From the NCBI GenBank assembly GCA_034678405.1, contig JAXDBW010000042.1, positions 136 to 64,135 on the forward strand: a stretch of 64,000 bases of DNA, read 5' to 3'. The notes beneath the pieces were generated by a model. The model had not been told where the DNA came from. It worked only from the letters and a program-made list of their open reading frames with translations, and did not search any database. The position numbers were made by a program, and so were the translations under genes. Positions 1 through 64,000 of this stretch are shown here, piece by piece (the first letter of the stretch is position 1; every line of letters begins with the position of its first letter). Source of the DNA: Patescibacteria group bacterium. GTDB taxonomy: Bacteria > Patescibacteriota > Patescibacteriia > UBA10025 > JAHIVO01.

Positions 1-1125
1 CATGCTGTCTTTGACATCCTTTTTTGCTTCCAGTAGTCCGACGTATGCACTATTGTCTTTCGGCGCTGTGGCGAGATAGACCACGCCGTGCGCGAGGTTT
101 ATCTGGCACTCTGGGTAGCCAATCTTCTGTACTGCCTCGAAGACATCGAGAGCAATTCTGAGTGCCTGAGGATCAGCCATCCCCACATCCTCACTGGCAA
201 AGACGACCATCCGCCGCGCGATAAACTCAGGTGACTCCCCTGCCTCCACCATGCGATTCAGCCAATACAGCGCTCCATCCGGATTACTGCCGCGCATGGA
301 TTTGATAAATGCGGAAATGACATTGTAGTGCTCTTCGCCTTTTTTGTCATACTGGAGAGCTTTGTGCTGGAGTGCGTCTTCGATGGTAGTCTTGTCGAGA
401 TGAACAATCCCCTTCGCATCAGCCTTTGTCGCCTTGGCCGCGATCTCTAGTGCGTTCAGAGCTGTCCGGGCATCACCATTTGCCCCCTCGATCAGTACAT
501 CAAGTGCTTTCGGGGCGATTTTAATATTCTGCTGTCCGAGACCCGTTTCCTTATCAATAAGGGCGCGCTTAATAATCCGGGAGAGTTCTGGCACCCCATG
601 CCGCTGCATCACAAACACCCGCGACCGAGATAGCAGCGGGGCGATCACTTCAAACGATGGATTCTCTGTCGTGGCGCCAATTAATGTAATTGTGCCATTC
701 TCCACATATGGCAGGAAAGCATCCTGCTGGGCTTTGTTCCAGCGGTGGATTTCATCCACAAATAATATCGTGCGCTCATTATGAAACTTCCGACGGTTCT
801 CTGCTTCCTGGGCGACGATGCGCAACTCTTTGATCCCCGACGTGACAGCGCTCAGAGACTCAAATCGCGACTTGGTCATCTGGGCAATGATCCGCGCCAG
901 GGTCGTCTTGCCAGAGCCGGGTGGCCCCCAGAAAATGATAGAAAAAACCTCGTCATTCTCGATCGCCTTACGTAATATTTTGCCTTTGCCGATGATATCC
1001 TCCTGCCCCACGAAGTCATCTAAACTGTCGGGACGAATCCGATCAGCCAGCGGCGCCTCAGTGCGCAGGTCGCGCTCGAGTTTACTGTCGAATAAATCTT
1101 TTTTCTGTTTCTTAGAAGTAGGCAT
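1..1125 (-). CDS. rarA: Replication-associated recombination protein A (RarA/MgsA, AAA+ ATPase). The C-terminus lies beyond the window start.
   Basis: My own translation of the reverse strand from the ATG at 1125 gives MPTSKKQKKDLF...FWGPPGSGKTTLARIIA...LFVDEIHRWNKAQQDAFLPYVENGTITLIGATTENPSFEV, with Walker A and B motifs and sensor residues typical of RarA. The frame stays open to position 1. Confidence 0.85.
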   Translation of the reverse strand, partial: MPTSKKQKKDLFDSKLERDLRTEAPLADRIRPDSLDDFVGQEDIIGKGKILRKAIENDEVFSIIFWGPPGSGKTTLARIIAQMTKSRFESLSAVTSGIKELRIVAQEAENRRKFHNERTILFVDEIHRWNKAQQDAFLPYVENGTITLIGATTENPSFEVIAPLLSRSRVFVMQRHGVPELSRIIKRALIDKETGLGQQNIKIAPKALDVLIEGANGDARTALNALEIAAKATKADAKGIVHLDKTTIEDALQHKALQYDKKGEEHYNVISAFIKSMRGSNPDGALYWLNRMVEAGESPEFIARRMVVFASEDVGMADPQALRIALDVFEAVQKIGYPECQINLAHGVVYLATAPKDNSAYVGLLEAKKDVKDSM

Positions 1126-1696
1126 GTTTCTTTCCTTTTTGCTCGGCAATCATTTCATTATAATGGTCATGACACCGAGCCGCTTCACCCACGCCAAGCT
1201 GGGCTAAAATATTGTGGAGTCGCTGACGGATTGCCGCTGAATCCTTGCCTTGGATTTCAATCTCGATAAACTGCCCTAAGCCCTTAACTGTATCCAGCAC
1301 GATTTCCGCTCGCCCGAGCCGATAGACTGACCGACGCTTGTCGACGACAAATGCCTCGCGGGCTTTAAGCTCCTTGAGAATGGTGCGAATGGTTTTGAGA
1401 TCGCTTACCACAACTTCGTGCTCAGTGGCGGCATACGTCGTCCGAGAAATATGGAGCTCTAGGCGAGTTTGTTTGGACAGTGCATCGTGTCGTACCCGTA
1501 ATATCCGTCCACTTTTTTTTATCATGGGTCGATGATACGGTTCATAGTACCGATCGATCTGATGCTTCTGACCCACATATCGCGCACCAATAGAACGTAG
1601 CTTTCTTTTGATCGGCTCGTGGCTCTTTGCACGTGCTTTGATCTCGACTTCCATATTATGATGCTTTAGGGAAATTACGGTCGACCTGCTCCGCAA
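1112..1696 (-). CDS. CYTH-domain protein (CyaB-like class IV adenylyl cyclase / triphosphatase family)
   Basis: 194 aa. The N-terminal EVEIKARA motif and the alternating acidic/basic beta-strand pattern are typical of CYTH/CyaB. It overlaps the rarA start by 14 nt. Confidence 0.6.
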   Translation of the reverse strand: MRSRSTVISLKHHNMEVEIKARAKSHEPIKRKLRSIGARYVGQKHQIDRYYEPYHRPMIKKSGRILRVRHDALSKQTRLELHISRTTYAATEHEVVVSDLKTIRTILKELKAREAFVVDKRRSVYRLGRAEIVLDTVKGLGQFIEIEIQGKDSAAIRQRLHNILAQLGVGEAARCHDHYNEMIAEQKGKKHAYF

Positions 1697-2444
1697 TCAC
1701 TAGGCCGTGCTGGAGGTATGCTTCGAGCACATCATAGGGGATGTGTTCCTGGGTATAGTATAGCACTACGCTTGCATCAGATATTTCGATCGCAGCGGCA
1801 GTACTGTCGATAGCTTGCTGCATCAGGACAGGATCGAGTAACTGCAGCACCATGCTATCCTGGGTGCCATGCACGTCATAGATTTTCTCAAAATCCCGGC
1901 TCTCCGTATCGATTATGTCCGGCGCGACAAAATACTTTTTGGTCAGTATAATATTTTGCGGTATATGTTTGGAACTAATTTCTACACACCACCCACTAAA
2001 GACTCGTACATTTCCTCTCGTGTTATATTCGGCACCGTGGCCAACAAATCTGTTATATTCCCGCCGCACGCCCGTCACATACTCCCGAGAAAAACCCATC
2101 GCGCTCCCGGGAAATGTCTTCGCGACAATCGGATACACCCACACGCGTCGGCTTTCGATCTGACCATCAACCACTACGTCCATGTCACGCTCCATCATGT
2201 ATTTCTCTGCCTGAAAAAATGATTTTCCAGGATTTGCCCGGAAGCGATCAGCAATATTCCACATGGTATATCCCTGATGCACAGTGAAGGAATGCATCTC
2301 GGCCCAATGCTCAAGCGAAGTGATATCTCGTTTTTTCCTGAACCATCGATTAACTAGCTTTCCTCTGAGCGGAGAAAAATACACAATCATCCCCATTACT
2401 AATATTACGAGGATAGCCGGCAATATATCAGCAGCGTTAATCAT
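1656..2444 (-). CDS. Hypothetical membrane-anchored protein
   Basis: 262 aa ORF with an N-terminal hydrophobic helix (ILPAILVILVMGMIVYF). It sits co-directionally in an operon-like arrangement. Confidence 0.5.
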   Translation of the reverse strand: MINAADILPAILVILVMGMIVYFSPLRGKLVNRWFRKKRDITSLEHWAEMHSFTVHQGYTMWNIADRFRANPGKSFFQAEKYMMERDMDVVVDGQIESRRVWVYPIVAKTFPGSAMGFSREYVTGVRREYNRFVGHGAEYNTRGNVRVFSGWCVEISSKHIPQNIILTKKYFVAPDIIDTESRDFEKIYDVHGTQDSMVLQLLDPVLMQQAIDSTAAAIEISDASVVLYYTQEHIPYDVLEAYLQHGLVIAEQVDRNFPKAS

Positions 2445-2448
2445 AGTG

Positions 2449-3255
2449 CTATTTCAACCACTTAATTCTTTTCAGCAGCGGGCCATACAAATCCTCTTGC
2501 CAGTTGATACTAAACCGCTGGCGCTTGTCTCGTGGCTGGTAGGGACGGCTTGTGAACTGCACCGAGGGGATGTCAGTGATAACGGCAATGGGTGTCTGCT
2601 CGGTCCCCTCCCCGGTCGCGAAGACAGCAGCAGTGGCGAGTGCATCGGCGACATTCGTTGTGGAGACTTTAAACTTCCGGCCATATAAATCCCTCGTCTG
2701 ACGATAGTCATTGAGCGGACGGAACCCATAGTACCCGAGGGCAATCCCCAGCACCCCGCGCCGCATGGGCACCGTGTGGCTGTCAGTGATGATGACGCCA
2801 ACATCTTTAACATGATAGGTCTTGCGGATCCACTGCCATAGTTCTTTAGCAGTTACCTGTGGACGTTTCGGCCAGAGGATATAGTACTCGCCAGCATTCG
2901 ACGCATCGATCCCGGCTGACGGGATGAGGATGTTGTGCTTGATTGTCAGCACCGCATACCCTTTCGGCACGGCATGGCGCGGAAGATAACGGTCGGCCTC
3001 TCGTCGTATCAGTTCATCTTTATGCGGGTACCGCTCTTTTGGCACGCACCGACCCTGGTGGATACTGACTACCTTTGAGGCAATTGCCACTACAGAACGC
3101 TCTGGAACACGCTTCACGGCCCTCTGAAAGGCCTCATAGAGGTCATCCTGAGGCGGGTGCAATAAACGTGTTTTGATGGCTCTGACGCGCATAGAATACC
3201 CGAATTGTACCACTTCTCCCCTGTCCACGAAAGCAGCATTGACAGAACTGACCAT
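2449..3255 (-). CDS. CofE-family protein (F420-0:gamma-glutamyl ligase-like)
   Basis: 268 aa. Matches the CofE pattern VAIASKVVSIHQGR...SAGIDASNAGE...VGVIITDSH...RRGVLGIALG...RDLYGRKFKV...ADALATAAVFATGEG. Confidence 0.75.
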   Translation of the reverse strand: MVSSVNAAFVDRGEVVQFGYSMRVRAIKTRLLHPPQDDLYEAFQRAVKRVPERSVVAIASKVVSIHQGRCVPKERYPHKDELIRREADRYLPRHAVPKGYAVLTIKHNILIPSAGIDASNAGEYYILWPKRPQVTAKELWQWIRKTYHVKDVGVIITDSHTVPMRRGVLGIALGYYGFRPLNDYRQTRDLYGRKFKVSTTNVADALATAAVFATGEGTEQTPIAVITDIPSVQFTSRPYQPRDKRQRFSINWQEDLYGPLLKRIKWLK

Positions 3256-3333
3256 TCGTGGTACATTTCGCCGCTATCCTTTGAAAACTACTATTATTAG
3301 TACGGAAAGCGTGCTAAAATACCCCCTATATAA

Positions 3334-3389
3334 CGGGGAGTGGCGCAGTTTCCGCCAAAGGCGGATCGGCCTCTGGCCGAGGCTAGCGC
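3334..3389 (+). pseudogene. Degenerate 5' fragment of tRNA-Pro. It has the acceptor, D-arm and 5' D-loop, interrupted by palindromic hairpin inserts.
   Basis: CGGGGAGTGGCGCAGTT-[TCCGCCAAAGGCGGA]-[TCGGCCTCTGGCCGAG]-GCTAGCGC mirrors the 5' end of the intact tRNA at 3403 (CGGGGTGTGGCGCAGTTGGCTAGCGC). It lacks the anticodon and T arms. Confidence 0.6.
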
Positions 3390-3402
3390 TACACGTGTAT
3401 AT

Positions 3403-3478
3403 CGGGGTGTGGCGCAGTTGGCTAGCGCGCATCGTTCGGGACGATGAGGTCGCCGGTTCAAGTCCGGCCACCCCGACC
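3403..3478 (+). tRNA. tRNA-Pro (anticodon CGG), CCA encoded
   Basis: Hand-folded cloverleaf. Acceptor CGGGGTG/CACCCCG, D-stem GCGC, anticodon stem CATCG/CGATG with loop TTCGGGA, T-stem GCCGG/CCGGC with loop TTCAAGT, discriminator A plus CCA. Confidence 0.85.
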
Positions 3479-3490
3479 AGTCAATGTATT

Positions 3491-3850
3491 ATGTTTTTTG
3501 TTTACATACTCAATAACTCCGAAGATAATGTCTCTTACGTTGGTGCCACTGGGAAACTTCCACAGACTCGTTTAACTGAGCATAATATTGGCAGCAATAC
3601 TTGGACAAGCACTCACGGACCTTTTACACTAATATATTACGAAAGCTATCACTGCAAAAAAGACGCCTTACATCGAGAGCAGTTTCTAAAATCGGGGCAG
3701 GGGCGCAAACTAGTTACTCTGATTATTGACAATTATGCAGTTTCCGCCAAAGGCGGACCCGCCTCTGGCGGGGGCTACCCGCCCGCTCCGAATGCGGAGC
3801 AGTCGGGCGGGGCGCGCATCGTTCGGGACGGCATACGGTTTCATCCATAG
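3491..3850 (+). CDS. GIY-YIG nuclease family protein (small COG2827/YhbQ-like domain with a C-terminal extension)
   Basis: MFFVYILNNSEDNVSYVGATGKLPQTRLTEHN...GPFTLIYYESYHCKKDALHREQFLKSGQGRK matches the GIY-YIG motif order (YIL, YVG, R..EH, E). The reading frame runs on through the downstream hairpin and tRNA-like sequences to the TAG at 3848. Confidence 0.7.
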   Translation: MFFVYILNNSEDNVSYVGATGKLPQTRLTEHNIGSNTWTSTHGPFTLIYYESYHCKKDALHREQFLKSGQGRKLVTLIIDNYAVSAKGGPASGGGYPPAPNAEQSGGARIVRDGIRFHP

Positions 3851-3891
3851 GATGATCCGCCTTTGGCGGACAAGTCCGGCCACCCCGACCA
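3743..3891 (+). repeat. tRNA-Pro-derived 3' segments with inverted palindromic hairpins
   Basis: Hairpin TCCGCCAAAGGCGGA (3743-3757) and its reverse complement TCCGCCTTTGGCGGA (3856-3870). 3812-3830 duplicates the D-stem and anticodon arm GCGCGCATCGTTCGGGACG. 3871-3891 duplicates the last 21 nt of the tRNA (CAAGTCCGGCCACCCCGACCA). Confidence 0.7.
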
Positions 3892-4142
3892 AAGGCCTTG
3901 AGTTTGTCGAAGAACCAGGTGGATACACACAACTCATGGAACACACTCCATGCGTTCTGTTCATTCGTCTGAATGACAAATCACAAAAACGGCAAACCCT
4001 CAAACAGGAGGAGAATCTTCATTTGAACCTTTCACCTCACTATTTACCGCGTAACGCTCCTTAACTGGTTCCCCATTCCCCTAGAGTGAATGGGATCCTT
4101 CTCAGGACGAGAAAATTGAACCAGCAATATAGGAGATACCAC

Positions 4143-4448
4143 ATGTGTTTCGTGACAAGTAACGGACGGGAGATCCACAATCGGGTCAGGGACTTTTTCC
4201 CTCACAAGCAGCCGGGCACACCGTCGAAGCGTCAGCAGGGCCATCTGCTGAAGAAAGAGAAGCCGCTGGAAGTCTTCCAGGACAACAAATCTATCTTCGG
4301 TCATCTCGTTGGCCGCGACCGCGGCAGCGACAAAATGCTATTCCGGCCTGCCGGCGCCGACGACCCGATCCTCATTGATGGCGATCTGCCCGCCACCAAG
4401 ACCACGAACAAACGTATCACCACTGCTGCTGAGGCAGTGGCCGCGTAA
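4143..4448 (+). CDS. Hypothetical small protein
   Basis: A GGAG lies 8 nt upstream of the ATG at 4143, and a rho-independent terminator follows immediately downstream. Confidence 0.4.
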   Translation: MCFVTSNGREIHNRVRDFFPHKQPGTPSKRQQGHLLKKEKPLEVFQDNKSIFGHLVGRDRGSDKMLFRPAGADDPILIDGDLPATKTTNKRITTAAEAVAA

Positions 4449-4476
4449 TCCACAGACGCGACATAAGTTAAGTATA

Positions 4477-4508
4477 GCCGCCTGGCTTTCCCCGGGCGGC
4501 TCTTTTTT
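4477..4508 (+). terminator. Rho-independent terminator
   Basis: GCCGCC-TGGCTTTCCCCG-GGCGGC hairpin followed by TCTTTTTT. Confidence 0.7.
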
Positions 4509-4608
4509 ATGTCCCGCTAGAAATTATATTTCTAACGGGATAGGATAAAAAAGACCGCCGGACGCCTCGAGAGACGTACGACGGTACATATGGGACTACA
4601 GAGTCTCC

Positions 4609-5967
4609 TCACTCGACCAGGGGAAGATTCGAGGGTAATGCTTCACTGGTGTCGAGATTGAAACGCCGCACGAGAATGTGCTGGGCGGTAGCGAGCTTTT
4701 CTGCATACTCAAAGCAACTGTCGAGCTCATCCGCACTGATAATCTCGCTGAGCGGTTTATTTGCCGGCTCAAAGACCGACGTCCACAGCACATCGCGAAA
4801 CGGCGTCCGTGTATCCATGGCCTGAAACGCACACTTCTGCACGAAACGATACACATCGTCGTTTTCGTATCCGTACCGACCGAGCAACGACTTGACGTTC
4901 TCGGACGCCCAGCAGCCATTGGTCCGATCAATGTTTTGCGCCATCCGAGCAGCGTTGACCTCGAGATTCTCGACTACCCATGTCATTTTGTCGAGCATGT
5001 AGTCAAGCAGGATGGTCGCATCCGGCAGGCAAATCCGCTCAACGCTCGAATGACAGATGTCCCGCTCATCCCAGGTGCGAATTAGCTCCTGACCCATGGC
5101 CGCGTATCCCCGGAGTGCAATCGCCTGGCCGCAAATACGCTCCAGGATGATGGTGTTGCGCTTGTGAGGCATCGCTGATGAGCCCTTCTGCCCCTGCTTG
5201 CGAGGCTCACGATACTCCCCGTAGGCAGTGGTAGCATGGATTCGCATATCAGTCGCAAACTTCTCGAGTATGCCACCGATAATGCTGACGACCGCGAGAA
5301 AATTCGCGATATTATCCCGGAGTGTAATCTGACCATTCGCCGGCCGCACTTCCAGACCCAGAATTGCCAGAACTCGACTCTCGAGATCCGGTGAAATATT
5401 CATCCAGTTGCCCATGGCACCGGAGAATTTCACCCGCTGTACACGAGCGACAGCCGCCCGCAGCAGCTCCCGGGCCGAGATAACCGCATCCAGAAACACG
5501 CAGAACGTGTGAATCAGTACGTCGGGCTCGCCGTCCTGACCATGGGTGGTCCCCATCTTATAGATCCGATACGACTTACCCGCTCGACGGCGCAGTGCTA
5601 CTTCCAGTTTCTCCAGATCATCATCCAGCACATTGCCGACGTCACGCAGGATTAAGCCGAGCGCCGGCTCTTCCGTATCGTAGGACGTCATTTCCTCGTG
5701 CAGGTAGTGCTGGAATTCTGCCGGAATCAGACTGCTGATGTACATCAGGAAAGCCAGCAGATCGTGCTCGATCCGTTTGTCGATTTCATTGATTGCATCA
5801 GCGTTGATGGTAATCTTCTCCGGATATTTCATTAAGACAATATCCGGATACTTCTTCGTCTCCACCTTGGCCCTGATAGCCGCGCGTTCGACGTCATACC
5901 ATCGGCCAAACTTCGCTTCATCAGTCCAGAGACCGGACATGATAATTCGTGAGTAACGTTTCAACAT
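4609..5967 (-). CDS. purB: Adenylosuccinate lyase
   Basis: Fumarate-lyase signature GSSAMPHKRNT, and an N-terminus MLKRYSR like the PurB start MIERYSRPEM. GGAGG lies 7 nt upstream of the ATG at 5967. The ORF could start at 5997 instead. Confidence 0.9.
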   Translation of the reverse strand: MLKRYSRIIMSGLWTDEAKFGRWYDVERAAIRAKVETKKYPDIVLMKYPEKITINADAINEIDKRIEHDLLAFLMYISSLIPAEFQHYLHEEMTSYDTEEPALGLILRDVGNVLDDDLEKLEVALRRRAGKSYRIYKMGTTHGQDGEPDVLIHTFCVFLDAVISARELLRAAVARVQRVKFSGAMGNWMNISPDLESRVLAILGLEVRPANGQITLRDNIANFLAVVSIIGGILEKFATDMRIHATTAYGEYREPRKQGQKGSSAMPHKRNTIILERICGQAIALRGYAAMGQELIRTWDERDICHSSVERICLPDATILLDYMLDKMTWVVENLEVNAARMAQNIDRTNGCWASENVKSLLGRYGYENDDVYRFVQKCAFQAMDTRTPFRDVLWTSVFEPANKPLSEIISADELDSCFEYAEKLATAQHILVRRFNLDTSEALPSNLPLVE

Positions 5968-6128
5968 GTTTTGTTTCCTCCATAAACGATTTGACAAGGT
6001 TCGGTTTCAAATTACCCCACCTTATCACTTCTCCGCACTAGCAGTCAACCACTTGACGACGGGTCGTGGTTACTCGTACAATAATCGCAAAACCCACACA
6101 AACATACATGGTTCCATAGGAGGTACCC

Positions 6129-6596
6129 ATGTTCCTTGCCATAGTAGCATCAGTAATCATCGGGGTAGCGCCAGCAGACAGCGCACTCAGACACGACTGT
6201 ACCCAGAAACAGCTCAGCTATGACACCGTGGTCGCGATCTTTCAGACCCTCGACGGCATCCTTGCGGCCGAGCAGGCATACCAGGACACACATCGTGCAT
6301 ATCTGACGTGTAACGTGATGACCGAGCTGGTCTCTATCGATTCCCTCGAGCGCGCCCTGGAGTGTACCTTCCCGGCGAGCATGATGCATGACACGATGTA
6401 CTGCGTGGCGATTAGGCACCAATGGAATGATCCGGACGCTAACGAAAATCCCTGCCGTGAGTTGATCATCAGCCTCTATAATAGTACATCTCCGACAAAT
6501 CTGCCGATTGCCCGACTCACCTACTGTGCCGACACCGGCCGGCGCGAATACGAATACGTCGAGTACGGTAAATCTGTCCACACCCTACTCGAGTGA
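6129..6596 (+). CDS. Hypothetical secreted protein
   Basis: AGGAGG RBS, a signal-peptide-like N-terminus MFLAIVASVIIGVAPADSA, and a terminator just downstream. Confidence 0.5.
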   Translation: MFLAIVASVIIGVAPADSALRHDCTQKQLSYDTVVAIFQTLDGILAAEQAYQDTHRAYLTCNVMTELVSIDSLERALECTFPASMMHDTMYCVAIRHQWNDPDANENPCRELIISLYNSTSPTNLPIARLTYCADTGRREYEYVEYGKSVHTLLE

Positions 6597-6621
6597 TATG
6601 ACGCCGCTCAATATCACAAGA

Positions 6622-6659
6622 CCCGCCCATTACTATGAGTGCGGCGGGTTTGTTTTTTT
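6622..6659 (+). terminator. Rho-independent terminator
   Basis: CCCGCC...GGCGGG hairpin followed by TTTGTTTTTTT. Confidence 0.65.
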
Positions 6660-6737
6660 CTGTCGACCGGTGTATGCTTACCGGCGAAACATACATCGAA
6701 CATACTTTGTCAAACACTCTAGCCCAGGAAGGTGCAT

Positions 6738-6908
6738 ATGTGTAATCGTTGTTGTGCTGCCGGTGTACTGTCCGACGACCAGTACGAGTGTCATAACTGC
6801 GGCCATATCGGCCGAACTGATCAGGGTAATCCTGGTCACTGTGTCGAATGTGGTCACGACATGCGCGATCCGGTTGATCGCGCACGATCATCCATGGACA
6901 ATGGATGA
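6738..6908 (+). CDS. Small Cys/His-rich zinc-ribbon protein (56 aa). It is absent from the ORF track because it is shorter than 60 aa.
   Basis: AGGAAGG RBS upstream of the ATG. Translation is MCNRCCAAGVLSDDQYECHNCGHIGRTDQGNPGHCVECGHDMRDPVDRARSSMDNG, with three CxxC/CxxCGH pairs. Confidence 0.45.
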   Translation: MCNRCCAAGVLSDDQYECHNCGHIGRTDQGNPGHCVECGHDMRDPVDRARSSMDNG

Positions 6909-6926
6909 GATACGTTCCGACACCAA

Positions 6927-6958
6927 CAAAAAAAGCGGCTCAGTCTCTGAGTCGCTTT
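6927..6958 (-). terminator. Rho-independent terminator downstream of guaA (hairpin is bidirectional)
   Basis: AGCGGCTCAG-TCTC-TGAGTCGCT hairpin. Read on the minus strand it is followed by TTTTTTT. Confidence 0.6.
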
Positions 6959-6966
6959 CCTACTTA

Positions 6967-8499
6967 CTACTCCCACTCGACAGTACCGGGCGGTTTTGAG
7001 GTGATGTCATAGAGCACCCGATTGACCGCGTGTACTTCATTGGTGATGCGCGCTGATATCCGCGCGAGCATGGCATCCGAGAAACGAGTCCAGTCCGCCG
7101 TCATGAAATCAACTGTACTCACTGCCCGCATGATGATCGGATAGCCATAGGTACGGCTATCTCCCTGGACACCCACAGACTTGATGGTTGGTAGTACGGC
7201 GAAGTATTGTTGTGGTCTTTTTTTCAGTGGCAACCGATCAACTTCTTCGCGGACGATCGCATCGGCCTGACGGAGGATGTCGAGTTTGCCTTTGGTAATC
7301 TCACCAATAATTCTGACTGCGAGCCCAGGACCGGGAAACGGCTGCCGCTCCACCACGCTGGCGGGCAATCCCAGGACTCGACCGACGCGTCGGACTTCGT
7401 CTTTGTACAATTCTCGAAATGGTTCAATCAATGTGAAGCCAAACTTCTTCGGCAGACCACCGACATTGTGATGGGATTTAATGACGGCGGCAGTCTTGCC
7501 CACGCTCACCCCGGAGGTAATCGCGTCAGTATAGAGTGTGCCCTGGACGAGCCACTCCACATTTTTGCCAAGCTTCTTCGCTTCCCGCTCGAAGATGCGG
7601 ATGAAGAGCTCGCCAATAATTTTTCGTTTCTGCTCAGGGTCTATGACGCCGTTCAGTTTCCGGAGAAATTCCGCCTCGGCTCGGATAACTTTCAGATTGA
7701 CTTTTTGGTACGAGCGAAATGTTTTCTCCACTTGCTGGACTTCTCCCTGCCGAAGAAGTCCGGTATCGACGAAGATACAGGTTAGTTGCTTGCCGACCGC
7801 CTGATGAACCAGGGTAGCCGCAACTGATGAATCAACGCCACCAGACAAAGCGCACACGACTCGATCCATACCTACTTCCTTTCGGATTGAGGTGATTTTT
7901 TGCTGGACAAATTTCTTCATTGACCAGGACTTTTTTGCCTTGGTAGCTTTTACAAAGTTTTCGAGCATCCGCATCCCAGATTTCGTATGGGACACTTCGG
8001 GATGAAACTGTAAACCATAGATGTGCTTCCGAGTATTGGCAATGGCGACGTGCGGACAGTTATCTGACGAGGCGAGACTGACAAACCCCCGCGGTAGTTT
8101 CGCGACATAGTCACCATGGGACATCCAGGTATGCTGGGTTTTCGTCAGTCCGCTAAACAGCGTGCCTGCCCGCTTAATCCGGATATCAGCTGGACCGTAC
8201 TCCCGCTTCGTTCCCCGGGCGACGCGGCCACCCAGCTGATGGGCCATCAGCTGCAGGCCATAGCAAATCCCCAGCACCGGAATGCCGAGATCATACACCT
8301 GTTTGTTTACTGTGAGTGCTGAGGAGCCGGATAAATTGCGGGGGCCGCCGGACAGGACGATACCCTTGGCCTGCTGTAGTTTTGATAATGGGAAAGTATA
8401 GGGCACCAGTTCTGCATAGACCCCAAGCTCGCGGATCCGCCGCACAATCAAGTGTGAGTATTGCGACCCGAAATCAAGAACGTAGATGGTATCCCTCAT
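6967..8499 (-). CDS. guaA: GMP synthase (glutamine-hydrolysing)
   Basis: 510 aa. N-terminal class-I glutamine amidotransferase domain (IYVLDFGSQYSHLIVRRIRELGVYAELVP) followed by the ATP-pyrophosphatase domain (SGGVDSSV). Confidence 0.95.
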   Translation of the reverse strand: MRDTIYVLDFGSQYSHLIVRRIRELGVYAELVPYTFPLSKLQQAKGIVLSGGPRNLSGSSALTVNKQVYDLGIPVLGICYGLQLMAHQLGGRVARGTKREYGPADIRIKRAGTLFSGLTKTQHTWMSHGDYVAKLPRGFVSLASSDNCPHVAIANTRKHIYGLQFHPEVSHTKSGMRMLENFVKATKAKKSWSMKKFVQQKITSIRKEVGMDRVVCALSGGVDSSVAATLVHQAVGKQLTCIFVDTGLLRQGEVQQVEKTFRSYQKVNLKVIRAEAEFLRKLNGVIDPEQKRKIIGELFIRIFEREAKKLGKNVEWLVQGTLYTDAITSGVSVGKTAAVIKSHHNVGGLPKKFGFTLIEPFRELYKDEVRRVGRVLGLPASVVERQPFPGPGLAVRIIGEITKGKLDILRQADAIVREEVDRLPLKKRPQQYFAVLPTIKSVGVQGDSRTYGYPIIMRAVSTVDFMTADWTRFSDAMLARISARITNEVHAVNRVLYDITSKPPGTVEWE

Positions 8500-9494
8500 A
8501 CTGTATCTTTCACAAATGACGCCTCAAATGCCCACTGCGTGCATTGGTCAATCTGACGCTGGGTCAGGATCTTGTTTTTCTTCAGGAGCTCCTGCTCCTG
8601 CTGGATATTAGTTCGGTACATTTCTGGACCATCAGTATTGATCGTAAACTTGATGTTGTATTTCAAATATTTTTTCACGATGGATCGAAGATCATTGATA
8701 TTACGCACCACCGAATTCTTGAGGTTTGAAGTGGGGCACATTTCGAGAGTGATGTCATTTTCAACTACCTGCTGCATGAGCTTTGGATCCTTCGTACAGA
8801 GAAATCCGTGACCGATCCGATCCGGTTTGATCTTGTTGACGACATAGCGCATCTCGGGAATGTTCCCCTCTTCACCAGTATGGATCGTTACCCCGAGGCC
8901 AGCTGTACGCGCTTGTTTGAAGAGCGGGGCGTGCTTTTTCATGGAGAATGATTTGCGCTGTGGCCCTGCCACGTCGATACCCACGATACCAAATTTCTGG
9001 TACTTAATCGCTTTCTGGAGAATAATCTTATTCTGCTTGAGCGTCAGCATCCGATCCATCATCAGGATGAGGCCAGCTTTCACCTGCGGGTACTCGAGCT
9101 GCGCCTGCTGCATGCCCCAGATAGCGGACATGATCATATGATCGAGATCTTTCTCACCGCCACGATTACGGAACATCGGATTGAATCGAAGTTCGTGCAG
9201 GACAATATTACTGGCACGATAGCCACCACCGATGACGCTCCGGACAGACTCCCGCAGTGGCTCCGGTGATGACTGGATCAGCTCCGTCCAGTGGAAGAAA
9301 TCATAGTGCATCCGGTTGAGGTTGGGATTTTTTTCATCCTCATCCATCGTGATCATTGCTTCGAAATCCCAGTAGTCTTTGCTCGGCAGTTTGACGCCCC
9401 GCTGATGCGCGATCGACCACAGCATGGGCGGTGCTACGGATGAACCGAGGTGAGCATGCAATTCAACGCGCGGTTTCGTATGATTCCGTTTCAT
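8496..9494 (-). CDS. add: Adenosine deaminase
   Basis: 332 aa with HAHL metal-binding motif, TIHTGEEG and TINTDGP motifs. Confidence 0.85.
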   Translation of the reverse strand: MKRNHTKPRVELHAHLGSSVAPPMLWSIAHQRGVKLPSKDYWDFEAMITMDEDEKNPNLNRMHYDFFHWTELIQSSPEPLRESVRSVIGGGYRASNIVLHELRFNPMFRNRGGEKDLDHMIMSAIWGMQQAQLEYPQVKAGLILMMDRMLTLKQNKIILQKAIKYQKFGIVGIDVAGPQRKSFSMKKHAPLFKQARTAGLGVTIHTGEEGNIPEMRYVVNKIKPDRIGHGFLCTKDPKLMQQVVENDITLEMCPTSNLKNSVVRNINDLRSIVKKYLKYNIKFTINTDGPEMYRTNIQQEQELLKKNKILTQRQIDQCTQWAFEASFVKDTV

Positions 9495-9495
9495 A

Positions 9496-10557
9496 TTAAT
9501 AATTCGGAGCTTTCTTGCTAATAGTTATTGAGTGTGGATGCGACTCTTTCAGGCTGGCATGTGATATCTGGATAAATCGCGCTTGCCGCGGCATATCCGC
9601 AATAGTCATCGCCCCGATATAGCCCATGCCACTCTTCAGCCCGCCCACCATATGCCAGATGACGTCCTCGACCGGGCCTTTGTATGGTGTCACTGCCTCT
9701 ACGCCCTCAGGGACATACTTGGTTTTGCCTTTTTGGAAATAGCGATCACTGGATTTGCCGCCCTTCATCGCGCCCAGACTGCCCATACCGCGATACTGTT
9801 TGTATTTCTTACCGCCGATAGTAATGACTGAGCCGGGGGTTTCGGCGGTACCGGACAGCATGGAGCCGAGCATCACGGACGAAGCACCCGCGGCCAGAGC
9901 TTTCACGATGTCGCCGGAGTATTTGATGCCACCGTCGGCTATCACGGGCACCTTTTTCTGCTTTGCTACTTTTACTACATCCATGATGGCCGTGAGCTGT
10001 GGGACACCAATACCAGCCACGATGCGGGTCGTACAAATAGCGCCAGGGCCGATGCCCACCTTCAGCCCGTCAGCGATCGGCAGCAATGCTTTGGCTGCTT
10101 CGGCCGTACCGATGTTTCCCATCACCAGAGGTGTCCTGATGGCTTTTTTGATTTTTCGTGCGCTGGCCATGATCCGCGTGTGATGGGCGTGCGCGCAGTC
10201 GACGAAGATAACGGTCGCCCCGGCTTTGTCTAGCGCTGTCGCGCGCTCAATATCATGTGGTCCGACTGCCGCGCCGACTTGGACCTTCGCTTTCTTCGCT
10301 TCTCGGACCCACTTCACCTGTTGTTCGATAGTACAGTTGCGATGCAGGACGGCCATGCCCCCGAGTTTCCCGAGCGTGATAGCCATCTTCGCTTCACTCA
10401 CCGTATCCATCGCGGCTGAGAGGATCGGTACGTCCAAAAAAACCGTCTGAGTGAGACGGGTCTTGAGATTAATCCGATCACGATCCACCCCGGATTTACG
10501 TGGCTCCAGGAGCACGTCATCAAAGGTAATGCCTTGTCGGATCGCGGGAGTAGCCAT
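9496..10557 (-). CDS. guaB: IMP dehydrogenase / GMP reductase family protein (no CBS subdomain)
   Basis: 353 aa TIM barrel with catalytic loop [10 protein letters not shown] and [24 protein letters not shown]. It is too short to contain the CBS pair, so IMPDH versus GuaC is not resolved. Confidence 0.8.
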
Positions 10558-10632
10558 GCGGCTAATAATCTATGTTGTTAAAAATGTTGGAAACAGTATA
10601 CCACGCGTACGAGGATACGTCTACTCTACTAT

Positions 10633-10664
10633 AAAAAGCCCCGACCTGGCAAGCCAGATCGGGG
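10633..10664 (-). terminator. Rho-independent terminator after purA
   Basis: Minus strand: GCCCCGATCTGGCTTGCCAGGTCGGGGC followed by TTTTTAT. Confidence 0.65.
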
Positions 10665-10699
10665 TAGTGTGTATTCCTCCTAGAGAAGTACTGATGTGG

Positions 10700-12145
10700 T
10701 TATTGACGGACGATCAGGTGTGCCCGGTCCGGACCAGTGCTGATGTACCCGTAGTGGCAACCGGCAATCTCCTCGAACGTCTCGATGTACTGGCGGGCGT
10801 TGGCTGGCAGTTTCGCGAAATCGGTCTCGCCGGTGAAATCGTCATCCCACCCCGGCAGTACGGTGTATTCAGGACGAATCTGATCCCACACTTTCGGCGA
10901 GAACGGCATCTGATTCGGGCTGACTGCTGACTGACCGAGTCGATACCCGGTCACCAGCTTCACGGTTTCCAATCCCGTCAGATAGTCGAGTTTTGTCAGC
11001 GCCATCGTGTCAGGTGCATTCACCTGGCAGAAATAGTTGGTGAAAACCGGGTCGCCCCAGCCGAGTCGACGCGGACGGCCCGACGTGGCGCCGTACTCAT
11101 TGCCGACCACCCGCAGGTACTGACCAATCTCCTGGTCACTTGCCCGGCTGGCATTGATCTTCTCACGCATCTCGGCAATCCACGCCGTGCGCTGATCCTT
11201 CGGGATGCGCTTTTCCTTGTCCGTGATGGCATAGTCGCCGAGTTCACTCGGGAACGGGCCGTTGCCGACCCGGTGAGTGATCGCCGTATCGACGCCAATC
11301 TTGTAGCCGACTGCTTCGATGGGCAATCCGGAACCGACGGTGATACCGCCAAACGTACAGAGCCCCTGGGTATTATTGCCCCAGGTGCCCCAGTACGGAT
11401 CGAGCCACATACCCTGGGCACCTTCCCAGAGGATGCGCTTATTCTGATTGCTCCAGGCATCGAACAGATACTGACGGACATCACGGACGTAGGGTCGCAT
11501 CCGTCCGGCAATCGCCGTCAGGTACTCGGTCATTTCATCCGGAGTGTAGATGTGATCGTAATCGACCTCGCCTGCTTCGTGAGATGTAGCGACGGCCGCC
11601 TGCACGTCGGGCAACTGAAATATGCCCTCAAACGAGCGGTAGAAAACCCCCAGCCACCGGCGCAGTTCATCGTCGTCAAAAATCATCGACATATGCGGAT
11701 CCAATCGCAGGCCGATTGAGCCAGCGATCGCGCACATGCCGCGGCCCGTCGTGTAGGCCTTGTTGACGCCTTTGCGATTTTCGAAGTACCACTCGAGAAT
11801 CCGGTGCCACGGCATACTGAGAAACGCTCCGGTATCCACAAACAGACCCTTGAGATCGCCTCCCCGGGAGGCAAATTCATCGACCTCTTTGATCAGCTGG
11901 TACGGATCCACTCGGACGCCCTTGGTCAGGACGCAGATCTTACCAGCTGCCGCCCCGCTCGGGAGCAAATGGCCGACAAACTTGAAATCGCCGACCGTGA
12001 TCGTATGGCCGGCGTTAGCACCACCCTCATAGCGTGCGACAATCTCAGAATCTTCGGCACACGAGTCAACGATTTTTCCCTTTCCCTCATCGCCAACCTT
12101 TGCGCCAATCACGGCCTTGTTCTGTTTCTTCATGCTATCCTCCAA
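10700..12145 (-). CDS. purA: Adenylosuccinate synthetase
   Basis: GDEGKGKIVD P-loop, GGANAGHTI, and a C-terminal GTP-binding region. It is 481 aa, longer than the typical bacterial PurA. Confidence 0.9.
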   Translation of the reverse strand: MEDSMKKQNKAVIGAKVGDEGKGKIVDSCAEDSEIVARYEGGANAGHTITVGDFKFVGHLLPSGAAAGKICVLTKGVRVDPYQLIKEVDEFASRGGDLKGLFVDTGAFLSMPWHRILEWYFENRKGVNKAYTTGRGMCAIAGSIGLRLDPHMSMIFDDDELRRWLGVFYRSFEGIFQLPDVQAAVATSHEAGEVDYDHIYTPDEMTEYLTAIAGRMRPYVRDVRQYLFDAWSNQNKRILWEGAQGMWLDPYWGTWGNNTQGLCTFGGITVGSGLPIEAVGYKIGVDTAITHRVGNGPFPSELGDYAITDKEKRIPKDQRTAWIAEMREKINASRASDQEIGQYLRVVGNEYGATSGRPRRLGWGDPVFTNYFCQVNAPDTMALTKLDYLTGLETVKLVTGYRLGQSAVSPNQMPFSPKVWDQIRPEYTVLPGWDDDFTGETDFAKLPANARQYIETFEEIAGCHYGYISTGPDRAHLIVRQ

Positions 12146-12236
12146 TTCAGGATTATGGGTTTGGGTATTGTCAATGTCAAAAAACCACCCCTACCTTAGG
12201 GCAGAATGCGTCACTTGTCAATCGAATATAGCCAGC

Positions 12237-12881
12237 CTAGTCGATCCGCTGGCAGCCCACACAGGTAAACTCCCCCACTCGTGTCCGCTGGAGAGCAGCA
12301 ATATATCCACCGGTCCCGAGCGCGGCGCCAATATCGCGGGCGAGCGAGCGAATGTACACGCCAGATTCACATACGACTGAGATGGCTAGCTCGGGATAGC
12401 GATAGCCAGTAATGCTAATTGATTTGATCGTGACCGTCCGCGTCCCGAGATTCATCCGTTCTCCAGCTCGCGCCCGTTCGTGAGCCCGTTTACCATGATA
12501 ATGAACAGCGCTATGCTGCGGCGGAGCTTGCTGGATAGTACCGACGAACTGCGGGAGGATGCGCTCAATCTCCTGCTGCGTCGGCGGCTGGGTCACTGAC
12601 TGAGGCGTGATCTCTCCCTCCGCGTCATCAGTCGTACTGGTCGCCCCGAGTCTGATAATGGCATGGTATTCCTTCTCCTGCTGCTGGTACTCAGCAAGTC
12701 GCCGGGTAGCCTCCCGGCCGATACCCACCACTAATACGCCCGAGGCCAGTGGGTCCAGCGTGCCGGCATGTCCGATGCGCCGCTCGCCGGTCTGGCGGCG
12801 GAGTTTGTCGATCACATCGTGCGACGTCATGCCGGATGGTTTGTAGATCGGGATGATCCCTTTGGAAATTGACTCGGTCAT
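12237..12881 (-). CDS. truB: tRNA pseudouridine(55) synthase
   Basis: IPIYKPSGMTSHDVIDKLRR...GHAGTLDPLASGVLVVGIG motifs, including the catalytic Asp. Confidence 0.9.
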   Translation of the reverse strand: MTESISKGIIPIYKPSGMTSHDVIDKLRRQTGERRIGHAGTLDPLASGVLVVGIGREATRRLAEYQQQEKEYHAIIRLGATSTTDDAEGEITPQSVTQPPTQQEIERILPQFVGTIQQAPPQHSAVHYHGKRAHERARAGERMNLGTRTVTIKSISITGYRYPELAISVVCESGVYIRSLARDIGAALGTGGYIAALQRTRVGEFTCVGCQRID

Positions 12882-12886
12882 AGGTA

Positions 12887-13615
12887 TTGCCTAGAATATA
12901 TCATATGCCTGACCAGCGCAATACAACCCTCCCGACCCTGATCGCCTCCGACTGGCATCTCGGGGGGCCTGACGCACAACCAAAACGCATTTTGGATACG
13001 CTCAAACGTGTGCCCTGCAGTCGCTTCATGATGCTCGGCGATATGTATAACGACCCCTCCAGCCATCGCCTGCCCGCGGATGTCCGGGCGCTCGAGGAAT
13101 TCATAAAAAATATTTCCGTTCCGAAAATATTTATCGAGGGTAATCATGACTTCCAGCACCTCAATTCATACATCCCCGACTTAGGGTTTACCCTCTACCC
13201 GCAAGACACGTACTATGCATGGGAACTTAATGGCCATCGCCATATTGCTATCCATGGACTCCAATTTGATGGGTGGGTCTTCCGCTATCCCTGGCTGACT
13301 CGTACTGCCGATCGATTCATTAATCATTTCAAGGAATGGTTCCCGCGTCTCGGGCACTATTTCGACCAGAAAGCGCGCGAACGCCCCCACAAAGTCCCCC
13401 GGATGATCCGTGGCGCGGTTGCTTTTGCCAAAAAACATGGCGCCGACCGAATCTACATCGGACACCACCACGCTCATACCTCGATTGAACGAGTAGACGG
13501 GATCGAAGTGATTAATGTCGGCTGCATGACCAATAAACCTCACGAGCAGTTCTCCTATACGCTCGAGAACCCCGACGGCCGGGTAGAATTTGTGAACGAA
13601 CCAAATCCAGCATAA
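12887..13615 (+). CDS. Calcineurin-like metallophosphoesterase
   Basis: SDWHLGG (DxH), GDMYND (GDxxD) and GNHD motifs. The true start may be the ATG at 12905, because the truB start lies only 5 nt away on the other strand. Confidence 0.75.
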   Translation: MPRIYHMPDQRNTTLPTLIASDWHLGGPDAQPKRILDTLKRVPCSRFMMLGDMYNDPSSHRLPADVRALEEFIKNISVPKIFIEGNHDFQHLNSYIPDLGFTLYPQDTYYAWELNGHRHIAIHGLQFDGWVFRYPWLTRTADRFINHFKEWFPRLGHYFDQKARERPHKVPRMIRGAVAFAKKHGADRIYIGHHHAHTSIERVDGIEVINVGCMTNKPHEQFSYTLENPDGRVEFVNEPNPA

Positions 13616-13676
13616 AAAAGCTGCCACCATCCACGCGGGATAATGGCAGCGTCCTCACATCTAACCGCAGGTGCGG

Positions 13677-13817
13677 CTAGTTTTCTTCGAGATCGAGGCG
13701 TGTCAGAGGTGTCGACGAAGTCGGCGGATCGCAACATAAAAACTGTGCAGCTTCGTTTGGACTGAGCGTCCCTACTTCCTCAACGGTAACGGTCTTCAAG
13801 TCTCGGGTTTCTTCCAT
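13677..13817 (-). CDS. Possible small ORF (46 aa)
   Basis: GGAGGA lies 5 nt upstream of an ATG on the minus strand. Translation is MEETRDLKTVTVEEVGTLSPNEAAQFLCCDPP... I see no homology. Confidence 0.25.
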   Translation of the reverse strand: MEETRDLKTVTVEEVGTLSPNEAAQFLCCDPPTSSTPLTRLDLEEN

Positions 13818-14007
13818 GATGTCCTCCGGACGATTAGAATGGTGCTATTTGGTTTGGTTCTATCTCCACCGTGCCATAGAAAAATTAGGGTGTCAATGCC
13901 TTTTAGAAATGTATTTCTAACGGATTAATAACAAAACGCCCCTATGTGGGGGGTATAGCTGCAGGATACGGGCAATGATGAGATCGTCGCCCTTCTCATC
14001 CCCAATC

Positions 14008-14078
14008 CTGCGGGACCTGGATTCGAACCAGGATTACATGATTCAGAGTCATGCGTCCTACCATTAGACGATCCCGCA
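14008..14078 (-). tRNA. tRNA-Gln (anticodon CUG)
   Basis: Reverse complement is TGCGGGATCGTCTAATGGTAGGACGCATGACTCTGAATCATGTAATCCTGGTTCGAATCCAGGTCCCGCAG. U1-A72 acceptor, 3-bp D-stem, anticodon loop CTCTGAA. The architecture matches E. coli tRNA-Gln. Confidence 0.85.
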
Positions 14079-14140
14079 GGATTGGGGAAGAAATATGGTT
14101 TGTAATGAAGAAAAGATATTCGCCAGGCAGAGCCTGGTCC

Positions 14141-14215
14141 GGCTCCGCCGGAAACCAGGATTACATGATTCAGAGTCATGCGTCCTACCATTAGACGATC
14201 CCGCAGGTCTCAGGG
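14141..14215 (-). pseudogene. Degenerate tRNA-Gln copy
   Basis: The 5' two-thirds is identical to the tRNA at 14008-14078 through the anticodon arm and T-stem. The T-loop is replaced by the hairpin TTCCGGCGGAGCCGGA, and the 3' acceptor (CTCTGCC) cannot pair with the 5' end. Confidence 0.6.
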
Positions 14216-14254
14216 CGAATATATACTATCATAACTGGGTTAGCTTTTGCAGTA

Positions 14255-14300
14255 CATGATTCGGAAGTCTCGAGTCCTACCATTAGAACCTGCCCTGAGC
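14255..14300 (-). pseudogene. Second degenerate tRNA-Gln-like fragment
   Basis: The D-arm TTCTAATGGTAGGAC is conserved, the anticodon region has diverged, and there is no T-arm. Confidence 0.4.
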
Positions 14301-14372
14301 GAAGTCGTAGGGCGATCCCGCAATGGTAATATCTGCACATGCTATCAAAGCGCCGTGCCAGTGTCAAGGATG

Positions 14373-15995
14373 TTAGTTTTCTTCGGCAATGATTTCACCA
14401 CCAAAGACGTCGACCGCCCGCTGGACAGTCGCGTGTACCGGTGGTGTCGGCTCAGCGGGGCGGATCTCATCGAAAGCGCTCGGCTCAATCACCGTCGTCC
14501 CGACGCCGAGCTGGAGCCCAAACTGATCATTTAGGATATCCTGAATCGTCGCCCGCACTGTCGGCTGACCAATGCGTTCAGCATGAAACGCGTGCTGGAA
14601 CGCAATAATTAAGCGCCCGTCCTCAATCGAGTAAGGAGCGGCTACTTTTAGTGACATACCGACCGACCGCTGCTGCTCTGAGATAGCATCAAGTATATTC
14701 GGCCACTGTTTCCGGATTTGCTCGAGACTGGCGGTGGCTTTAGTTTTTGACTTCTTGGTCGCGGGTTTAGCGGGCGTGACTGGTTTCTCGGGCTTCGGAG
14801 TAGCCGCCGGTTCCAGCGTACCGGAAGATGCTGAGGCGGTAGACGGCTGCTGCGCCGCAGGCGCTGGTGTTGATGGAGTCGCGGGTGGCATAACTCCATC
14901 GGACTCATCATCCGTCGTCAATGAAACGATGGCTAGCTCGAGTGGGAGCTGGGGTATCTGCGCAAACCGGAGCTCTTTCTCCGCGGCAACGAATGTTTCG
15001 ATCATAGTGACGAGCTGCGCCGGTGATATCTGCTGCATCATCGCTTCGAAACTGTTGCGCATATCATCATCAAACCCGTACGCCTCAAGCTCATCCTGCA
15101 GACCATGGGCTCGATACAGGAGAGCCACCCGAAGGAATTCGATAACCTCACGAGCGAAGTCCTGGAGCTGGACACCGTCCTGCATGAGTTGATTTATGAG
15201 AGTAATGCCCTCCCCGGTCTGCCGGTTAATAATGCTGGCTACCAGGGCAACTACTGACTGCGTGTTACTCTGCGGAAGAACGAGGGCGGCCTGCTCGGCG
15301 GTAATTTCCTTATCATCGAGAGTCAGGATCTGCCCGAGGAGTACCTCGGCATCACGCACTGAGCCATCGGCCCGTCGCGCAATGGTCCGGAGCACGTCGA
15401 TATCGACCTTCATCTTTTCGGCACTGACGATGTACTCCAGTCGCTCGAGTAGTTTCGGTACGGGTACCCGTTTGAAATCAAACCGTTGGCAGCGGGAAAT
15501 AATAGTTTCTGGGACGCGGTGAATCTCGGTCGTGGCGAGAATAAAGATGACGTGCCCCGGTGGTTCTTCGAGCGTCTTCAGGAGCGCGTTAAACGCGCTG
15601 GGCGATAGCATATGTACCTCATCGATGATAAACACCTTGTACGGTAACCGCTGTGGCGTAAACCGAGCATTCTCTATAATATTTTCCCGGACATTATCCA
15701 CGCCCGTATGTGAGGCTGCATCAATCTCGATCACATCAATAGACTTGCCTGAGATGATCTCCTCAGCTACGCGCTGCCGCTCATCCCCGTGCAGCGACTG
15801 GGTATTGACCGCTTGAGCAAGCAACCGGGCGGTAGTGGTCTTGCCGACACCCCGTGGACCAGAAAAAAGGTACGCGTGCGCGACCCGATTATGCTTGAGC
15901 TCATTTTGGAGCGTGTGGATTATCGGTTCCTGGCCGACGAGCTCATCAAATGATGAGGGCCGGTAGGTCCGATACAGGGCTTGGGACATATACAA
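14373..15995 (-). CDS. dnaX: DNA polymerase III subunit gamma/tau
   Basis: RTYRPSSFDELVGQE...HAYLFSGPRGVGKTTTARLLA Walker A, SRC motif (ISRCQRFDFK), and a proline-rich linker. Confidence 0.92.
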   Translation of the reverse strand: MYMSQALYRTYRPSSFDELVGQEPIIHTLQNELKHNRVAHAYLFSGPRGVGKTTTARLLAQAVNTQSLHGDERQRVAEEIISGKSIDVIEIDAASHTGVDNVRENIIENARFTPQRLPYKVFIIDEVHMLSPSAFNALLKTLEEPPGHVIFILATTEIHRVPETIISRCQRFDFKRVPVPKLLERLEYIVSAEKMKVDIDVLRTIARRADGSVRDAEVLLGQILTLDDKEITAEQAALVLPQSNTQSVVALVASIINRQTGEGITLINQLMQDGVQLQDFAREVIEFLRVALLYRAHGLQDELEAYGFDDDMRNSFEAMMQQISPAQLVTMIETFVAAEKELRFAQIPQLPLELAIVSLTTDDESDGVMPPATPSTPAPAAQQPSTASASSGTLEPAATPKPEKPVTPAKPATKKSKTKATASLEQIRKQWPNILDAISEQQRSVGMSLKVAAPYSIEDGRLIIAFQHAFHAERIGQPTVRATIQDILNDQFGLQLGVGTTVIEPSAFDEIRPAEPTPPVHATVQRAVDVFGGEIIAEEN

Positions 15996-16058
15996 AAGCG
16001 GCGAAATCGATATAAAACGATGCGCATGTATTGTATCTCAAGTCGGACGGCCTGGCAA

Positions 16059-16694
16059 CTAGCCGAGGTCTTCGATGTCCTCGACGACCTCAGTCGCTGG
16101 GGCTTCGGCGGTGGTTGGCGCGGCCATGTCAGCCTCGGTCGGACGAGGTTCGCCCGCTTTGATGATATTTTCGACGGCCCCCCAGTCACTGGCCTGGTCT
16201 TTCGGTACCAGGAGCACTACTTCATCACCCTGTTCGCCCTTGAAATACGTCACGCTTGCGAGGAGTACCTTGTATGAGGCATCACCCACAATGACGCGGT
16301 ATTCATCGGTGGTCTCATCTTTCGCGAGGATGCCGACCACACGCTGGCGGTCGACCGGACCGATCTGTTTGTACATAAACGTCCCATCACCGGTAATGGT
16401 GAGTTTCAGTGTATCACCGACGACGAGTTTTGACTTCGAGGCGTAGTTGGCGGGCACGCTGTATTGTTTCCCATCTGGCCCTACCATGTTTTGCCCATCG
16501 AAGATACCCTCGATGATTTTCTCATCGGCGTTTGATGACATGCTCCCGACGGCTTGCGCCTTCGAGGAAAGCTCACTGATGCTATCATCGTCACCAGCGA
16601 CCTGTGCCAAAAGCTGCCGCGCACTCTCGAGTGAGACATGGGCGGCTTCCACCAGTTTTTTGACTTGTTGGAGTTTATTTTGTTTTGCGGCCAT
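16059..16694 (-). CDS. Hypothetical protein
   Basis: 211 aa ORF immediately upstream of dnaX and co-directional with it. Acidic C-terminus. Confidence 0.5.
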   Translation of the reverse strand: MAAKQNKLQQVKKLVEAAHVSLESARQLLAQVAGDDDSISELSSKAQAVGSMSSNADEKIIEGIFDGQNMVGPDGKQYSVPANYASKSKLVVGDTLKLTITGDGTFMYKQIGPVDRQRVVGILAKDETTDEYRVIVGDASYKVLLASVTYFKGEQGDEVVLLVPKDQASDWGAVENIIKAGEPRPTEADMAAPTTAEAPATEVVEDIEDLG

Positions 16695-16805
16695 ATGTGT
16701 GTTTCGCGTGGGTAAAAACCCTTTGTTTTGCGGTTGATTATTGTTTTTATGCAGCGGTACCAGTGTACCCTAGATACCGCGCTCAGTCAATATATACGAG
16801 ACTAC

Positions 16806-17339
16806 TCACGACACCTCATACATATAGATCGGAATTCGCTGATCACTTGGTTTGTTCACTGTCGTCGGCACCCACTCGGGAATAGCAAAACTATAGGAAA
16901 TAACTTTAGTTCCTGGTTTCAGCTCCCGTTTAAATTTTGGTCCCAGTTTGGCCATGGCTTTCGGCGTCAAGAAACAAAAAATAACCGTGGCCTGTCCGAG
17001 GTCGCGCTGGTAGAAATCAGCAAAGCGAATTTCAACTTGCCGAGATAGGCCGAGCAGGAGAATGTTGAGCCGCGACCAGAGATACGGTAAGAAAGATACC
17101 TCATACCCACAAAACGTAGCCGTAGAATTATGCGCCATGCCAATCAAGACACGCCCATCTCCCGACCCTAAATCATACACGACATCACTATCGTGAATAT
17201 CGGCGAGCTGGATAATACGTTTAATATCCTTTTTGAAAACCGGCAGCCACGGCGCAGCCTTCACCCCGGCATACGCCGCCGTGCCGAGAACCACCACGCT
17301 ACCAACAAATAATGCTGCGGCTGTAATACTGCCAGACAT
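16806..17339 (-). CDS. Class I SAM-dependent methyltransferase, membrane-anchored
   Basis: VYDLGSGDGRVL (motif I) downstream of an N-terminal TM segment. Its start codon is 1 nt from the stop of the upstream ATPase gene. The start is chosen at MSGSITAA; the full ORF reaches 17444. Confidence 0.65.
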   Translation of the reverse strand: MSGSITAAALFVGSVVVLGTAAYAGVKAAPWLPVFKKDIKRIIQLADIHDSDVVYDLGSGDGRVLIGMAHNSTATFCGYEVSFLPYLWSRLNILLLGLSRQVEIRFADFYQRDLGQATVIFCFLTPKAMAKLGPKFKRELKPGTKVISYSFAIPEWVPTTVNKPSDQRIPIYMYEVS

Positions 17340-17340
17340 A

Positions 17341-19890
17341 TTATGCGTTGCGCTCACCGACCATTGGTCCTTGCGTCGCCGCCGGAGTCCCGAGTTTAGA
17401 TTTATCTGCAATCTCACTCTCGACCTGCACTCGATCTCGACCATACTTCATGCGAGAGAGTTCTATCAGTTGCTGCGCTCGCGCGGGGTCTCCCGGCTGC
17501 GGCGGATACGTCTGCATGGTAAATGGCTTGGATGCGGTGTTATTAATGAGGAGTTTCACCAGGGCAGTATACATATCGACATTGATGATGTCGTATTCAT
17601 TGAAGACCGGGTCAAACTCCTTCGCAAACGTCTCCGCATCCTCGACGCCCACCCGAAACATCACGACCGTCCCGGCATTACCAAAGACCGCATCCCGAAT
17701 CCGGGTATCGTTATTCTCGCGGACCAGCTGACTGATGTACTGATGTGCCATGGTGAGATTGAGGCGGTATTTCCGTGCTTCGGAGAGGATTGTCGCGATA
17801 CTATCCGTCACAAAATTTTGGAATTCATCAATATAGAGATAAAAATCACTACGCTGCTCCTCAGGGAGACTCACTCGCTTCATCGCGGCCATCTGAAGTT
17901 TCGAGACGATGATGAGGCCGAGGAGACTGCTGTTCACTTCCCCGGTCGTGCCCTTGGCGAGATTGATCAGGAGTATCTTTTTATTATTCATCACATCATC
18001 GAAGTTAAACCCCGACTTCGGCTGACCAATGATATTGCGCATCATCGCATTCTCCACAAACCGTCCTACTTTCGAAATGATGTAGCCGAGCATCTCTGAT
18101 TTATGAAAGTCTGACGTCTTCGCCATTTCCTTTTCCCAGAATGCCCGAACTACCGGGTCTTTTACCTTCGTCAGTTTATATTTCTGGAAGGCTGGATCAG
18201 TAAACATCCGGGGGATCTCAGCCAGCGTCCCCGGACTCTCAGTATCCTCCATCAGGGTCAGCATGACATTCCGCATATTATGCTCAAACATTGGACCGAT
18301 CATTTCCGGCGGGAAGAGCTTTTCAAAGATTGCGATCATTTCCTGCACTGCGAAATCTTTTTCCTCTGGCGTCTTCGCTTCGAGCATATTGAGGCCCAGA
18401 GGCCGTTCCATATCCGAGGGATTGAAATATATTACGTCATCAGCGCGCTCCTTCGGGATGTGCTCCATGACCGTGCTGACGAGATCACCATGCGGATCGA
18501 CGACCCCCACCCCTTTGCCATTCTGGATATCCTGAATAATCATATTTGAAAGGAGTACTGATTTCCCAACGCCCGACTTACCGATGACATACACATGGCG
18601 GCGGCGGTCGCTGTCTCCGATGCGGACCTGGACATCCTGTCCCCGAAACGGACTGTGGCCGAGGATGAGCCCCTCGGTCGGCATGTTCACTGGCGCAGGA
18701 GCTTTGCGCGAGGAGAGCCAGCGGATATTTGGTGTCTCCGTGATAGGTAATGGGAAATGATAGACGCTGGCCATTTCTTCAGCATTGAGAAGCATCGAAT
18801 GTTTTTCATTGAACCGGCGATATATATAGTCGTTAACAATCAAATCGGTATTGCGTCGATCACGACGCGAAAAGCCGTTGCCATACTCATACATATTATA
18901 CTGGCTAAAGGCATCCACTATATTTGTCAGATGGGCCTGGGCCCGCTCCCGACTCTGGGCAGACACGATGATGCGGATATTGACATCCATACCAGCTTTG
19001 GAGGTTTTCTCCTCAATACTCTTCGCGATTTCTTCGTCGCGAGCCGAGGGGGTATGGGCTTTGGCAAATTCGGTTTCCGATTCTTTCTTTGGGAAAAAAG
19101 TTCGGAATACCTCCATGAGTAGGGCGCGTGCACCACTATAGCCGATAGCCTCTTTGAGTGATTTGCCGTTATGGAGATCGCGGGCGACTCGTGCGCCAAA
19201 ATCATGCCAGGGCGCCTTTGCCGAGCGGGCGACATACTGAATGATAGCACTCTCACCGACTGGCACCTTGGACAGGACATTCGTGAGTGACTGCAGCGGA
19301 TCCACCTCAAGCTGGCGGTACGTCCGAATCGGAAAGATATACTCTTTTTTAAATTCAAGAGTAGTAGCGACTACCACACTCGTCGGAGTAAAGACATTGA
19401 AATCATCGACCGGATCTATATTTGCTCGCGGGTATTGTGCATGAATTTGCTGCTCCATGTATTCGCGCAGGTACCGCGGCACCGCGACATAAAACGAAAT
19501 CAATCCCTGAGTCGCAACTATCTCGAGAGCGAAATGGTCATTGCGGCCAGCTACTGCCGCCCCCATCCCCCGCTGGGCACGCATCCCCCCGAGTACCGAA
19601 AACCATGCTTCGGCTTCATTGAGCATATCCTGGATCCCCTGGACCGTATGCATCTGCTCACTGTCCTCTCCCATTTCTGACTCTTTTGGCACGGTGACGA
19701 GGAGCAATACTTTTTGCAAGGCATGCGGAAGTGACTTTTCACTCCGGAGACGCTTCTTGATAATGAAAAAAGCGGCCACCACCGTAATGATGATAGAGAC
19801 ACCGATGAGTACTATGGGAAAGGCGGCACTCTCGAGCGGATGCGCGAGTGCGTCTTTGAGCTGTGAAAAAATGTTGAGCTGCGGCGTCAT
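17341..19890 (-). CDS. VirD4/TraG/TraD-like type IV coupling protein family ATPase (membrane-anchored P-loop NTPase)
   Basis: 849 aa. N-terminal TM helix, Walker [14 protein letters not shown] followed by GVVDPHGDL, which resembles the T4CP DPKGEL box. Walker B is FYLYIDEFQNF. Confidence 0.55.
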   Translation of the reverse strand: MTPQLNIFSQLKDALAHPLESAAFPIVLIGVSIIITVVAAFFIIKKRLRSEKSLPHALQKVLLLVTVPKESEMGEDSEQMHTVQGIQDMLNEAEAWFSVLGGMRAQRGMGAAVAGRNDHFALEIVATQGLISFYVAVPRYLREYMEQQIHAQYPRANIDPVDDFNVFTPTSVVVATTLEFKKEYIFPIRTYRQLEVDPLQSLTNVLSKVPVGESAIIQYVARSAKAPWHDFGARVARDLHNGKSLKEAIGYSGARALLMEVFRTFFPKKESETEFAKAHTPSARDEEIAKSIEEKTSKAGMDVNIRIIVSAQSRERAQAHLTNIVDAFSQYNMYEYGNGFSRRDRRNTDLIVNDYIYRRFNEKHSMLLNAEEMASVYHFPLPITETPNIRWLSSRKAPAPVNMPTEGLILGHSPFRGQDVQVRIGDSDRRRHVYVIGKSGVGKSVLLSNMIIQDIQNGKGVGVVDPHGDLVSTVMEHIPKERADDVIYFNPSDMERPLGLNMLEAKTPEEKDFAVQEMIAIFEKLFPPEMIGPMFEHNMRNVMLTLMEDTESPGTLAEIPRMFTDPAFQKYKLTKVKDPVVRAFWEKEMAKTSDFHKSEMLGYIISKVGRFVENAMMRNIIGQPKSGFNFDDVMNNKKILLINLAKGTTGEVNSSLLGLIIVSKLQMAAMKRVSLPEEQRSDFYLYIDEFQNFVTDSIATILSEARKYRLNLTMAHQYISQLVRENNDTRIRDAVFGNAGTVVMFRVGVEDAETFAKEFDPVFNEYDIINVDMYTALVKLLINNTASKPFTMQTYPPQPGDPARAQQLIELSRMKYGRDRVQVESEIADKSKLGTPAATQGPMVGERNA

Positions 19891-19906
19891 GCCAGGGGCT
19901 CGGTGG

Positions 19907-20491
19907 TTATTGTTTTGGCTGCTGCTGTTCTCGCCAATTCAGGAGGCGGTCAGTTTTAATCTTCGCTTCCTGCTCGAGAAAAAATTTATTGACTCCCGGA
20001 ATCATCTGTAGCCACTCCTTAATCAGGTTGAGAATTTCGCGAACCTTCACTTTTGTTTCCTGGAGCAAAGTCTTTACTTCTCTGGCGGTTTCTTCCCCTT
20101 TTTGCTGAAATGCCATCTGTTGCTGCGGCGTCATGCCAGCGAATATTTCCTCAAGATGCTCAGACAACACATTCTCAATCTCGATTAAGATTGAATCCTT
20201 GGCTACCGGTGCTGGGGCAGCTGGCTGATTCTGGATGGCCGGTGGCGCTGCCTGTCGACGGGATTGTTCATCCTCAGTCCGCTGTTCCTCTGTCTGTTCT
20301 GGCTGTGTCTCGGGGCGGCGCTCCACTTCGCGCTGCTGCTCAGGTGGTTGCGGCACTTCAGGGGTGGGGCGTGCATCAGGTGACTTTTCAAAATCAAAAA
20401 TATCTTCCACTTCAGGGGACGCTTTCTGTTCTGACTGATTTTTGTTTACTTCGACCATTAATAACAGGTGATGGTTTTTTAAGCTATTCAT
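19907..20491 (-). CDS. Hypothetical acidic low-complexity protein
   Basis: 194 aa, rich in E, Q and P, with a coiled-coil-like C-terminus. It lies immediately upstream of the coupling ATPase. Confidence 0.45.
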   Translation of the reverse strand: MNSLKNHHLLLMVEVNKNQSEQKASPEVEDIFDFEKSPDARPTPEVPQPPEQQREVERRPETQPEQTEEQRTEDEQSRRQAAPPAIQNQPAAPAPVAKDSILIEIENVLSEHLEEIFAGMTPQQQMAFQQKGEETAREVKTLLQETKVKVREILNLIKEWLQMIPGVNKFFLEQEAKIKTDRLLNWREQQQPKQ

Positions 20492-20740
20492 ATTATATCA
20501 TTTTTTCTATAAAAAATCAATCCCTCACTTTAAACTAATAAGGTGAGGAATTGCCCTGAGCTTGCCGAAGGGCCTCATATCCTATTCAACTACAGACTAA
20601 ATAGAGCCAATCTTAGCCAAGAGTTATTGCCCCAGATATGCACATCTCGCCCCTTGACACAGGTGCCATACCATGATAGTATGTCCCGTTACGCTTGTTT
20701 AGGAGAGAAAGAAACAATTCATAGATCTAGGAGGTCTGCA

Positions 20741-21205
20741 ATGCGTTCACTGAACATCGCCGCTCTTTTGATTGCCACCGTTGCGGTTGCGCTGGGCACC
20801 ACTGGCTGCGACCTGAAACGGATTGTCGGTTCGTCCCCCTACGCCGATGGGAACTATGTTCTCCTCGAGTCGAAGGGTGAGGTGTACGACAACAACGCCT
20901 TCATCGACCTGAACGAAGCCCCGCAAAATGGCTACATGCAAATCAAGGGGTTTGTCCATGTCGAGGGTGGGTATACGCTGGTGACAGCTCAAATCAAGAT
21001 CGGCGGACAGTCGTGGCAGAACTTCCCGAACATCGAAGGGAAGTTCAAACCCTACATCGACTATTCGAACAACCACTCGGATAGCGAGGTCGACGTCCAG
21101 ATCCGGTTCCGGTTTGGATATAGGGACCAGTACAACGCCGCCCACACCACCGACTTCTACTACGCCAACTACCGGCTGTGGCACAATCCCTACCATCTGG
21201 AATAG
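20741..21205 (+). CDS. Putative lipoprotein
   Basis: AGGAGG lies 7 nt upstream of the ATG. Signal peptide with a lipobox-like LGTTGC. Confidence 0.6.
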   Translation: MRSLNIAALLIATVAVALGTTGCDLKRIVGSSPYADGNYVLLESKGEVYDNNAFIDLNEAPQNGYMQIKGFVHVEGGYTLVTAQIKIGGQSWQNFPNIEGKFKPYIDYSNNHSDSEVDVQIRFRFGYRDQYNAAHTTDFYYANYRLWHNPYHLE

Positions 21206-21348
21206 ATGGTACGAACAGTCGTTGGAGCGTGGCAGCGCACAACCATTTGGCGCACGTATGATACAACTCAGCGTGCGCCTCTTTTTTATCCCTTGAAAAA
21301 TACAGAAAAATGTGTTACACTATAGATAATCCAACATAAAAATCATCC

Positions 21349-22290
21349 ATGACGGAACTTTCACCCGCTTCAACCTCTCTCCTTCTCATCCTCGTCGTTC
21401 TCGGCGTGGTTATCTTTTGGTTATATCGGATGAACCTGAAAGCCAGATCAAACTTCGGCGTACTGAAACTCTATGCCAAGGATTTAACCGCTCTGGCTCA
21501 GCAAAAAAAACTTGACCCGGTGATCGGCCGCGAGCATGAAATTGAACGCGTTATCCAGATCCTCTCCCGCCGGACGAAGAACAACCCCGTGCTCATCGGC
21601 AAATCCGGCGTCGGCAAGACGGCCATCGTGGAGGGCCTTGCACAAAAGGTAGCCGACGGTAGCGTCACGTCGGCGCTCGAAAATAAAAAAGTATTACAGC
21701 TGGATCTGAGCGGTCTCGTCGCCGGCACCAAATACCGCGGTGAGTTTGAAAAACGATTGAAGTCACTCGTCGATGAAATTATTGCCGCGAAGCGATCAAT
21801 TATTTTATTTATTGATGAGATTCATAGCCTCGCTGAGGCTGGAGAAGCGACCGGTGCGATTAACGCGGCAGACATCCTGAAACCGGCCCTCTCCCGCGGA
21901 GACCTCCAAATGATCGGCGCGACCACTCCCGAGGAATACAAAACCTATGTCGAACATGACCAAACCCTCGAGCGTCGTTTCCAGCCAGTGAGTATCGAGG
22001 AGGTGTCGAAAGAGCAAACCCTCGCCATCCTCAAAGGAATCCGTCCTCAGTACGAAGAGCACCACCAGCTGAAGATCACTGACGCCGCCCTGGAGCGAGC
22101 CATCACTCTCGCGGACGAGCATGTCCATGATCGATTTTTTCCTGACAAAGCGATTGATCTCATGGATGAGGCGGCTGCCCTCGTGAAATTACGCAGTATT
22201 AAGGATGGTAATGCGCATCTCCAAGTCGAACCGCAAGACATCGAAACCATCCTCAATGAGTGGAAAGAAGAAGGGATCGAAGCATCATAA
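21349..22290 (+). CDS. Membrane-anchored Clp/Hsp100-like AAA+ protein with the D1 ATPase domain only
   Basis: TM helix, then [44 protein letters not shown] (ClpA/B/C D1 Walker A), Walker [11 protein letters not shown], and sensor GATT..EY...D..LERRFQ. The protein ends after the D1 small subdomain, with no N-domain or D2. Confidence 0.7.
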
Positions 22291-22306
22291 GTAATCACGC
22301 GAGCAG

Positions 22307-23185
22307 ATGTCAGGTCTCCTCCTGGTCATCATCGGGTCAATCATCTACCCGTTCATAGACGTATTTAAGAAGAAGGCCACCGCCCACTACAGTGTGGGGG
22401 TTATTTTTTGGTTAGTGGCGCTCTGTGAAGTGCCCTTCTATATCGTACTCATCCTCTGGCTGGGGATCCCGGAGATAGACGCGAGCTTTTGGTGGATTGT
22501 CGGCATCAATACACCGATCCTGATTATTACCAATGTCCTCCTGATCAAAGACGAAAAGATCGCGCCGCTTTCGACCACACTCCCCCTGCTTTCCTTTACC
22601 CCCGTCTTCCTCATCTTCACGTCATATTTTTTCCTCGGCGAATTACCGAATGCCTACGGCGTCATCGGCATCTTCCTCGTGGTACTCGGCGCTATCCTGC
22701 TGAAGGGCGAAGATCTACGGAACGGCCTGCGAAGCCGGATGCGTCACATCTTCTCGCAGCGCTCGAGTCTCTATATCCTCGTCATTGCGTTTCTCTGGAG
22801 CTTCAGCGCGAATTTCGTAAAGATCGCGGCCGAGGCGAGCTCGGCGTGGTTTTACCTCGCTGTCACGGTGGCCCTGGAGGCGCTCTTCATGACTGTTTGG
22901 ATGGCCTTCCGTCATGGCAAACGCACTGTCGGAAAAATCAAAGGACATATCCCTCTCCTAGTCGGGGCGGCAGTGTTCTCTGTCGCGGCGGATGTTATCT
23001 TTTTGATAGGGCTTGAGCATACGTTTGTCTCCTACGCTATCGCCATCAAGCGCGGCCTCCTCATCGTCGGCAGTATCGCACTCGGCGCAGCATTCTTCCG
23101 TGAACGCAATATCCGATACCGAATCGGTGGGGCACTGGTGATGGCCATCGGCCTTCTCTTCATCCTCGTCTTTGGCGCGAGCTAG
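22307..23185 (+). CDS. EamA/DMT-family transporter
   Basis: 292 aa and about 10 TM helices. It is a paralog of the gene at 25458. Confidence 0.65.
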   Translation: MSGLLLVIIGSIIYPFIDVFKKKATAHYSVGVIFWLVALCEVPFYIVLILWLGIPEIDASFWWIVGINTPILIITNVLLIKDEKIAPLSTTLPLLSFTPVFLIFTSYFFLGELPNAYGVIGIFLVVLGAILLKGEDLRNGLRSRMRHIFSQRSSLYILVIAFLWSFSANFVKIAAEASSAWFYLAVTVALEALFMTVWMAFRHGKRTVGKIKGHIPLLVGAAVFSVAADVIFLIGLEHTFVSYAIAIKRGLLIVGSIALGAAFFRERNIRYRIGGALVMAIGLLFILVFGAS

Positions 23186-23306
23186 ACGCCGTTGACAGTA
23201 CCCCAGCGGCATGGTACGATTGCGGCGGAAATTTTCTCTATACATAATACATACCGTCCTTTGTGTACTCACCCTAAACCCTTCACCTCTGTCCGGGAGG
23301 CCTTTT

Positions 23307-23621
23307 ATGGCTGAACCAAAAAAGGTGAATAACGGCAATGTGTTTGACACACAGGCTGATGGATCGGTCATCTCAAAATTGGTCGGCACATTTACACCCA
23401 GCGTAACCATCGGGGAGTATGTCCGTATTAATGACATGCTCGGCACCGTCTCCACGCTCGGAACGGATCATGAGGTGTTTGCTGAAATAGCCGGCTATAT
23501 CACAGTAGTGGGGGTATCTGATGATCATCCGATTGAATTCGGCCAAATACTCATCGTGATCACTCCGAGCGATACGCCGCCACCTCCGACGAACAGCCGT
23601 GTCAAAAAAACAGAACCCTAA
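23307..23621 (+). CDS. Biotin/lipoyl-attachment-like domain protein (no AMKM lysine)
   Basis: GGGAGG RBS. GTVSTLGTDHEVFAEIAGYITVV resembles the hybrid barrel motif, but the biotinyl-Lys is not evident. Confidence 0.4.
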   Translation: MAEPKKVNNGNVFDTQADGSVISKLVGTFTPSVTIGEYVRINDMLGTVSTLGTDHEVFAEIAGYITVVGVSDDHPIEFGQILIVITPSDTPPPPTNSRVKKTEP

Positions 23622-23645
23622 GACCGTTATTCATACCATAGACAC

Positions 23646-23678
23646 GGGATGTAGCAGCAGCTACATCCCGTCTTTTTT
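23646..23678 (+). terminator. Rho-independent terminator
   Basis: GGGATGTAGC-AGCA-GCTACATCCC followed by GTCTTTTTT. Confidence 0.75.
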
Positions 23679-23718
23679 CGTTGCGAAAGCGTAGAAAACC
23701 AGCTACAATACAGCTACT

Positions 23719-25263
23719 ATGCTGTCACTATTTAATACACTCCACCGGACAAAAGAACCGTTTACCCCCCTGTCGGATAATCACGTCGGGCTCTATACCT
23801 GTGGCCCGACAGTCTATAACTATGCCCATATCGGCAACCTCCGGACGTACCTCTTCGAGGACATTCTGAAACGTGTCCTGCGCGCTGACGGCTATGATGT
23901 CACGCACGTCATGAACATAACTGATGTCGGTCATCTGACGGATGATGCTGATCGCGGAGAGGACAAGATGGAGAAAAGCGCGGCAAAAGAAGGTAAAACT
24001 GTCTGGGACGTCGCGGAGCATTATACCCAGGCATTCAAAAAAAACATGCATGAACTCAATATCTCTGAGCCAGACATCTGGGCGAAAGCCACCGACCATA
24101 TCCAGGAGCAGATCGACTGGATCAGGCGACTTGAGCAAAAGGGCTTCACGTACCAGACGAGTGATGGCGTGTATTTCGATACCAGCAAGCTCAATGACTA
24201 TGGTAAGCTCTCCGGTCAAAATCGCGCCGAGCTCTCCGAGGGTATCCGCGTCGAGAAAAACGACGAAAAGAAAAACCCGACTGACTTCGCGCTCTGGAAA
24301 TTCTCACCGCAAGACGTGAAACGCCAAATGGAATGGAACTCGCCCTGGGGCATTGGGTTCCCCGGCTGGCACCTCGAGTGCTCAGTCATGGCGAGTAAAT
24401 ATCTCGGGGAGCAGTTTGACATCCACTGCGGTGGGATTGACCACATCCCCATCCACCATACCAATGAGATTGCTCAGACTGAAGCGGTCACGGGCAAGGA
24501 CTTCGTGAAGTATTGGCTGCATGGCGAATTCCTGGTCCTGAAAGATGAAGACCCACTCTCGGGGATCAAACTAATTAACACAACAATGATCTGCGAAATT
24601 TGTGGCCACAATAATTTTTTCCCTGACCAGAAAAAATTCAAATTTAAAAATAAAGACGGTTACAAGTTTATCTACGCAGAATGTGAGAAATGTCATGCGG
24701 AAATGAGCTTTGGAGTTAGAAAAATGGCAAAGTCCGCAGGGAACTTCATCACTCTCGAGACCCTGAAGAGCAAAGGCTATGACCCACTTGCCTACCGCTT
24801 CTTTAATCTCGGTACGCACTATCGCAAACCGCTCACCTTCACCTGGGAAGCGATCGAGTCGGCTCAGCACGCCTATGACAATGTCATGGCTATCGCAGCA
24901 GACCTCGGCGAGCCGAAGATTGGCTGTGCTGAATTTGAGGAGAAATTTATGCACGCACTGAATGATGATCTGAATACGCCGCAAGCGCTAGCAGTCATGT
25001 GGGACCTACTAAAATCCGACTACCCGCCTGCTGCCAAAAAAGCCTCACTACTGAAATTTGATGAAATCCTCGGCCTGGACCTGGCCAGCGCCAAACCAAT
25101 CGATGTGCCTGCTGCCATACGCGAGTTAGTCTCGAAGCGTGAGCAGCTCCGCACCGACAAACAATACGACGAGGCTGATACACTCCGAGATGAGATTGCT
25201 GCCGCAGGATTTATCGTCGAAGACACCCCCGCTGGCTCGGTTCTGAAAAAGTTAAAATCATAA
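23719..25263 (+). CDS. cysS: Cysteine--tRNA ligase with a ~55-aa zinc-ribbon insertion before KMSKS
   Basis: HIGN motif ([10 protein letters not shown]), zinc-binding Cys residues (CGPTVY, ECSVM), and KMAKSAGN at residue ~335. The insertion is [10 protein letters not shown]...[12 protein letters not shown]. Confidence 0.92.
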
Positions 25264-25457
25264 GCCCTCTGTGAGAAATTGGGTCTGGGATTTTCCTGAG
25301 CCCATCCTATACTGAGTAAAGCGTTTGATAGCACCTCGCGAATAAAATCCCAGCGTCTCTTTTCCGTTGCTTTTCTGGACGAGCAGAAAAGCAACAAAAC
25401 GCTTGGTCACTCGAAAAGTAGCGAAGATATTTACGAACAAAAAGGGACAAAAAAACT

Positions 25458-26333
25458 ATGCTCGGTTTCTTCCTCGCTATTACCGCCTCGCTGCTCTTCG
25501 CGGCGCGGGACAGCCTCAATAAATACGTCAGTACCAATACTTCGCCCCTCTTCGTCTACTGGGCGGTGGTGTTGTTTTCCTTACCGGTATTTACGGTCGG
25601 CGTTCTAATCCAGGGCATCCCGCCGCTCGACAGCGGCATCTTTTGGCTGATGGTGGCTCTGGGGGTGCCATTCTATGTCACCACCAGTGTCCTCCTGATT
25701 CGCGCTATGCAAATCTCCCCGCTCTCCCTCACCCTACCCTTCCTCGGGTTCAGCCCAGTATTCCTCCTCTTCACCTCATGGATTATTCTCGGACAGGTGC
25801 CCAGCCACTGGGGCATCATCGGTGTGGTCTTGGTGACGCTCGGTGCCTATTTTATCCATTTTCAGGGACGGCGCGCGGGATGGATGGCGCCGCTCCAGGC
25901 TATCAGACATGAGCGTGGCTCATGGTATGTCATCATCGTCGCGCTGATCTGGAGCATCACGGCAAATTTTGATAAAATCGCGCTCGATCACTCGACGCCG
26001 CTGTCATATCTATTTATATATAGTGTGGTCTCACTCGTAGCGTTGACTATAGCCCTGGCCTGGCGGAGAGAATTGCACAGCGTCAGAACGCTGCGTGTCC
26101 ATCCTATAGCCCTACCATTGACCGGCCTGATCACCGGCTTTGCGACCCTACTGCAAATGATGGCAATCCAGCTCATCATCGTACCCTATGTCATCACTAT
26201 CAAGCGGGCCGGCTCTATCCTCGGCGGAATCGCGATTGGTGCTGCGTACTTCCGTGAACCGGGCTTCCGCCGCCGTTTTGGCGCTGGACTGGTGATGCTT
26301 GCGGGCGTAGCCTTGATACTCATCTTTGGATAG
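25458..26333 (+). CDS. EamA/DMT-family transporter (paralog of 22307-23185)
   Basis: 291 aa and about 10 TM helices. The shared motifs PLSLTLPFLGFSPVFLLFTSW and ILGQVP show it is a paralog. Confidence 0.65.
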   Translation: MLGFFLAITASLLFAARDSLNKYVSTNTSPLFVYWAVVLFSLPVFTVGVLIQGIPPLDSGIFWLMVALGVPFYVTTSVLLIRAMQISPLSLTLPFLGFSPVFLLFTSWIILGQVPSHWGIIGVVLVTLGAYFIHFQGRRAGWMAPLQAIRHERGSWYVIIVALIWSITANFDKIALDHSTPLSYLFIYSVVSLVALTIALAWRRELHSVRTLRVHPIALPLTGLITGFATLLQMMAIQLIIVPYVITIKRAGSILGGIAIGAAYFREPGFRRRFGAGLVMLAGVALILIFG

Positions 26334-26427
26334 CGAAACAGCCCTCGCATCTTTACAAACGGCTGTTTTTTTGCTATACTTAAGGAAATAAAACAAAAAT
26401 CACCATTAATATATAAGGTTTACGAGT

Positions 26428-27354
26428 ATGGAACAACCCCAACTCACCCAAACCATGACCAAACAGGCTGTAGATACCTCGACACGGCTGGTTTTAGGTA
26501 TTGGCATGATCAGCGCTTTCGCCGTCGGCATCAGTCTGTCCATGGCACTACTCAATATAAATCTCCTTGCTGAGGAGGCGCCAGAAATCATTACACTCAA
26601 AAAACCGTTCAAAGTATCGGATATCTGGGATGGGGCGCTGACGACAGATGCACAGTATAATAACAACCTCGTCCTCTATGCTACGGATAGCGTGCATAAC
26701 CCCGGATACCAGGAACCGCTGGGTAAATTTTTCCTGCATGAATATCAAGATGGATCTGCCTATGCCTCTACCTATCGGCTCGCCATAAGTAATGATGATG
26801 CATATATCGCCGGTGGTTCGCATGCATCGATCGCCACAATCCTGACTGGCACGGGAGTGCACACCCTCTGCGTCCCTCCTGCACTGGATGATCCCTACGT
26901 GTGGTTTGACGCCAACGGGAATCCATATGATGACTATGATTTGTCAGGTAATGCCCTGACTGACTGTGTCTCCGTCAAAAACCGTGCTTACGCACCTTAT
27001 ATTATCGATTCAGCTACTATCAATCAACCATATGAATCAAATAGCCAGATAGTGGAGCTGAAAAAGGATGGCGCGGTTTTGGCCGCGGTTGTGGATGGAC
27101 AGGTCGAAACCTATAGCTCCTCAGAAACGCTCCACGGTGGCGCACCCCTATATGTCAGTCTCGAGACGACTGATATCCCCCGGCTGCTACCGAGCCGTAC
27201 TATCCAAGTGATCTCGGGCGGTATTCAGACGCTCTGTATCCCACCGACCAACATCAGCAATACGCCCACACAGTATTATTTTAATTCCGACGGGTGGCCG
27301 TATCGTGACCCACTCCTCACCCAGAGCGTCCGCTGCGTGAAAGCAATCATGTAG
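26428..27354 (+). CDS. Hypothetical membrane-anchored/secreted protein
   Basis: 308 aa with an N-terminal TM segment and a terminator downstream. Confidence 0.5.
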   Translation: MEQPQLTQTMTKQAVDTSTRLVLGIGMISAFAVGISLSMALLNINLLAEEAPEIITLKKPFKVSDIWDGALTTDAQYNNNLVLYATDSVHNPGYQEPLGKFFLHEYQDGSAYASTYRLAISNDDAYIAGGSHASIATILTGTGVHTLCVPPALDDPYVWFDANGNPYDDYDLSGNALTDCVSVKNRAYAPYIIDSATINQPYESNSQIVELKKDGAVLAAVVDGQVETYSSSETLHGGAPLYVSLETTDIPRLLPSRTIQVISGGIQTLCIPPTNISNTPTQYYFNSDGWPYRDPLLTQSVRCVKAIM

Positions 27355-27373
27355 TACATACGCGCATGCACGA

Positions 27374-27402
27374 AACCCCGACTCATCCGAGCCGGGGTTT
27401 TT
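27374..27402 (+). terminator. Rho-independent terminator
   Basis: CCCCG...CGGGG hairpin followed by TTTTTGG. Confidence 0.65.
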
Positions 27403-27418
27403 GGTATGTCATAGTAAA

Positions 27419-27889
27419 CTAACCGTAAAATCCCAAACGCTGATACCAATGCGGTGGATAGGTTTCCTGCGGAGGGAGCTGCTGATCAGTGTCATCCGCA
27501 CTGATAGATATGCGCTCAGCCGGAAAATCAGCATTGACCAGAAATATAAAGGTAGCCGGACCGCGGCCGATATATGTAGCAAACGCAGCGGTGTGGTCGG
27601 CATCAGAGGACACATAGCCATAGTAATCCACTCCGGAATAGTGGAGCAGTGGAATGCCCAACCGAAACCCGACTAATGCCGTAAACGGCTGATCAGCCCG
27701 CAGTACGATAGTGCGCATCCCTCGCCGGCCGGTCGACCCTGGATAGGTCCATTCACGTGTCTGACTCGAAGCGTCAGTAAATTTCTGTAAGTATGTAAAC
27801 TTCCGGAGGTGTTCCCGTCCGAGGAAATGCACAAGAGCCAGCAGCAATACACAAATGATGCTGAGAAAAATGATTATCCCCATATACAA
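27419..27889 (-). CDS. Hypothetical membrane-anchored protein
   Basis: 156 aa with an N-terminal TM segment. Confidence 0.4.
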   Translation of the reverse strand: MYMGIIIFLSIICVLLLALVHFLGREHLRKFTYLQKFTDASSQTREWTYPGSTGRRGMRTIVLRADQPFTALVGFRLGIPLLHYSGVDYYGYVSSDADHTAAFATYIGRGPATFIFLVNADFPAERISISADDTDQQLPPQETYPPHWYQRLGFYG

Positions 27890-27907
27890 TAGGGTTCTCT
27901 GATTTTT

Positions 27908-28531
27908 TTAGTCCTCGTCGGCAGTTTCCCGGCGTTTCCGCTTGCGGGCACCGGTTCCTTTCAGGACGAAGAGTGCGACGATCGGGGCAATAATCCAGAA
28001 TGACTGAGCTGATTCGGTCGCAAATAGCTGTTTGGTTAGCGGGGCGAGCACGTCCTGGACTGTTTCGGCAGGCAAATACGAGAGAATAATACTCACCAGG
28101 AGCCCGACATGCATGATACTGAAGAGGAGTACCTGCCACCAGGGGCCAGCCGTATCGGCAGAGCCGATTGACTTCATCAGAGCTGAGCGGGTAATCACCA
28201 CGAAAAGGAAAATGAAGAGGAAGAGGAACGCCGAAATCTGCACGACGAAGATCTGCCCCAGGAGATTATGTAGCCAATCCTGGACTTGTGGTGAATTGAA
28301 GAATGGCGCATGGTCGACGAGCGCGAGCGAGACGTAGATACTGATCAAGATGACGATAATGCGGTCGCGGCCCAGGGATAATCCGTAAAGAAACGCGGCC
28401 ACAACGAAAAAGAGGATGATAAAAAGATCCCAGGTCGGTCTGGTCCAGTCGATATTTTGCATGAATTGGGCGCTACTCTGCGCGGCGTTTGCCGCTTCTT
28501 GAGCGTAGGCCACAGGAATTAATCCCAGCAT
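27908..28531 (-). CDS. Hypothetical integral membrane protein
   Basis: 207 aa with a signal-peptide-like N-terminus, about 4 TM segments and a basic C-terminus. Confidence 0.5.
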   Translation of the reverse strand: MLGLIPVAYAQEAANAAQSSAQFMQNIDWTRPTWDLFIILFFVVAAFLYGLSLGRDRIIVILISIYVSLALVDHAPFFNSPQVQDWLHNLLGQIFVVQISAFLFLFIFLFVVITRSALMKSIGSADTAGPWWQVLLFSIMHVGLLVSIILSYLPAETVQDVLAPLTKQLFATESAQSFWIIAPIVALFVLKGTGARKRKRRETADED

Positions 28532-28624
28532 CCTCCGAAAAATTTTTGGTTTTTAATTCGAACAGTTATGAGTATAGCATAAAAAAGCACTTTTTTCAAG
28601 CTATACCTTGTGTGTAACTACTGA

Positions 28625-29746
28625 CTACGACTGATTGAGCTCCTCGAGGAGCTGCTTTTGTTTACGCGAAAGCTTCGTCGGTGTCACCACCTGGACGGTC
28701 ACGAGATGGTCTCCTCGTCCGCGAGTGCGTAAATGAGGCACCCCTTTTTCTGATAGTTTAAACACTTTGCCTGACTGTGTGCCAGCGGGCACCTTCAGCA
28801 TGACTTCACCATCCAGGGTTTCCACAGGGATCTTGTCCCCGAGGGCGGCCTGGCTAAATGAGAGCTCGGCAGTCGAGCGAATATCATCGCCGTCTCGGTC
28901 AAACTGCGGATCTGGCTGGACTCGGACGGTGATATAGAGATCCCCCGCCTGACTACCCCGCACACCGACTTCGCCTTTGCCCGACAACCGAATTGTTTCG
29001 CCGTCGCTGATGCCAGCGGGAATTTTCACTCGGACCGTTTCTTCTTCTTTTACCCGGCCCTCGCCGTTACATTTTGTACATTTCTTCTCGGGCTTCTTCC
29101 CCTCCCCATGACAATCCGGACAAATGCTGGCCGTGCGAAACTGGCCGAGAATCGTCTGCTGGACCCGGGCGACTTGGCCCTGTCCCCCGCAGGTCTGGCA
29201 CGTCTCTATCTTCGTGCCCGGCTCAGCGCCATTTCCGCCACACTTCAAGCAGGCGACGTGGGTATAGAGCGAGATGTCTGTCTCGGCGCCGAAGACCGCC
29301 TCGCGAAACGGTAGCTGCATATCCATCTGGATGTCCTGGCCCGACGTCCGGGCACTCCGCCCACCGCTGCGGCGGCCGAAACCGAAAATATCCCCGAAGA
29401 TATCACCAAAATCACCGAAGTCATACTCAACTCGCTGACCCTGTCCCTGACCACCACCAAATGGTCCTCCCGCGCCACCAGCGGCACGGGCAAAGTCCTC
29501 CCAATTAAACCCCTGACCACGGGCACCGGCTTGCTGCTCATAGCCGGGACCAAACTGATCATAGCGCTGCCGGCGCTCAGCATTGCCGAGCACCTGGTAG
29601 GCACCGTTAATTTCCTTAAACTTCGCTTCGTCTCCATCCGGTTTGTCCGGGTGGTATTTGTGCGCGAGCTTGCGGTAGGCCTTCTTTATTTCGTCTGCCG
29701 AGGCGTCTTTCGCGACACCCAGAATCTCATATAAATCTTTTGACAT
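28625..29746 (-). CDS. dnaJ: Molecular chaperone DnaJ
   Basis: J-domain (YEILGV...HPD), G/F-rich linker, and four CxxCxGxG zinc-finger repeats. Confidence 0.95.
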
Positions 29747-29810
29747 AGTGTTGGACTATCTCCCTGAACCACGAAGTATACGTATTTTATCCCAGACAGT
29801 CAATACCCTC

Positions 29811-30869
29811 CTATAACGTGACTTTCTCTACCTCGGTCTGGACTTTCGTAATCTTGATGAAATGCAACCATTTCAGTATCTGATAGACGAGGAGACTAAA
29901 TGCTTTGATCAGTTCGCGATAGACTATGGAAAAAACATTCAAAACAAAAAATAAACTCAAGGCAAGCAACGCCGGAATAAATTTCTGATAGGGCTGCACA
30001 AACTGATTTACTTTTTTCGTCACAATCTTCCTGACGACTGTATCCATAGTGTCAGACCCGGCGGCCTGGATATCAAACGTGTTGAGAAATTCCTGACGCC
30101 CCTGTGCTACGATTTCGTTGCTGGCCGCATCAAGCCCGGCTTTAATCTGTTCATCCAGAGCTCTGATTTCTGGTGTGACATTGTCTATTTTGTCTACCCC
30201 CTGCGACTTGAGCTGATCGATGCGGGTGATATTAGCGATAAATGCATCGAGGCTCAGATCCTTATCATAGCCGTTGCCATAGACATTTTCGAGTGTGAAA
30301 TTTACGGTGCTCATGCTCGTATCAACTAATCCATTGACAATGCGATCCTCCGCATTGGGCTGATCAATGAAGTATCCGTAGTACATCACCGAGCTGGCGA
30401 GAAGGATGATCGTCACGGCGCCTTTCAGCCCGGTGTCCAGCGTCTTCTGCGGTTTAAACGTCGTGCGCGTCTTCAAGTCGTCATTGATAGACCGGCGCCA
30501 GAGAAGGAAACCAAGCATCATGATAAGCGCGGCAATCAATGTCCAAACCGAAAAACCAAAAAAGACAAAACTGGTCAGTGCCGCCACGATGATTGTGAGG
30601 AGAATCATGAGCCGCTTCGTCACGAGCACCTCCGTCAGGGCCACCATAGCAAACATCAAACAGAAAGCCAGCAGTGTACTAACGACGGTTAGGATATTAT
30701 TCAGACTAAATGTGAAGGCAACATTGTGGAGTGCGTTATTCCACGCGAGCCAAAAGACGGCGGTCGACACAACCATCAGGCCAAACAGCGTCAACACCTT
30801 GTGCCCAGGCTGTGATGGGACGAAGTCTTTGAGGGATGGTATTTCTTTTTTTTCCTGTTCGACGCGCAT
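29811..30869 (-). CDS. Hypothetical integral membrane protein
   Basis: 352 aa with multiple TM helices. I see no recognised motif. Confidence 0.5.
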   Translation of the reverse strand: MRVEQEKKEIPSLKDFVPSQPGHKVLTLFGLMVVSTAVFWLAWNNALHNVAFTFSLNNILTVVSTLLAFCLMFAMVALTEVLVTKRLMILLTIIVAALTSFVFFGFSVWTLIAALIMMLGFLLWRRSINDDLKTRTTFKPQKTLDTGLKGAVTIILLASSVMYYGYFIDQPNAEDRIVNGLVDTSMSTVNFTLENVYGNGYDKDLSLDAFIANITRIDQLKSQGVDKIDNVTPEIRALDEQIKAGLDAASNEIVAQGRQEFLNTFDIQAAGSDTMDTVVRKIVTKKVNQFVQPYQKFIPALLALSLFFVLNVFSIVYRELIKAFSLLVYQILKWLHFIKITKVQTEVEKVTL

Positions 30870-30966
30870 GTATTGACAAATGCTACTAATACCAGTAGTG
30901 TACTATAGATTCGGTCAAATTAAAAATCGTACATACCACACATACTTCAAATACAGGAGGTGCACT

Positions 30967-31335
30967 GTGCATCAAGACGGCACACAGTACTATCGTTGCA
31001 TCAAACCGCTAACTAAGAATGCGGTGATATTCTGCGCCGGCCACCAGTATCTACGACGCCTGCCTGGTGCAGGAAGCGTCTCACTGGACAAAACCGGGGG
31101 CGGGGTGATTGCTCTCTCCGATGAAGAGCTGGTCCAGCACTTCGTACCGGTATTTTCGGTTCGATGTACCTATGAGTACACGATCATGCGTGAGCCGGTA
31201 TTCCGCAAGGGTGGGATGTACTGGGCTCGTTCGTCGGATACCACGGACGATGTCCATATCTACCCGGGCCGGCAGGATGCGGTCGTCACCCTTTCCGCGC
31301 AGACTTTCAAAAAACATTTCACCGTGTCTGCCTGA
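30967..31335 (+). CDS. Hypothetical protein
   Basis: AGGAGG lies 6 nt upstream of the GTG at 30967. The ORF track extends this frame upstream to 30880, but that part has no RBS. Confidence 0.4.
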   Translation: MHQDGTQYYRCIKPLTKNAVIFCAGHQYLRRLPGAGSVSLDKTGGGVIALSDEELVQHFVPVFSVRCTYEYTIMREPVFRKGGMYWARSSDTTDDVHIYPGRQDAVVTLSAQTFKKHFTVSA

Positions 31336-31354
31336 TCGACGGTGTCCAGGCGAT

Positions 31355-31393
31355 CAAAAAACCCGAGCGACTAACTATCGCCCGGGTCTTTTA
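31355..31393. terminator. Bidirectional rho-independent terminator between convergent genes
   Basis: AAAAAA-CCCGAGCGA...TCGCCCGGG-TCTTTTATT. Confidence 0.6.
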
Positions 31394-31405
31394 TTGTATC
31401 GGAAC

Positions 31406-31708
31406 TTACGCCGTCCGAAATCCGATTTCCGAACCAGGCGCCTGCGCTTCCTCGATCTTACCAAATTTGTCTTCGTACTTCTTGATATTTTCCTCGAGCG
31501 CCTTATAGATGCGTTTCATATGTCCGGGGCTGGTAATCACCCGGGCATTCACCACGCCGGCTCGCTGATGCGCGTAGACATTCATAAAGTCGAGGACAAA
31601 CTCCTCCTTCGAGTGTGAGACGCCCATCGCGTTTGAATACACGCCTTTCAGGGTCGCGTCATCAATCTTGATATTGATTTGCTGTTGATTATTCTGCTGG
31701 CCATTCAT
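31406..31708 (-). CDS. DUF3467-family protein
   Basis: GVYSNAMGVSHSKEEFVLDF...RVITSPGHMKRIYKALEENIKKYEDKFGKI matches the DUF3467 consensus (GIYSNLA..HS..EFVLDF ... P.HAKRL..AL..NI.KYE..FG.I). Confidence 0.75.
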   Translation of the reverse strand: MNGQQNNQQQINIKIDDATLKGVYSNAMGVSHSKEEFVLDFMNVYAHQRAGVVNARVITSPGHMKRIYKALEENIKKYEDKFGKIEEAQAPGSEIGFRTA

Positions 31709-31835
31709 ACAGTCAGATATATTACTAATAATATCTGTATCATAGCGAGCGACGGAGTATTTGACAAATCGGGCAATTCGCCAGTAGGCTGAAGGTAGAC
31801 ATTGCTCGTATCAATCTCAAACAGTGAGGTGACAT

Positions 31836-32154
31836 ATGCCACATCGATTACCTATAGCGCGCATTGTGTTCCAGCGACGACGCATCATGATCCGGGCTGG
31901 CGCCCGCCGCTTCTCTATCCACACCGGTGGGGTACACCGGATACGCTTCAGCTCGCATGACGAGCCGCAGCACGTCCGCCTCGGACCGCATCATCGCACG
32001 GTGCATCTCCACGCGCCGATCGTCCATGCCATCCACTGCTGAGCCACAAATCACCAGTAGCCGGTCTGTGTCTGGCTACGGCTACCCGACGGGGCCGCTT
32101 GGTTCCTCCACCGCCTGAGCTCTTCTCCACATTTGGAGCTCAGGCGATTTTTTT
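31836..32154 (+). other. GC-rich, apparently non-coding segment ending in a strong intrinsic terminator. Possible ncRNA of unknown class.
   Basis: The only ORFs are Arg/His-rich and appear on both strands, which is typical of spurious translation of GC-rich RNA. Terminator GCCTGAGCTC...GAGCTCAGGC plus T7 at 32113-32154. Confidence 0.3.
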
Positions 32155-32255
32155 ATCCATCGAAAATCATTGACAGGGGCCATGGGGGCACGGTATGGTA
32201 ACTATGTAAATACATACAGCCCTTCACACCCCAAAAAAAATAAGGGAGGTATCCC

Positions 32256-32660
32256 ATGACAGGAGGTATGTCGGCGGCAGATGCCACAGACCGTGCTCAG
32301 CTGAGCATTGATTTTACGCTGCCCACCTTCAGTATCGACGACCACGGCGTCAGCCCATCCGTGAATGATGGTGTCATCATCAATCACATCGAGCTGACGG
32401 AATTCGATGAACTCGCGATTCATGTCGCATCCCATCACATCACCGCATCCCCCGCCACTACGGTTTCGCTATCCGAGATACTCGATGGTACCGTCATTAT
32501 CCGCGCCACGGATGACCGTGATGAGCTCATCCTCTGCAATGCGGATGATTACAGCGGTTCGAAATTCCTCGCCATCCATCAGAGTACTCTGCAGACTATC
32601 GGCGCGCATTTCGGCGTCAATCCCGAGACTATTCTCTCCATCTGTCCCGCTCCGTCATAA
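32256..32660 (+). CDS. Hypothetical protein
   Basis: AAGGGAGG RBS 7 nt upstream of the ATG. 134 aa. Confidence 0.5.
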   Translation: MTGGMSAADATDRAQLSIDFTLPTFSIDDHGVSPSVNDGVIINHIELTEFDELAIHVASHHITASPATTVSLSEILDGTVIIRATDDRDELILCNADDYSGSKFLAIHQSTLQTIGAHFGVNPETILSICPAPS

Positions 32661-32801
32661 GCACGCCGTGCTACTCCCCTACGCACATAATCCACGGCCC
32701 GTCTCAACCATATAGTATGAGCGGGCCTTTGCTATTGACAAAGTACGATACTCATGATAGAATCGCACATTACTACTGTATATGAAACCAAGGAGGTATT
32801 C

Positions 32802-33056
32802 ATGAATCGGTACGCTCTCCTCGTAGTAATTCTCGCTCTTTCGATCTTGCTGCTGTTCGTAACCACGGTCACCGGACCCTTTGGAAAAAACGCACTGGCC
32901 AACTGTATCAATCAGTTGTCCTATGTGGTCAATGATTTTGGTTACGTCGCAGAAAGTGTTGATGGCCGCAATGCAGTCATCAAAATCATCGCGCTCCTGG
33001 CCGCGATCACATCACTGCTCTGCATCATCGTATCAAAACCGCAGGGATCGCACTAA
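32802..33056 (+). CDS. Small membrane protein (2 TM)
   Basis: AAGGAGG RBS with the ATG at 32802, and a terminator directly after the stop. Confidence 0.55.
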   Translation: MNRYALLVVILALSILLLFVTTVTGPFGKNALANCINQLSYVVNDFGYVAESVDGRNAVIKIIALLAAITSLLCIIVSKPQGSH

Positions 33057-33058
33057 CC

Positions 33059-33100
33059 AGCAGGCACTCATCGGACGAGCGCCTGCTTTGATTTTTATTT
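33059..33100 (+). terminator. Rho-independent terminator
   Basis: AGCAGGC...GCCTGCT followed by TTTGATTTTTATTT. Confidence 0.7.
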
Positions 33101-33177
33101 GACGCGAGTAACTGAGATGGGGTAGGCTGGATCTGAAATTCGGTCGTCTGACACTACGGCCGAGCTTCATGCTCTAT

Positions 33178-33229
33178 CCCCCCGCGTATCCACTTCTGTC
33201 TGGTTGATGGGTACGCGGGGACTTTTTTT
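33178..33229 (+). terminator. Rho-independent terminator (second in the series)
   Basis: CCCCCGCGTA...TACGCGGGG followed by ACTTTTTTT. Confidence 0.6.
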
Positions 33230-33345
33230 AGCCCAACTTGACAGCGACATAGAACTGCGCTACGCTAGTTTCTCACATATAGATCATTCTTTCGGATTTA
33301 CATAAAAGCCCCCCTCTGAGCCTTTTCAGGCTCAGCCCTGCGTGT

Positions 33346-33400
33346 AGTGGGACCGTGCAGACAGCATTTCCGGATGCTCGAGCGGTCCCACTCTTTTTTA
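33346..33400 (+). terminator. Rho-independent terminator (third in the series)
   Basis: AGTGGGACCG...CGGTCCCACT followed by CTTTTTT. Confidence 0.6.
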
Positions 33401-33404
33401 TATA

Positions 33405-33433
33405 TTGACGAAGAAACGGCGTCGTGCTACTAT
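33405..33433 (+). promoter_or_regulatory. Sigma70-like promoter for the 33531 operon
   Basis: TTGACG, a 17-nt spacer, then TACTAT. It lies about 95 nt upstream of the GTG start. Confidence 0.5.
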
Positions 33434-33530
33434 CGGTAGTTCCGATGTATATATGCATCGGGTTTTCAACACACGCAAAAGCGAACATTTGACATAACCA
33501 ACAAACCCAAACCAATACGGAGGTACATTC

Positions 33531-34544
33531 GTGAAACGATTCAGTATTATGGTGTTATTGCTCGTACCACTGGTGCTCTCGCAGCGCCTCTCCGCCGCCC
33601 CCGATTCGATCAAGGTCACCTTTGACCGTAATGAAGGTATGGCGGCCTGGGACCGGATCGTCCGCATCCAGGGAGATGCCATCGCAGCTATGGTCGGCAG
33701 TCAACTGGCGGACTCAACCAGTATCATTACCGTCATATCAAATGCTGACGGCGTCCAATACCGGACGAATCATCAGAAACAGAATACGGTCATGACTGAG
33801 GAACGGGCCGTCACCGCGACCACCCTGCTCGAGTACTACTGTGCCGATCTCAGCCGAGTTCGCGTCGTGCCGCTCATGAATCAGGCGGACACCGGATCAG
33901 AATATCGGTACATCATTTTCAAGTATGCGAGTCACCGGCCGGGCACGTCAGCGATAGAACCGTTTGGGGGCTCGCGAGAAGCAGTTCGTGAACATGAACG
34001 ACGGTCAGACATAGCGCCGATCCGTCCCACGCCTCCCGTGTCGACTCCCCCGGCCAAATCAACTCCTGATACGTGCTGCACGTATACCGCATTGTGGCTG
34101 GGCACTGGACTCAACTACAGCCCCTTGGAAAAAGTGCTGCCGCACATCCAGGCTGAATGGGGTACAGAGCGACTGCGGTTGATAGCGGCGGTCAGCTATT
34201 CAGTCTACCAGGAGGATAAAAACTTCGCTGGAGACGAGCTACAGGTAAGCTATCGCTCAGTAGCCGGCGGTATTGCCTGGCAGGCAGTACCACACAGCCA
34301 GTTTGACCTGGTGGCGCTCTGGCAACGAAACGAGGAGTATGCCGTCGACTACGGCCGCTACGCCCGCAAGCTGGAAGGGCCGGCCATCGGTATACGACTA
34401 CAACTGACCGACTATCTGGAGATGACCGGTCTGTGGACCCCCAGCGAGGAACAGGTACGCGGCCGCGACGAAGTCGTCTGGGATACCGGTAAGATGTACC
34501 TCGGCCTGTCCGCGTTCATTCGTTTGACAGGAGGTGACCGATGA
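33531..34544 (+). CDS. Secreted protein, possibly with an OmpA-like N-terminal region and a beta-rich C-terminal half
   Basis: GTG start, and a signal peptide MKRFSIMVLLLVPLVLSQRLSAA. The C-terminal half has an alternating hydrophobic pattern. The OmpA assignment is weak. Confidence 0.5.
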   Translation: MKRFSIMVLLLVPLVLSQRLSAAPDSIKVTFDRNEGMAAWDRIVRIQGDAIAAMVGSQLADSTSIITVISNADGVQYRTNHQKQNTVMTEERAVTATTLLEYYCADLSRVRVVPLMNQADTGSEYRYIIFKYASHRPGTSAIEPFGGSREAVREHERRSDIAPIRPTPPVSTPPAKSTPDTCCTYTALWLGTGLNYSPLEKVLPHIQAEWGTERLRLIAAVSYSVYQEDKNFAGDELQVSYRSVAGGIAWQAVPHSQFDLVALWQRNEEYAVDYGRYARKLEGPAIGIRLQLTDYLEMTGLWTPSEEQVRGRDEVVWDTGKMYLGLSAFIRLTGGDR

Positions 34545-35107
34545 AACGTGTAGCATTCCTCTGCTGCCTGGCTGTCCTGGGCATGCTCATCAGCTGCGCT
34601 GAGAAGTTGCCGACGCCGACATCGCCCGATGTCGACACCCTCTATGTCGACGATACGACTACAATCTACGACTCGACCACGACGGCCGATACGCTGATTG
34701 ACACGATCTATATCGATGACACGCTCGTCATCTATGATACGACGATTATCGTGGACACCGTCGGGACTGACACCGTGACGGTCGTGGACACGATCTACAT
34801 CGACTCTACTACCACCGAGCCGTACTGCGGTACGCTCGATAGTAAATCGAAGCAGATCAAGTGGTTTGTCCCGCTCGAGCCGGGCCTGTATACCTTCCGT
34901 TTCTTCGGCTCGACTGACCGAGACAAACCCGAACAGCAGCTGACGGTCACGATCGGTAACACTCCCTGCGAATGGCCGATCGCCAGCCAACCGGAGCTGA
35001 CGCTCACCTTCACTGCTACATCTAGCCGCTGGGTCGTCATCACGGCTAATCCGCCGCCCGCCCGTGGGCACGCGATTCAGATCTGTCTCGAGATCCAGAA
35101 AACATAA
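34541..35107 (+). CDS. Lipoprotein with tandem D-T-I-Y-I-D-D-T-type repeats
   Basis: Lipobox LISC. The start overlaps the upstream stop (ATGA). Imperfect 21-24-nt coding repeats at 34621-34810. Confidence 0.6.
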   Translation: MKRVAFLCCLAVLGMLISCAEKLPTPTSPDVDTLYVDDTTTIYDSTTTADTLIDTIYIDDTLVIYDTTIIVDTVGTDTVTVVDTIYIDSTTTEPYCGTLDSKSKQIKWFVPLEPGLYTFRFFGSTDRDKPEQQLTVTIGNTPCEWPIASQPELTLTFTATSSRWVVITANPPPARGHAIQICLEIQKT

Positions 35108-35131
35108 CATTGCTCATACACACCCATTACC

Positions 35132-35162
35132 CAGGGGAGGCACCGCCTTCCCTGTTTTTTTA
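35132..35162 (+). terminator. Rho-independent terminator
   Basis: CAGGGGAGG-CACCG-CCTTCCCTG followed by TTTTTTTATT. Confidence 0.7.
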
Positions 35163-35241
35163 TTAACCCTCTTGACATAAGCGACTCAAATAGCGCAGGA
35201 TGGAGAAAAGCGCTCATCAAATGCAGCACGTGGAGGCAAGG

Positions 35242-35382
35242 ATGCCTGATATACTCAAGGTTCTGATCGCGTTTGTGATCGTGGCAGTGGTTGCGGTAGC
35301 CGGATGCGGCGGATTCTTCACCTATATTATCTACTCCGGCAATCGTAAAAATAGCCGTGAAGCAAATAAATCCGAACTATAG
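35242..35382 (+). CDS. Small single-TM protein (46 aa)
   Basis: GGAGG 8 nt upstream of the ATG at 35242, and a terminator downstream. Confidence 0.4.
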   Translation: MPDILKVLIAFVIVAVVAVAGCGGFFTYIIYSGNRKNSREANKSEL

Positions 35383-35433
35383 GTTCGACCGCCCGGTCCT
35401 CGGATATAATCGAGGACGTAGTACCATCGAAAC

Positions 35434-35471
35434 AGCCGCTGTGGGTTCTACTCCCAGAGCGGCTTTTTTTA
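35434..35471 (+). terminator. Rho-independent terminator
   Basis: AGCCGCT...AGCGGCT followed by TTTTTTTAT. Confidence 0.7.
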
Positions 35472-35480
35472 TATAAGATG

Positions 35481-35517
35481 AAAAAACTCGGCCTACTGAT
35501 ATACATCAATAGGCCGA
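35481..35517 (-). terminator. Rho-independent terminator for the minus-strand gene 35544-35867
   Basis: Minus strand: TCGGCCTATTGATGTATATCAGTAGGCCGA followed by GTTTTTTC. Confidence 0.6.
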
Positions 35518-35543
35518 TACTCAGATTTCCACAGCTGGCCCGA

Positions 35544-35867
35544 TCAGGCCGGCGGCTGCCAGGTGAGCTTGGCCAGGCGAGCCGCCTGGACGAGCTGCTG
35601 ATACGGGGTAAGCAGTCCGTACCAGCTTCCCTGGGTCTTCTTCAACGACGTGCGTGCGTCATCGATCTGTTTCCAGATACTGACGATCAGGTCGGTCGTC
35701 ACCGTCTGGCCGTTGCTGGTCAGAGCCTGCAGCATCTTCACCGCGATGTCGTGCTGCTCCCGCTCCTGAAGCACGAGATTCTCCTTGGCGAACCGCACGC
35801 TGAGGAATTCCTTAATCGGGATGAGTGCATGGATGGCCTCACCCAGCGTCAGTTTCATTTTCGGCAT
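35544..35867 (-). CDS. Hypothetical protein
   Basis: 107 aa ORF with a terminator downstream. Confidence 0.45.
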   Translation of the reverse strand: MPKMKLTLGEAIHALIPIKEFLSVRFAKENLVLQEREQHDIAVKMLQALTSNGQTVTTDLIVSIWKQIDDARTSLKKTQGSWYGLLTPYQQLVQAARLAKLTWQPPA

Positions 35868-36001
35868 GGTCTGTGTCCTTTCTGCCGTATAGGGGTTTGG
35901 TGATAGTAAGGGCTATGTTATATGACAGGCCAGTATATGCTAAAACCGACCAGCCGTCAAGGACTTGGGTGGTATAGATGAAAAAATATACTGCTCTACT
36001 C

Positions 36002-36445
36002 CTATTTGCTAACCCCTTGCCAAAAGTCCCGGCTCTCTCCCGCATAATATACCAGAGCGGCGGCGAGCGACTGTGCGCTGACTCCTATCGATGAGTGCTG
36101 CGGCGGCAGATATACCATATGGCTCCCGCGCAGATAGCAGCCGGTCGAGCTCCACTGCATCGTATTAACTGATAGCGTTTCATCAAATACCGGACAGTGC
36201 GCCTGCCTGATATGATCTATCTGCTCACACACGAGCACGTAGCCCGCTGGATCATTGCTTTTGATTTTTTTCAATATCGAACGGATCTCATCATCACTCG
36301 TCCCAGCAATGCTCCCACTGATATCAATCACGCAACGATGCCCGATATCCACATACCCAGTCATCGCCCGCCAGCCAAGCCATGCTCCGCCGCAGACGAG
36401 AACAATAACAATCAACCATATGCCTCGAAATATTATTCGTTTCAT
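36002..36445 (-). CDS. Hypothetical membrane-anchored protein (paralog of 36442-36915)
   Basis: N-terminal TM segment. It shares the motif Y(A/V)(F/L)VC(Q/E)(R/Q)(V/I) with its neighbour. Confidence 0.45.
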   Translation of the reverse strand: MKRIIFRGIWLIVIVLVCGGAWLGWRAMTGYVDIGHRCVIDISGSIAGTSDDEIRSILKKIKSNDPAGYVLVCEQIDHIRQAHCPVFDETLSVNTMQWSSTGCYLRGSHMVYLPPQHSSIGVSAQSLAAALVYYAGESRDFWQGVSK

Positions 36446-36915
36446 GGGGCCAATGGATTATAGTGATCGGAAATCAAGTGCATACTCGCAAAACCACGCG
36501 CATAGCACTCCTGCTCATCATATGATCGCGACTCCTCAAACTGCGACACATGGCATGATTCATGCACAATAATACTGCTCGTCCAGAGGACGTCTTTATT
36601 CGACGTTGATATGTCAATCCGCTTACCCGATTCACCGTTTGACGGCGGACGAAAACAGCCGCCCCACACAGTGCCGCCACATGCGAAATTGGGATTGATG
36701 TAGTGCACCCGCTGGCACACAAATGCGTAGTTTTCCGGATCGCCATATTTTAGCAGGTGCAGCCCTTGCTTAACCGTCGCATTATTAAACTCGAGTATCG
36801 AGGGTGCGATGAAAATACGACACGACGCGCCGGAGTCTATATACACATACTGCCACCAGATAAACCCTCCGATGACTACCAGGGCAATGCTGATGTTGCG
36901 TAGCTTATGACTCAT
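36442..36915 (-). CDS. Membrane-anchored HExxH protein (SprT-like putative zinc metallopeptidase)
   Basis: IIVHESCHVSQFEE. The H-E-x-C-H motif is reminiscent of the SprT/WLM families. N-terminal TM segment. Confidence 0.45.
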   Translation of the reverse strand: MSHKLRNISIALVVIGGFIWWQYVYIDSGASCRIFIAPSILEFNNATVKQGLHLLKYGDPENYAFVCQRVHYINPNFACGGTVWGGCFRPPSNGESGKRIDISTSNKDVLWTSSIIVHESCHVSQFEESRSYDEQECYARGFASMHLISDHYNPLAP

Positions 36916-37369
36916 GAGATGTCAGTTGTTGACGAAGTTGGCTATACCCCTTCTCTGCAGCCCACCGACTGTACTCCACGAGTGCTATCGTGCACAGCAC
37001 CAGCGTATAGTACAGCGCCCCGTACACCAAATAGCTGACTGCGGCGAGTAGATACGCAAGTACCATGAATTGATACCAGTACATCCAGGGGGTCAGTATA
37101 CCTGCGCTTATGCGCAGATCTCGGCGCAGCCGCTGCGATTGCTGAAACTTGAATTCGCCGATCATGGCCGGGATGATGAACGCGGCCATCATGATACCGA
37201 CCGCGACGATGCTGGCGGTAGCACCAATATGACGCGAAATCCAATTGCCAATATGCTCACCCTGACCCCATATCGCTGCCAACGCATAAATAGAAATCCT
37301 CCGCATATGTGCTGCATACACGGCGGTACTATGCATGTTATCAAGCTGAATAATAGTCTGATTCCCCAT
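36905..37369 (-). CDS. Hypothetical integral membrane protein
   Basis: 154 aa with about 4 TM segments. Confidence 0.45.
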   Translation of the reverse strand: MGNQTIIQLDNMHSTAVYAAHMRRISIYALAAIWGQGEHIGNWISRHIGATASIVAVGIMMAAFIIPAMIGEFKFQQSQRLRRDLRISAGILTPWMYWYQFMVLAYLLAAVSYLVYGALYYTLVLCTIALVEYSRWAAEKGYSQLRQQLTSHES

Positions 37370-37386
37370 AAAAAGACAAGTCTCTT

Positions 37387-38025
37387 TTACCAGCGCGTAT
37401 GGTCGGCGATATACTGCACCACCCGCGTCATTTCCTCAGTATGACCGCTGCCCGGACTAGTAGCGTTGATCATAAATACAGCGCCTTTCGTATCTGGGGG
37501 AGCCGCATAGATACGAGCCCGATAGGCGTCCGCGTACTCGGACTCCACATAAAATGTCTCAAACGTACCCTCCACGCCATCGACCGTATAGGGCTCTGAC
37601 TGGAGGTCCGTTTTGGTGATATGCGCCGTACCTTGCTGATCTTCTCCCTGGAGCATGAGGTCGCCGGCTAGATATATCGTAACGGTGATACAGTCATCCC
37701 GTTTGAGCAGATCTAGGATCGAGGCCTCTGCGCAGGCTTCACTATTTGCGACCTGGAAACCGCGTGTCCCCGAAACTGAACTGTTGATATCCTGACGCAT
37801 CACGTAGTCCTCGGGATAGGCGGTCCGGTAACCCACATCTTCGAGCCGGACTTCGTGCTCGTCCCGCAGGCCGACCGTCACCAGCGCATCATCAATGACA
37901 GAAGTGCTGGTATAGAGATAATACCCTCCCCCGCCGACGATAAGCAGGATAATAATAATCCAGCGCACGACGTGGTGCGAGGACGTGACTCCCGGATACT
38001 GATCGATATCGACGGGCTCGGTCAT
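37387..38025 (-). CDS. Hypothetical membrane-anchored protein
   Basis: 212 aa with an N-terminal TM segment (WIIIILLIVGGGGYYLY). Confidence 0.45.
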   Translation of the reverse strand: MTEPVDIDQYPGVTSSHHVVRWIIIILLIVGGGGYYLYTSTSVIDDALVTVGLRDEHEVRLEDVGYRTAYPEDYVMRQDINSSVSGTRGFQVANSEACAEASILDLLKRDDCITVTIYLAGDLMLQGEDQQGTAHITKTDLQSEPYTVDGVEGTFETFYVESEYADAYRARIYAAPPDTKGAVFMINATSPGSGHTEEMTRVVQYIADHTRW

Positions 38026-38162
38026 ATTAGTTGCGTGTTATTTTTGGTATTAATAGTATCTATATACAGTATACCACACTGTCGCCCCGCAGCACCTCGG
38101 TAAAAAACCACCCGCCTCGCTGGAGGGAAAAGGCGGGTGTGGATTATGGCTGACGGGTGGCG

Positions 38163-38498
38163 CTACGGCCGCCGGTCAGACAAATCAGGTGACCAAATCG
38201 CCTTCGCGACGGTCACAGCGAACTTCAGCCGTTTGAAGGTCGGGAATGCCTTGATCCATTCCTCGTCCATCTGCTGCAGCTGCTCGTCTGCCTGTTCGAC
38301 CGCTTCGAGCACCTGGCTGATCACCTCGGGCGTCGGTTTCTCGCCGAGATTGACCGTCAGGTTGAAAAGCCTGACCGCGATATATGTCTGCTGCTCCTCG
38401 CTGAGCCCATACCGCTCGGCCCACCGCTCCTGCACCTGGGTGCGAACTGCCAGCATATGCTGGAATCCTGTACTAATATCAAACCGTACTTTCAGCAT
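38163..38498 (-). CDS. Hypothetical protein
   Basis: AAAGGAGAC RBS upstream of the ATG at 38498 (MLKVRFDISTG...). The ORF track start at 38594 lacks an RBS. Confidence 0.45.
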   Translation of the reverse strand: MLKVRFDISTGFQHMLAVRTQVQERWAERYGLSEEQQTYIAVRLFNLTVNLGEKPTPEVISQVLEAVEQADEQLQQMDEEWIKAFPTFKRLKFAVTVAKAIWSPDLSDRRP

Positions 38499-38747
38499 AA
38501 AAAGTCTCCTTTCAGACCTTTTCGGGGTTGAAGTGTTTTCAACGTTCTCTATTGTATTGTTTCCTCCAGCAGTAGAGTATAAAGTACAAATCATACTCCG
38601 TCAACCCCCAGCACCTCCTGACCACCCTCTTGTCATCCTGAAGGAATGTAATGACTGAAGGATATAACTATATCCTTCAAAAGTATCAGTAAAATATGCT
38701 AGACTTATGAGAGGAGGGCTTGGTATTGAGATTAATGAATATAATCC

Positions 38748-40001
38748 ATGTCTATCGAATCCAGTCCTGATGCTGGTGAAATTATAGCAAACGAAACGGT
38801 AGCAGAATTTGAACCAGCGCCTGCGCCTGAACAAGTCGAAAACCAGCAGGAGTTTGTCGACATTACTGATATCCCAGAAAATAACAACGACCTGCTGCAG
38901 GCTATCGAGGCGGAAAATCAAAATGAAGCGCTCGATTATTTCGAAACGCGGCGGAAACTAGAGAGTTTGGATGAAACACAAGTCGAGCGGATGTGGGCTG
39001 AGGTCGGAGATAGGCTGAAAGAAAACGGCATTTTCACCAATCATGCCGAGGAAGGCATCGATGTGTTTAGCAGAAAAAGTGAATGGACTTCCCCCTATCC
39101 GGTCAATCGCCTCAGTCAGGAAGAAATCCATGCAAATTTCAAAAAGAAATATGCTAATATCTCCGGATTTTATGAAGGTGGTGTTGTATTTATAAATGAA
39201 GCTGCTAATGCAAAACGGCAAACGCCCGCCCGAGAGAACTTAGCTTCGCTGGCTGCGGGGTATGGGCTGGGCGAAGAAACAGATACATTCATTCATGAAA
39301 TATACCATGGCTTCCAAGATTTAGATCCGGAGGAAGTCAAAAAATATCAAGAAGAAGTACGCCGTATCACCGATCAAATAAAAGCTATTGAAATAGAAGC
39401 ACAGATAAAAGGTCAGTACGGATACGAAGCCATCCCCTTGCGCGGCCAGCTGATCAGAATGAGAGAGGCGCTGATGGGAACGCGAAAAGACCGTTCATCT
39501 CATACCGACGATCAATTAGCTGATGATGCGATTGCACAAGAAATGCACGCACACATGTTCTCTGACCCCACGCGGTATAGGGGCAAGATAGAATCCTATA
39601 CCGAGGAGGGAGTGGTCAATGCCTATATGGAGATGCCGATACGCAGGGTATATGAAAAAATGATTGGGACCAGGAGAGATACTGAGGATACAGAAAGAAC
39701 CTATAGATATGACTATATGAAAGGTAAAGAAGATCAAGCGTTCATGGCGTTTCAGCAGATCGAAGGATTGCGGGCGCTTGGCATGAATAATTTAGAAATT
39801 GGGCGGATCATAGCTGAAGATGAATATGACAGTGAACAGGGGTACTACAAAAAATTACAAGAAGCAATATTTCAGCAACGAGAGAAACTCGGCATCGACC
39901 GAGACCAGCATCTGAAGATTGTAAAACGTTTTCGGCTGGATACCATTCATAAGGCACTCCAGGCCAGAAATATTGTGGGAAACGCGGTACGTACTATCTG
40001 A
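38748..40001 (+). CDS. Hypothetical acidic protein with an HExxH motif (low-GC island)
   Basis: 417 aa with FIHEIYHGFQDLDPEE. Local GC is about 35-40% against a background near 52%. Confidence 0.5.
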   Translation: MSIESSPDAGEIIANETVAEFEPAPAPEQVENQQEFVDITDIPENNNDLLQAIEAENQNEALDYFETRRKLESLDETQVERMWAEVGDRLKENGIFTNHAEEGIDVFSRKSEWTSPYPVNRLSQEEIHANFKKKYANISGFYEGGVVFINEAANAKRQTPARENLASLAAGYGLGEETDTFIHEIYHGFQDLDPEEVKKYQEEVRRITDQIKAIEIEAQIKGQYGYEAIPLRGQLIRMREALMGTRKDRSSHTDDQLADDAIAQEMHAHMFSDPTRYRGKIESYTEEGVVNAYMEMPIRRVYEKMIGTRRDTEDTERTYRYDYMKGKEDQAFMAFQQIEGLRALGMNNLEIGRIIAEDEYDSEQGYYKKLQEAIFQQREKLGIDRDQHLKIVKRFRLDTIHKALQARNIVGNAVRTI

Positions 40002-40017
40002 TACCTCCTATCATACT

Positions 40018-40371
40018 ATGCCACACATCATCCAATATAGATGCGAAAATTACGAAAAGTGTCACTTTGGAATAATTGACACTGGCCCAACCATGAACGT
40101 TAGATTGGAAGATGGCACTATAGAAAAACTGCCACATCCATCTGAGGAAGCGAGAGCTCTGGCAGTAACTGGCAAGAGCCTAGGTGAATTAGCAGAAGAA
40201 AAAAGAATTTTTTACCAAGAGAGCAAATTTTGCACCAGATGTCTGAAGGTGGCGGAGGAATGCGTGTGTCAGGATACAGCTGCGCATATACCGATGTCAG
40301 AGCTAGAGGGCAAAAAATGTTTCGTGTGTAAAACGGGAATTATAAAAAAGAGCGCGGTCGGCATGTCGTGA
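40018..40371 (+). CDS. Cys-rich small protein (multiple CxxC pairs)
   Basis: CENYEKCH ... CTRCLKVAEECVC ... CFVCK. Start is uncertain (ORF track gives 39973), and there is no clear RBS. Confidence 0.35.
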   Translation: MPHIIQYRCENYEKCHFGIIDTGPTMNVRLEDGTIEKLPHPSEEARALAVTGKSLGELAEEKRIFYQESKFCTRCLKVAEECVCQDTAAHIPMSELEGKKCFVCKTGIIKKSAVGMS

Positions 40372-40405
40372 GCGCACCACCCTCTAGCCGTCCTGAATAA
40401 AAACA

Positions 40406-40526
40406 TTGTCATCCTGAACCCGAAGGTCCTGATGGAAATCAGGATCTCAAAAAAATCCACAGTGGATTGTTTGAGATTCCGGGTCCCCGTAGAGTGACGG
40501 GGCAGGCAAGCCCGGAATGACAATCG
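40406..40526. repeat. Two adjacent copies, in opposite orientation, of the TTGTCATyCyGA...GGATCTC hairpin repeat family
   Basis: TTGTCATCCTGAACCCGAAGGTCCTGATGGAAATCAGGATCTC (40406-40448). The reverse complement of 40473-40526 is TTGTCATTCCGGGC...CCCGGAATCTC. Confidence 0.7.
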
Positions 40527-40530
40527 TTTT

Positions 40531-40989
40531 TTAGGATACCTTCAAAACCTCCGCCAGTATCGGATGCGAGAAATACGCCAGCACGTCGAAATCAGGGTCG
40601 GATAGCTCCATCATCTCCATCCCCGGCCGCTCAATGATCTGATACCCTGGCTTGCCGAGATACTTACGCTTAAACGCTGGATAATCACTCAACGTAAAAT
40701 CCGCATCGCCCCTCTCTGGCCGGTCCGCGGCTGGTTTGCGTACTTTCACTATCTTCAATGGATCGGCTACCGTTTCAATCGGCTCGGCTAGCAAATACAC
40801 ATTCCCCATCTTCGTCTCCTGCACGACTCTGCCCATTTCCCCGACGGCCGTATCCATCTGCTGATACTCCGCCTCTGACTGCGCGAAAATGCACGCGTAA
40901 TTCACCGGCACGCCTTTTGCATCGGTGTGCTTGTCTTTTAATCGCTCGGCGTCCCGGACGATGGATTGAATTATGCTGATTACATTCAT
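40531..40989 (-). CDS. Hypothetical protein
   Basis: 152 aa ORF with normal host GC. Confidence 0.45.
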   Translation of the reverse strand: MNVISIIQSIVRDAERLKDKHTDAKGVPVNYACIFAQSEAEYQQMDTAVGEMGRVVQETKMGNVYLLAEPIETVADPLKIVKVRKPAADRPERGDADFTLSDYPAFKRKYLGKPGYQIIERPGMEMMELSDPDFDVLAYFSHPILAEVLKVS

Positions 40990-41408
40990 GACATTTTCTT
41001 AATCTTCTTCGTTACCGCGTCCTGAAATATGCGAAATGCTTTGCGTTTCTCCTTCGGATAGATATAGGGAATACCCAGCACGAAACCACACGATCTACAC
41101 TTCAGCGGGCCAATACTTGCCAAGTCCTTCTTCTGTAAATCAACCAACCGCTCTGGACTCATGATCCGGTCCATATACAACCGTCGTAGGTTCCCCGGGC
41201 CATCTTTTTGATAAACTAGTACCGCTGCCCCACACTGCTGACACGAAATATCCAGCAGCCGTGAATATCCTCCCCGAGCGCTTTTGTATTTGTCTCGCTT
41301 GAGTGTGAGTTGTTTCTTTTTCATGCGATTAGTATACCAAAAATCTCCGCTCCCCGCCTGTTGGGGGTGGTTTTGGGGCATTTTACTACCGCGTGGATTC
41401 CTCCACAC
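40986..41408 (-). CDS. Zinc-ribbon protein
   Basis: CQQCG...CRSCG. The start may be the internal MKKKQLTLKR at 41324. Confidence 0.4.
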   Translation of the reverse strand: MWRNPRGSKMPQNHPQQAGSGDFWYTNRMKKKQLTLKRDKYKSARGGYSRLLDISCQQCGAAVLVYQKDGPGNLRRLYMDRIMSPERLVDLQKKDLASIGPLKCRSCGFVLGIPYIYPKEKRKAFRIFQDAVTKKIKKMS

Positions 41409-42300
41409 CCCTAATAAGAGTCTCGAGGTGTGATTTCAAATTATCCTGGCTTAAAATAACTATCTCAAGGGTTTTTTCGCGTTTAGTGCGTCTTGGAGGG
41501 AGTCGATTGGAGTATTTTCTCCAAAATTTCTCTCGCAGCGGATACTCATAAATTACAGAACCCACATCTTTACATGACCACGCCTCTTGATTAATCACCT
41601 GACCATCAGCAAGCAACTCATCGTTTATTGAACAGAATTGCATCTGATTATTTGTAATAAGTAGTGGATGAAAAAGTAATTTATTGACGGAGCCAGATCT
41701 TACTTTTTCGTTTTCCTCAATGATCCATTTTGTATATTGATCGACAAAGAAGCGTTGTGCTAAAGATACCTGATGACATGCCTTGAATATTGGTTCATTT
41801 GAAGTTAAAAAATATTGATCCTTGTCGTCTTTCTTCAGCACATAGCCCTGTTCCGCATAACTATATGCATTCGTTAAAAGAAATACGTTGCTGGACAATT
41901 CATAGCTTTTTGAAGGAGGGGCGAGATCCCCACCACGATTTCCAGGATCATCAATTACCTTTATACATTCCATACTATAGGGAACCTCCTCCTCACCAAA
42001 AAAGACCCAAGAGGCGGTGTTCTTTTTTCTGTACTCCTCAATATTACTAGGATTATGATACTTACACTCAATAATTAAAAAAACTATGTAATCGTTAATT
42101 ACCTTACTGGCAATTATATCAACGGCCGAATCATCAGTATCTTTATATCTAAAATCACTTGCACCAGATACTGGAAATTCAATATCAGAAATTTCAAAGC
42201 CGTACTTTGACAGTAAAATCTGAGACTTCTTCTGAAATGAAATCCCAGAATTGCTAATCGCCTCTATTTGTCCCTGTTCCATTTCTCCAACATAATTCAC
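41386..42300 (-). CDS. PD-(D/E)xK nuclease-like protein (restriction-endonuclease-like fold), low GC
   Basis: 304 aa at about 33% GC. DIIASKVINDYIVFLIIECKY fits a D...(E/D)xK core. There is no adjacent methyltransferase. Confidence 0.4.
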   Translation of the reverse strand: MNYVGEMEQGQIEAISNSGISFQKKSQILLSKYGFEISDIEFPVSGASDFRYKDTDDSAVDIIASKVINDYIVFLIIECKYHNPSNIEEYRKKNTASWVFFGEEEVPYSMECIKVIDDPGNRGGDLAPPSKSYELSSNVFLLTNAYSYAEQGYVLKKDDKDQYFLTSNEPIFKACHQVSLAQRFFVDQYTKWIIEENEKVRSGSVNKLLFHPLLITNNQMQFCSINDELLADGQVINQEAWSCKDVGSVIYEYPLREKFWRKYSNRLPPRRTKREKTLEIVILSQDNLKSHLETLIRGVEESTR

Positions 42301-42351
42301 TTATGTACACAGTATACACCAAAAGAGCCCCTTGCGGGGCTCTTGGAGATA

Positions 42352-44283
42352 TTACTTCTTGTCTTCCTTTTTGACGTCCTCGTACTCTGCTTCGACGGGA
42401 CCGTCTTTCTTATCGTCCTTCTGCTCGGCTCCGGGCTGTGCGCCGGGTTGGCCCTGGGGACCACCCTGTCCGGGCTGACCCTTTTGGTCGCCGTACATGG
42501 CCTGGCCGATCTTCTGGACGGTTTGATTCAGATCTTCGACTGCTTTCTTGATGGCGTCGACATCATCCTTATCCTTCACCTCGTTGACTGCCTTCACCTT
42601 CTCTTCGATTTCTTTCTTCACGTCATCCTTGACCTTGTCCCCGGCATCTTTGAGTGCCTTCTCGGCGGTGTAGGTCAGGGTCTCGGCCTGGTTACGGATT
42701 TCGATCAGTTCTTTCTTCTTCGTATCTTCTGCTTCGTGTGCCTGCGCGTCCTGTTTCATCTTCTCTACTTCTTCCTTGGATAATCCAGAAGAGGCAGTGA
42801 TAGTGATGGATTGCTCCTTGCCAGAGGCTTTGTCTTTGGCTTTCACATTCAGGATACCATTGGCATCAATGTCGAATGACACCTCTACCTGCGGGACGCC
42901 GCGTGGTGACGGCGGGATACCGGAGAGGATGAAGCGACCGAGGGTCTTATTATCCGTGGCCATGGGGCGTTCGCCCTGCAGCACGTGAACCTCGACTGAC
43001 GTCTGGTTATCAGCGGCAGTAGAGAAGACCTGCGATTTGCTGGTCGGGATAGTGGTGTTACGTTCGATTAACGGCGTGGAGACACCACCGAGGGTTTCGA
43101 TACCGAGAGTTAATGGAGTGACGTCGAGTAAGAGTACGTCCTTCACATCACCCTGCAGCACGCCAGCCTGGACCGCGGCGCCCATGGCGACCACTTCGTC
43201 CGGGTTTACACCCACGTGGGGTTTCTTGCCAAAATATTTCTCGACGACTTCGAGCACCTTCGGCATGCGGGTCATACCACCCACCATGATCACCTCTTCG
43301 ATGTCCTTGGCTTCCATTTTCGCATCCTCGAGGGCTTTCTTCAGGGGTTCGATGGTTTTCTCGATGAGGTCCTCGACGAGTGATTCCAGTTTCGCCCGAG
43401 TGAGTTTCAGGTTCATGTGTTTCGGACCAGATGAGTCAGTGGTGATAAACGGCAGGTTGACCTCTGTCTCAGTCGTGGTAGAGAGTTCGATCTTGGCTTT
43501 CTCCGCGGCTTCTTTCAGACGCTGGAGGGCCATCTGATCCTTGGACAGGTCGATACCCTGGTCCTTGGTAAATTCCTCTACCAGCCAGTCGATAATGCGT
43601 TTGTCAAAATCATCACCACCGAGGTGAGTATCACCGTTGGTGGATTTCACTTCCACGGTGTCCTCAGAGATGTCCAGGATAGAGATATCAAACGTACCGC
43701 CACCCAAGTCATAGACCGCGACTTGCTGGTTTTTCTTCTTATCAAATCCATAGGCCAGCGCAGCTGCCGTGGGTTCGTTGATGATACGCTTGACCTTCAG
43801 CCCTGCGATTTCACCAGCGTCCTTCGTGGCCTGCCGCTGTGAGTCATCGAAATACGCCGGCACGGTAATGACAGCTTCTTCGATCTTCTCACCGATTTTG
43901 GCTTCGGCGTCGGATTTCAGCTTCTGGAGGATCATGGCGGAGACTTCCTGCGGGGTGTAGAGATTGTCACCCATCTTTACCTTCACGCCCTGACCAGCCT
44001 GCTCGATCTTGTACGGCATGGTTTTCACATCATGCTGCACTTCGTCGTCATCCCAGTGGCGGCCGATGAGGCGTTTCACTGAGAAGACGGTGTTTTCCGG
44101 ATTGGTGACCGCTTGGCGTTTGGCGACTTGGCCGACGAGGCGTTCGCCAGTCTTACTGATCGCCACCATTGACGGAGTCGTCCGGTTGCCTTCTTTGTTT
44201 TCGATCACTTTCGGTTCGCCACCTTCCACGATTGCCATGGCTGAGTTGGTCGTACCGAGATCGATTCCGAGAATCTTTGACAT
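42352..44283 (-). CDS. dnaK: Molecular chaperone DnaK (Hsp70)
   Basis: [18 protein letters not shown], and a C-terminal lid with the acidic tail [10 protein letters not shown]. Confidence 0.98.
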
Positions 44284-44348
44284 AGTGTTATTCGTTAATC
44301 CTTTCTAAATTGGTTAGGTTAATATTTCCGTGTCACTCTGAACCCGTT

Positions 44349-44432
44349 CGCTTTCACTCAGGGCATGCTCAGTGAAGAGTCTCCTAGCCATTACATGGCT
44401 AGGGGTTCCTTCGCTTCGCTCAGGATGACAAT
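44349..44432. repeat. Hairpin repeat family copies upstream of dnaK
   Basis: 44408-44432 reverse complement is TTGTCATCCTGAGCGAAGCGAAGG. 44349-44379 is a related GCATGC-centred palindrome. Confidence 0.6.
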
Positions 44433-44441
44433 GTGCATTGG

Positions 44442-44801
44442 TTAATTAAGAAAATTATCTGTTTTCTCCAGGGCTTCATGGATAGCCAGGACGTCTTCGC
44501 CCCGTACCCGTTCACCATCCTGGAATCTAAGTACTTCATGCCGCTCGAGGTCAGTCAGGGTACTGGCTACTTTCAGACCCTGCTGCGACATAGAGATGAG
44601 GGACATGGCCGCACTCTGGCAGGTGGTGCATTTGATATACATCAGGGTCGCACCGTCTTCCTCCTGGATGACGTCGATTTTATTGAAGTCGTACATGCTG
44701 CGGCAGACCGGGCAGCGGGCGTCTATTTTGATCCGCTCCGGGCGGCCACCCTGCTGGTCATTGCCGAAATTGCTGTTGAAATTGTTATTGATTGCGCTCA
44801 T
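44442..44801 (-). CDS. Zinc-ribbon protein inside the heat-shock cluster
   Basis: 119 aa with CPVCRS ... CTTCQS. It is co-directional between hsp20 and dnaK. Confidence 0.45.
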   Translation of the reverse strand: MSAINNNFNSNFGNDQQGGRPERIKIDARCPVCRSMYDFNKIDVIQEEDGATLMYIKCTTCQSAAMSLISMSQQGLKVASTLTDLERHEVLRFQDGERVRGEDVLAIHEALEKTDNFLN

Positions 44802-44835
44802 GTATTGTATTGGGTAATGGGTTATCCCTCACCGA

Positions 44836-44949
44836 TTGTCATCCCGAGCAACGCCGAGGGATCTCTGTGAATGGCTGCCGCGTCGGGTAACCGAGATGCT
44901 TCGGCTTCGTCGCGTATATCTACGCGACTTCGCTCAGCATGACAAGCGT
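44836..44949. repeat. Hairpin repeat family copies
   Basis: TTGTCATCCCGAGCAACGCCGAGGGATCTC (44836-44865). The reverse complement of 44926-44949 is CGCTTGTCATGCTGAGCGAAGTCG. Confidence 0.65.
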
Positions 44950-45057
44950 GAGTGCCCCAGAGCCAGAAGATGAGCGAAAGGGGGTGTCCACTCTGGATCT
45001 TCTGGCTCCGGGGGATGACTGAATTATTCAGTCACCGGGTTCCGGATGCCAACGTGG

Positions 45058-45483
45058 TTACTTTTTCACGTTGACCTTGATCGATTTGGGTTTGACTTCT
45101 TCGGCTTTCGGGATGGTGATCTTCAGCATCCCTTTGTCGAAATCAGCCTGGGCGTCGGCGCCCTTCACCTGCGTCGGGAGAGCGACCGCGCGGTAGAATG
45201 AGCCGCTGCGGACCTCTTTGCGGTAGAAATTCTGATCATCGACTTCCCGCTTGTGTTCCATCGTGCCCTCGATCTTCAGGACGTCGTTTTCGATGGTGAT
45301 GTTCACCTTGTCCGGGTCGACGCCGGCCAGCGGGGTTTCTACGATGACATTGTCTTTGTCCTGGTAGATGTCCACCGCGGGGGTGAATGAGTGAGTCTCC
45401 GCCATGCTCATGGGCATGTCCTCGAAAAATTTATCGAAATCGGACATGTCCCAGAATGGACGGTAGCGCATAAGTTGTCGCAT
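45058..45483 (-). CDS. Hsp20/alpha-crystallin small heat-shock protein
   Basis: 141 aa. Alpha-crystallin domain with AVDIYQDKDNVIVETPLAGV...GMLKITIPK. Confidence 0.85.
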   Translation of the reverse strand: MRQLMRYRPFWDMSDFDKFFEDMPMSMAETHSFTPAVDIYQDKDNVIVETPLAGVDPDKVNITIENDVLKIEGTMEHKREVDDQNFYRKEVRSGSFYRAVALPTQVKGADAQADFDKGMLKITIPKAEEVKPKSIKVNVKK

Positions 45484-45537
45484 AGATTTTTGTCCTTTCT
45501 GCCCGATAGGGCGTTAGTTAATTATTTTTTTAATTCC

Positions 45538-45695
45538 TCATCCCGAACTTGTCTCGGGATCTAATTGGTCATTGTATGATTCAACCGTTTTGTCATTCTG
45601 AAGGAGCGACGAGCGACTGAAGAATCTCTATGACTTTTTACTTAGCTCATGAAGATTCTTCGACTCCACTTCGTTTCGCTCAGAATGACAAAGGG
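45538..45695. repeat. Three copies of the hairpin repeat family between grpE and hsp20
   Basis: CTCATCCCGAACTTGTCTCGGGATCT (45538-45563), TTGTCATTCTGAAGGAGCGACGAGCGACTGAAGAATCTC (45590-45628), and the reverse complement of 45670-45695, CCTTTGTCATTCTGAGCGAAACGAAG. Confidence 0.7.
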
Positions 45696-45708
45696 TGGTT
45701 AGTATTTC

Positions 45709-46194
45709 TTACGCTGCCACTTTCACCTTCGCCGGGTCGAGTACCTTGCCATGCATCAGATAGCCGGGCTTCACTTCCTCGATAATCATATCTGCGGCGA
45801 CACCATCTTTCTTTTCTTTACCGACGGCTTCATGTTTCTCTGGGTCGAACTTCTCGCCTTCAGTTTTAATCTCTTCGATGCCGAGCTGCCCCAGAAAATC
45901 AGTCATTTGTTTCTTGATCTGCTCGAGACCCGTCATCCAGTCGCTCTTCTTCTGGTCGTCGGGGATGTGTTTCCAGGCAAGTTTGAAATTGTCATAGATC
46001 GGCAGGAGCTGGAGAATCAGTGAGGCATTAGCGAACTGCACCATTTCCATCTGTTTCTTCTCTGATTCTTTCTTCAGATTGATATAGTCTGCTTTCGCCC
46101 GCTTCCAGCCGTTCATGTATTCGTCCATTTTTGTGTGTGCTACCTCGAGTTCTTTTTGTAATTTCTCTGTCTCGCCTGTATGTTTGTTGTCCAT
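45709..46194 (-). CDS. grpE: Nucleotide exchange factor GrpE
   Basis: 161 aa with a coiled-coil N-terminus (YMNGWKRAKADYINLKKESEKK) and the GrpE C-terminal beta domain (PEKHEAV...PGY..HGKVL). Confidence 0.9.
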   Translation of the reverse strand: MDNKHTGETEKLQKELEVAHTKMDEYMNGWKRAKADYINLKKESEKKQMEMVQFANASLILQLLPIYDNFKLAWKHIPDDQKKSDWMTGLEQIKKQMTDFLGQLGIEEIKTEGEKFDPEKHEAVGKEKKDGVAADMIIEEVKPGYLMHGKVLDPAKVKVAA

Positions 46195-46348
46195 GATGAA
46201 GTGTGTCTAAAGTTTAAGGTTGAAAGAGGTATGTATGGAAATATGTTTAAAGTCTTTAGTTACCGACCTATGACCTTCAACCTACATCTATACTTTCCTC
46301 TTTAAACATCCAACATACAACCTACTATCAAGAGCCCTCTATCCTCTA

Positions 46349-47056
46349 TTACGCGTCGCTAAATAATTTCTTGGTAAAGTGGACTAAGGCATAGGTATCT
46401 TCGTAGTTCATCCGCATGGGCCCCAGCACACCGATCAAGCCTGGCTGCTCGCTACCAAACTGGTACGCACTGAAGATCGTGCTGCATTCACTGCCGAAAG
46501 GATTCTCTGAGCCGACCAGTACGCGCGGGTTGTCCGTCACTTTATTGAAGAGCTGCACGATGACGTCGTCGAGATGATCGACGATTTCCGTCATATTGCG
46601 GATCAGGTCAATGTCTTTGAATTCTGGTTTGTTAAATAAATTGGACAGGCCCGTGTAGTATACGTTGTCGGGATTGAAGCCGACAAAAACGGCATTCTGC
46701 GAGAGTTGCGCCAGTGTGCGAGCCACCTCTTTCACGGCGACTTCCTTGTCCGCCTCTTTGCGTTTGTGCAGCGCCTTCTGCAGGAGCGTCATATCGCCTT
46801 TGGTAGGCTCTTTTTCCACCAGGAAGTTCTCGATATAGTACTGCCAGCCTTTCTCAGTGGGGACGCGTCCGGCGGAGGTATGCGGCTGATAAATCAGGCC
46901 TTCTTCTTCGAGATCGGCCATTTCATTGCGAATGGTAGCGGATGACAGCTGCAGGTCGTATTTATCCACAAGCGCCTTCGAAGGCACGGTTTTTCCCATG
47001 CTTCCGACGTGTTCGTTGATAATTGCGCTAAGAATAGCCTTTTTTCGTTCTTTCAT
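46349..47056 (-). CDS. hrcA: Heat-inducible transcription repressor HrcA (short form)
   Basis: wHTH LSSATIRNEMADLEEEGLIYQPHTSAGRVPT, C-terminal GPMRMNYEDTYALV, and a perfect CIRCE upstream. Confidence 0.9.
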   Translation of the reverse strand: MKERKKAILSAIINEHVGSMGKTVPSKALVDKYDLQLSSATIRNEMADLEEEGLIYQPHTSAGRVPTEKGWQYYIENFLVEKEPTKGDMTLLQKALHKRKEADKEVAVKEVARTLAQLSQNAVFVGFNPDNVYYTGLSNLFNKPEFKDIDLIRNMTEIVDHLDDVIVQLFNKVTDNPRVLVGSENPFGSECSTIFSAYQFGSEQPGLIGVLGPMRMNYEDTYALVHFTKKLFSDA

Positions 47057-47082
47057 ATGCTACGCAAAGGTATTATAAATCA

Positions 47083-47109
47083 TTAGCACTCTCAGGTCAA
47101 GAGTGCTAA
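47083..47109. promoter_or_regulatory. CIRCE operator (HrcA binding site)
   Basis: TTAGCACTC-N9-GAGTGCTAA, a perfect match to the CIRCE consensus, 27 nt upstream of the hrcA start. Confidence 0.9.
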
Positions 47110-47162
47110 TATCATGCTTTTTACTAAATGTCCCCTTTAGCTACCCAGTATTACTTCCGCTA

Positions 47163-47984
47163 TCATTCCCAAACTTCGGTAAACTGAAATGTTTTGAATA
47201 TCATTTTGTTTATTTCAGAATTATTACCACGCAGCAGGTACGTGTGTCCTTTGAGTTCGAACAGATAATTCAGAGCTTCTCCCCCGATCGCCATTGACTC
47301 GGTCACCGACCAACCGGGTATCCCACTCGCATAAATCTTTTTCTTGGTTAACAACGTATCGACCACGTCACTAATTTTTTCATCGATCGGTGTCTGGTCT
47401 ACTGAAATATATGGATATGGATAGCTGCCGTCGATGGGGGCAATCGAAATAGTTGCGTTATCTTGATCAATGATGTTGTATGTCGGCGGGTAGGAAATCC
47501 TGTATGCATACTCCTCGTTCTCATACGTGAGCCAGTCAGAGGTGTCCACCGTCGTGCTGTCGGCATTCGCGTTGGTCGCCGAATTTGTATTGCCGTTTAT
47601 ATTCCCATTGGGATCAGCCACACAAAATGACACAGTCTCACCATAGTCTTCAATTTGTATCCACTGATCTATTTCGCATATTTCTCCTGATTCACAATCA
47701 CTATCGCTCTCACATAATTTGTGACATTTCTGATCACCGCCGACTGTCTCAACCGGTGCAGTACCATCCCATCGCAGCCCACCACTGACCGCATGATAGC
47801 AGTAGTACCCTTCGGGGCAGGAGTTAGACGTATAGGTGCATTCAGGTGTTTCAGCAACCGTAACAGCTGCATCGTTCCCCTCCTCATTATCCTTCACTAC
47901 AAATGCCGCAGTGAGCATGAGCACGGTGATGAGGAAGATAAAACCAATGATGATGGTATAGGTGTAGCCTTTTTGGGTGGTCAT
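47163..47984 (-). CDS. Cys-rich secreted protein with a pilin-like N-terminus
   Basis: Basic leader ending in QKG, then YTYTIIIGFIFLITVLMLTAA, which resembles a class III/prepilin signal. 14 Cys in the mature part. Paralogous N-terminus with the next gene. Confidence 0.55.
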   Translation of the reverse strand: MTTQKGYTYTIIIGFIFLITVLMLTAAFVVKDNEEGNDAAVTVAETPECTYTSNSCPEGYYCYHAVSGGLRWDGTAPVETVGGDQKCHKLCESDSDCESGEICEIDQWIQIEDYGETVSFCVADPNGNINGNTNSATNANADSTTVDTSDWLTYENEEYAYRISYPPTYNIIDQDNATISIAPIDGSYPYPYISVDQTPIDEKISDVVDTLLTKKKIYASGIPGWSVTESMAIGGEALNYLFELKGHTYLLRGNNSEINKMIFKTFQFTEVWE

Positions 47985-47994
47985 AGAGTGATTA

Positions 47995-49440
47995 TTATTC
48001 AAAACAAGTTAAGATAGTCGTGGGTGTCACGTCATCGACGAGTTCACCACTGCGATACACATCATAGTAACTCGCTGGCGTAAACGTGAAATCGCCACAG
48101 GCGGGTACCTGCCGAGCGCTATCCAGGAGCTGCTCATAGCGCTCATTGCTGGCAGCCTGATCCGCCGGGCATGGCTCGCCACATTCGGCAAATGTCTCCT
48201 GTCCTGTCTTGGTGACTGTTTTTGTCCCCAGATATATGTCATATGTCGCCATCGCTCCAAACCCAGCATCACCGCCCGCAAAGGCCATATGCATGATATT
48301 ACTATCGGGATCAAAAGAGGTAAATCGCAAGGCGGCTAAATAAATGAATTCCAACTGGTCATAGATATTGTGTATCAGTAATTCCTGTGTGCCGGCTGAA
48401 ATAGTATATTTATACAAATCGCACTGGCGATATTGGGCATATTCCGCTCCCTGCCCGCTACTCTGGCAGGGTCCCTGCAAATAATACAGCCGGTCAGGCG
48501 CTACCAGGTAGATATTTCTAATCGAACTCTCTGTATTATCCTCACCACTGAAAAGTATAGATGATGCCCCTGAACTGATAGTATAGACACCGACGCTATG
48601 ATACGTGCTGTCCCCAGGCTCTTTCGTGATGTAGTACACCTTCCCGTCATGATACGCGGCCCGGTTATTAGTCGAGCGCATGAGCAACGTCGCTATTTCG
48701 GACGTCTGTCCATCGGACGACATCTTTTTCAGCGCAGCATATGATGACTGGTTTTGGTGCGTCGGTGGGTCGAGATACAGAAATCCGCCATCCGGCGACG
48801 TCGCGGTGGTACTGCTGACTGGCGTGGCAATTACCGTATACTCACTACCCAGTCCGAGATCGGCCGCGTCAAGGTTCTGAAACATGGTCATAAACATCGA
48901 CCGATACGTTTCGTCATCACAGGTAATTTGCTGCCCATCGATAGAATCATACGCCCGACACAATACATGGTCAGTATCTCCATCATAGAGCCCAAAAAAG
49001 TATGAGGCATCTGGGCAACTCCCTGACCGGCTCCATGCCACCAGCGCATCATCAATCACGAATAGCGCGTTGCGTTTATCATTGCATGTAGAATTCTCAG
49101 CAATCTGCCGAAACGGCGCGAGATCCACGGTCGTCACGTCAGACTCGGTCGGCACACATTTGAGCATAGTGGCCGGACAGTCAGACATCCCTTTCTCTGG
49201 ACAGGGCCCCCAGCCCCGCGACGTCACTTCAAATTCATACCCTGCGGGGCAGGTGCATGCCACCGGTGCCACGGCGGTATGTGAATACTCGAGACTCAGG
49301 TCGCAAACCTGAGTTTGATTGGTCGGGCCAGTATTGCTACCATTCTCCTGCACCACCAGCGCGGCAGTGAGCATCAGCACCGTGATGAGGAAAATGATAC
49401 CGATGATGATGGTATAAGCGTAGCCACGCTGGGATGTCAT
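47995..49440 (-). CDS. Cys-rich secreted protein with a pilin-like N-terminus
   Basis: The start chosen, MTSQRGYAYTIIIGIIFLITVLMLTAALVV at 49440, is nearly identical to the N-terminus of the neighbouring gene. The ORF track extends upstream to 49578. Confidence 0.55.
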   Translation of the reverse strand: MTSQRGYAYTIIIGIIFLITVLMLTAALVVQENGSNTGPTNQTQVCDLSLEYSHTAVAPVACTCPAGYEFEVTSRGWGPCPEKGMSDCPATMLKCVPTESDVTTVDLAPFRQIAENSTCNDKRNALFVIDDALVAWSRSGSCPDASYFFGLYDGDTDHVLCRAYDSIDGQQITCDDETYRSMFMTMFQNLDAADLGLGSEYTVIATPVSSTTATSPDGGFLYLDPPTHQNQSSYAALKKMSSDGQTSEIATLLMRSTNNRAAYHDGKVYYITKEPGDSTYHSVGVYTISSGASSILFSGEDNTESSIRNIYLVAPDRLYYLQGPCQSSGQGAEYAQYRQCDLYKYTISAGTQELLIHNIYDQLEFIYLAALRFTSFDPDSNIMHMAFAGGDAGFGAMATYDIYLGTKTVTKTGQETFAECGEPCPADQAASNERYEQLLDSARQVPACGDFTFTPASYYDVYRSGELVDDVTPTTILTCFE

Positions 49441-49444
49441 ACGA

Positions 49445-50353
49445 TTAACTTGTGATGGTGAATGAATTGACCATACTCTCAAAGTCCTGAGAATACTGGG
49501 TCGCTGGATCGTACGGGTAATGCGATATGATGTACACCGTGTCTCCGTCGAAATAGTAATATGTTTCGACATTGCCACTCGCCTCTCCGGCCGGGATGAC
49601 GGCGCGATACATACTCAGGCCATTTCGGGTCACCCAGCCCTCCTCCAGAGTGCCGTCTGGGCCATCGTCGATGGTATCGATGAATTCTGCCTGAGTAGTG
49701 ACATCAGATCGATAGTCACTGAATGTTGTTTTGTGGATGGTAAACTGGGGGCCAAAGGCATATCCCTCAGTCGCGCCGGATAGCTCTGGGCTTTCCTCTG
49801 TCGGCAGCCAGACCTGATCATGAAGATACCATCCGTCGGGGGTCGTGAATGAATAGCCGTCCTCACTAGCATACTGCCGTGAGTCGACGGTGCTGGCATT
49901 CGCATTTTCTGTCTCGCTACAGTTTTCTTCCCATTCCCGTAAGCACTTCTGTTTAGCTTCGCACCAGGTATAGCCAGCGCTGGGGATGCAGCCGTGTTCA
50001 TCGCGATCACCGCCGAGAATCGCGTCGTTTACATTAGTATCAGTGTTCACATTCTCCTGCACACCCGTCCCATCAGGCTGCTGAGTGACACACTGAGCGG
50101 CGACACACGCACAGGTCGTGCCCGATGGCAGGACATATGATATATCTACTTTACCAATCTTCAGTGGCACGGTGCTCCAGCAACCTGCGGTCGACCCTGT
50201 CTCAACCAGGGTGCACTCGCTGGTAGCGAGGCATGCCGTATCTCCCCCCACGGTCCAGTCAGTAAAGAGCACCGCGGCCCCTCCCGCCAATAGGATGACA
50301 ACCAGTACACTTATAATGATACTGGTTTTGGTAAAACCTTGTGAAGTAGTCAT
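49445..50353 (-). CDS. Cys-rich secreted protein with a pilin-like N-terminus
   Basis: MTTSQGFTKTSIIISVLVVILLAGGAAVLF, which is the G|FT prepilin-like arrangement. Confidence 0.5.
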   Translation of the reverse strand: MTTSQGFTKTSIIISVLVVILLAGGAAVLFTDWTVGGDTACLATSECTLVETGSTAGCWSTVPLKIGKVDISYVLPSGTTCACVAAQCVTQQPDGTGVQENVNTDTNVNDAILGGDRDEHGCIPSAGYTWCEAKQKCLREWEENCSETENANASTVDSRQYASEDGYSFTTPDGWYLHDQVWLPTEESPELSGATEGYAFGPQFTIHKTTFSDYRSDVTTQAEFIDTIDDGPDGTLEEGWVTRNGLSMYRAVIPAGEASGNVETYYYFDGDTVYIISHYPYDPATQYSQDFESMVNSFTITS

Positions 50354-50376
50354 AGTATCGTCTGGTAATGTGATAA

Positions 50377-51162
50377 CTATGGCAAGTCTATGGTCTCGAG
50401 GATTTCTTTGGCGGTCTCATACTCCGGCTGATCCACGAGGTTATTCGCTTCACAGGCGGTGTAGTCAGCAAACTCGAGATCGGTACTACAGCTGAAATAC
50501 GACTGGAAGACAAAGCCCTTGATCTCCGTCGTCCCCGCCACAGTCGGATCATCACCAAATACTTCATTGACCTGACCCTCATAGACGAGATTGGCCAGCT
50601 GGACAGACTCACCCTCGATAGTAATCGTCTCCCCGCTCTTCACCTCTCCCGCACCAATGCCGGTCCGTCCAAGGATACCACCATCATCGCCGGGCAGCAT
50701 CAACCCTACCATCAGCCGGTACTGATTGTCCGGGCTATAGAATTTAAGATAGCGGATGGGAAACTCGGTAAATGTTTCGTCCGTAGTCACTTCCTCATAC
50801 TCCTCAGTCCAGTCGCAAGGATACTGGACGGTATAGCCATATTCTGCATTCGTATACGTATGCCACGGACAGGCCGTCGAGGCTGATGCATTTGTATTAG
50901 TTGTGTCAGAATTCACATTTTCATTTGTTGCGGTGGCCACGTTGGCATTCTCATTGGTCGTCGTATTCACGTTTTGATTTGCATTGAAGTTTGCAGTGTT
51001 TGTATTGGCAGTGGCATGCGTCGCGCTATTGGTCGGCGCGATGTCATCGGCCTTATATTTGATCAAATAATATGCCGCGCCAACCATACCGAGCGCCACC
51101 AGAGCAATGGTAACCGCGGCTACAATGTGGATAAAACCCCGTTCTTTTTTCATAGGCCCCAT
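50377..51162 (-). CDS. Secreted/membrane-anchored protein with a pilin-like N-terminus
   Basis: MKKERGFIHIVAAVTIALVALGMVGAAYYLI and an N-rich low-complexity stretch. Confidence 0.5.
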   Translation of the reverse strand: MGPMKKERGFIHIVAAVTIALVALGMVGAAYYLIKYKADDIAPTNSATHATANTNTANFNANQNVNTTTNENANVATATNENVNSDTTNTNASASTACPWHTYTNAEYGYTVQYPCDWTEEYEEVTTDETFTEFPIRYLKFYSPDNQYRLMVGLMLPGDDGGILGRTGIGAGEVKSGETITIEGESVQLANLVYEGQVNEVFGDDPTVAGTTEIKGFVFQSYFSCSTDLEFADYTACEANNLVDQPEYETAKEILETIDLP

Positions 51163-51171
51163 ACTTATTAA

Positions 51172-51558
51172 TTATTTTTGTAATACCTTATTAACTTCGT
51201 TAACGACATCGGCGAGATGCCAGTCTGTTTTGACCAGATAGCCGCGCGCTCCCTGCTCGATGGCTCGGGTGATCTCATCCCCACCCCCGAGATTGCTGAG
51301 CATGATAACTTTGGCCGTCCTACCCCAGTCATCTTCCCGGAGTTTCTGCAGCATCGTGATACCGTCCATCACCGGCATCACGATATCGAGCAGGATGACG
51401 TCCGGATGCTCGGCTAGCGCGGCGCCGAGACCTTCTTCGCCGTTTTGGGCCTCGAGGACACGAAAATCCTCATGCATAAATTTCACGCGAAGTGCATCAC
51501 GCAATATTTTCTCATCCTCGACGATCAGGACGGTCGCCGTATTCATAGTCAATGACAA
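51172..51558 (-). CDS. Single-domain response regulator (CheY-like receiver)
   Basis: VLIVEDE...D for the acidic pocket, phospho-acceptor Asp in ILLDIVMP, and KVIMLSN. Confidence 0.85.
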   Translation of the reverse strand: MSLTMNTATVLIVEDEKILRDALRVKFMHEDFRVLEAQNGEEGLGAALAEHPDVILLDIVMPVMDGITMLQKLREDDWGRTAKVIMLSNLGGGDEITRAIEQGARGYLVKTDWHLADVVNEVNKVLQK

Positions 51559-51580
51559 CTAATAATTATCGTATCCGGAG

Positions 51581-52525
51581 TTATTCCCCCGCGGGGACGA
51601 CGTCCCCATTGTGTAATTTCTGACAAACGTTTTGGATACAATCCACGCTATACTCGCTATTCTGCTGTGAATTAGGGCAGTACGGAGTTGAGTACTGAGG
51701 ACAGCTCGGGACAGTATCAGAGCACTGCGTCTGGGTTTCTGCCCGGAGATCCACATATGACTCGGTATTCACCGCCACGAAATTCGGATCGCTGTATTCG
51801 ATACAATTAGGCGGCGTGCAGCAATCGGCGTGATCATAGGCGGCATCGACGAGTGAGCAATCGTCGGCCGTGACACAACTCGTCCCGACAGTCCCATTGG
51901 AAAGGGAGACCGTGCCGGCAGTTGTGGTAATCACCACGCTGTTGGTATTTGCGTCTGTTGTCGCATTAATATTGGCTGATGAATTGGTATTATTGGGTGG
52001 GGTACAGTATCCCGCTCCACATGTCGACCCAGTGGCCGTATTGACGGATTTAATAGTCCGATCAATCTCCTGATCAGTGAGGCTAGTGTCACGAGGAAGA
52101 AACAGAGCGGCGTATACCACCGCCGTAAATGAAAGAAGGGTGATCAAGACCAACACCAGCCACACAGCTGTGTGATGACGATGATGCCGGGCGGGCAGGT
52201 CCACTTGCGGCACCGGTACCTTAGTCATATTAAATTTCTCCGGGACGAGCCGTGACGGGGTAACTGGCGTGGCCTGAGACTTCGGTGTGGCGATGACTGT
52301 TGGTTTCTGAGTGCGGGCGGTCGGCTGCGTAGTCCGCGGAGCCTTCTGCCGTGGAGTGACCTGCGACGCGCTGCGCTTCCGCTTCGGAATGGCTTTCTTT
52401 CTGGTGGTGGTTTTTTTTCCGGCAGAGCCGGATCCAGCTTTGCCGGATTTCTTCTTTGTGGTGGCAGTTGTACTTTTTTTCATTGCTGCTATGCTGTTAC
52501 TCCGCGTTAGTCGGGGCTGCGGCAA
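51581..52525 (-). CDS. Hypothetical membrane protein with a basic S/T/K-rich N-terminus and a Cys-rich ectodomain
   Basis: 314 aa with one TM segment (VWLVLVLITLLSFTAVVYAALF) and 12 Cys in the C-terminal half. Confidence 0.5.
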   Translation of the reverse strand: MPQPRLTRSNSIAAMKKSTTATTKKKSGKAGSGSAGKKTTTRKKAIPKRKRSASQVTPRQKAPRTTQPTARTQKPTVIATPKSQATPVTPSRLVPEKFNMTKVPVPQVDLPARHHRHHTAVWLVLVLITLLSFTAVVYAALFLPRDTSLTDQEIDRTIKSVNTATGSTCGAGYCTPPNNTNSSANINATTDANTNSVVITTTAGTVSLSNGTVGTSCVTADDCSLVDAAYDHADCCTPPNCIEYSDPNFVAVNTESYVDLRAETQTQCSDTVPSCPQYSTPYCPNSQQNSEYSVDCIQNVCQKLHNGDVVPAGE

Positions 52526-53048
52526 TCATGACATTCCATGATCCCGCCCCTCCAGGGATATAGATCGCTTCACCCTCAGCTCCACGCATATCGACGGTAT
52601 CAACATACACGCTGAGTGCGGTCACGACGTCAGGACTCCCGAGGGCTGGCTCAGTGAAGTTCCACATGACCGTCTGCGCATCGTCACTTACTGACATCAC
52701 GCCCGGGACACGCTCATCGATACCCTGCAGGACATAAAAATTAGTTGTGGTAATGGTGGCGGGGTTAATTGGTTTCGAGAATGTCAGTGATACCGCTGCT
52801 ATCTCAGCACTCACGCTCTCTGCCTCGGGCGTCGTGCCGGTGAGGTAGATATCCCCGGATGAATCATTGATCACTATGGTATTCGGATTCGTCTCATCAG
52901 TCATCGTAGTCGGTGCGGATGCCTTTTGGATAAATAAGAAATATATTGCAAACAGGAATCCGAGAATAATGATAGCCCCCACCCCGAGCCAGAGCTTGCG
53001 CTTGGCTGCCTGGACCCGAGGATCGATTGGTTGCGGATTGTTTTGCAT
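52497..53048 (-). CDS. Hypothetical membrane-anchored protein
   Basis: 183 aa with an N-terminal TM segment. It overlaps the downstream gene by 29 nt. Confidence 0.45.
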   Translation of the reverse strand: MQNNPQPIDPRVQAAKRKLWLGVGAIIILGFLFAIYFLFIQKASAPTTMTDETNPNTIVINDSSGDIYLTGTTPEAESVSAEIAAVSLTFSKPINPATITTTNFYVLQGIDERVPGVMSVSDDAQTVMWNFTEPALGSPDVVTALSVYVDTVDMRGAEGEAIYIPGGAGSWNVMIAAAPTNAE

Positions 53049-53114
53049 AGTACATACAGTATACCAAAAACCGCCGTCAGTGTGTACCGGCGGCGGCCGT
53101 GATATAGTCGCAGA

Positions 53115-53933
53115 CTATTCTGCTCGATTGAAACTCCAAAACGCAAGGATAAACATCACTAGCCCAAAGGCGAGGATGACCAGCATATTCTCGGTCGAGG
53201 AATGGAGCAGGATCGAGTCCAGCACCTGCTTCGGCGCGTCAGTGAAGACCACTCGCCGCAGCCCATCCACCGCATAGGTCAGCGGATTGACAGTAGAGAG
53301 GACTTCCATCCATTTCGGCACATTGGTCAGGGAGAAAAACGCGCCTGAGAGGAACATCATCGGGAAGAAGAGAAACTGAAAGACAAATTGGAACCCCTCC
53401 GCATTCCGCATCCGCGAGGCGATGAAGAGCCCGAGCGCCGTCACGGCAAATGACAGGAGGAGCGCGAAGAAGAGAATGCCGGGAATGGTCGACCACACGA
53501 TGTCGAGCCCGAAGAGGGGCGACAGGGCGATCAGGAGGACGGCCTGGAAGAGACCAATCACGATGCCCGAGAGCACCTTGCCAAACATGATCGAGGCTCG
53601 CGAGACGGGCGCGACGAGGATTTCCTTCAGGAAACCAAACTCCCGATCGGTTACGATCGAAATCGAGGTATTCAGCGCGACACCGAGCGTGGTCGTGGCG
53701 ATAATGCCGGGGAACATAAACTGGACGAAATTGAACCCGATACCCGGTCCCCCGCCCATGGATATGGTCGCCTCGAGTCCGACGCCGAAGATGCCGAGGA
53801 AAATGACCGGTTGCATCACCGAGCCGATGATTCGAGCTTTGTCTTTGAAAAACCGGAGCAGATCACGCATGAAGATATTACGCACCGAGCGGAGCTCCAG
53901 GGCAAATCCTGTTGTATTGGTAGTAGTTGTCAT
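53115..53933 (-). CDS. ABC-2 family transporter permease
   Basis: 272 aa with 6 TM segments and an ABC-2-like N-terminus (RDLLRFFKDKARIIGSVMQP). Confidence 0.8.
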   Translation of the reverse strand: MTTTTNTTGFALELRSVRNIFMRDLLRFFKDKARIIGSVMQPVIFLGIFGVGLEATISMGGGPGIGFNFVQFMFPGIIATTTLGVALNTSISIVTDREFGFLKEILVAPVSRASIMFGKVLSGIVIGLFQAVLLIALSPLFGLDIVWSTIPGILFFALLLSFAVTALGLFIASRMRNAEGFQFVFQFLFFPMMFLSGAFFSLTNVPKWMEVLSTVNPLTYAVDGLRRVVFTDAPKQVLDSILLHSSTENMLVILAFGLVMFILAFWSFNRAE

Positions 53934-54922
53934 CGTCTAAATCCTCTCTTCCTTAAAAAGTTTTTAGATTTCTCAGCGGCACTTGGCGCTTCATCCCGGA
54001 TCTTCGACCCCGTGAGTTTGATGAAGACATCATCAAGCGTCGGCTGCTTGAGTTCGATTGACTGCACTTGCTGGGGGAGCTCACGAATCAGTTTCGGTAG
54101 AACTTCATCGCCATCCTTTACGACTGCTTTTATCTTTTTCTCATCGATCCGGACGTCCTGAGAAAAATGATCCTTGATGTATGCGATGGCCTGATCGTTA
54201 TTGTCGGTCTGCATGGTAATGATATCACCGCCCACACCCTCTTTTAGTTTGTCAGGGGTATCCATAGCCACGATCTTTCCATGGTCAATGACGGCAATCC
54301 GGTCACAGTACTCGGCTTCATTGAGATAGTGAGTCGTCATGAAAAGGGTAATCTTCTCCTGCTTGGCGACTTTCAGGATGTACTGCCACATGGTCGCGCG
54401 GGTCTGCGGGTCGAGACCAATGGTTGGCTCATCGAGGAAGAGAATCTTCGGATAGTGGAGCATCCCGCGGACGATCTCGAGCCGTCGTTTCATCCCCCCG
54501 GAGAAATCCCGGACCGGCTTATTAGCCCGGTCAGCGAGATCGACCAGTTCGAGTAGCTCATGTGCTCGTTTCTTATACACACTCGAGGGTACACCATAGA
54601 ATTCCGCATGGAAGCGGAGATTCTGATAAGCGCTCAGTTCTTCGTCCAGGGTTGGCTCCTGGAATACCATGCCGATTGATTTTCGGACAGCGATACGCTC
54701 AGTCTTCACTGAGTGCCCGGCGATACGCGCCTCGCCGCTGGTGGGCTTGAGAAGCGTGGAGAACATTTTGATGGTAGTCGTCTTCCCGGCGCCATTTGGC
54801 CCGAGGAAACCAAACACCTCACCCTCCCGCACCGTGAAGCTGATCCCCTTTACCGCTTGGAAATCTTTAAACGAGCGGGTCAGGTTTTCGACTTCGATGA
54901 TTGTGGGGTTTGATTCGTTCAT
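53930..54922 (-). CDS. ABC transporter ATP-binding protein
   Basis: Walker A GPNGAGKTT, signature LSGGMKRRLEI, and Walker B ILFLDEPT. Confidence 0.92.
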   Translation of the reverse strand: MNESNPTIIEVENLTRSFKDFQAVKGISFTVREGEVFGFLGPNGAGKTTTIKMFSTLLKPTSGEARIAGHSVKTERIAVRKSIGMVFQEPTLDEELSAYQNLRFHAEFYGVPSSVYKKRAHELLELVDLADRANKPVRDFSGGMKRRLEIVRGMLHYPKILFLDEPTIGLDPQTRATMWQYILKVAKQEKITLFMTTHYLNEAEYCDRIAVIDHGKIVAMDTPDKLKEGVGGDIITMQTDNNDQAIAYIKDHFSQDVRIDEKKIKAVVKDGDEVLPKLIRELPQQVQSIELKQPTLDDVFIKLTGSKIRDEAPSAAEKSKNFLRKRGFRR

Positions 54923-55185
54923 GCGAGTTTTTGGATTTTTTTAAGCTTGTTAATAGTTTTCGATCCGGCCTTCACGTGTGATTCATACATGTTGATCATC
55001 TTGCCGATGTCTTGCTCGCGTACCAGGCCGATAATTGTGGAATGTTTGGTGAATACAACGAGTGAATCTCCCGGCTTGATATTGAGCTGGCGACGAAGTT
55101 TCGCAGGGATGACGATCTGCCCCTGGCTGGCGACGGTCACCGAACCATGGACGTCATACTGCATATGAGGGTTTTTCGGGGTCAT
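54919..55185 (-). CDS. AbrB/MazE/SpoVT-family DNA-binding protein
   Basis: VTVASQGQIVIPAKLRRQLNIKPGDSL is a swapped-hairpin SpoVT/AbrB motif. It overlaps the ABC ATPase start by 4 nt. Confidence 0.7.
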   Translation of the reverse strand: MTPKNPHMQYDVHGSVTVASQGQIVIPAKLRRQLNIKPGDSLVVFTKHSTIIGLVREQDIGKMINMYESHVKAGSKTINKLKKIQKLA

Positions 55186-55374
55186 AGGCGTTTCTATAGA
55201 ATATTATATATTTTATAGATTAGTATACTCCCCCGGGATGGCCCGTCAAGCACAAAAAAACGGGCATTTCTGTATACCCGTTTTAGTGATGTGTCTAGCA
55301 GCCGCAGCCACCGCCGCACGGACAGTCGCCATCTCCACCATGATTGTTATACATAGACATATTTATATAAATCA

Positions 55375-56427
55375 TTACTGCTCTAGTATACGCGAGGACG
55401 GCTCACCGGGCAACTCCGATTTCGTCGTCTCGCCGTTTGCGGGGACATCCTTGAGAAATTTCAATCCGACATTTGAGAGGAAGATGAGTCCAATTGCCAC
55501 TTTCACAAAATCAGCTGCCCGCAGCACCATAGTAAAGGCCACGCCGAGTGACGGTGTATACCCGAGCGCCCGGAAGACAATGGCCTGACTGGCCTCAAAC
55601 GAACCGAGTGAGGCTGGAATCGGGATAAGAAATGAAAGAATCATGAAAACCATCATCACGAGAATGTCGAGGAAATGGCCTGATATATTGAGGGCGTGGA
55701 GCACCACCATAAACTGGATAAAGATGACGATCCCCCCGAGCAAAGACAGGAGTAGGCCTTCGATAAATATTCTTGGTCGCCGTTGGAAGAATTGGATAAT
55801 GATACTCTCGAAGTACAACATTTTTTCAAAAAATTTGCTCAGCCGTTTGAATCGGTGGATCCGGAAAAATTTAAGAAATGATGAAAAAAAGCCAATACCG
55901 CGATACGTCTGCACATAGAAAAGCCCAAGTAAGACTACCAGAATGAAAAGGGTCGCCACAAACACACTAATCGCCTCCCAGCTAATCTGATAGGTAAACA
56001 TAGCATAGATGAGCGCCCCGATGAGGAAAGGTAAGGGATACGTAAAGTCCAGAATCTTGTCCACGATAATCGAGGCCATGCCCCGAGAGAGACGGATTTT
56101 TGTCTTGCGTTTCAGTAGATAGGCTCGGATAGGCTCCCCTCCGACGTAGGGGCCGGGGGTGATGAAGCTGATAGCAAACCCGACGAACTTCGGGGCGAGG
56201 AGATCACGAAACGTGACGTGGTCCCCCTGCGCTGCGAGTACCCGCTGCCACCGGTAAATAGTGATGGCAATCTGCAATAACCCGAGACCAATCACGACCA
56301 GTAAAATCTCCCAAGAGAATGAAGAAAAGACACGAACGATTTCATCCGTGCCAATATACAACACCACGCCAATGAATAGCGCGATACCCACCAGCGTGGA
56401 GACGATAAAGAGAAGGATTTTCTTCAT
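55375..56427 (-). CDS. Flippase-like / UPF0104 (MprF N-terminal-like) integral membrane protein
   Basis: 350 aa with about 8 TM segments. Motif R.L..K.VG.A.S..TPG..GGEP.RAYLL. Confidence 0.55.
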   Translation of the reverse strand: MKKILLFIVSTLVGIALFIGVVLYIGTDEIVRVFSSFSWEILLVVIGLGLLQIAITIYRWQRVLAAQGDHVTFRDLLAPKFVGFAISFITPGPYVGGEPIRAYLLKRKTKIRLSRGMASIIVDKILDFTYPLPFLIGALIYAMFTYQISWEAISVFVATLFILVVLLGLFYVQTYRGIGFFSSFLKFFRIHRFKRLSKFFEKMLYFESIIIQFFQRRPRIFIEGLLLSLLGGIVIFIQFMVVLHALNISGHFLDILVMMVFMILSFLIPIPASLGSFEASQAIVFRALGYTPSLGVAFTMVLRAADFVKVAIGLIFLSNVGLKFLKDVPANGETTKSELPGEPSSRILEQ

Positions 56428-56496
56428 GGAAACGAGATAGAGACAAAAAGAGGTCTGATAGACACTAGTATATCCTGTTTATCGCCGTTTTTCAAT

Positions 56497-57294
56497 CTAG
56501 TCGTTCGGATAGACGACAATCACCACTTTCGCGCCCATATCGACATCGCCGCCGTTCCAATCGTGCATTGCCTCCATCACCACATCGATGTCATAGACGT
56601 AATTCTCCCCTTTCCGCGTGCCGACGTCATTGGTGATAAAGGTATCAGTAGTATAGCCCCGCACCACGAACATATGATACAGCGGACCACCACTACGGAA
56701 ATTTGGATTTCCGAGCTGCTTACCGGCAGCCGGGATGATGACTGGGCGTCCTGCCGCGATGTGCCGCTTGATATCATCCACCGACGGATCCTGGATCACG
56801 TCGACACGATCATAGCCCCAGTAGTCACGGATAAACTGCGCGGTCTCAGCCGCGGTTGTGTCTTTATAGAACCCCAAATGCTCCTCCTCCCAGGCAACGA
56901 GATCAAGAATCTCTTTATCAGCGATTTCTGGTGTGAATGTCTGCGATTGATAATAATAGTGGACCGTTATAGCCGAAGCCTCTTCACAGGCCTCCTGATA
57001 CGGATAGTCCCAGTTCGCATGCGGTGCCTGGGTGGTAAACGGCACATTGAGATTGAGCTCGTCAGGGATGGCGACCGGCTCCGGCTCAGCTACCGGGTCA
57101 GTATTTACGTTTTCATCTACAGTATCCGGCTCGGTGTCGACATTGCGGAAGGCATCATAATTCACCGCCGGTGGGGCGGGGTCTTCCATCCATTGCTCCC
57201 AAACGTCAGTAATCCGGTGACGGCCGAGGAATACCAGGCCCGCCAGGATGAAGATAATGAGTATGAAATTTAGCCAAAATATGTGTTTACGCAT
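56497..57294 (-). CDS. C39-like (Peptidase_C39_2-type) cysteine peptidase domain protein, membrane-anchored
   Basis: N-terminal TM segment. Candidate catalytic Cys in YQEACEEASAIT and His in HMFVVRGY. It is a paralog of the gene at 63178. Confidence 0.55.
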   Translation of the reverse strand: MRKHIFWLNFILIIFILAGLVFLGRHRITDVWEQWMEDPAPPAVNYDAFRNVDTEPDTVDENVNTDPVAEPEPVAIPDELNLNVPFTTQAPHANWDYPYQEACEEASAITVHYYYQSQTFTPEIADKEILDLVAWEEEHLGFYKDTTAAETAQFIRDYWGYDRVDVIQDPSVDDIKRHIAAGRPVIIPAAGKQLGNPNFRSGGPLYHMFVVRGYTTDTFITNDVGTRKGENYVYDIDVVMEAMHDWNGGDVDMGAKVVIVVYPND

Positions 57295-57367
57295 GCGCCA
57301 ACGATTAGCCTCCTATTAACTCGGGACTATAGAGGAGTGGGCACAGAAAGTCAAGCGGACAACACGA

Positions 57368-60300
57368 TTATTGTCCCTGCCTGACGATTTCCTTTAATCC
57401 CGTAATTCTATACTTGCCGCGTTTTTTTTCACCCCCCGCCGCATCGACATATGCGTACGGAGCACGGCCGCCTTTGGACTCGAGCATCTCTGACGTGTCA
57501 ATCAGGGTATAGCCCTCGGGTATCGCGTCCGCTTCTTTGATAAAGATGCGCATTCCCATCTGCTCTGCCTTTTTAACTGCGTGCGTTAACATCACTAAAT
57601 CAACGGCGCCACTGGCCGTGCTAGCATATTTCGTTTCGAGAAACAAAGCCGGCTCTCCGCCGGGTAACGACAACATACGGGTAATGCGACGTCCTATTGC
57701 ATTGCCTTTCTCATTTCTGACGATGGTCGCCTTGGTATTCGGTTCACTGATATATGCCATCAGTGCTTCATTATATCCCCCACTATTGTAGTCCTGACAG
57801 GATTTTACCGGATCTGAACCTATTTTAAAACAAGTTTCCAAATCAGAACTGTCCTCCGCAACCAGATTCTGTGCCGCCTGATCACCCGTGCCCAGTTCCT
57901 GGAGTGTTTTTTCAATTGTAATAAAGACGCTTTCCGCGGCCGGAAACCTTTCTTTCAGGCTGCGTATAAATTTACTTAACTTTTGGCTGCGCTTGCCTTC
58001 CTTGCCCTCCAGTAAATATCCCTGTGCGATTTCTTCGGCTTTTAAAAGAGATAAGCGCACCATGTCACGTTCAGCCGAAAGTTGATCTTGGAATCTTTTC
58101 AATTCATCAATTTTGATATTAATTTCTTCACGTTCAGCGCCCTCAGCTCTACTTTTCTGCTTTCCTAAAGCACTTAACTCCTGGCCTATTTTCTTTATTT
58201 CTTCTTTGATTTCTGCGGTTATGGTTTCGGGATCTCCGGCGGCTAAGGCTTCGCTTCCAAGTTCTTGGATATTAGCCTGCAAAATTGATTTAATGGCAAT
58301 CGCAACGTCGGTACTGGATGTTTCGAGTGAGGCCGCCAAATCAGTTTTTTGATCCTGTGACCACGTATCAAATTGACTGTCTGTTAATGCCTCGGGCACA
58401 TGTCCTTCCATCTTAATATCTTCCAGAAGTCTATTCTTTTCAAACCGCCACTCGTGGTATGTACCCAAACCGGCTTGTTGGAAGGCTTCTTTCATCAGGG
58501 ACATAATTTCAGGATTATCGCGGTGTTTGGTTATATACAGCAGGATAGGCGAACCTCCTCCAAATGATTCAATGGCCTTTTGCTGTTCTGATGGGCTTAG
58601 ATCTGGTGCAGTAAGCTGATTACTGATTTCTACACCCAGTTGTTCGCGAAGCTGCGCCCAAGTTTCCGGCAATGTGGACTCGGTCGATTCCTGTTTCATT
58701 CTCTTCAATAGTGCAAAGCTATACGCGTCTTCCAAAAGCCTCTCTTCATCGCTTTCAGATGGATTCTCAGCTGCAAAAATCTTTTCATAATCATCCTGTA
58801 ATCCCTCACTGTGCAACGTCCCGATTGATTTGTAGAGGCGATATCCTTTGGCCAAAAGGGTTGTTTTTTGTTCAGGTGTTTTGGCGCGCTCTAAACGTTT
58901 GAAAATATTACTAATGGTCTTCGGCGCGAATTGAATACGTTCAGTGTCATTCGCCGCATCCTCCATAATTTTTTCCTGGGATATTTCCGGTACAAACCGT
59001 CTGATCTGATCGGCCATTTCATAGCCAACGAACGGATTAATTTTAATCCACGATCGGATTAATCCAGGCCTGTCCTTTTCATCAATATATCCTATGATTC
59101 TGTCGGCGGAGACTAATGCTTCCGAGGGGTGCTTATCAACCAGCTGCTTCAATTTCATTTTTGCCCAATCCGGGGAAACAGCTTTTGACCATTTATGGAA
59201 ATAATCAAGCGCGGCCTCTTCATCCATCCCTATCACACGTTCTAAAAATAATCTGGCCTCATCCTCATTAAATAAATATGAAAAATTAGGGAAATAATCC
59301 AAAACCTGATGAGGAACTAGATATGATAGTTTTTCCACAAACTTAACGAGATCCTCCTCAGTGCCAAGAACCTGACGGATTTTATCCAACTCCATCAAGG
59401 CATGTTGCGGATTCATTTCCGCCTTCCGCAACAGAAAATCCATCAGTTCATCCTCTGAAACCAGCTCCCGTAAAAAATTACCATCCTCAGTCTGAGATCT
59501 GTACGTTTCTAAAAAACGAAAATCTCTTGCTTCGGCGAGAAGTCCTCGTCCGAATTCCCTTTTTTCTTCGCCGGACATGTGCGACATTTGGTCAAAATGA
59601 CGTCGGCCATATACAATACTTTCTGGATATTCTGTCATCAACCGCTTAATGAGCTGTGGGCGCTCTTCCTCCGGTATGACATCGAGGACGATATGGCTAT
59701 TGCGCAGGGCCTCATACGGGGACTCCCGGATGATGATTCGACTGACCCGTTCTCGCTGCTCCGGTGTAATTAATTTATGCCGCAAAACCTCTTCGCTGAA
59801 CATGGGGCTGAAATTTTTTTCTAGCGTGGTGACACACCTCTCCAATATGTCTTCCATGCCGTGTTCACCAAAATACTCCGCAACGAGTTCCGGCTGATCT
59901 AATAAATCATCAGGGGCGTATTGCGCCATGCGTTTCACGGTTTCCGCCTTCCATCCTTCACCTAAAACTGATGCATACTGATTTAAAGTTTTTTCTGGGT
60001 CACTAAAATGATAATGTATGTTTTCCTCCTGGGTAAGCTTGCTTAAGGCTTGTCTTAGTCTTTCTTTGTCAGCTTCAGTAGTAAACAAGGCGCAGTAATG
60101 AGCCACTACTTCACTGGGGACTAAGGCCCTGTCTATCCGTTGTAAAAACGCATCCATCGCCTGCTCACGAGTAAACACTCCTTCACTTACCAATTGATTT
60201 ATATTTTCAAAAAGCTCGTGATCTGAAACCATTTCTGCACAATGTTTTAGGGTTTCCGGCGTCAATCGTGCCCTGACGGAATCTTTTTTAAATAGATTAT

Positions 60301-61075
60301 CTATAGAATACGGACTTTGTGCCGCCGCGTTTACAACCAGCTCATTCAATTCGTGATCATCAAATAAACTGTCATATTTATCAAGATAAAACAAAAACAG
60401 CCGTGGATCCCTTTCGGCAGCTTTCTGAGCAATATTTCTTATCTCATCATCATGAAAGATACCCCTCAATTCCTTGGAATTCATTAAAAAAGCGTCAGGG
60501 CGTTCCTGGAGAGTGTTTCGAATCAACGAATAAAATGATTCAACATCACCACTTGCCTGATCGCGGGCTGCATCCGTGAAAAAACGTTCAGACAAGCCGC
60601 CACTACCCTGCATTCGACTCAATATTCTCTCCATGAGGCCCGTCGGTATCCCGTACTCAAACGGAAGTGGATGGCTATCTCCTTTTGAACCATGACCACG
60701 ATATTTATACGCATTATGTTCATTTTTTCTCAATTTTCTCAAAGCCCCCAAAAAAGTCTGATACTGCTCCTGTAAATCGGAATCTGACTTCATTCGGTCT
60801 TTTAATTCATCTGCCGACAGATGATATATTTGCTCCGGCGGTTCCGGGATCGGCGTCTTATCAACGTCTTCATCATAGTCCATCATACGCGAAGCTTCAG
60901 CAAATCGAAACTGCTGCTCCAGCTCTTGGGGACCTTTTTGGGTGCCAATTGTCTGGACATCTTCCGATGAGGGAACTGTTTTTTCTGGACTATTCGGACA
61001 ATCCGAAGCATGCTCCCCGATTTCCACCGGATAGCCGCAATGCGGGCATTGTGCTGTTGGTTGTTTTTCAGACAC
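57368..61075 (-). CDS. Giant (1235 aa) acidic helical protein with an N-terminal zinc-ribbon
   Basis: N-terminus MSEKQPTAQCPHCGYPVEIGEHASDCPN, shared with the 61520 gene. The rest has no recognisable catalytic motifs. Confidence 0.6.
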   Translation of the reverse strand: MSEKQPTAQCPHCGYPVEIGEHASDCPNSPEKTVPSSEDVQTIGTQKGPQELEQQFRFAEASRMMDYDEDVDKTPIPEPPEQIYHLSADELKDRMKSDSDLQEQYQTFLGALRKLRKNEHNAYKYRGHGSKGDSHPLPFEYGIPTGLMERILSRMQGSGGLSERFFTDAARDQASGDVESFYSLIRNTLQERPDAFLMNSKELRGIFHDDEIRNIAQKAAERDPRLFLFYLDKYDSLFDDHELNELVVNAAAQSPYSIDNLFKKDSVRARLTPETLKHCAEMVSDHELFENINQLVSEGVFTREQAMDAFLQRIDRALVPSEVVAHYCALFTTEADKERLRQALSKLTQEENIHYHFSDPEKTLNQYASVLGEGWKAETVKRMAQYAPDDLLDQPELVAEYFGEHGMEDILERCVTTLEKNFSPMFSEEVLRHKLITPEQRERVSRIIIRESPYEALRNSHIVLDVIPEEERPQLIKRLMTEYPESIVYGRRHFDQMSHMSGEEKREFGRGLLAEARDFRFLETYRSQTEDGNFLRELVSEDELMDFLLRKAEMNPQHALMELDKIRQVLGTEEDLVKFVEKLSYLVPHQVLDYFPNFSYLFNEDEARLFLERVIGMDEEAALDYFHKWSKAVSPDWAKMKLKQLVDKHPSEALVSADRIIGYIDEKDRPGLIRSWIKINPFVGYEMADQIRRFVPEISQEKIMEDAANDTERIQFAPKTISNIFKRLERAKTPEQKTTLLAKGYRLYKSIGTLHSEGLQDDYEKIFAAENPSESDEERLLEDAYSFALLKRMKQESTESTLPETWAQLREQLGVEISNQLTAPDLSPSEQQKAIESFGGGSPILLYITKHRDNPEIMSLMKEAFQQAGLGTYHEWRFEKNRLLEDIKMEGHVPEALTDSQFDTWSQDQKTDLAASLETSSTDVAIAIKSILQANIQELGSEALAAGDPETITAEIKEEIKKIGQELSALGKQKSRAEGAEREEINIKIDELKRFQDQLSAERDMVRLSLLKAEEIAQGYLLEGKEGKRSQKLSKFIRSLKERFPAAESVFITIEKTLQELGTGDQAAQNLVAEDSSDLETCFKIGSDPVKSCQDYNSGGYNEALMAYISEPNTKATIVRNEKGNAIGRRITRMLSLPGGEPALFLETKYASTASGAVDLVMLTHAVKKAEQMGMRIFIKEADAIPEGYTLIDTSEMLESKGGRAPYAYVDAAGGEKKRGKYRITGLKEIVRQGQ

Positions 61076-61523
61076 AGAGCATATCTGCTAACTCTTTTTT
61101 ACGTTCGAATGTCAGCCGAGGTAGCACTTTCCGTACCTCAGCCGTCGCCTCACGCAGTGTCTCGAGCTGCTCCATGCCCCGCAGAGCGATGGCCAGGCGC
61201 TGATCAATGCGCGCTTCCTCGGTGAGGCCGCCCTCAAGCACGACTGCATCATAGCCGTAATGTAATTGCAGTGTACGCACCACCACATCTACGAACCGGG
61301 GATGGTCTGACTGGATCGTCTGCTGCTCGATCGTTATCGCTTTTGAATCACCCTCCCCGGGCAGCATCGCGACGATGCCGTGCTTCCACCAATCATGTAG
61401 CTGCCGTTGCATCCGATACCGCTCGCCGACTGTACCGCCAGAAACAGAAAATATGCCACTTTCTAGTATGATATGCATTGTCCCTGATGGTCTGGTGATG
61501 GTAATTATCCGTTTCATATTCAT
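61068..61523 (-). CDS. Hypothetical protein (151 aa) between the two zinc-ribbon genes
   Basis: Overlaps both neighbours by 4-8 nt, which indicates translational coupling. Confidence 0.5.
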   Translation of the reverse strand: MNMKRIITITRPSGTMHIILESGIFSVSGGTVGERYRMQRQLHDWWKHGIVAMLPGEGDSKAITIEQQTIQSDHPRFVDVVVRTLQLHYGYDAVVLEGGLTEEARIDQRLAIALRGMEQLETLREATAEVRKVLPRLTFERKKELADMLCV

Positions 61524-63148
61524 GATGCTCCGGTAACACTAAAAAGATACTCCTTAATCATATTTGGGCTGTATTCCTTTTCTGAGTACTGTTTTTGCCA
61601 TCGGGCGATTTCCTGGTCGAGAATATCTTCTCCCCACCGCTCAGGATCCTCCAGTTGTCGGCTGACCTGATTTGCGAGAACGGCGAGAGATTCTTTTTCG
61701 CGATCGGATAAGGATTCAGAAAAATCAGTCAGGGATTGTTCTATCCGCTGCCGGGAGGCTTGGACGATCTCTTCGGCAATGGGCGGAAAGATGAGATTGA
61801 AATCAACGTGACTGGCGCGAGTCGCACCCTGCATAAAATGAAGAAACTCTTCTGATATACCCTGCCCACCATTCGCGAGCCATTCCTCGTAAGCTCGCTC
61901 GATTTCCGTCTGTTTCAGCTCCTCTATAGCTGTGCGCACTTGGGGGGGTATCAGCGCCCAGGCACGGTCTCGTTCATCATCGATGACCTGTCGCATATAT
62001 TCCGAACGTGATTGGGACGCAGCACCGACGTCATAATTTGGATCCTTGCGTTTCACCCAATTATCTACCAATGCGAAATCCTCGGGGTATTCACTCTGAA
62101 ACCAGCTCGGGTTGGATAAATAGGCTCCACCAATTTCTGCCCAATACTCAGTGACTTGATTATAGAGCTGGGCTGAGGAATCGGAGTCGTTGATTGCCTG
62201 CACATACTCAGTGATATATCGGTTCTCCCCTTGGAGAAATCGTTTCGTGACCATGGTCAACAGCTCAGCACGTTCGGGTATAGTCATCTGGTTATCCCGT
62301 AACCAGTCATTGGCATGCATAAACTCATGGTTGGCCGTACTCAAAAGTTCATCAATCTGTTCGTGAAGATACAGATCTATGCTGGTTGGTCCTGTGTCTT
62401 TGCCCCGAGCTTGGCCGGCCTTTACCCAGCCCTCTCCGAGATTGTACTGACCGGCCATCGATCGCTCCTCGGCACTAGCATCTGCCCGATAAATAATTGA
62501 GTCAATGTCGCCGCGGATCCAGTGCTCGGGATATGTTTCTTCAAATATCTTCCTAATTGCCTCGGACTCAAATGACGTCCCCTCAAAACCGGTAATCACC
62601 TCGGGTGATGTCGGTATCTGCCCCAATGCCCGACGCTTGAAATTATCTTGGGCCACATTCATAAATAACTGATATTCACTATCACCATATATGTCCCGCA
62701 GATAATCCAGATCGCCCTGAGCTTCGTGCAGCTCCTGTGCTATGTGCTCAAAACTCTCCGTGAAATTCTCCGACTGCTGCCACTGGGTATCGAGTTGTTG
62801 CCAAAACGGCACGGTTTCGGCCGTGTTAGTCGACTGTTGCTGTGATTCCCGCGATACCCGCTCGATGGCCATCCCTTCCTTCAGTGGAGAGAGTAGCGCC
62901 AGGGAAATAAAACCAATCTCAGCCAGATGATTGAGGCTGCGCTTCATACGTTCGATACGGCTGGAAGAGACCCGTTCTGATCGTTCTGCTTCCAGGGTCT
63001 GTAATTGCTCCGTGATATCAATTAGCTCAGGATCCGGTAGTGCCTCCTGATCACCCACCTCTCGATTCGGGCAGCCCACAGCATGCTCGCCCGTTTCTAC
63101 GGGATAGCCACAGTACTGACATTGTGATTGTGGTTGTGCTTCAGGCAT
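61520..63148 (-). CDS. Zinc-ribbon N-terminus protein with an HExxH motif (542 aa)
   Basis: N-terminus MPEAQPQSQCQYCGYPVETGEHAVGCPN, and an internal ANHEFMHANDW. Confidence 0.6.
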   Translation of the reverse strand: MPEAQPQSQCQYCGYPVETGEHAVGCPNREVGDQEALPDPELIDITEQLQTLEAERSERVSSSRIERMKRSLNHLAEIGFISLALLSPLKEGMAIERVSRESQQQSTNTAETVPFWQQLDTQWQQSENFTESFEHIAQELHEAQGDLDYLRDIYGDSEYQLFMNVAQDNFKRRALGQIPTSPEVITGFEGTSFESEAIRKIFEETYPEHWIRGDIDSIIYRADASAEERSMAGQYNLGEGWVKAGQARGKDTGPTSIDLYLHEQIDELLSTANHEFMHANDWLRDNQMTIPERAELLTMVTKRFLQGENRYITEYVQAINDSDSSAQLYNQVTEYWAEIGGAYLSNPSWFQSEYPEDFALVDNWVKRKDPNYDVGAASQSRSEYMRQVIDDERDRAWALIPPQVRTAIEELKQTEIERAYEEWLANGGQGISEEFLHFMQGATRASHVDFNLIFPPIAEEIVQASRQRIEQSLTDFSESLSDREKESLAVLANQVSRQLEDPERWGEDILDQEIARWQKQYSEKEYSPNMIKEYLFSVTGAS

Positions 63149-63177
63149 AGTCCAATACCTTACTACACGACTAAAAT

Positions 63178-63996
63178 TTATTCAACGACCACACCGCTAT
63201 TCCCCAGTAGCCCCCACATCCACGTGAAGTGGTCGACGGAGAGATACCGTTCACCAGAGAGTGGATCAAGCACGATGATGCGCGTCGGTCCGGACGCTGC
63301 GCCGACATACCCAATCACCACGAACGTGTGTTCGCCCATGATAGCGTCAATATGTTTACCATCAGGTGTTTGCCAGTCGATATCCGTACCACTACCGGCT
63401 GTACCCCAGATGATCACCGGATGACCCTGCTGGATTTCACCGATGATATGCCCCAGCTGCCCTCCAGTAAAGGCTCGCGTGGTGCGATAGGCAGCGCCCG
63501 CCTGGGCAATCGGATCCCAGTACACTCCATACCCCGTCGAGGGCTGGCGGCCGTCGATATCACCAACAAATGCTACGTTTGGATCACCCCAGACGCCATC
63601 TGATTTGGGCGTGGGATCAAAACCAATCGCGTCTATGAGTGGTTGCTCATCAACATTTACCCCAAAATACGATAATGCCATTTTCAGGGTGGCTACTTCA
63701 CAGCTCAGCGGATGATCCTGTCGATCGTAGGCGATGTTCAGTTTCGTGACGGATAGCTCAGTCGCAAATGTGATCTGCTGATCAGTATCCGATGGAAACC
63801 CGTCGACACTCTTAATTCCCTTGGCGAGAGTGACCGTATAGGTGCTATTAAATTCAAGAGTGGCTGCGGGAGTAAATATCATAGTGTTTCCATCCCACGA
63901 GATGGTGCCGTCCACGGCTGGTGAAATGCTAAACTTACTTGCGGCTGAATCCGTATTTACCGCCTGATCAAATGCGATGCGGATGGCACTACTCAC
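63178..63996 (-). CDS. C39-like cysteine peptidase domain protein. The N-terminus may extend beyond the window end.
   Basis: Candidate catalytic Cys in HPLSCEVATLKMALSYFG and His in HTFVVIGY. The first in-frame start inside the window is the GTG at 63996, and the frame is still open at 64000. Confidence 0.55.
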   Translation of the reverse strand: MSSAIRIAFDQAVNTDSAASKFSISPAVDGTISWDGNTMIFTPAATLEFNSTYTVTLAKGIKSVDGFPSDTDQQITFATELSVTKLNIAYDRQDHPLSCEVATLKMALSYFGVNVDEQPLIDAIGFDPTPKSDGVWGDPNVAFVGDIDGRQPSTGYGVYWDPIAQAGAAYRTTRAFTGGQLGHIIGEIQQGHPVIIWGTAGSGTDIDWQTPDGKHIDAIMGEHTFVVIGYVGAASGPTRIIVLDPLSGERYLSVDHFTWMWGLLGNSGVVVE

Positions 63997-64000
63997 GCTG

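Follow-up and report, generated by a model that had tools for sequence, protein, structure and literature searches.

The closest known system to the locus described here is that of the Ssn ssDNA nucleases and their NTS/SRM hairpins (PMC11893778). Ssn proteins are single-domain GIY-YIG nucleases (CDD cd10448) that recognize the hairpin repeats flanking their genes in single-stranded DNA (ssDNA), reportedly not in RNA, and make site-specific cuts upstream of these repeats (Chenal et al., 2025; PMC11893778). GIY-YIG open reading frames (ORFs) have also been reported in non-intron insertions of rRNA genes of CPR bacteria, with the insertions located at the tops or bases of stem-loops (PMC11270868). 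Here, we analyze a 64-kb window, by which we mean the whole stretch of Patescibacteria DNA under study, and focus on positions 3329-3891, where a GIY-YIG ORF, an intact tRNA-Pro gene, partial copies of that gene and three double hairpins lie together. We consider it probable that this segment represents one instance of a small, selfish cassette, made up of a nuclease gene, the double hairpin and an intact tRNA, which resides within the tRNA genes of Patescibacteria (CPR) and of certain other phyla. We found no account of GIY-YIG/tRNA/hairpin cassettes in the literature.

Short structured repeats are spread across genomes by the REP/RAYT, IS200/IS605 and Rickettsia palindromic elements, and these include in-frame copies in protein genes. 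Fungal mitochondria carry small double-hairpin elements in the same genomes as homing endonucleases, and in Allomyces an endonuclease ORF located at the 3' end of atp6 arrived together with a replacement for that end of the gene. The locus studied here resembles REP/RAYT and IS200/IS605 in having a single nuclease gene flanked by its own repeats, in insertion 3' of a short sequence and in nesting, whereas its protein is of the GIY-YIG type rather than an HUH/Y1 transposase, its unit is only 30 nt long and its tie to tRNA genes is strong. It shares with integrase-type islands the use of a tRNA gene as insertion site, the partial duplication of the tRNA and the preservation of a functional tRNA, but the cassette has no integrase, measures about 0.5 kb and duplicates the 5' part, D-loop and T-loop rather than a 3' att core. 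The CPR rRNA insertions, which we liken to it by description, come from the same host group and also place a GIY-YIG ORF in a stable-RNA gene without an intron ribozyme; however, they are in rRNA genes only, the term "tRNA" is absent from that report, and neither a hairpin pair nor a duplicated functional gene copy is described (PMC11270868).

The locus lies on the plus strand around an intact tRNA-Pro(CGG) with an encoded CCA (3403-3479), predicted by ARAGORN and by Rfam family RF00005 (65.2 bits; gathering score 29). Upstream is a left remnant in which 5 nt of flanking sequence were duplicated along with the start of the tRNA (3329-3350 versus 3398-3419, direct repeat D3, 91% identity); its tRNA part (3334-3350, CGGGGAGTGGCGCAGTT) matches tRNA nt 1-17 with one mismatch. 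A first double hairpin (3351-3380), composed of TCCGCCAAAGGCGGA (3351-3365) and TCGGCCTCTGGCCGA (3366-3380), splits this remnant between tRNA nt 17 and 18, and the remnant continues with nt 18-26 (GGCTAGCGC, 3381-3389, compared with 3420-3428), after which homology to the tRNA stops. The GIY-YIG ORF (3491-3850) has its start codon 11 nt past the end of the intact tRNA. Its catalytic domain corresponds to 3491-3736, and the remaining tail (3737-3850) is a read-through of GCAGTT, a double hairpin and a tRNA remnant (…AVSAKGGPASGGG…).

The right-hand, 5'-truncated tRNA copy begins within that tail, with GCAGTT (3737-3742, direct repeat D1) representing tRNA nt 12-17. Sequence and repeat analysis place a second double hairpin (TCCGCCAAAGGCGGA followed by CCCGCCTCTGGCGGG, 3743-3772) again at nt 17/18, followed by GGCTA (nt 18-22, 3773-3777) and by an extra, nested hairpin of 34 nt (CCCGCCCG…CGGGCGGG, 3778-3811), apparent from sequence and fold, ahead of the 3' strand of the D-stem. 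The copy then resumes with an exact 19-nt match to tRNA linear nt 23-41 (3812-3830, direct repeat D4, 100% identical to 3425-3443), which runs from the 3' strand of the D-stem through the 5' strand and loop of the anticodon stem into 2 nt of that stem's 3' strand. What follows (GCATACGGTT, 3831-3840, versus 3444-3458) is a degenerate and shortened remnant of the rest of the anticodon stem, the variable region and the 5' side of the T-stem. The T-loop is interrupted between TT and CAAGT (GGTT^CAAGT) by a third double hairpin of opposite orientation, which occupies 3841-3870 (inverted repeats I1 and I2) and consists of TCATCCATAGGATGA and, as its second half, TCCGCCTTTGGCGGA (3856-3870). The locus ends with the final 21 nt of the tRNA, duplicated without change (3871-3891, direct repeat D2, 100% identical to 3459-3479), which takes in the 3' part of the T-loop, the T-stem, the acceptor 3' strand and CCA. 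The junction of ORF, GCAGTT and hairpin is common to three loci (L001, L034 and L007), the 30-mer of the second copy has identical matches in five (L001, L007, L022, L034 and L193), and inserts similar to the 34-nt hairpin were found after GGTTA in L119 and also in L027.

A preliminary description of this sequence had pointed to the intact tRNA-Pro(CGG), the 5' fragment, the GIY-YIG ORF reading through a hairpin, the inverted hairpin copy and the duplicates of the anticodon arm and 3' end; all are present at the positions given there, and far beyond chance. The hairpin 15-mer, for instance, occurs three times in the 64 kb versus 0.14 expected, and none of 100 shuffles reached three. When folded as ssDNA, both hairpins of the first copy form (z -3.5), and in the minimum-free-energy fold the third copy pairs with 3743-3757 (z -5.7). 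ARAGORN and Rfam report 3403-3479 alone and no second tRNA in the remnants, including the right-hand copy (3737-3891), and the Rfam search of 3000-4300 at E up to 10 returned neither a group I intron nor any other family besides tRNA.

The cassette occupies a tRNA-Pro(CGG) site between genes for adenylosuccinate lyase and an F420-ligase-like protein, with a 120-aa protein without a family match as a further neighbor. No tyrosine or serine recombinase gene was detected among the neighbors of the tRNA-Pro locus, and no PADLOC defence family was identified. A tblastn search with two Y1_Tnp-like proteins encoded at another fetched locus (L124) gave no match in the window and matched only one other fetched locus (L138). 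The preliminary description had allowed that related genomes might show the same arrangement without evidence of insertion; instead, the syntenic site holds a plain tRNA-Pro, and is thus empty, in two relatives (L125 and L208), and in two others (L123 and L124) it holds an intact tRNA, hairpin debris and a 3' tRNA fragment without an ORF, i.e., decayed remnants. The acceptor sequence in the L124 fragment is that of the L125-type tRNA. In the closest relative (L207, with a neighboring protein 83% identical), the left remnant is absent. The empty sites and ORF-less remnants in syntenic relatives are evidence of both gain and loss of the cassette.

The idea that a GIY-YIG-associated mobile element and a small hairpin insertion had met at a tRNA gene is borne out by distant genomes, in which the architecture recurs at other tRNA genes. 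At L001, a protein 53% identical to that of our locus is encoded in the same layout around tRNA-Pro(GGG). The hairpin scan recovered 12 GIY-YIG loci, and in every one of them an intact tRNA gene (Pro, Val, Gly, Met, Ser, Thr, Ile or Gln) lies next to the ORF. We also sampled loci by protein similarity alone, taking the best 80 of 545 relatives from at least 600 candidate stretches, all metagenome loci: among these 80, an intact tRNA on the same strand lies within 120 nt of the ORF in 57, where the chance rate from tRNA gene density is estimated at under 1%, and a double hairpin lies within 400 nt in 67. Overall, the architecture is repeated in dozens of independent assemblies, and the cassettes are hosted by at least ten tRNA identities in several phyla, mainly Patescibacteria. 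The intact tRNA, which had not been recognized as part of the element, is thus a regular component of the cassette. It may differ from the remnants around it, as at L022, where the flanking remnants read CGGGGTG…CACCCCG and the internal tRNA-Pro reads CAGGGCA…TGCCCTG. At L007, 33 nt of downstream tRNA flank are duplicated with four differences. In cassettes of the order tRNA, ORF and double hairpin, the tRNA-derived sequence starts just 6-9 nt ahead of the double hairpin.

The hairpins of the locus always come in pairs of 30 nt. Their consensus is two adjoining 6-bp stems, each capped by a 3-nt loop (TCNGCC-ARA-GGCNGA, then YCNGCC-TYT-GGCNGR), a quasi-palindrome that presents a purine-rich loop and then a pyrimidine-rich loop on either strand. 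A search using tRNA flanks as the sole criterion, with no hairpin requirement, returned inserts with a modal length of exactly 30 nt (33 of 83), the first copy at our locus being retrieved as a clean 30-nt insertion; 27 distinct inserts each have 11-12 of the 12 base pairs, and nested insertions were recovered as well. Insertion was at nt 17 in 18 cases and at nt 12 in nine, with one or a few at other positions; a further site is the anticodon stem after nt 28 (three cases), where AGTT^GG recurs. In the tRNA remnants that flank the cassettes, most double hairpins lie between tRNA nt 17 and 18 (AGTT^GG) or in the T-loop. The pairing is conserved through covariation (99.1% of cells paired, compensatory changes in 7 of 12 pairs, and none of 500 shuffles reaching the observed score).

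Beyond what the preliminary description had proposed, the two hairpins together make up an exact 30-nt unit, which is found also without an ORF, including within protein-coding genes. Copies lie in either orientation, between genes, in frame within coding sequences and far from any tRNA, and approximately 90% of genomic hairpin copies have no GIY-YIG gene in the fetched stretch, which spans up to 8 kb and in which the match frequently lies close to an end. Of the exact 18-mer matches in genomes, about half lack a second hairpin; these include unrelated motifs and were excluded from the double-hairpin counts. The window holds just five credible copies. One is an ORF-less example on the minus strand (14118-14206; ARAGORN and double-hairpin scan), in which a copy of tRNA-Gln nt 1-54 (14206-14153) is followed by a double-hairpin variant in the T-loop (14152-14123) and then CGAAT, 38 nt upstream of an intact tRNA-Gln(CTG) (14079-14007). 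A double-hairpin-like 30-mer (TCCGGCAGAGCCGGA followed by TCCAGCTTTGCCGGA, 52418-52447) lies in frame in a coding sequence on the minus strand (51581-52525), where it encodes SGKAGSGSAG. Some loci have one double hairpin and others two or three, and the ends of the element are therefore undefined.

The encoded protein falls within the GIY-YIG superfamily (PF01541, E 6.3e-14, 52.5 bits versus a cut-off of 22.6; family HMM 111 bits). Its AlphaFold2 model (pLDDT 93.9) has the topology E-E-H-H-E-H-H, a three-stranded sheet flanked by helices, and Y5, R27, H31, E51 and E63 are invariant among aligned homologues. The core is 80-82 aa; homologues are 79-108 aa long and stop 0-15 aa past the ~80-aa core, with no C-terminal linker or DNA-binding domain. 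Comparison with PDB folds returned UPF0213, Slx1, I-TevI and UvrC proteins, with UPF0213 and Slx1 nearest: the top matches (1zg2, 6seh and 7cq2) reach a query-normalised TM-score of up to 0.68 at 23-30% identity, and on the same normalization Slx1 scores 0.67 versus 0.48 for I-TevI. A sequence search of the PDB gave marginal matches to UPF0213 proteins alone (E about 0.02), and the sole NCBIfam match, to the group I intron endonuclease family TIGR01453, is sub-threshold (17.5 bits, cut-off 56.05). No relatives were detected by tblastn in the phage and plasmid collections INPHARED and PLSDB, no PHROGs family corresponds to the protein, and one relative was found among the 2.9 million contigs of IMG/VR. 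Based on the profile match and the model, we predict that the protein is a GIY-YIG nuclease with one domain of ~80 aa, belonging to the Slx1/UPF0213 branch. Of the two groupings considered at the outset, homing endonucleases and the YhbQ family, the fold comparison thus speaks against the former.

Slx1 cuts branched and stem-loop DNA. The best structural matches and the weak sequence matches link our protein to Slx1 and UPF0213/YhbQ, but it has neither the RING/PHD domain nor the Slx4 partner of Slx1, and we found no association with tRNA genes or hairpins described for Slx1 or UPF0213 proteins. The resemblance to Ssn is broader. In each system, the GIY-YIG protein consists of one domain and measures about 80-95 aa (the Ssn criterion is about 94 aa), and in both, conserved hairpin repeats flank the gene and occur elsewhere in the genome, with three double hairpins around the ORF here. 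The double hairpin resembles the NTS, TTCC(C)GC … GC(G)GGAA with an A-rich loop, and a conserved GT-containing motif stands immediately 5' of the hairpin in each case. The catalytic residues mutated in SsnA (Y6, Y17 and E64) correspond to Y5, Y15 and E63 with nearly equal spacing. On the other hand, the hairpins here form a fixed 30-nt pair that falls outside the published SRM pattern: HGTCWYN(0-2)YYVSBRHN(0-5)WNVSBRGN(0-2)RNCYNB has no match in the window or in the double-hairpin contexts, even with GTY substituted for GTC, whereas the NTS control matches. In addition, the gene is nested in tRNA genes with tRNA duplications (the term "tRNA" is absent from PMC11893778), the hosts are mainly Patescibacteria and the copy number is low. 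By analogy with Ssn, the protein may prefer ssDNA and bind the hairpins.

We suggest, again by analogy, that the cassette could spread by hairpin-guided cutting of ssDNA and recombination between tRNA copies. The nuclease would recognize the hairpins in ssDNA and cut a few nucleotides upstream, as Ssn does at the NTS, which agrees with the 6-9 nt of tRNA-derived sequence noted above ahead of the double hairpin, and the break would stimulate recombination among tRNA copies. Since tRNA genes vary little in sequence from one species to another, the partial tRNA copy could act as a portable arm of homology. One crossover with a tRNA gene already present, or gap repair involving it, would then yield the two layouts observed, tRNA-ORF-double hairpin-truncated tRNA and 5' fragment-double hairpin-ORF-tRNA, and a working tRNA would remain after either route. 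The ORF has no obvious promoter of its own and is probably transcribed with the tRNA. The double hairpin would also spread alone as a 30-nt mini-insertion, presumably mobilized in trans; against this part of the scheme counts the lack of a GIY-YIG gene in the fetched stretch for about 90% of hairpin copies. Two further observations sit uneasily with the scheme. The intact tRNA beside the ORF retains an uninterrupted AGTT^GG site, and therefore a simple "cut the empty site" scheme fails to explain immunity. Moreover, the 5' homology arm measures just 17 nt in some cases, a short length for RecA-dependent recombination. A wider proposition, which we advance tentatively and think may well not hold in full, is that the cassette represents an unrecognized class of recombinase-less mobile element. 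Such an element would rely on a hairpin-guided single-domain GIY-YIG nuclease and would use tRNA genes both as landing sites and as cross-species homology arms, always regenerating a working tRNA. Its double hairpin would be separately mobile, with precise insertion at AGYT^ in tRNA D-loops, at GGTT^ in T-loops or within the loop of another hairpin, and with in-frame insertion in protein genes.

Like the I-TevI and T4 Seg homing endonucleases, the cassette is a selfish nuclease gene in or beside a conserved gene, a duplicated gene part preserves the target's function, and empty and occupied alleles both exist. It is nevertheless unlikely that a classical free-standing GIY-YIG homing endonuclease of this kind cuts the double-stranded tRNA gene in alleles without its gene and is copied in by repair ("intronless homing"), the hairpins merely destroying the site in the remnants. 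Beyond the GIY-YIG domain, such an enzyme would account for the sequence-defined insertion points (AGTT^GG in the D-loop and in an anticodon stem) and for the duplication or co-conversion of target flank. However, the ORF is a bare catalytic core without linker or DNA-binding domain, its TIGR01453 score is below the cut-off, and the TM-scores place it in another branch of the fold than I-TevI. The cassette has no intron and resides in bacteria, not in phages or organelles. The putative target is retained in the adjacent intact tRNA and in other tRNAs, and a hairpin pair that is integral to the cassette, conserved, covarying and found far from tRNAs is unexpected for a site-disrupting scar. Thus, where the preliminary description spoke of a homing-endonuclease mini-element, the mobile element at a tRNA gene stands, but the label "homing endonuclease" does not, given the missing DNA-binding domain, the TIGR01453 result and the absence of an intron ribozyme.

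We think it quite improbable that the locus is instead a domesticated host system, in which an Ssn-like nuclease and chromosomal hairpins modulate recombination or transformation, the gene is placed beside tRNAs for expression alone and the tRNA fragments are by-products of hairpin-induced replication slippage or recombination. In Neisseria, Ssn/NTS does restrict the integration of transforming DNA (PMC11893778), most double-hairpin copies are solitary, and a gene retained in a small Patescibacteria genome suggests use; yet presence at the orthologous site is patchy in close relatives and leaves decayed remnants, cassettes occur in at least ten different tRNA genes and several phyla, the internal tRNA may differ from the flanking remnants, insertions are nested, and the 64 kb studied here contain just five credible copies. 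A role at the RNA level, with a tRNA-like 3' end stabilizing or processing the nuclease mRNA, or split-tRNA halves, and the hairpins as RNA structures, appears very improbable. Covariation suits RNA as well as DNA hairpins, structure is strong across the region, the ORF so close downstream of the tRNA is probably co-transcribed with it, and the right-hand copy retains the anticodon-arm 5' strand and loop and a 3' end with CCA. That copy, however, has no 5' acceptor strand, its T-arm has decayed and neither ARAGORN nor Rfam calls it a tRNA; the double hairpin occurs in either orientation, in intergenic DNA and in frame in coding genes; and an intact tRNA is always beside the remnants, so there is no need for splicing. 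It is scarcely credible that these are unconnected ordinary features, such as generic REP or terminator hairpins, attL/attR scars of an integrase island, or an assembly artefact. Classic integration sites with 3' duplications are indeed found at tRNA genes, and GC-rich hairpins are common, but neither an integrase nor a Y1 transposase is nearby, the duplications extend to 5' fragments as well as internal segments, the cassette spans just about 0.5 kb, its architecture appears in dozens of independent assemblies and the hairpins are strongly over-represented and site-specific.

A selfish tRNA-gene cassette would account for several annotation features of CPR genomes, namely tRNA pseudogene fragments, C-terminal "SAKGGPASGG" tails and short Gly/Ser/Ala-rich insertions in proteins. 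It offers a biological context for the role of Ssn-type nucleases outside Neisseria, and every pairing of a nuclease with its hairpin is a candidate tool for sequence-specific cutting of ssDNA. The locus provides a testable link between Ssn-type nucleases, mobile hairpin repeats and stable-RNA gene insertions in CPR bacteria. If the wider proposition is true, the element would parallel, in bacteria, both homing cassettes and palindromic elements of the Rickettsia type, with an Ssn-like ssDNA nuclease as its driving enzyme. It would show that a minimal ~80-aa nuclease, without a DNA-binding domain or recombinase, can maintain and spread itself by means of a structured 30-nt DNA signal and parasitism of the cell's most conserved genes.

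At the tRNA-Pro locus (3329-3891 of the window), sequence reading, repeat analysis, ARAGORN, Rfam and Pfam bore out all of the sequence features previously described. The intact tRNA-Pro(CGG) gene (3403-3479; Rfam, 65 bits) is the only tRNA called there by ARAGORN, and an Rfam search of 3000-4300 returned nothing else credible. To its left lies a repeat of tRNA nt 1-17 with one mismatch (3334-3350), together with 5 nt of the upstream flank (3329-3350 versus 3398-3419, 91% identical). Two perfect hairpins (3351-3380) separate nt 17 from nt 18 of this remnant and are followed directly by GGCTAGCGC, corresponding to tRNA nt 18-26. A GIY-YIG ORF (Pfam, E 6e-14) begins with an ATG at 3491, 11 nt 3' of tRNA-Pro. 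Past the domain of about 80 aa, its frame runs through GCAGTT (tRNA nt 12-17), a second copy of the paired hairpins (3743-3772), GGCTA, a 34-nt hairpin (3778-3811), 19 nt identical to the D-stem/anticodon-arm segment (3812-3830) and a degenerate stretch into a third, oppositely oriented copy (3841-3870), 3' of which the last 21 nt of the tRNA are repeated exactly (3871-3891). The 64 kb contain the 15-mer TCCGCCAAAGGCGGA three times, each time at this locus, against 0.14 expected.

The hairpins of the locus are paired as a 30-nt unit (the "double hairpin"), which splits tRNA copies in the window precisely at AGTT^GG (linear nt 17/18; the caret marks the insertion point) in two cases and within the T-loop, at GGTT^CAAGT, in the other. 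We refer to the ORF, the double hairpin and the intact tRNA gene adjoining the ORF as the cassette. Inserts that split a copy of a neighbouring tRNA were collected by requiring exact flanks of 8 nt and 7 nt, with hairpins playing no part in the selection. The most frequent length was 30 nt exactly (33/83). Most of the others were artefacts of tandem tRNAs or nested double insertions of 61 nt, in which one double hairpin lies within a hairpin of another (loci L145/L146, L147, L159, L170, L183). In each of the 27 distinct 30-mers, 11-12 of the 12 possible pairs form; 99.1% of cells in their alignment are paired, with compensatory changes in 7 of the 12 pairs. None of 500 shuffles reached the observed covariation score, and the signal breaks down once the partners are offset by 1-3 columns. 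The unit has the consensus TCNGCC-ARA-GGCNGA, then YCNGCC-TYT-GGCNGR, so that both strands read nearly alike.

Insertion points in tRNA copies fall after nt 17 (18 cases) or nt 12 (9 cases), and elsewhere in single or few cases. The anticodon stem of some tRNA-Asn genes, and of the tRNA gene in L030, contains a further AGTT^GG, at which a double hairpin is also inserted, after nt 28; in L030 (4412-5087) the cassette has two or three double hairpins and lies in a tRNA gene with a group I intron (RF00028, 89.5 bits). As these anticodon-stem sites are also hit, the sequences point to a short DNA sequence as the target, rather than the tRNA as such. The 30-nt insertions are precise, the hairpins covary and the insertion points are defined by sequence. 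A second type of insert, CCCGCCCG-(hairpin)-CGGGCGGG, lies directly 3' of the D-loop sequence GG(C/T)TA both in the window (3778-3811) and in L119 (4189-4235), with a related one at about 3510 in L027; thus, the tRNA remnants may be shared targets of several kinds of small hairpin.

Nearly all of the few close homologues retrieved by protein search carry the peptide 'VSAKGGPASGGG', which is the double hairpin in translation; the hairpins are therefore kept at the nucleotide level beside proteins that are only 41-75% identical. The peptide is C-terminal in five homologues (P0002, P0004-P0007), lies upstream of the domain in P0008 and is absent from P0003. On a metagenomic contig encoding a 53% identical protein, the parts are in matching order around a tRNA-Pro(GGG): a 5' fragment with a double hairpin, the intact tRNA, the ORF, GCAGTT plus a double hairpin, and a second, almost intact tRNA copy with another double hairpin in its T-loop. 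A scan for GTT plus the first hairpin, using one genome per species, matched at least 120 stretches. The matches listed are mostly from Patescibacteria, with others from Omnitrophota, Planctomycetota, Ignavibacteria, Bdellovibrionales and Gammaproteobacteria; twelve of them encode a GIY-YIG homologue, and in all 12 the ORF adjoins an intact tRNA (Pro, Val, Gly, Met, Ser, Thr, Ile or Gln).

A second sample, drawn by protein similarity alone and so without hairpin bias, comprised the best 80 of 545 relatives, which came from at least 600 candidate stretches. A same-strand intact tRNA lies within 120 nt of the ORF in 57 of these 80, and a double hairpin within 400 nt in 67; several loci lacking one or the other are cut by contig ends. 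The tRNA is just downstream of the ORF in 47 of the 57 and just upstream in 13, three loci being counted in both groups. From tRNA gene density, chance adjacency is put at <1%, which is our estimate rather than a computed control. Two layouts are found repeatedly: tRNA, ORF, a few D-arm nucleotides, double hairpin and remaining tRNA (layout I), or tRNA nt 1-17, double hairpin, nt 18 to about 25-37, ORF and intact tRNA (layout II). The window locus is layout I with an additional left remnant. The cassette has three parts, an intact tRNA is kept beside the ORF, and the arrangement characterises the family rather than being a local accident.

The window belongs to a Patescibacteria genome, and the tRNA-Pro site was compared in relatives that keep the order adenylosuccinate lyase, tRNA-Pro(CGG), F420-ligase-like gene. 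Loci L125 and L208 (neighbouring protein 64% and 67% identical, respectively) have a plain tRNA-Pro alone. Two others hold ORF-less remnants: L123 (72%) has an intact tRNA, about 190 nt of hairpin-rich sequence and a 3' tRNA fragment, and L124 (68%) an intact tRNA and a hairpin-bearing T-loop remnant that shares its acceptor sequence with the L125-type tRNA. In L207 (83%) the left remnant is missing and the contig ends inside the tRNA. The acceptor stems of the flanking remnants differ from that of the internal tRNA-Pro in L022, and in L007 33 nt of the tRNA downstream flank are duplicated with four differences. Relatives thus show the opposite of a shared arrangement free of insertion signs. 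Cassettes are present in some and absent from others, and the empty, decayed and mismatched sites form the pattern that would be expected if a mobile cassette had repeatedly entered and decayed. L124 also contains two Y1-transposase-like ORFs (7127-7519 and 9656-10207; weak Pfam hits) less than 5 kb from the decayed tRNA-Pro remnant; no homologue of these was found in the window.

The preliminary description proposed a homing-endonuclease-associated mini-element at a tRNA gene, or repeated insertion of hairpin elements. The GIY-YIG-associated mobile cassette with hairpins stands, but the homing-endonuclease type does not. The ORF product is a bare catalytic domain, and homologues without a following hairpin end a few residues past the core; catalytic-type residues are invariant across the alignment. 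Its confident AlphaFold2 model (pLDDT 93.9) is nearest to UPF0213 BH0048 and the Slx1 nuclease domain (query-normalised TM-score up to 0.68), with I-TevI (0.48) and UvrC (0.47) lower, and the protein scores far under the cut-off of the intron-endonuclease family. On these grounds (bare domain, UPF0213/Slx1-like fold, low intron-endonuclease score) we rejected a classical homing endonuclease. No PADLOC or PHROGs family matches the nuclease, no relatives were found in plasmid and phage collections, and 2.9 million IMG/VR viral contigs yielded one relative only (L206, IMGVR_UViG_3300026551_000083, 41% identity). The C-terminus of BH0048 from Bacillus halodurans (PDB 1zg2), VSLKGGP, resembles the hairpin-encoded tail VSAKGGP in the window, which could be coincidence or reflect a BH0048 gene that also runs into a hairpin.

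Most double hairpins have no ORF within the fetched stretch. Some lie apart from tRNAs, often between short direct repeats that end in GTT and may represent target-site duplications or footprints left by repeated insertion; these are 6-7 nt long, for example GAAAGTT[dh]GAAAGTT and CATCGTT[dh]CATCGTT, where dh is the double hairpin (L038, L046, L049, L059, L074, L090, L101), and sometimes belong to short arrays of GTT-ending heptamers. Double hairpins can also sit in frame in protein genes. Translated as …FPPKADQPLAEK…, they occur in L074 (rsmH-like CDS), L053 (apparent ribosomal protein gene end) and L049 (radical-SAM-like CDS), both the reading frame and the gene labels being assigned by eye. 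In the window, a double-hairpin-like in-frame 30-mer (52418-52447) encodes SGKAGSGSAG in the Lys-rich N-terminal region of CDS 51581-52525 (minus strand). Also on the minus strand, at 14118-14206, nt 1-54 of tRNA-Gln are duplicated, and next to them, at the T-loop sequence GGTT^CGAAT, comes a double-hairpin variant (stems TCCGGC/GCCGGA and CCAGGC/GCCTGG). This copy lies 38 nt upstream of the intact tRNA-Gln (14007-14079), with no nuclease ORF nearby; still further upstream, at about 14250-14300, is a third tRNA-like fragment in a more decayed state. The first hairpin alone recurs in another conserved context, GCGGGCAYG-GTTTCCGCCAAAGGCGGA-AGAGCGAGC (L047, L070, L079, L084, L112, L121), probably an unrelated conserved motif or RNA.

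Of the systems described so far, Ssn is the closest: its single-domain GIY-YIG proteins of about 94 aa have hairpin repeats (NTS/SRM) at both sides of the gene, bind these as ssDNA only and cut a few nucleotides upstream; its authors called the NTS-ssnA-NTS layout insertion-sequence-like (PMC11893778). The first hairpin of our unit resembles NTS, and a conserved GT-containing motif precedes both. However, the hairpins here form a fixed pair and do not match the published SRM pattern, and tRNA is not mentioned in the Ssn paper (PMC11893778). In CPR rRNA genes, GIY-YIG ORFs occur in non-intron insertions at stem-loops, in a study that does not cover tRNA (PMC11270868). Another study placed GIY-YIG genes among those passed from Patescibacteria to other bacteria. 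A full-text literature search found no description of the GIY-YIG/tRNA/hairpin triad, and the cassette is, as far as could be searched, undescribed. Analogies include REP/RAYT and IS200/IS605, although the repeats here have no accompanying Y1 transposase, as well as Rickettsia palindromic elements and fungal mitochondrial double-hairpin elements together with the Allomyces atp6 endonuclease insertion.

We consider the cassette interpretation as a whole to be likely, and are considerably less confident of the exact recombination route. The nuclease may recognise the double hairpin in single-stranded DNA and nick upstream of it; in layout I, tRNA-derived sequence starts only 6-9 nt before the double hairpin, about the distance at which Ssn cuts from its hairpin. 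The break would promote recombination between the partial tRNA copy of the cassette and a resident tRNA gene, by single crossover or gap repair, with the tRNA 3' part giving layout I and the 5' part layout II. Either crossover position would leave one whole tRNA, reverse recombination could release the cassette, and conserved tRNA sequence might let the process work across species. Against this route, some homology arms are very short; a weak point of the mechanism is that the intact tRNA beside the ORF retains an uninterrupted AGTT^GG. Expression of the ORF probably depends on transcription of the tRNA. The hairpin/GIY-YIG/tRNA cassette is widespread in Patescibacteria; a hairpin-associated single-domain GIY-YIG nuclease is of a known kind, and here it is nested in tRNA genes with a replacement tRNA.

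What the first reader, a model, noticed from the sequence alone, without database searches (positions are those of the whole stretch)
21349..22290. Membrane-anchored Clp/Hsp100 homolog with the D1 ATPase ring only
The protein begins with a TM helix, goes straight into a complete ClpA/B/C-type first AAA+ domain, and stops after the D1 small subdomain. It has no N-domain, middle domain or D2. This is not a truncation artefact, since there is a clean stop and the next gene starts 17 nt later. Function is unknown. It could be a membrane-associated unfoldase or disaggregase, or a regulator.
Basis: seen in the sequence. Interest (0 to 1): 0.5.

Follow-up and report, generated by a model that had tools for sequence, protein, structure and literature searches.

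The report
Membrane-anchored single-ring Hsp100 (D1-only) ATPase
This gene encodes a naturally "halved" ClpC/ClpB-type protein-unfolding motor (one membrane helix plus only the first ATPase ring) that is conserved and under strong selection in a group of ultra-small CPR bacteria, and it probably pulls proteins out of or away from the membrane, though that role is inferred and untested.

Summary
ORF 21349-22290 (+) encodes 313 aa: a short N-terminus, one hydrophobic helix (about residues 8-26, positive-inside), a roughly 10-residue basic linker, then a complete Clp/Hsp100 D1 module (55-60% identical to ClpC/ClpB D1). Walker A/B, the KYR pore loop, sensor-1 and the RR finger are all intact. It has no Clp_N domain, no M-domain and no D2. 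It ends just after the conserved "V..DI..V..W" element that closes the D1 small subdomain in ClpA/B/C.

It is not a truncation. All 120 top homologues are 303-367 aa with the same architecture. They come from CPR/Patescibacteria (Kerfeld-, Buchanan-, Uhrbacteria). The pore loop is invariant in 120/120, pN is 0.09 against pS 0.74, and the anchored forms are monophyletic (59/60 bootstraps). No D2 coding potential exists in the window or in nine family loci.

Best reading: a membrane-tethered, single-ring threading ATPase whose substrate-entry face points at the membrane, with the same topology as Msp1/ATAD1 and FtsH. This mechanism is inferred from geometry and motif conservation and has not been shown. 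Whether these genomes also carry a D2-containing Hsp100 or ClpP could not be tested. I found no literature on the family. Databases label it generically, and misleadingly, as a "Clp protease ATP-binding subunit".

The parts
21249..21289 (+). Hairpin (8-bp GC-rich stem GGCGCACG/CGTGCGCC, 15-nt loop) followed by a T-run. Likely terminator of the upstream lipoprotein gene.
   Evidence: Read directly in the sequence. The scanner did not report it because the loop is longer than 8 nt.
21293..21321 (+). Sigma-70-like promoter candidate TTGAAA-17-TACACT with a TG extension, 28 nt upstream of the ATG
   Evidence: 9 of 12 matches. This is a consensus match only. There is no CIRCE operator here.
21349..22290 (+). 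TM-D1 gene: 313-aa membrane-anchored D1-only Clp/Hsp100 homologue
21370..21426 (+). N-terminal transmembrane helix (about residues 8-26, [19 protein letters not shown]). No K/R before it and a basic stretch after it, so N-out/C-in.
   Evidence: Hydropathy and charge statistics over 120 homologues; AF2 helix 6-34; alignment
21427..21456 (+). Short basic linker (residues 27-36, [10 protein letters not shown]..) between the TM helix and D1. pLDDT is below 50 at residues 31-36.
   Evidence: The spacing from the end of the TM helix to DPVIGR is fixed at 29-33 residues in 117 of 120 homologues.
21457..22005 (+). D1 large (alpha/beta) subdomain, residues 37-219
21598..21621 (+). Walker A GKSGVGKT (residues 84-91). 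Ser replaces the Pro of ClpB/ClpC GEPGVGKT in the core family.
21721..21750 (+). Pore-1 loop [10 protein letters not shown] (residues 125-134). GTKYRGEFE is invariant in 120 of 120 homologues.
21799..21819 (+). Walker B IILFIDE (residues 151-157)
21829..21861 (+). Family signature loop [11 protein letters not shown] (residues 161-171), in the position of ClpB/C LxGAGxAEGA (the second pore-loop region). Low pLDDT.
   Evidence: The tool chose it as a family-specific pattern. It is also present in the divergent member in L023.
21916..21927 (+). Sensor-1 GATT (residues 190-193)
   Evidence: 119 of 120
21967..21984 (+). Arginine-finger motif LERRFQ (residues 207-212)
   Evidence: L[EK]RRFQ in 113 of 120
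22006..22206 (+). D1 small (lid) subdomain, residues 220-286, AAA_lid_9
   Evidence: (E 3.5e-25)
22222..22263 (+). Tail element [14 protein letters not shown] (residues 292-305). It is homologous to the post-M-domain segment of ClpC (SEVTVDDIAMVVS) and ClpB (VSEEDLARVVSRW), and it closes D1. The protein stops 8 residues later.
   Evidence: motif in 111 of 120; lid-to-tail spacing 41-47 residues, against 96 in a ClpC type and 155 in ClpB
22307..23185 (+). Downstream EamA-family transporter gene. It is probably co-transcribed (no terminator in the 16-nt gap) and is not a D2.
   Evidence: The neighbour is not conserved across the family.

Best explanation
The gene encodes a member of a conserved, monophyletic CPR (ABY1-type Patescibacteria) protein family. 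The family derives from a ClpC-like class-I Hsp100 that lost its N-domain and its whole second ATPase module, and in the core group also its M-domain. In place of the N-domain it carries a single N-terminal signal-anchor helix. The cytoplasmic part is a complete, catalytically competent D1 AAA+ module.

The most likely mechanism is as follows. Six copies assemble on the inner face of the membrane into one ring, with tethering and possibly the TM helices supplying the assembly drive that D2 normally provides. In Hsp100s the N-terminus of D1 lies on the substrate-entry face, and here it is joined to the membrane by only about 10 residues, so the pore entrance faces the bilayer. ATP hydrolysis then drives the invariant KYR pore loops to thread polypeptide from the membrane side into the cytoplasm. 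The substrates would be membrane proteins or membrane-proximal proteins.

The protein would therefore act as a membrane-protein extractase/unfoldase with the same topology as Msp1/ATAD1 and the AAA ring of FtsH. It has no built-in protease, no ClpP-docking loop and no DnaK- or MecA-binding M-domain.

Shown here: the architecture, the completeness and conservation of the motifs, the topology signals, purifying selection, the single origin, the absence of a D2 nearby, and the presence of its own sigma-70-like promoter with no CIRCE heat-shock operator. Inferred: hexamer formation, ring orientation, threading direction and the identity of the substrates.
For: Architecture. All 120 top homologues are 303-367 aa with a TM helix and D1. 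Pore loop GTKYRGEFE is present in 120 of 120, and Walker A, Walker B, sensor-1 and the RR finger are conserved. Positive-inside bias is 0.04 versus 3.3 K/R, and the TM-to-D1 spacing is fixed. The D1 is complete up to the post-M tail element, and the lid-to-tail spacing of 41-47 residues leaves no room for an M-domain. Purifying selection is strong: pN 0.089 against pS 0.743, and pN is lowest (0.045) in the ATPase core. The 29 anchored forms are monophyletic against 78 D1 modules from full-length proteins, with 59 of 60 bootstraps. Divergent members keep a ClpC-length coiled coil, which points to a ClpC-like ancestor. No D2, N-domain or M-domain coding potential exists in the window or in nine family loci, and no AAA_2 gene is called within +-8 kb in five loci. 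The analogue Msp1 has a TMD in its first 32 residues, is mostly monomeric when soluble, and must be tethered to the membrane to extract substrates (PMC12793716). From established knowledge and not tested here: Hsp100 substrates enter at the N-terminal face of D1, D1 belongs to the classic AAA clade together with FtsH and Msp1, and the ClpP-docking loop lies in D2.
Against: There is no biochemical or genetic evidence for any member. The NBD1 and NBD2 of ClpB have been studied as separately expressed constructs (PMC3940203). From my own knowledge, isolated D1 modules of Hsp100s generally oligomerise poorly without D2, so a D1-only ring is not guaranteed. No functionally informative partner is conserved next to the gene. 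The neighbours (lipoprotein, CorA, EamA, cysS) vary between loci, and the divergent member in L023 sits between dnaE and miaA. The gene lacks the CIRCE operator that marks the hrcA-grpE-dnaK cluster in the same window, so there is no sign of heat-shock control. Whether the same genomes encode a D2-containing Hsp100, ClpP or other partners could not be checked.
Confidence: 0.5

Rival explanations
1. It is the D1 half of a split two-ring Hsp100. A separately encoded D2 protein elsewhere in the genome docks under the D1 ring and restores a ClpB/ClpC-like double ring at the membrane.
For: In other CPR lineages the canonical ClpB locus is called as adjacent D1 and D2 ORFs, and none of the top 120 D2 hits is full length. 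Separately expressed NBD1 and NBD2 constructs of T. thermophilus ClpB have been studied (Beinker et al. 2005, cited in PMC3940203). From my own knowledge, those two fragments can reconstitute chaperone activity. D2 normally helps oligomerisation.
Against: In the split ClpB loci the halves are adjacent, the D1 half keeps Clp_N and has no TM helix. Here no D2-like sequence occurs in 64 kb of window or in nine family loci. The family is a separate clade from CPR ClpB D1. The protein ends 4-49 residues after the tail Trp, with variable sequence and without the conserved TGIPV linker that leads into D2.
Confidence: 0.1
2. It is a non-threading, membrane-localised ATP-dependent regulator or assembly factor, for example for the nearby DUF8128/TrwB-like coupling-type ATPase system, for pili, or for another envelope machine. 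It would use nucleotide-dependent oligomerisation and not translocation.
For: Across Kerfeldbacteria-type genomes the gene lies in conserved synteny 1.5-3 kb from a divergently transcribed 849-aa DUF8128/TrwB_AAD_bind ATPase.
Against: The substrate-gripping pore loop is invariant in 120 of 120 homologues, and the second pore-loop region is also conserved. That is hard to explain without threading. The synteny is absent for the divergent member in L023 and may only reflect the relatedness of the genomes. There are no hits to defence or secretion families beyond generic AAA similarity.
Confidence: 0.2
3. It is a membrane-localised minimal disaggregase or general unfoldase acting on cytosolic proteins. 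The TM helix would serve only to drive assembly or to localise the ring, not to select membrane substrates. It might replace ClpB in lineages that lack it.
For: It shares D1 motor motifs with the disaggregases ClpB and ClpC. A dnaJ / dnaK-grpE-hsp20 cluster lies a few kb downstream in several genomes. The source names on TM-D1 hits are ABY1-type, while those on canonical-ClpB D2 hits are Parcubacteria-type, which hints at a complementary distribution.
Against: The core family has no M-domain, so canonical DnaK coupling is missing. With a linker of about 10 residues, the entry face is crowded against the membrane and poorly placed for bulky cytosolic aggregates (inference). There is no CIRCE control. 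The distribution hint is biased by the choice of query.
Confidence: 0.17
4. It is a truncation, frameshift or assembly artefact, or a decaying pseudogene of a full-length clpC/clpB.
For: None beyond the short length.
Against: The identical protein occurs on two independent assemblies. More than 120 clusters of 303-367 aa come from many samples. pN/pS is about 0.12, with pS saturated. The stop falls at the natural D1 boundary. The downstream gene is an EamA transporter.
Confidence: 0.01

Closest known systems
ClpC / ClpB (class-I Clp/Hsp100 unfoldases), D1 module
   Same: 55-63% sequence identity across the whole D1. The fold is the same. The Walker A/B motifs, KYR pore loop, sensor-1 and RR finger are the same. 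The closing 'VT..DI..VV..W' element is also the same. Divergent family members still carry a ClpC-length coiled coil.
   Different: It has no Clp_N domain, no D2 and hence no ClpP-docking loop, and the core group has no M-domain. An N-terminal TM anchor is present instead. The family has its own signatures (GxSGVGKT, LAEAG[EQ]A). It forms a separate clade from all sampled D1 modules of full-length proteins.
Msp1 / ATAD1 (eukaryotic membrane-protein extractase)
   Same: The overall design matches: an N-terminal signal-anchor helix (the first ~32 residues in Msp1), a single cytoplasmic AAA ring, no protease domain, and the entry face toward the membrane. Soluble Msp1 is mostly monomeric and needs membrane tethering for activity (PMC12793716).
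   Different: There is no specific sequence relationship. No Msp1 or ATAD1 chain appears among the 47 PDB sequence hits, which are almost all Hsp100 D1. The organisms are bacterial, not eukaryotic. This would be convergence from an Hsp100 D1. No function has been tested.
FtsH (bacterial membrane AAA+ protease)
   Same: It is membrane-anchored at the N-terminus, has a single classic-clade AAA ring facing the membrane, and works in membrane-protein quality control (PMC7949044 abstract).
   Different: FtsH has two TM helices with a periplasmic domain and a C-terminal M41 zinc-protease ring. The protein here has one TM helix and no peptidase domain.
Split or fragmentary Hsp100s (adjacent D1 and D2 ORFs at the CPR ClpB locus; engineered T. 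thermophilus ClpB NBD1 and NBD2 fragments)
   Same: In both cases a D1 module is encoded on its own polypeptide (PMC3940203).
   Different: Those D1 halves keep Clp_N, lack a TM helix and sit directly upstream of their D2 half. The TM-D1 family has no D2 nearby and is a distinct clade.

Membership tests
Class-I Clp/Hsp100 (ClpA/ClpB/ClpC) | Two AAA+ modules (D1 and D2) in one polypeptide | tested here: not met
   Only one AAA plus AAA_lid_9 is found, with no AAA_2 or ClpB_D2-small. NCBIfam scores are 374 against a cut-off of 1232 for ClpB, and 348 against 993 for ClpA. There is no D2 coding potential nearby.
Class-I Clp/Hsp100 (ClpA/ClpB/ClpC) | N-terminal Clp_N (double Clp repeat) domain | tested here: not met
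   There is no Clp_N hit. Residues 1-36 are a TM helix plus linker.
Class-I Clp/Hsp100 (ClpA/ClpB/ClpC) | D1-type AAA+ module with Walker A/B, KYR pore loop, sensor-1, RR finger and lid | tested here: met
ClpB / ClpC subfamilies | Coiled-coil M-domain inserted in the D1 small subdomain (the DnaK or MecA coupling site) | tested here: not met
   The lid-to-tail spacing is 41-47 residues in the core family, against 96 in a ClpC-type protein and 155 in CPR ClpB. Two divergent relatives (P0251, P0325) do keep a short coiled coil.
ClpA / ClpC (ClpP-activating unfoldases) | ClpP-docking loop in D2 | tested here: not met
   D2 is absent altogether. That the loop lies in D2 comes from established knowledge.
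Conserved CPR 'TM-D1' family (defined here) | 300-390 aa; N-terminal signal-anchor helix; D1 only; LAEAG[EQ]A loop; stop shortly after the tail Trp | tested here: met
   Monophyly is supported by 59 of 60 bootstraps.
Msp1/ATAD1 | Sequence membership in the Msp1/ATAD1 family of classic-clade AAA proteins | tested here: not met
   The PDB sequence search returns Hsp100 D1 chains and no Msp1 or ATAD1. Foldseek top hits are all ClpC, ClpB or ClpA.
Msp1/ATAD1 | N-terminal TM anchor plus a single AAA ring that extracts membrane proteins | tested here: inconclusive
   The architecture is met. Extraction activity cannot be tested with these tools.
FtsH | C-terminal M41 zinc metalloprotease domain and two TM helices | tested here: not met
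   There is no peptidase domain, and only one hydrophobic segment is present.
HrcA/CIRCE heat-shock regulon | CIRCE inverted repeat upstream of the gene | tested here: not met
   The single perfect CIRCE in the window is at 47083-47109, upstream of hrcA. No site with <=4 mismatches lies near the TM-D1 gene in the window, L003-L007 or L023; the one CIRCE in L011 is at 17918-17944, about 7 kb beyond the TM-D1 match at 10001-10876.

The most novel reading that the evidence does not exclude
In ABY1-type CPR bacteria this D1-only protein is the sole Hsp100-type motor. It works as a bacterial counterpart of Msp1/ATAD1: an autonomous, membrane-tethered single-ring dislocase that evolved convergently from a ClpC-like double-ring unfoldase. 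This would show that an Hsp100 D1 ring can assemble and thread on its own once it is anchored to a membrane.
Probability: 0.25. Interest if true: 0.75.

Novelty: new variant of a known kind. Interest (0 to 1): 0.55.

Why it matters
Class-I Hsp100 machines (ClpA/B/C, Hsp104) are regarded as obligate double-ring motors, and a long-running debate concerns how the D1 and D2 rings divide the work. A natural, strongly conserved D1-only protein tethered to the membrane would be a ready-made minimal system for asking what a D1 ring can do alone. It would also be an example of bacteria reaching the Msp1/FtsH-like membrane-facing ring design by reducing a Clp unfoldase. It bears on how ultra-small CPR cells with reduced genomes handle membrane-protein quality control. 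On the practical side, the usual database label, "ATP-dependent Clp protease ATP-binding subunit", is misleading, because the protein lacks the ring that carries the ClpP-docking loop.

Tried and rejected
1. Truncation or frameshift artefact. Rejected: the downstream gene is an EamA transporter, the stop is at the natural D1 boundary, and more than 120 short homologues exist.

2. D2, N-domain or M-domain remnants nearby. tblastn with the parts of a CPR ClpB found only the unrelated DnaX AAA module.

3. Split-gene partner. Probing with a CPR D2 led to canonical ClpB loci called as adjacent halves. These are a different gene in different lineages. No hit shared a contig length with the near-complete contigs that carry TM-D1. 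This test is weak.

It was useful only as an outgroup and for loci L007, L011, L023 and L069.

5. Heat-shock (CIRCE) control: absent.

6. Defence-system or phage association: only generic AAA hits in PADLOC, and a full-length Clp-type family in PHROGs.

7. The top-scoring hits in the representative search looked like fusions but are tandem D1-D1 proteins or duplicated assemblies, not family members.

9. Seven literature searches found no description of this architecture.

10. Whole-genome co-occurrence with ClpB, ClpP, ClpX or Lon could not be tested, because only +-10 kb around a gene can be fetched.

Full report
**1. Checking the observation**

The ORF at 21349-22290 (+) is real. It has an ATG start, encodes 313 aa and ends in a clean stop. 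The next ORF begins at 22307.

Pfam finds only a AAA core (residues 81-192) and the Clp-type lid AAA_lid_9 (residues 220-292). There is no Clp_N, no AAA_2 and no ClpB_D2-small. The downstream ORF is an EamA transporter, not a D2.

NCBIfam aligns the protein to positions 148-399 of the 853-position ClpB model and to 166-431 of the 734-position ClpA model. The scores are about a third of the family cut-offs, as expected for one of two modules.

The closest solved proteins are ClpC of B. subtilis (residues 156-409, E 7e-91), S. aureus ClpC, M. tuberculosis ClpC1 and then ClpB.

An AlphaFold2 model built on a 22-sequence family alignment has mean pLDDT 80. It shows a long N-terminal helix (6-34), a low-confidence hinge (31-36), and then the alpha/beta core and helical lid. 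Foldseek superposes the model on the D1 of ClpC, ClpC1 and ClpB, with TM-score about 0.75 relative to the query and 55-57% identity.

**2. The architecture is conserved and is not an accident**

The 120 best matches among 5.8 billion proteins are all 303-367 aa (median 324). Those that carry names come from Candidatus Kerfeldbacteria or the "Patescibacteria group", and are labelled "ATP-dependent Clp protease ATP-binding subunit" or "AAA family ATPase".

Statistics over those 120 proteins:
- A hydrophobic 19-residue window near the N-terminus has Kyte-Doolittle mean >=1.6 in 112 of them. The other 8 score 1.36-1.54.
- There are on average 0.04 K/R residues in the 10 positions before that window and 3.3 in the 12 positions after it. 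This is the signature of an N-out/C-in signal anchor, not of a cleaved signal peptide.
- The distance from the helix to the DPVIGR motif is fixed at 29-33 residues in 117 of 120.
- The pore-1 loop GTKYRGEFE is present in 120 of 120.
- Walker A (G-x-S-GVGKT), Walker B (IILFIDE), sensor-1 (GATT) and the arginine fingers (LERRFQ) are conserved.

The protein does not simply stop after the lid. It retains a conserved tail, V-x-x-x-D-[IV]-x-x-[IV]-x-x-E-W, in 111 of 120 homologues. A weak sub-alignment places this tail on ClpC's "SEVTVDDIAMVVS". ClpA, which has no M-domain, aligns contiguously through it. An intact 900-aa CPR ClpB shows the same element after its M-domain, "VSEEDLARVVSRWTGIPV".

The spacing from the lid motif PDKAID to the tail Trp is 41-47 residues in the core family. 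It is 96 in a ClpC-type protein and 155 in CPR ClpB. D1 is therefore complete, the M-domain is cleanly absent, and translation ends 4-49 variable residues after the Trp, exactly where the D1-D2 linker would start.

**3. Selection and origin**

I compared the gene with its 88%-identical orthologue in L090. pN is 0.089 against a saturated pS of 0.743. The tightest constraint is in the ATPase core (pN 0.045), and the TM region is also constrained (pN 0.106 against pS 0.518).

An exhaustive profile search of 1.84 billion representatives found further, more divergent TM-D1 clusters:
- P0249 (310 aa)
- P0255 (315 aa, Buchananbacteria)
- P0267 (329 aa)
- P0275 (328 aa)
- P0251 (374 aa)
- P0325 (389 aa, Uhrbacteria; UniRef A0A1F7ULY7, "AAA+ ATPase domain-containing protein")

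P0251 and P0325 keep the TM helix and the terminal Trp but retain a short coiled-coil insert. In P0251 the lid-to-tail spacing matches that of a ClpC-type M-domain.

A neighbour-joining tree on the D1 core compared 29 anchored forms with 78 D1 modules from full-length Hsp100s, including CPR ClpB. The anchored forms fall into one bipartition in 59 of 60 bootstraps. This indicates one origin from a ClpC-like ancestor, with later loss of the coiled coil in the core group. The outgroup was drawn from the loci most similar to the query, which is a caveat.

Kerfeldbacteria and Uhrbacteria belong to the ABY1 group of CPR (PMC12577380).

**4. Is there a D2 elsewhere?**

tblastn with the N-domain, M-domain and D2 of the CPR ClpB finds nothing in the 64-kb window or in nine family loci except the unrelated DnaX AAA module. 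No AAA_2 gene is called within +-8 kb in five loci.

Probing the protein database with a CPR D2 returned only short proteins. Those on long contigs proved to be the downstream halves of the canonical ClpB locus (htrA-like, clpB, trypsin-like), called as adjacent D1 and D2 ORFs. Their D1 halves keep Clp_N and have no TM helix. The same locus is intact in L069. So split Hsp100s may exist in CPR, but they are a different gene with a different layout.

Whole-genome co-occurrence could not be tested. That is the main gap in this analysis.

**5. Context and regulation**

In Kerfeldbacteria-type genomes the order of genes is conserved:
- On the minus strand: dnaX, two small genes, an 849-aa DUF8128/TrwB-like ATPase, and one small gene.
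- Divergently, on the plus strand: a small lipoprotein, then (CorA), TM-D1, (EamA), (a lipoyl-like gene) and cysS.
- A dnaJ, DUF3467, dnaK, hsp20, grpE cluster lies a few kb downstream.

The immediate neighbours vary between loci. The divergent member in L023 sits between dnaE and miaA. No conserved functional partner is therefore evident.

In the window a hairpin with a T-run (21249-21289) and a sigma-70-like site (21293-21321) precede the gene. The organism has an HrcA/CIRCE regulon, with a perfect CIRCE at 47083-47109 directly upstream of hrcA-grpE and then dnaK. No CIRCE-like site with <=4 mismatches lies near TM-D1 in any family locus.

PADLOC gives only generic AAA matches. PHROGs matches the protein to a 764-position Clp-type "ATP-dependent protease" family over D1 only.

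**6. Mechanism**

From established knowledge of Hsp100 structures, the N-terminus of D1 lies on the substrate-entry face, beneath the N-domains, and polypeptide moves from that face towards D2. Here the N-terminus is tied to the membrane by about 10 basic residues. A ring of these subunits would therefore present its pore entrance to the inner face of the membrane and release substrate into the cytoplasm.

This geometry matches FtsH and Msp1/ATAD1. It is the opposite of PTEX-HSP101, whose D2 face meets the membrane pore. All of these comparisons come from my own knowledge.

Msp1 is the closest functional analogue. Its TMD is its first 32 residues, it has a single AAA ring, the soluble wild-type protein is mainly monomeric, and it must be tethered to liposomes to extract substrates (PMC12793716). 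By analogy, membrane tethering, and perhaps packing of the TM helices, could replace the assembly contribution of D2.

The invariance of the pore loop argues for threading and against a purely regulatory role. The protein lacks D2, the ClpP loop, the M-domain and the N-domain. Canonical coupling to ClpP, DnaK or MecA-type adaptors is therefore excluded, and the common annotation as a Clp protease subunit is misleading.

I put the membrane-facing single-ring extractase/unfoldase model at about 0.5. The rivals are a general membrane-localised unfoldase or disaggregase (0.17), a non-threading regulator or assembly factor (0.2), a split-Hsp100 half (0.1) and an artefact (0.01).

**7. Novelty**

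Seven full-text searches found no description of a natural D1-only or membrane-anchored class-I Hsp100 in CPR or elsewhere. NCBIfam has no dedicated model for it.

The sequences themselves are public but only generically named. I rate the finding as a new variant of a known kind. The module is an ordinary Hsp100 D1. The architecture (TM anchor, single ring, no partner-docking elements) and its conservation across a CPR clade are new as far as I can tell.

Interest is moderate to good at 0.55. The finding is surprising for the Hsp100 field and directly testable, but the function is so far inferred only.

Noticed in passing
L087 6682-9383, L088 6603-9284, L089 6646-9311; intact version at L069 9482-12184: In Parcubacteria-type CPR contigs the canonical ClpB locus (between an htrA-like gene and a trypsin-like gene) is called as two or three adjacent ORFs, split in the lid/M-domain region. 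None of the 120 best D2 hits is full length (276-569 aa). This could be a real split ClpB, or frameshift-prone K/E-rich M-domain sequence combined with contig-end fragments.
   Followed up: partly
window 47083-47109, with hrcA 46349-47056(-), grpE 45709-46194(-), dnaK 42352-44283(-), dnaJ 28625-29746(-): A perfect CIRCE operator (TTAGCACTC-N9-GAGTGCTAA) lies directly upstream of hrcA-grpE and then dnaK, so this CPR organism has a classical HrcA heat-shock regulon. A second perfect CIRCE lies in the Kerfeldbacteria locus L011 at 17918-17944.
   Followed up: partly
window about 31300-42300: About 11 kb of ORFs with no Pfam or PHROG hits separates the dnaJ-side genes from dnaK. These genes are adjacent in related genomes (L005, L006). 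GC drops to 0.456-0.469 at 38-42 kb. No tRNA lies at the borders. This may be a lineage-specific insertion or variable island.
   Followed up: partly
window 23719-25263 (cysS), insertion at about residues 278-334: The CysRS here carries a 57-aa insertion with two CxxC pairs (CEICGH...CEKCHAEM, zinc-ribbon-like) that the 461-aa orthologue in L090 lacks. In L001, which encodes the identical TM-D1 protein, the cysS region was not called as one gene.
   Followed up: partly
window 17341-19890(-) and 16806-17444(-): An 849-aa membrane protein with DUF8128 and TrwB/VirD4-like coupling-ATPase domains is conserved upstream in all Kerfeldbacteria-type loci. It hits PADLOC mad8 (55.6 bits), and the nearby 212-aa methyltransferase-like protein hits mad2. 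These are probably domain-level similarities only.
   Followed up: no
P0242 (749 aa) and P0245 (766 aa), from the representative search: These proteins have two tandem D1-type modules (both with GVGKT and RRF motifs) and no D2, behind an unrelated N-terminal region. This is another unusual Hsp100-derived architecture. Their origin is unknown.
   Followed up: no
window 20741-21205 (+): The upstream gene encodes a small lipoprotein (lipobox LGTTGC) that evolves very fast. It is 33% identical between the window and L090, where TM-D1 is 88% identical.
   Followed up: no
window 57368-61075 (-): This 1235-aa ORF has no Pfam match. Several other large ORFs are also uncharacterised (47995-49578, 61520-63148, 38748-40001).
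   Followed up: no

Follow-up and report, generated by a model that had tools for sequence, protein, structure and literature searches.

Is the AT-rich DNA beside dnaK in this Patescibacteria genome a single acquired island, or several sequences with separate histories? The Patescibacteria (CPR) combine tiny genomes with a scarcity of CRISPR systems, and little of their immunity has been charted. The original prediction took the whole of 38.6-42.3 kb in the 64,000-nt stretch analyzed here (the window) to be one horizontally acquired defence or addiction island. We think it fairly probable that the flagged 3.7 kb instead comprises three unrelated things: a cassette holding gene E, the resident genes D and C, and an A-B module, with E a predicted nuclease occupying a hot-spot slot behind dnaK. 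The genes concerned are:

dnaK, 42352..44283, minus strand: HSP70, 643 aa; conserved anchor, with the variable slot on its 3′ side
gene E, 41386..42282, minus strand: 298 aa; predicted PD-(D/E)xK nuclease with catalytic candidates D55, E72 and K74; its family is rare and lacks annotation
gene D, 40986..41324, minus strand: 112-aa zinc-ribbon protein, native and widely conserved in Patescibacteria; outside the island
gene C, 40531..40989, minus strand: 152 aa, native-like composition; its start overlaps the D stop by 4 nt
gene A, 38748..40001, plus strand: 417 aa, invariant HE.YHGFQD
gene B, 40018..40371, plus strand: 117 aa, 8 invariant Cys; an A homologue always lies immediately upstream

Composition and gene content of the flagged region

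GC content in 400-nt windows averages 0.510 over the whole window (sd 0.044). A fall to 33-40% had been described for two stretches; it was confirmed at 41386-42300 (0.36-0.38), whereas 38748-40371 is only moderately low (0.43-0.47). Gene by gene, E has the lowest GC in the window (0.376, against 51%) and the lowest GC3 among 66 ORFs (0.348; mean 0.589, sd 0.075). The GC of A and B is 0.451 and 0.439, that of D unremarkable (0.48) and that of C normal (0.525). Codon usage, proposed as a check on the island, identified B and E as jointly the most atypical of 55 genes (both z = -2.6), with A (-1.6), D (-1.1) and C (-0.8) less so. The sole strongly deviant stretch is 41344-42351, which contains one gene, E.

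The gene content itself required some revision. The 417-aa HEIYH protein is encoded as claimed (38748-40001, plus strand). The CxxC-rich protein has 117 residues, not 118 (40018-40371, plus strand), and the zinc-ribbon protein, first given as 140 aa, is 112 aa long, as judged from its 333 homologues of 108-114 aa (60-77% identity). The nuclease-like protein has 298 aa rather than 304, starting at ATG 42282 with a GGAG ribosome-binding site upstream; in an exact look-up the 298-aa form was on record and the 304-aa form (GTG start) was absent. The 152-aa gene C (40531-40989, minus strand) was missing from the first list. As stated at the outset, a methyltransferase domain is found in none of the five ORFs; the genes, however, follow dnaK in the direction of transcription rather than preceding it. 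Searches of the five ORFs and their neighbors against Pfam, PADLOC, PHROGs and NCBIfam returned nothing over threshold; none of the five proteins matches a known defence-system model. Searching PDB sequences with E, A, B, C and D, as sequences or profiles, gave no informative match.

Resident genes and an independent A-B module

If the whole of 38.6-42.3 kb were one acquired island, the HExxH and the Cys-rich and zinc-ribbon proteins would be accessories of the nuclease. The five ORFs do share a lack of annotation, and the GC3 of A, B and E is below average in each case. However, D is conserved in hundreds of Patescibacteria that do not have E; its GC3 is 0.525, and a homologue lies downstream of dnaK in locus L099 as well. 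C is native-like (GC3 0.647) and syntenic in relatives, with 62%-identical homologues following the slot gene in L019 and L096, and domain HMMs and a PDB sequence search yielded no family match for it. From their sequences, D and C are best regarded as resident genes. We also considered C as a partner of the slot gene. This was not supported: L099, L017 and L103 lack C, and the GC of the gene is native-like.

A and B are an independent, always-paired module and no part of the E island. They lie on the strand opposite to E, past C, and in every other genome where they were found they occur in unrelated contexts without E, D, C or dnaK. B is present in 6/6 module copies for which downstream sequence was available (identity 56-69%); the copies come from the window, L013, L014 (two) and L101, and L015 and L102 re-sample one of the L014 copies. 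A was found at only 2 loci in a metagenome scan, in no viral contigs, and in no phage or plasmid records searched by tblastn. In the window the module is flanked by a direct repeat:

A-B direct repeat, upstream copy, 38621..38642, plus strand: 22 nt
A-B direct repeat, downstream copy, 40376..40397, plus strand: 5 nt past the B stop

The two copies are identical at 19/22 positions (score 13; the best shuffled sequence reached 12). In L013 the module is flanked by a 46-nt repeat, with the 3′ end of fmt serving as the upstream copy. An integron-like cassette was considered for L014 and is weakened, as a 73-nt repeat separates every gene there; the genes between these repeats encode mostly membrane or secreted proteins. 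A-B was probably acquired from lower-GC relatives. Our best guess is that it encodes a zinc-dependent hydrolase and a zinc-ribbon partner. In A, HExxH lies on a helix after a small beta-sheet, and this motif marks the end of a Reprolysin_3 match that is below threshold. The predicted fold matches no solved structure and no zincin is among its fold matches. As for an addiction function, A and B are adjacent, co-directional and always paired, but neither matches a toxin-antitoxin family and the 417 aa of A make it large as toxins go; this part of the original prediction is not upheld.

The island was also said to be bounded by hairpin repeats, at least four of which occur in the heat-shock locus:

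hairpin element, 40403..40526: closed by TTGTCATCCTGA...CCGGAATGACAA
further copies, 44330-44434, 44833-44948 and 45587-45694: the first lies beyond dnaK

The repeats are real (9 motif matches against 1.4 expected), but they do not border the region: one is mid-island and the others are past dnaK. The element at 40403-40526 folds closed with z = -4.65, and z for the four ranges from -3.9 to -6.9. Such repeats occupy most intergenic gaps of the heat-shock locus. They have the TTGTCAT...ATGACAA terminal inverted repeats, multiple copies and presence/absence polymorphism of MITE/REP-like elements, and in L099 one of them interrupts sequence that is continuous in the window; since their interiors are unrelated, the family is a loose one. 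Taken with the conservation of D, the synteny of C and the independence of A-B, the placement of the repeats leaves the single island with accessory proteins largely refuted and scarcely credible.

A foreign one-gene cassette behind dnaK

The features that delimit E and its signals are as follows:

E cassette, 41344..42351, minus strand: 1.0-kb one-gene insertion, from the dnaK stop codon to shared sequence TTTTTGGTATACTAATCGCATG
terminator-like hairpin, 42320..42343, minus strand: directly 3′ of dnaK, AGAGCCCC GCAA GGGGCTCT then TTTT
direct repeat bracketing E, left copy, 42311..42324, minus strand: TTTTGGTGTATACT
direct repeat bracketing E, right copy, 41331..41342, minus strand: TTTTGGTATACT, just upstream of D

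DnaK of the window is 80-89% identical to that of relatives, the closest being L099 (89%). Nucleotide homology to L099 breaks off at the dnaK stop codon (42351) and is picked up again at 41294, within gene D; the right-flank sequence of the cassette is common to both. E is missing at the dnaK locus of close relatives, the outcome expected of an acquired gene. The cassette is foreign by composition, by its absence from this locus in relatives and by the differing cargo at the site. Horizontal acquisition is supported for E and does not extend to C and D, which are native-like. The order dnaK-E-D-C is the same in three independent assemblies and is thus no assembly artefact.

The cassette is minimal, with ~30 nt of non-coding sequence 5′ and ~40 nt 3′ of the gene. 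Read from the sequence, the terminator-like hairpin is followed by a TATACT box, the GGAG site and the ATG of E; a consensus terminator scan did not list this hairpin. The 12-14 nt repeat around E has a local alignment score of 9, and because 2.2% of shuffles match it (p about 0.02), it is only suggestive. No integrase, transposase, att site or clear target duplication was found in the cassette. We propose that a foreign one-gene cassette was inserted directly behind the dnaK stop codon, and since no integrase is present, the likely route of exchange would be homologous recombination via the conserved flanks.

Gene E encodes a predicted nuclease of a rare family

The D...ECK nuclease-like core noticed at first is supported by structural prediction and by the family alignment. 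In the model, the core of E consists of a helix, three strands, a helix and a strand, which is a PD-(D/E)xK fold; D55 opens strand 2 and E72-x-K74 lies on strand 3. All three residues are invariant across 16 E-family sequences with pairwise identities of 16-38%. These positions suggest that D55, E72 and K74 probably bind Mg2+ and cut DNA. The model also has a long inserted beta-hairpin (~residues 90-151) and a C-terminal domain (~200-298).

The family is rare, with 16 representatives in 1.84 billion proteins, and none of Pfam, PADLOC, PHROGs and NCBIfam contains a model for it. PADLOC-DB 2.0 gave no match for E or for P0002, P0015, P0016, P0019 and P0024, and tblastn of E and P0002 against phage or plasmid records gave none either. 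P0002, a distant member, neighbors a PLD-SNF2 helicase, an MmeI-type methyltransferase and OLD+UvrD genes; another member (L105) adjoins an AlbA_2-like gene, identified by eye from the translation rather than with an HMM. The contexts of P0016, P0024, P0019 and P0021 are contigs of about 1-1.6 kb; the short contig of L103 still carries the dnaK tail and a 100-aa anchor gene.

Could E be a housekeeping repair or recombination nuclease, an Hjc-like resolvase or NucS-like enzyme that is AT-rich by chance? We regard this as highly improbable, as E is missing in the closest relative and in all 80 relatives' dnaK loci, the rarity of the family and the foreign composition of the gene argue against it, and E, which carries additional domains, is twice as large as Hjc. 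As for an orphan type II enzyme, E has no adjacent methyltransferase in 38.6-42.3 kb and matches no REase family. A match to Mrr_cat, McrBC or SRA-type domains was likewise not found in Pfam or PADLOC, and type IV restriction is a possible working analogy. Because E has no methyltransferase or partner gene and has its own ribosome-binding site, we read it as a putative stand-alone effector against foreign DNA that would act without host methylation protection and whose cleavage could be type-IV-like or structure-specific. A defence function for E is putative. As an observation pointing the other way, E is a lone nuclease with no evident self-protection.

The slot 3′ of dnaK in relatives

In relatives the position behind dnaK holds genes with TIR, HEPN, Schlafen/AlbA_2, DUF559, NYN or MazF domains, or nothing before dnaJ, which directly follows dnaK in about 30 loci. 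The TIR gene is in L019 (PADLOC PDC-S66, E-value = 4e-54, also a ThsB match), Schlafen/AlbA_2 in L017, HEPN in L099 and L062, DUF559 in L025, NYN in L031 and MazF in L061; occupants that are not defence-like exist as well (a GDSL hydrolase, a TPR protein, a SAM methyltransferase). In a survey with crude ORF calls and one locus per species, genes at least 10 GC points under the locus median stood at the first position after dnaK in 6/69 loci, compared with 8/801 at other positions (Fisher p = 3.6e-4). Between L019 and L096, dnaK is 91% and C 80% identical in nucleotides, with nothing similar between those genes. An IS200-type Y1 transposase follows C in L096. In the literature searched, no dnaK-linked hot spot was described for Patescibacteria. 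We propose that the ancestral order was dnaK then dnaJ, and that in this lineage the gap became a hot spot of gene turnover in which single AT-rich genes encoding nuclease, NADase or RNase-toxin domains would be exchanged.

E-family members occupy the same slot in L096 and L103 (24-28% identity), and each of the three slot genes is AT-rich in a GC-richer host. Three members at one site could reflect long residence with fast divergence, or homing. PD-(D/E)xK homing endonucleases exist, and the E family might be site-specific selfish elements, like free-standing homing endonucleases, that cut E-less dnaK 3′ regions and are copied by repair without benefit to the host. The recurrence of such divergent, AT-rich members immediately 3′ of dnaK would fit, as would the minimal cassette of the window and the fact that each member is a single gene without a partner. 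Yet the slot also holds unrelated cargo that is not DNase (TIR, HEPN, MazF, Schlafen), which is beyond what homing by E explains. The other E subfamily lies away from dnaK, P0002 being beside helicase, methyltransferase and OLD genes, and the family occurs in 0 of 80 species-representative dnaK loci, indicating weak spread. On balance homing is unlikely, although it carries more weight than any other alternative considered here.

The slot genes might also be functionally tied to the heat-shock operon, being stress-induced effectors expressed with, or controlled by, DnaK/HrcA, rather than genes that lie there because recombination is convenient. In favor of this, the slot genes of the survey mostly share the strand of dnaK and are separated from it by tens to a few hundred nt, and the start codon of the E-family gene in L103 overlaps the stop codon of dnaK (ATGA). 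The DnaJ chaperone is reported to act as a phage sensor for bNACHT25 (PMC12169576). However, a strong terminator-like hairpin separates dnaK from E in the window and the slot cargo is heterogeneous; we consider such a tie very unlikely. A bolder proposal, which we hold to be quite unlikely, is that the gap is a dedicated single-gene immune slot wired to this operon: proteotoxic stress of infection would drive the effector (PD-(D/E)xK, TIR, HEPN, Schlafen or MazF) by read-through or translational coupling, and the E family would then be a new defence nuclease, coupled to chaperones and specific to the slot. The reading we prefer remains that of a foreign cassette carrying a stand-alone effector in a site of gene turnover.

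Comparison with known systems

Native sequence or an unrelated module accounts for the greater part of the proposed island. What is left is an easily located slot, right after dnaK, that collects AT-rich single-gene effectors and offers a handle for new defence or toxin genes in Patescibacteria. The E family, a rare predicted PD-(D/E)xK nuclease seen three times in this slot, is a concrete candidate.

The likeness of A to zincins (ImmA/IrrE M78, DUF4157, reprolysin-like) is limited to the HExxH motif; A differs in that it matches no family significantly and is obligately partnered by an 8-Cys gene. The modeled core of E resembles Hjc/Hje archaeal Holliday-junction resolvases and NucS / AF1548 / YraN. 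Those proteins are small, whereas E has 298 aa, the inserted beta-hairpin, a C-terminal domain and no Pfam match; and while they are core repair genes, E is sporadic, AT-rich and in a variable slot. Compared with stand-alone PD-(D/E)xK defence nucleases, namely the type IV enzymes Mrr and McrC, Shedu SduA and the nuclease domains of Can2/Card1, E matches no PADLOC model and has no CARF/SAVED sensor, GTPase partner or recognizable modification-reading domain. Core genes flank the defence hot spots described in E. coli, Pseudomonas and Vibrio (e.g. PMC10121019). Like these, the dnaK slot is fixed, its cargo varies among close relatives and it is enriched in immune or toxin genes. Unlike them, it usually carries one small gene with no integrase or mobile-element backbone, and its anchor is the dnaK-dnaJ gap of Patescibacteria.

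Layout and composition of the dnaK locus

Two compositional anomalies lie near dnaK in the window (mean GC 0.510, sd 0.044 across 400-nt windows; mean GC3 0.589, sd 0.075 across 66 ORFs): a strong 1-kb trough at gene E and a mild 1.6-kb dip at genes A and B, with ordinary genes between them. The minus-strand order is hrcA, grpE, hsp20, a gene for a 119-aa CxxC protein (Zn119), dnaK (42352-44283), E, D and C, and the flagged ORFs are as follows (codon-usage z computed over 55 genes).

E: 41386-42282, minus; 298-aa PD-(D/E)xK protein; GC 0.376, GC3 0.348, codon-usage z -2.6
D: 40986-41324, minus; 112-aa zinc-ribbon protein; GC 0.480, GC3 0.525, z -1.1
C: 40531-40989, minus; 152-aa protein; GC 0.525, GC3 0.647, z -0.8
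B: 40018-40371, plus, convergent to dnaK-E-D-C; 117-aa eight-cysteine protein; GC 0.439, GC3 0.436, z -2.6
A: 38748-40001, plus, convergent to dnaK-E-D-C; 417-aa HExxH protein; GC 0.451, GC3 0.440, z -1.6

E is the most extreme gene in the window (400-nt windows there at 0.36-0.38 GC), and D and C fall inside the normal spread. The 33-40% GC of the original prediction holds for the E trough, but A and B are only moderately low. A second compositionally atypical gene of the window is a 1235-aa ORF (57368-61075, minus; GC 0.447, GC3 0.431, codon-usage z -2.2), about as low as A-B and without a match in a Pfam search.

The window is from a bacterium of the Patescibacteria (CPR), and its DnaK is 80-82% identical to those of Patescibacteria/Kerfeldbacteria-type genomes and 89% identical to that of GCA_049325535.1 (locus L099). 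Because the dnaK-E-D-C order is identical in three independent assemblies from different sequencing runs, the arrangement is not a chimera. Zn119 (44442-44801, minus), which has two CxxC pairs, keeps its position between hsp20 and dnaK in L016-L019 (61-63% identity), and a 128-aa ORF stands there in L099; the protein appears to be an uncharacterised component of the heat-shock operon in Patescibacteria. dnaJ (28625-29746) is 12.6 kb from dnaK, and the distance from dnaK to the conserved 100-aa gene preceding dnaJ (31409-42351) is 10.7 kb, versus 0.9-4.6 kb in relatives. Since C and D are the only ORFs of this interval with homologues in the relatives' loci, the whole of it behaves as a plasticity zone. 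A 157-aa protein encoded at 36442-36915 (minus) has a membrane helix at its N-terminus, a HESCH (HExxH) motif and no family match; next to it is an ORF of similar size that appears paralogous (36002-36445).

E belongs to a rare PD-(D/E)xK nuclease family

When 5.8 billion proteins were searched by word index, only E itself and one 26%-identical protein came up; an exhaustive HMMER scan over 1.84 billion representatives gave 16 E-family proteins, all of about 300 aa, with identities to E of 26-32% (HMMER) or 20-26% (MAFFT alignment). Ten alignment columns are invariant (P37, D55, E72, K74, F94, A168, Q171, A175, P206 and T210). An AlphaFold2 model built on this alignment (pTM 0.81) has a helix at 13-26, strands at 30-37, 53-62 and 65-74, a helix, and a strand from 90 onward; D55 opens strand 2 and E72-x-K74 lies on strand 3, the canonical layout. 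The PD-(D/E)xK core proposed from the sequence is thus present in the model and conserved, and E is, as had been guessed, a nuclease without a methyltransferase. The modelled core suggests that E would be catalytically active. Pfam matched no nuclease or defence family among the members, its sole significant matches being ChaC-type domains that one member carries in an N-terminal extension, and PADLOC gave no match for E or five other members tested. The extended protein, P0026, carries a ChaC/gamma-glutamyl-cyclotransferase domain (Pfam E = 4.5e-24). The E family is a new, unannotated nuclease family, and fold, composition and neighbourhood suggest a putative function in defence.

The cassette and the variable slot after dnaK

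At the nucleotide level the window and L099 are homologous from hrcA through dnaK; the homology ends at 42351, one base beyond the dnaK stop codon, and picks up again at 41294, within D. Where E stands in the window, L099 carries two genes, one for a 198-aa HEPN protein (GC 0.317) and one of the inositol-monophosphatase family. Both genomes have TTTTTGGTA...TACTAATCGCATG on the right flank, which places the cassette at 41344-42351; the foreign gene of the original prediction is real, and it is E. The sequence GGTATACTAATCGCATG precedes D in the window (41322-41343) and the inositol-monophosphatase-family gene in L099 (about 5070-5203); apparently the latter gene was lost from the window, leaving its promoter and start region joined to D. 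No integrase was found in or adjoining the window cassette, and cargo was probably exchanged by homologous recombination via the conserved flanks. A terminator-like hairpin (AGAGCCCC GCAA GGGGCTCT, then TTTT; 42343-42320), not listed by the consensus terminator scan, follows the dnaK stop codon directly; next come a TATACT box and a GGAG site 5-6 nt before the E start codon (ATG 42282). A short direct repeat, TTTTGGT(G)TATACT, stands on both sides of E (42324-42311 and 41342-41331); it is suggestive only, because 2.2% of shuffles score as high.

D and C are resident genes. With 333 homologues across Patescibacteria (60-77% identity), D is not an island gene; the homologues are all 108-114 aa, so the true start is ATG 41324, and D also lies 3′ of dnaK in L099. 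C is native-like in composition, and in both L019 and L096 a homologue 62% identical to it comes after the slot gene; C is absent from L099, L017 and L103, and hence no functional link to slot cargo is seen. Sequence searches of D and C against families and solved structures gave no match.

Genes directly 3′ of dnaK in other close relatives

L019: 394-aa TIR protein (PADLOC PDC-S66, E = 4e-54), then the C homologue; GC 0.375 vs dnaK 0.533
L017: 414-aa Schlafen/AlbA_2 protein; GC 0.336 vs dnaK 0.584
L020: SAM methyltransferase; GC 0.355 vs dnaK 0.456
L062: HEPN; low GC
L025: DUF559 endonuclease; low GC
L036: 23S-rRNA-IVP protein; low GC
L027: GDSL hydrolase; low GC
L029: TPR protein; low GC
L031: NYN/YacP RNase; GC not flagged low
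L061: PemK/MazF toxin; GC not flagged low

These loci show a variable slot, new and recurrent in Patescibacteria, that lies after dnaK and is enriched for defence and toxin genes; in about 30 loci dnaK is followed by dnaJ with no intervening gene. As a control, low-GC genes, with a GC 10 points or more under the median of their own locus, were counted: they come first after dnaK in 6 of 69 loci, and across all remaining positions they make up 8 of 801 genes (Fisher p = 3.6e-4, odds ratio 9.4). Nucleotide identity between L019 and L096 is 91% at the 3′ end of dnaK and 80% in C, yet nothing in the stretch separating the two genes is similar, which gives direct evidence that cargo has been replaced between related genomes.

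Three very divergent E-family members share this slot. The best homologue of E, P0015 (26% identical; gene GC 0.308), is in L096, in the order dnaK tail, 146-aa ORF, E homologue, C homologue, IS200-type transposase. The next, P0016 (24% identical), is on the 1-kb contig L103, which opens with 51 nt coding for a DnaK C-terminus; the P0016 start codon overlaps the dnaK stop as ATGA, the gene has a GC of 0.372 against about 0.54 in the flanks, and 3′ of it comes the sequence for the conserved 100-aa protein found ahead of dnaJ in relatives. A profile search of 80 species-representative dnaK loci found no E-family member. The other E subfamily lies away from dnaK: P0002 adjoins a PLD-SNF2 helicase, an MmeI-type methyltransferase and an OLD-family/UvrD pair, and P0019 adjoins a gene whose translation, by eye, looks AlbA_2-like. 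This pattern, one slot for three divergent members and other places for the second subfamily, would also suit a homing-type family or one coupled to the heat-shock response, both of which are less likely readings; a housekeeping role does not fit it. A new nuclease family and a recurrent dnaK slot are a modest but useful addition.

A and B form a separate module

A-B is a module separate from E, D and C. A has 11 homologues (39-71% identical); the HE.YHGFQD motif does not vary among them, and E265 and H267 are also conserved. In 6/6 module copies with downstream sequence (window, L013, two in L014, one of which L015 and L102 re-sample, and L101), the A homologue is followed within about 16-20 nt by a 117-aa protein in which eight cysteines are invariant. 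Contexts elsewhere are unrelated to dnaK (after def-fmt in L013), and in another genome two copies are 6 kb apart. The module has host-like GC in those low-GC hosts, so its mild dip in the 51%-GC window genome fits acquisition from a lower-GC relative. Direct repeats surround it in the window (22 nt, 19/22 identical) and in L013 (46 nt, 39/46 identical, the upstream copy being the 3′ end of fmt); the L014 flanking repeat says little about A-B, because it stands between every gene there. That 73-nt repeat (L014 110-8164, also L015 and L102; seven copies on one strand, a hairpin then GGGGTCCCTACCG..TTATTTTAACTAATT) separates single genes or gene pairs, both A-B copies included, and the neighbours are mostly membrane or secreted proteins. 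About 8-10 kb downstream of the second A-B copy, the parent contig encodes a large serine recombinase and a tyrosine recombinase. The sole family hint for A is a sub-threshold Reprolysin_3 match ending at HExxH; tentatively, A might be a zinc-dependent hydrolase and B its zinc-ribbon partner or regulator.

Hairpin repeats of the heat-shock locus

The motif TTGTCATYCYGA occurs nine times in the window versus 1.4 expected, eight of the nine within 38.6-45.7 kb. It forms the inverted closing stem (TTGTCATYCTGA...TCAGRATGACAA) of four elements of about 105-125 nt with unrelated interiors, all of which fold closed (z -3.9 to -6.9).

40403-40526: element, gap B/C
44330-44434: element, gap dnaK/Zn119
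44833-44948: element, gap Zn119/hsp20
45587-45694: element, gap hsp20/grpE
38630-38641: motif half-site

Given these positions, the elements are not island borders, and the island that they had been taken to delimit was mis-assembled from separate parts. Such elements occupy almost all intergenic gaps of the hrcA-grpE-hsp20-dnaK locus, and the same motif is found near heat-shock genes in L062 (five copies), L019, L096 and L099. An Rfam search of the elements matched no family. In L099, one element breaks sequence that is continuous in the window; this presence/absence polymorphism suggests that the hairpin elements are mobile in the manner of MITEs.
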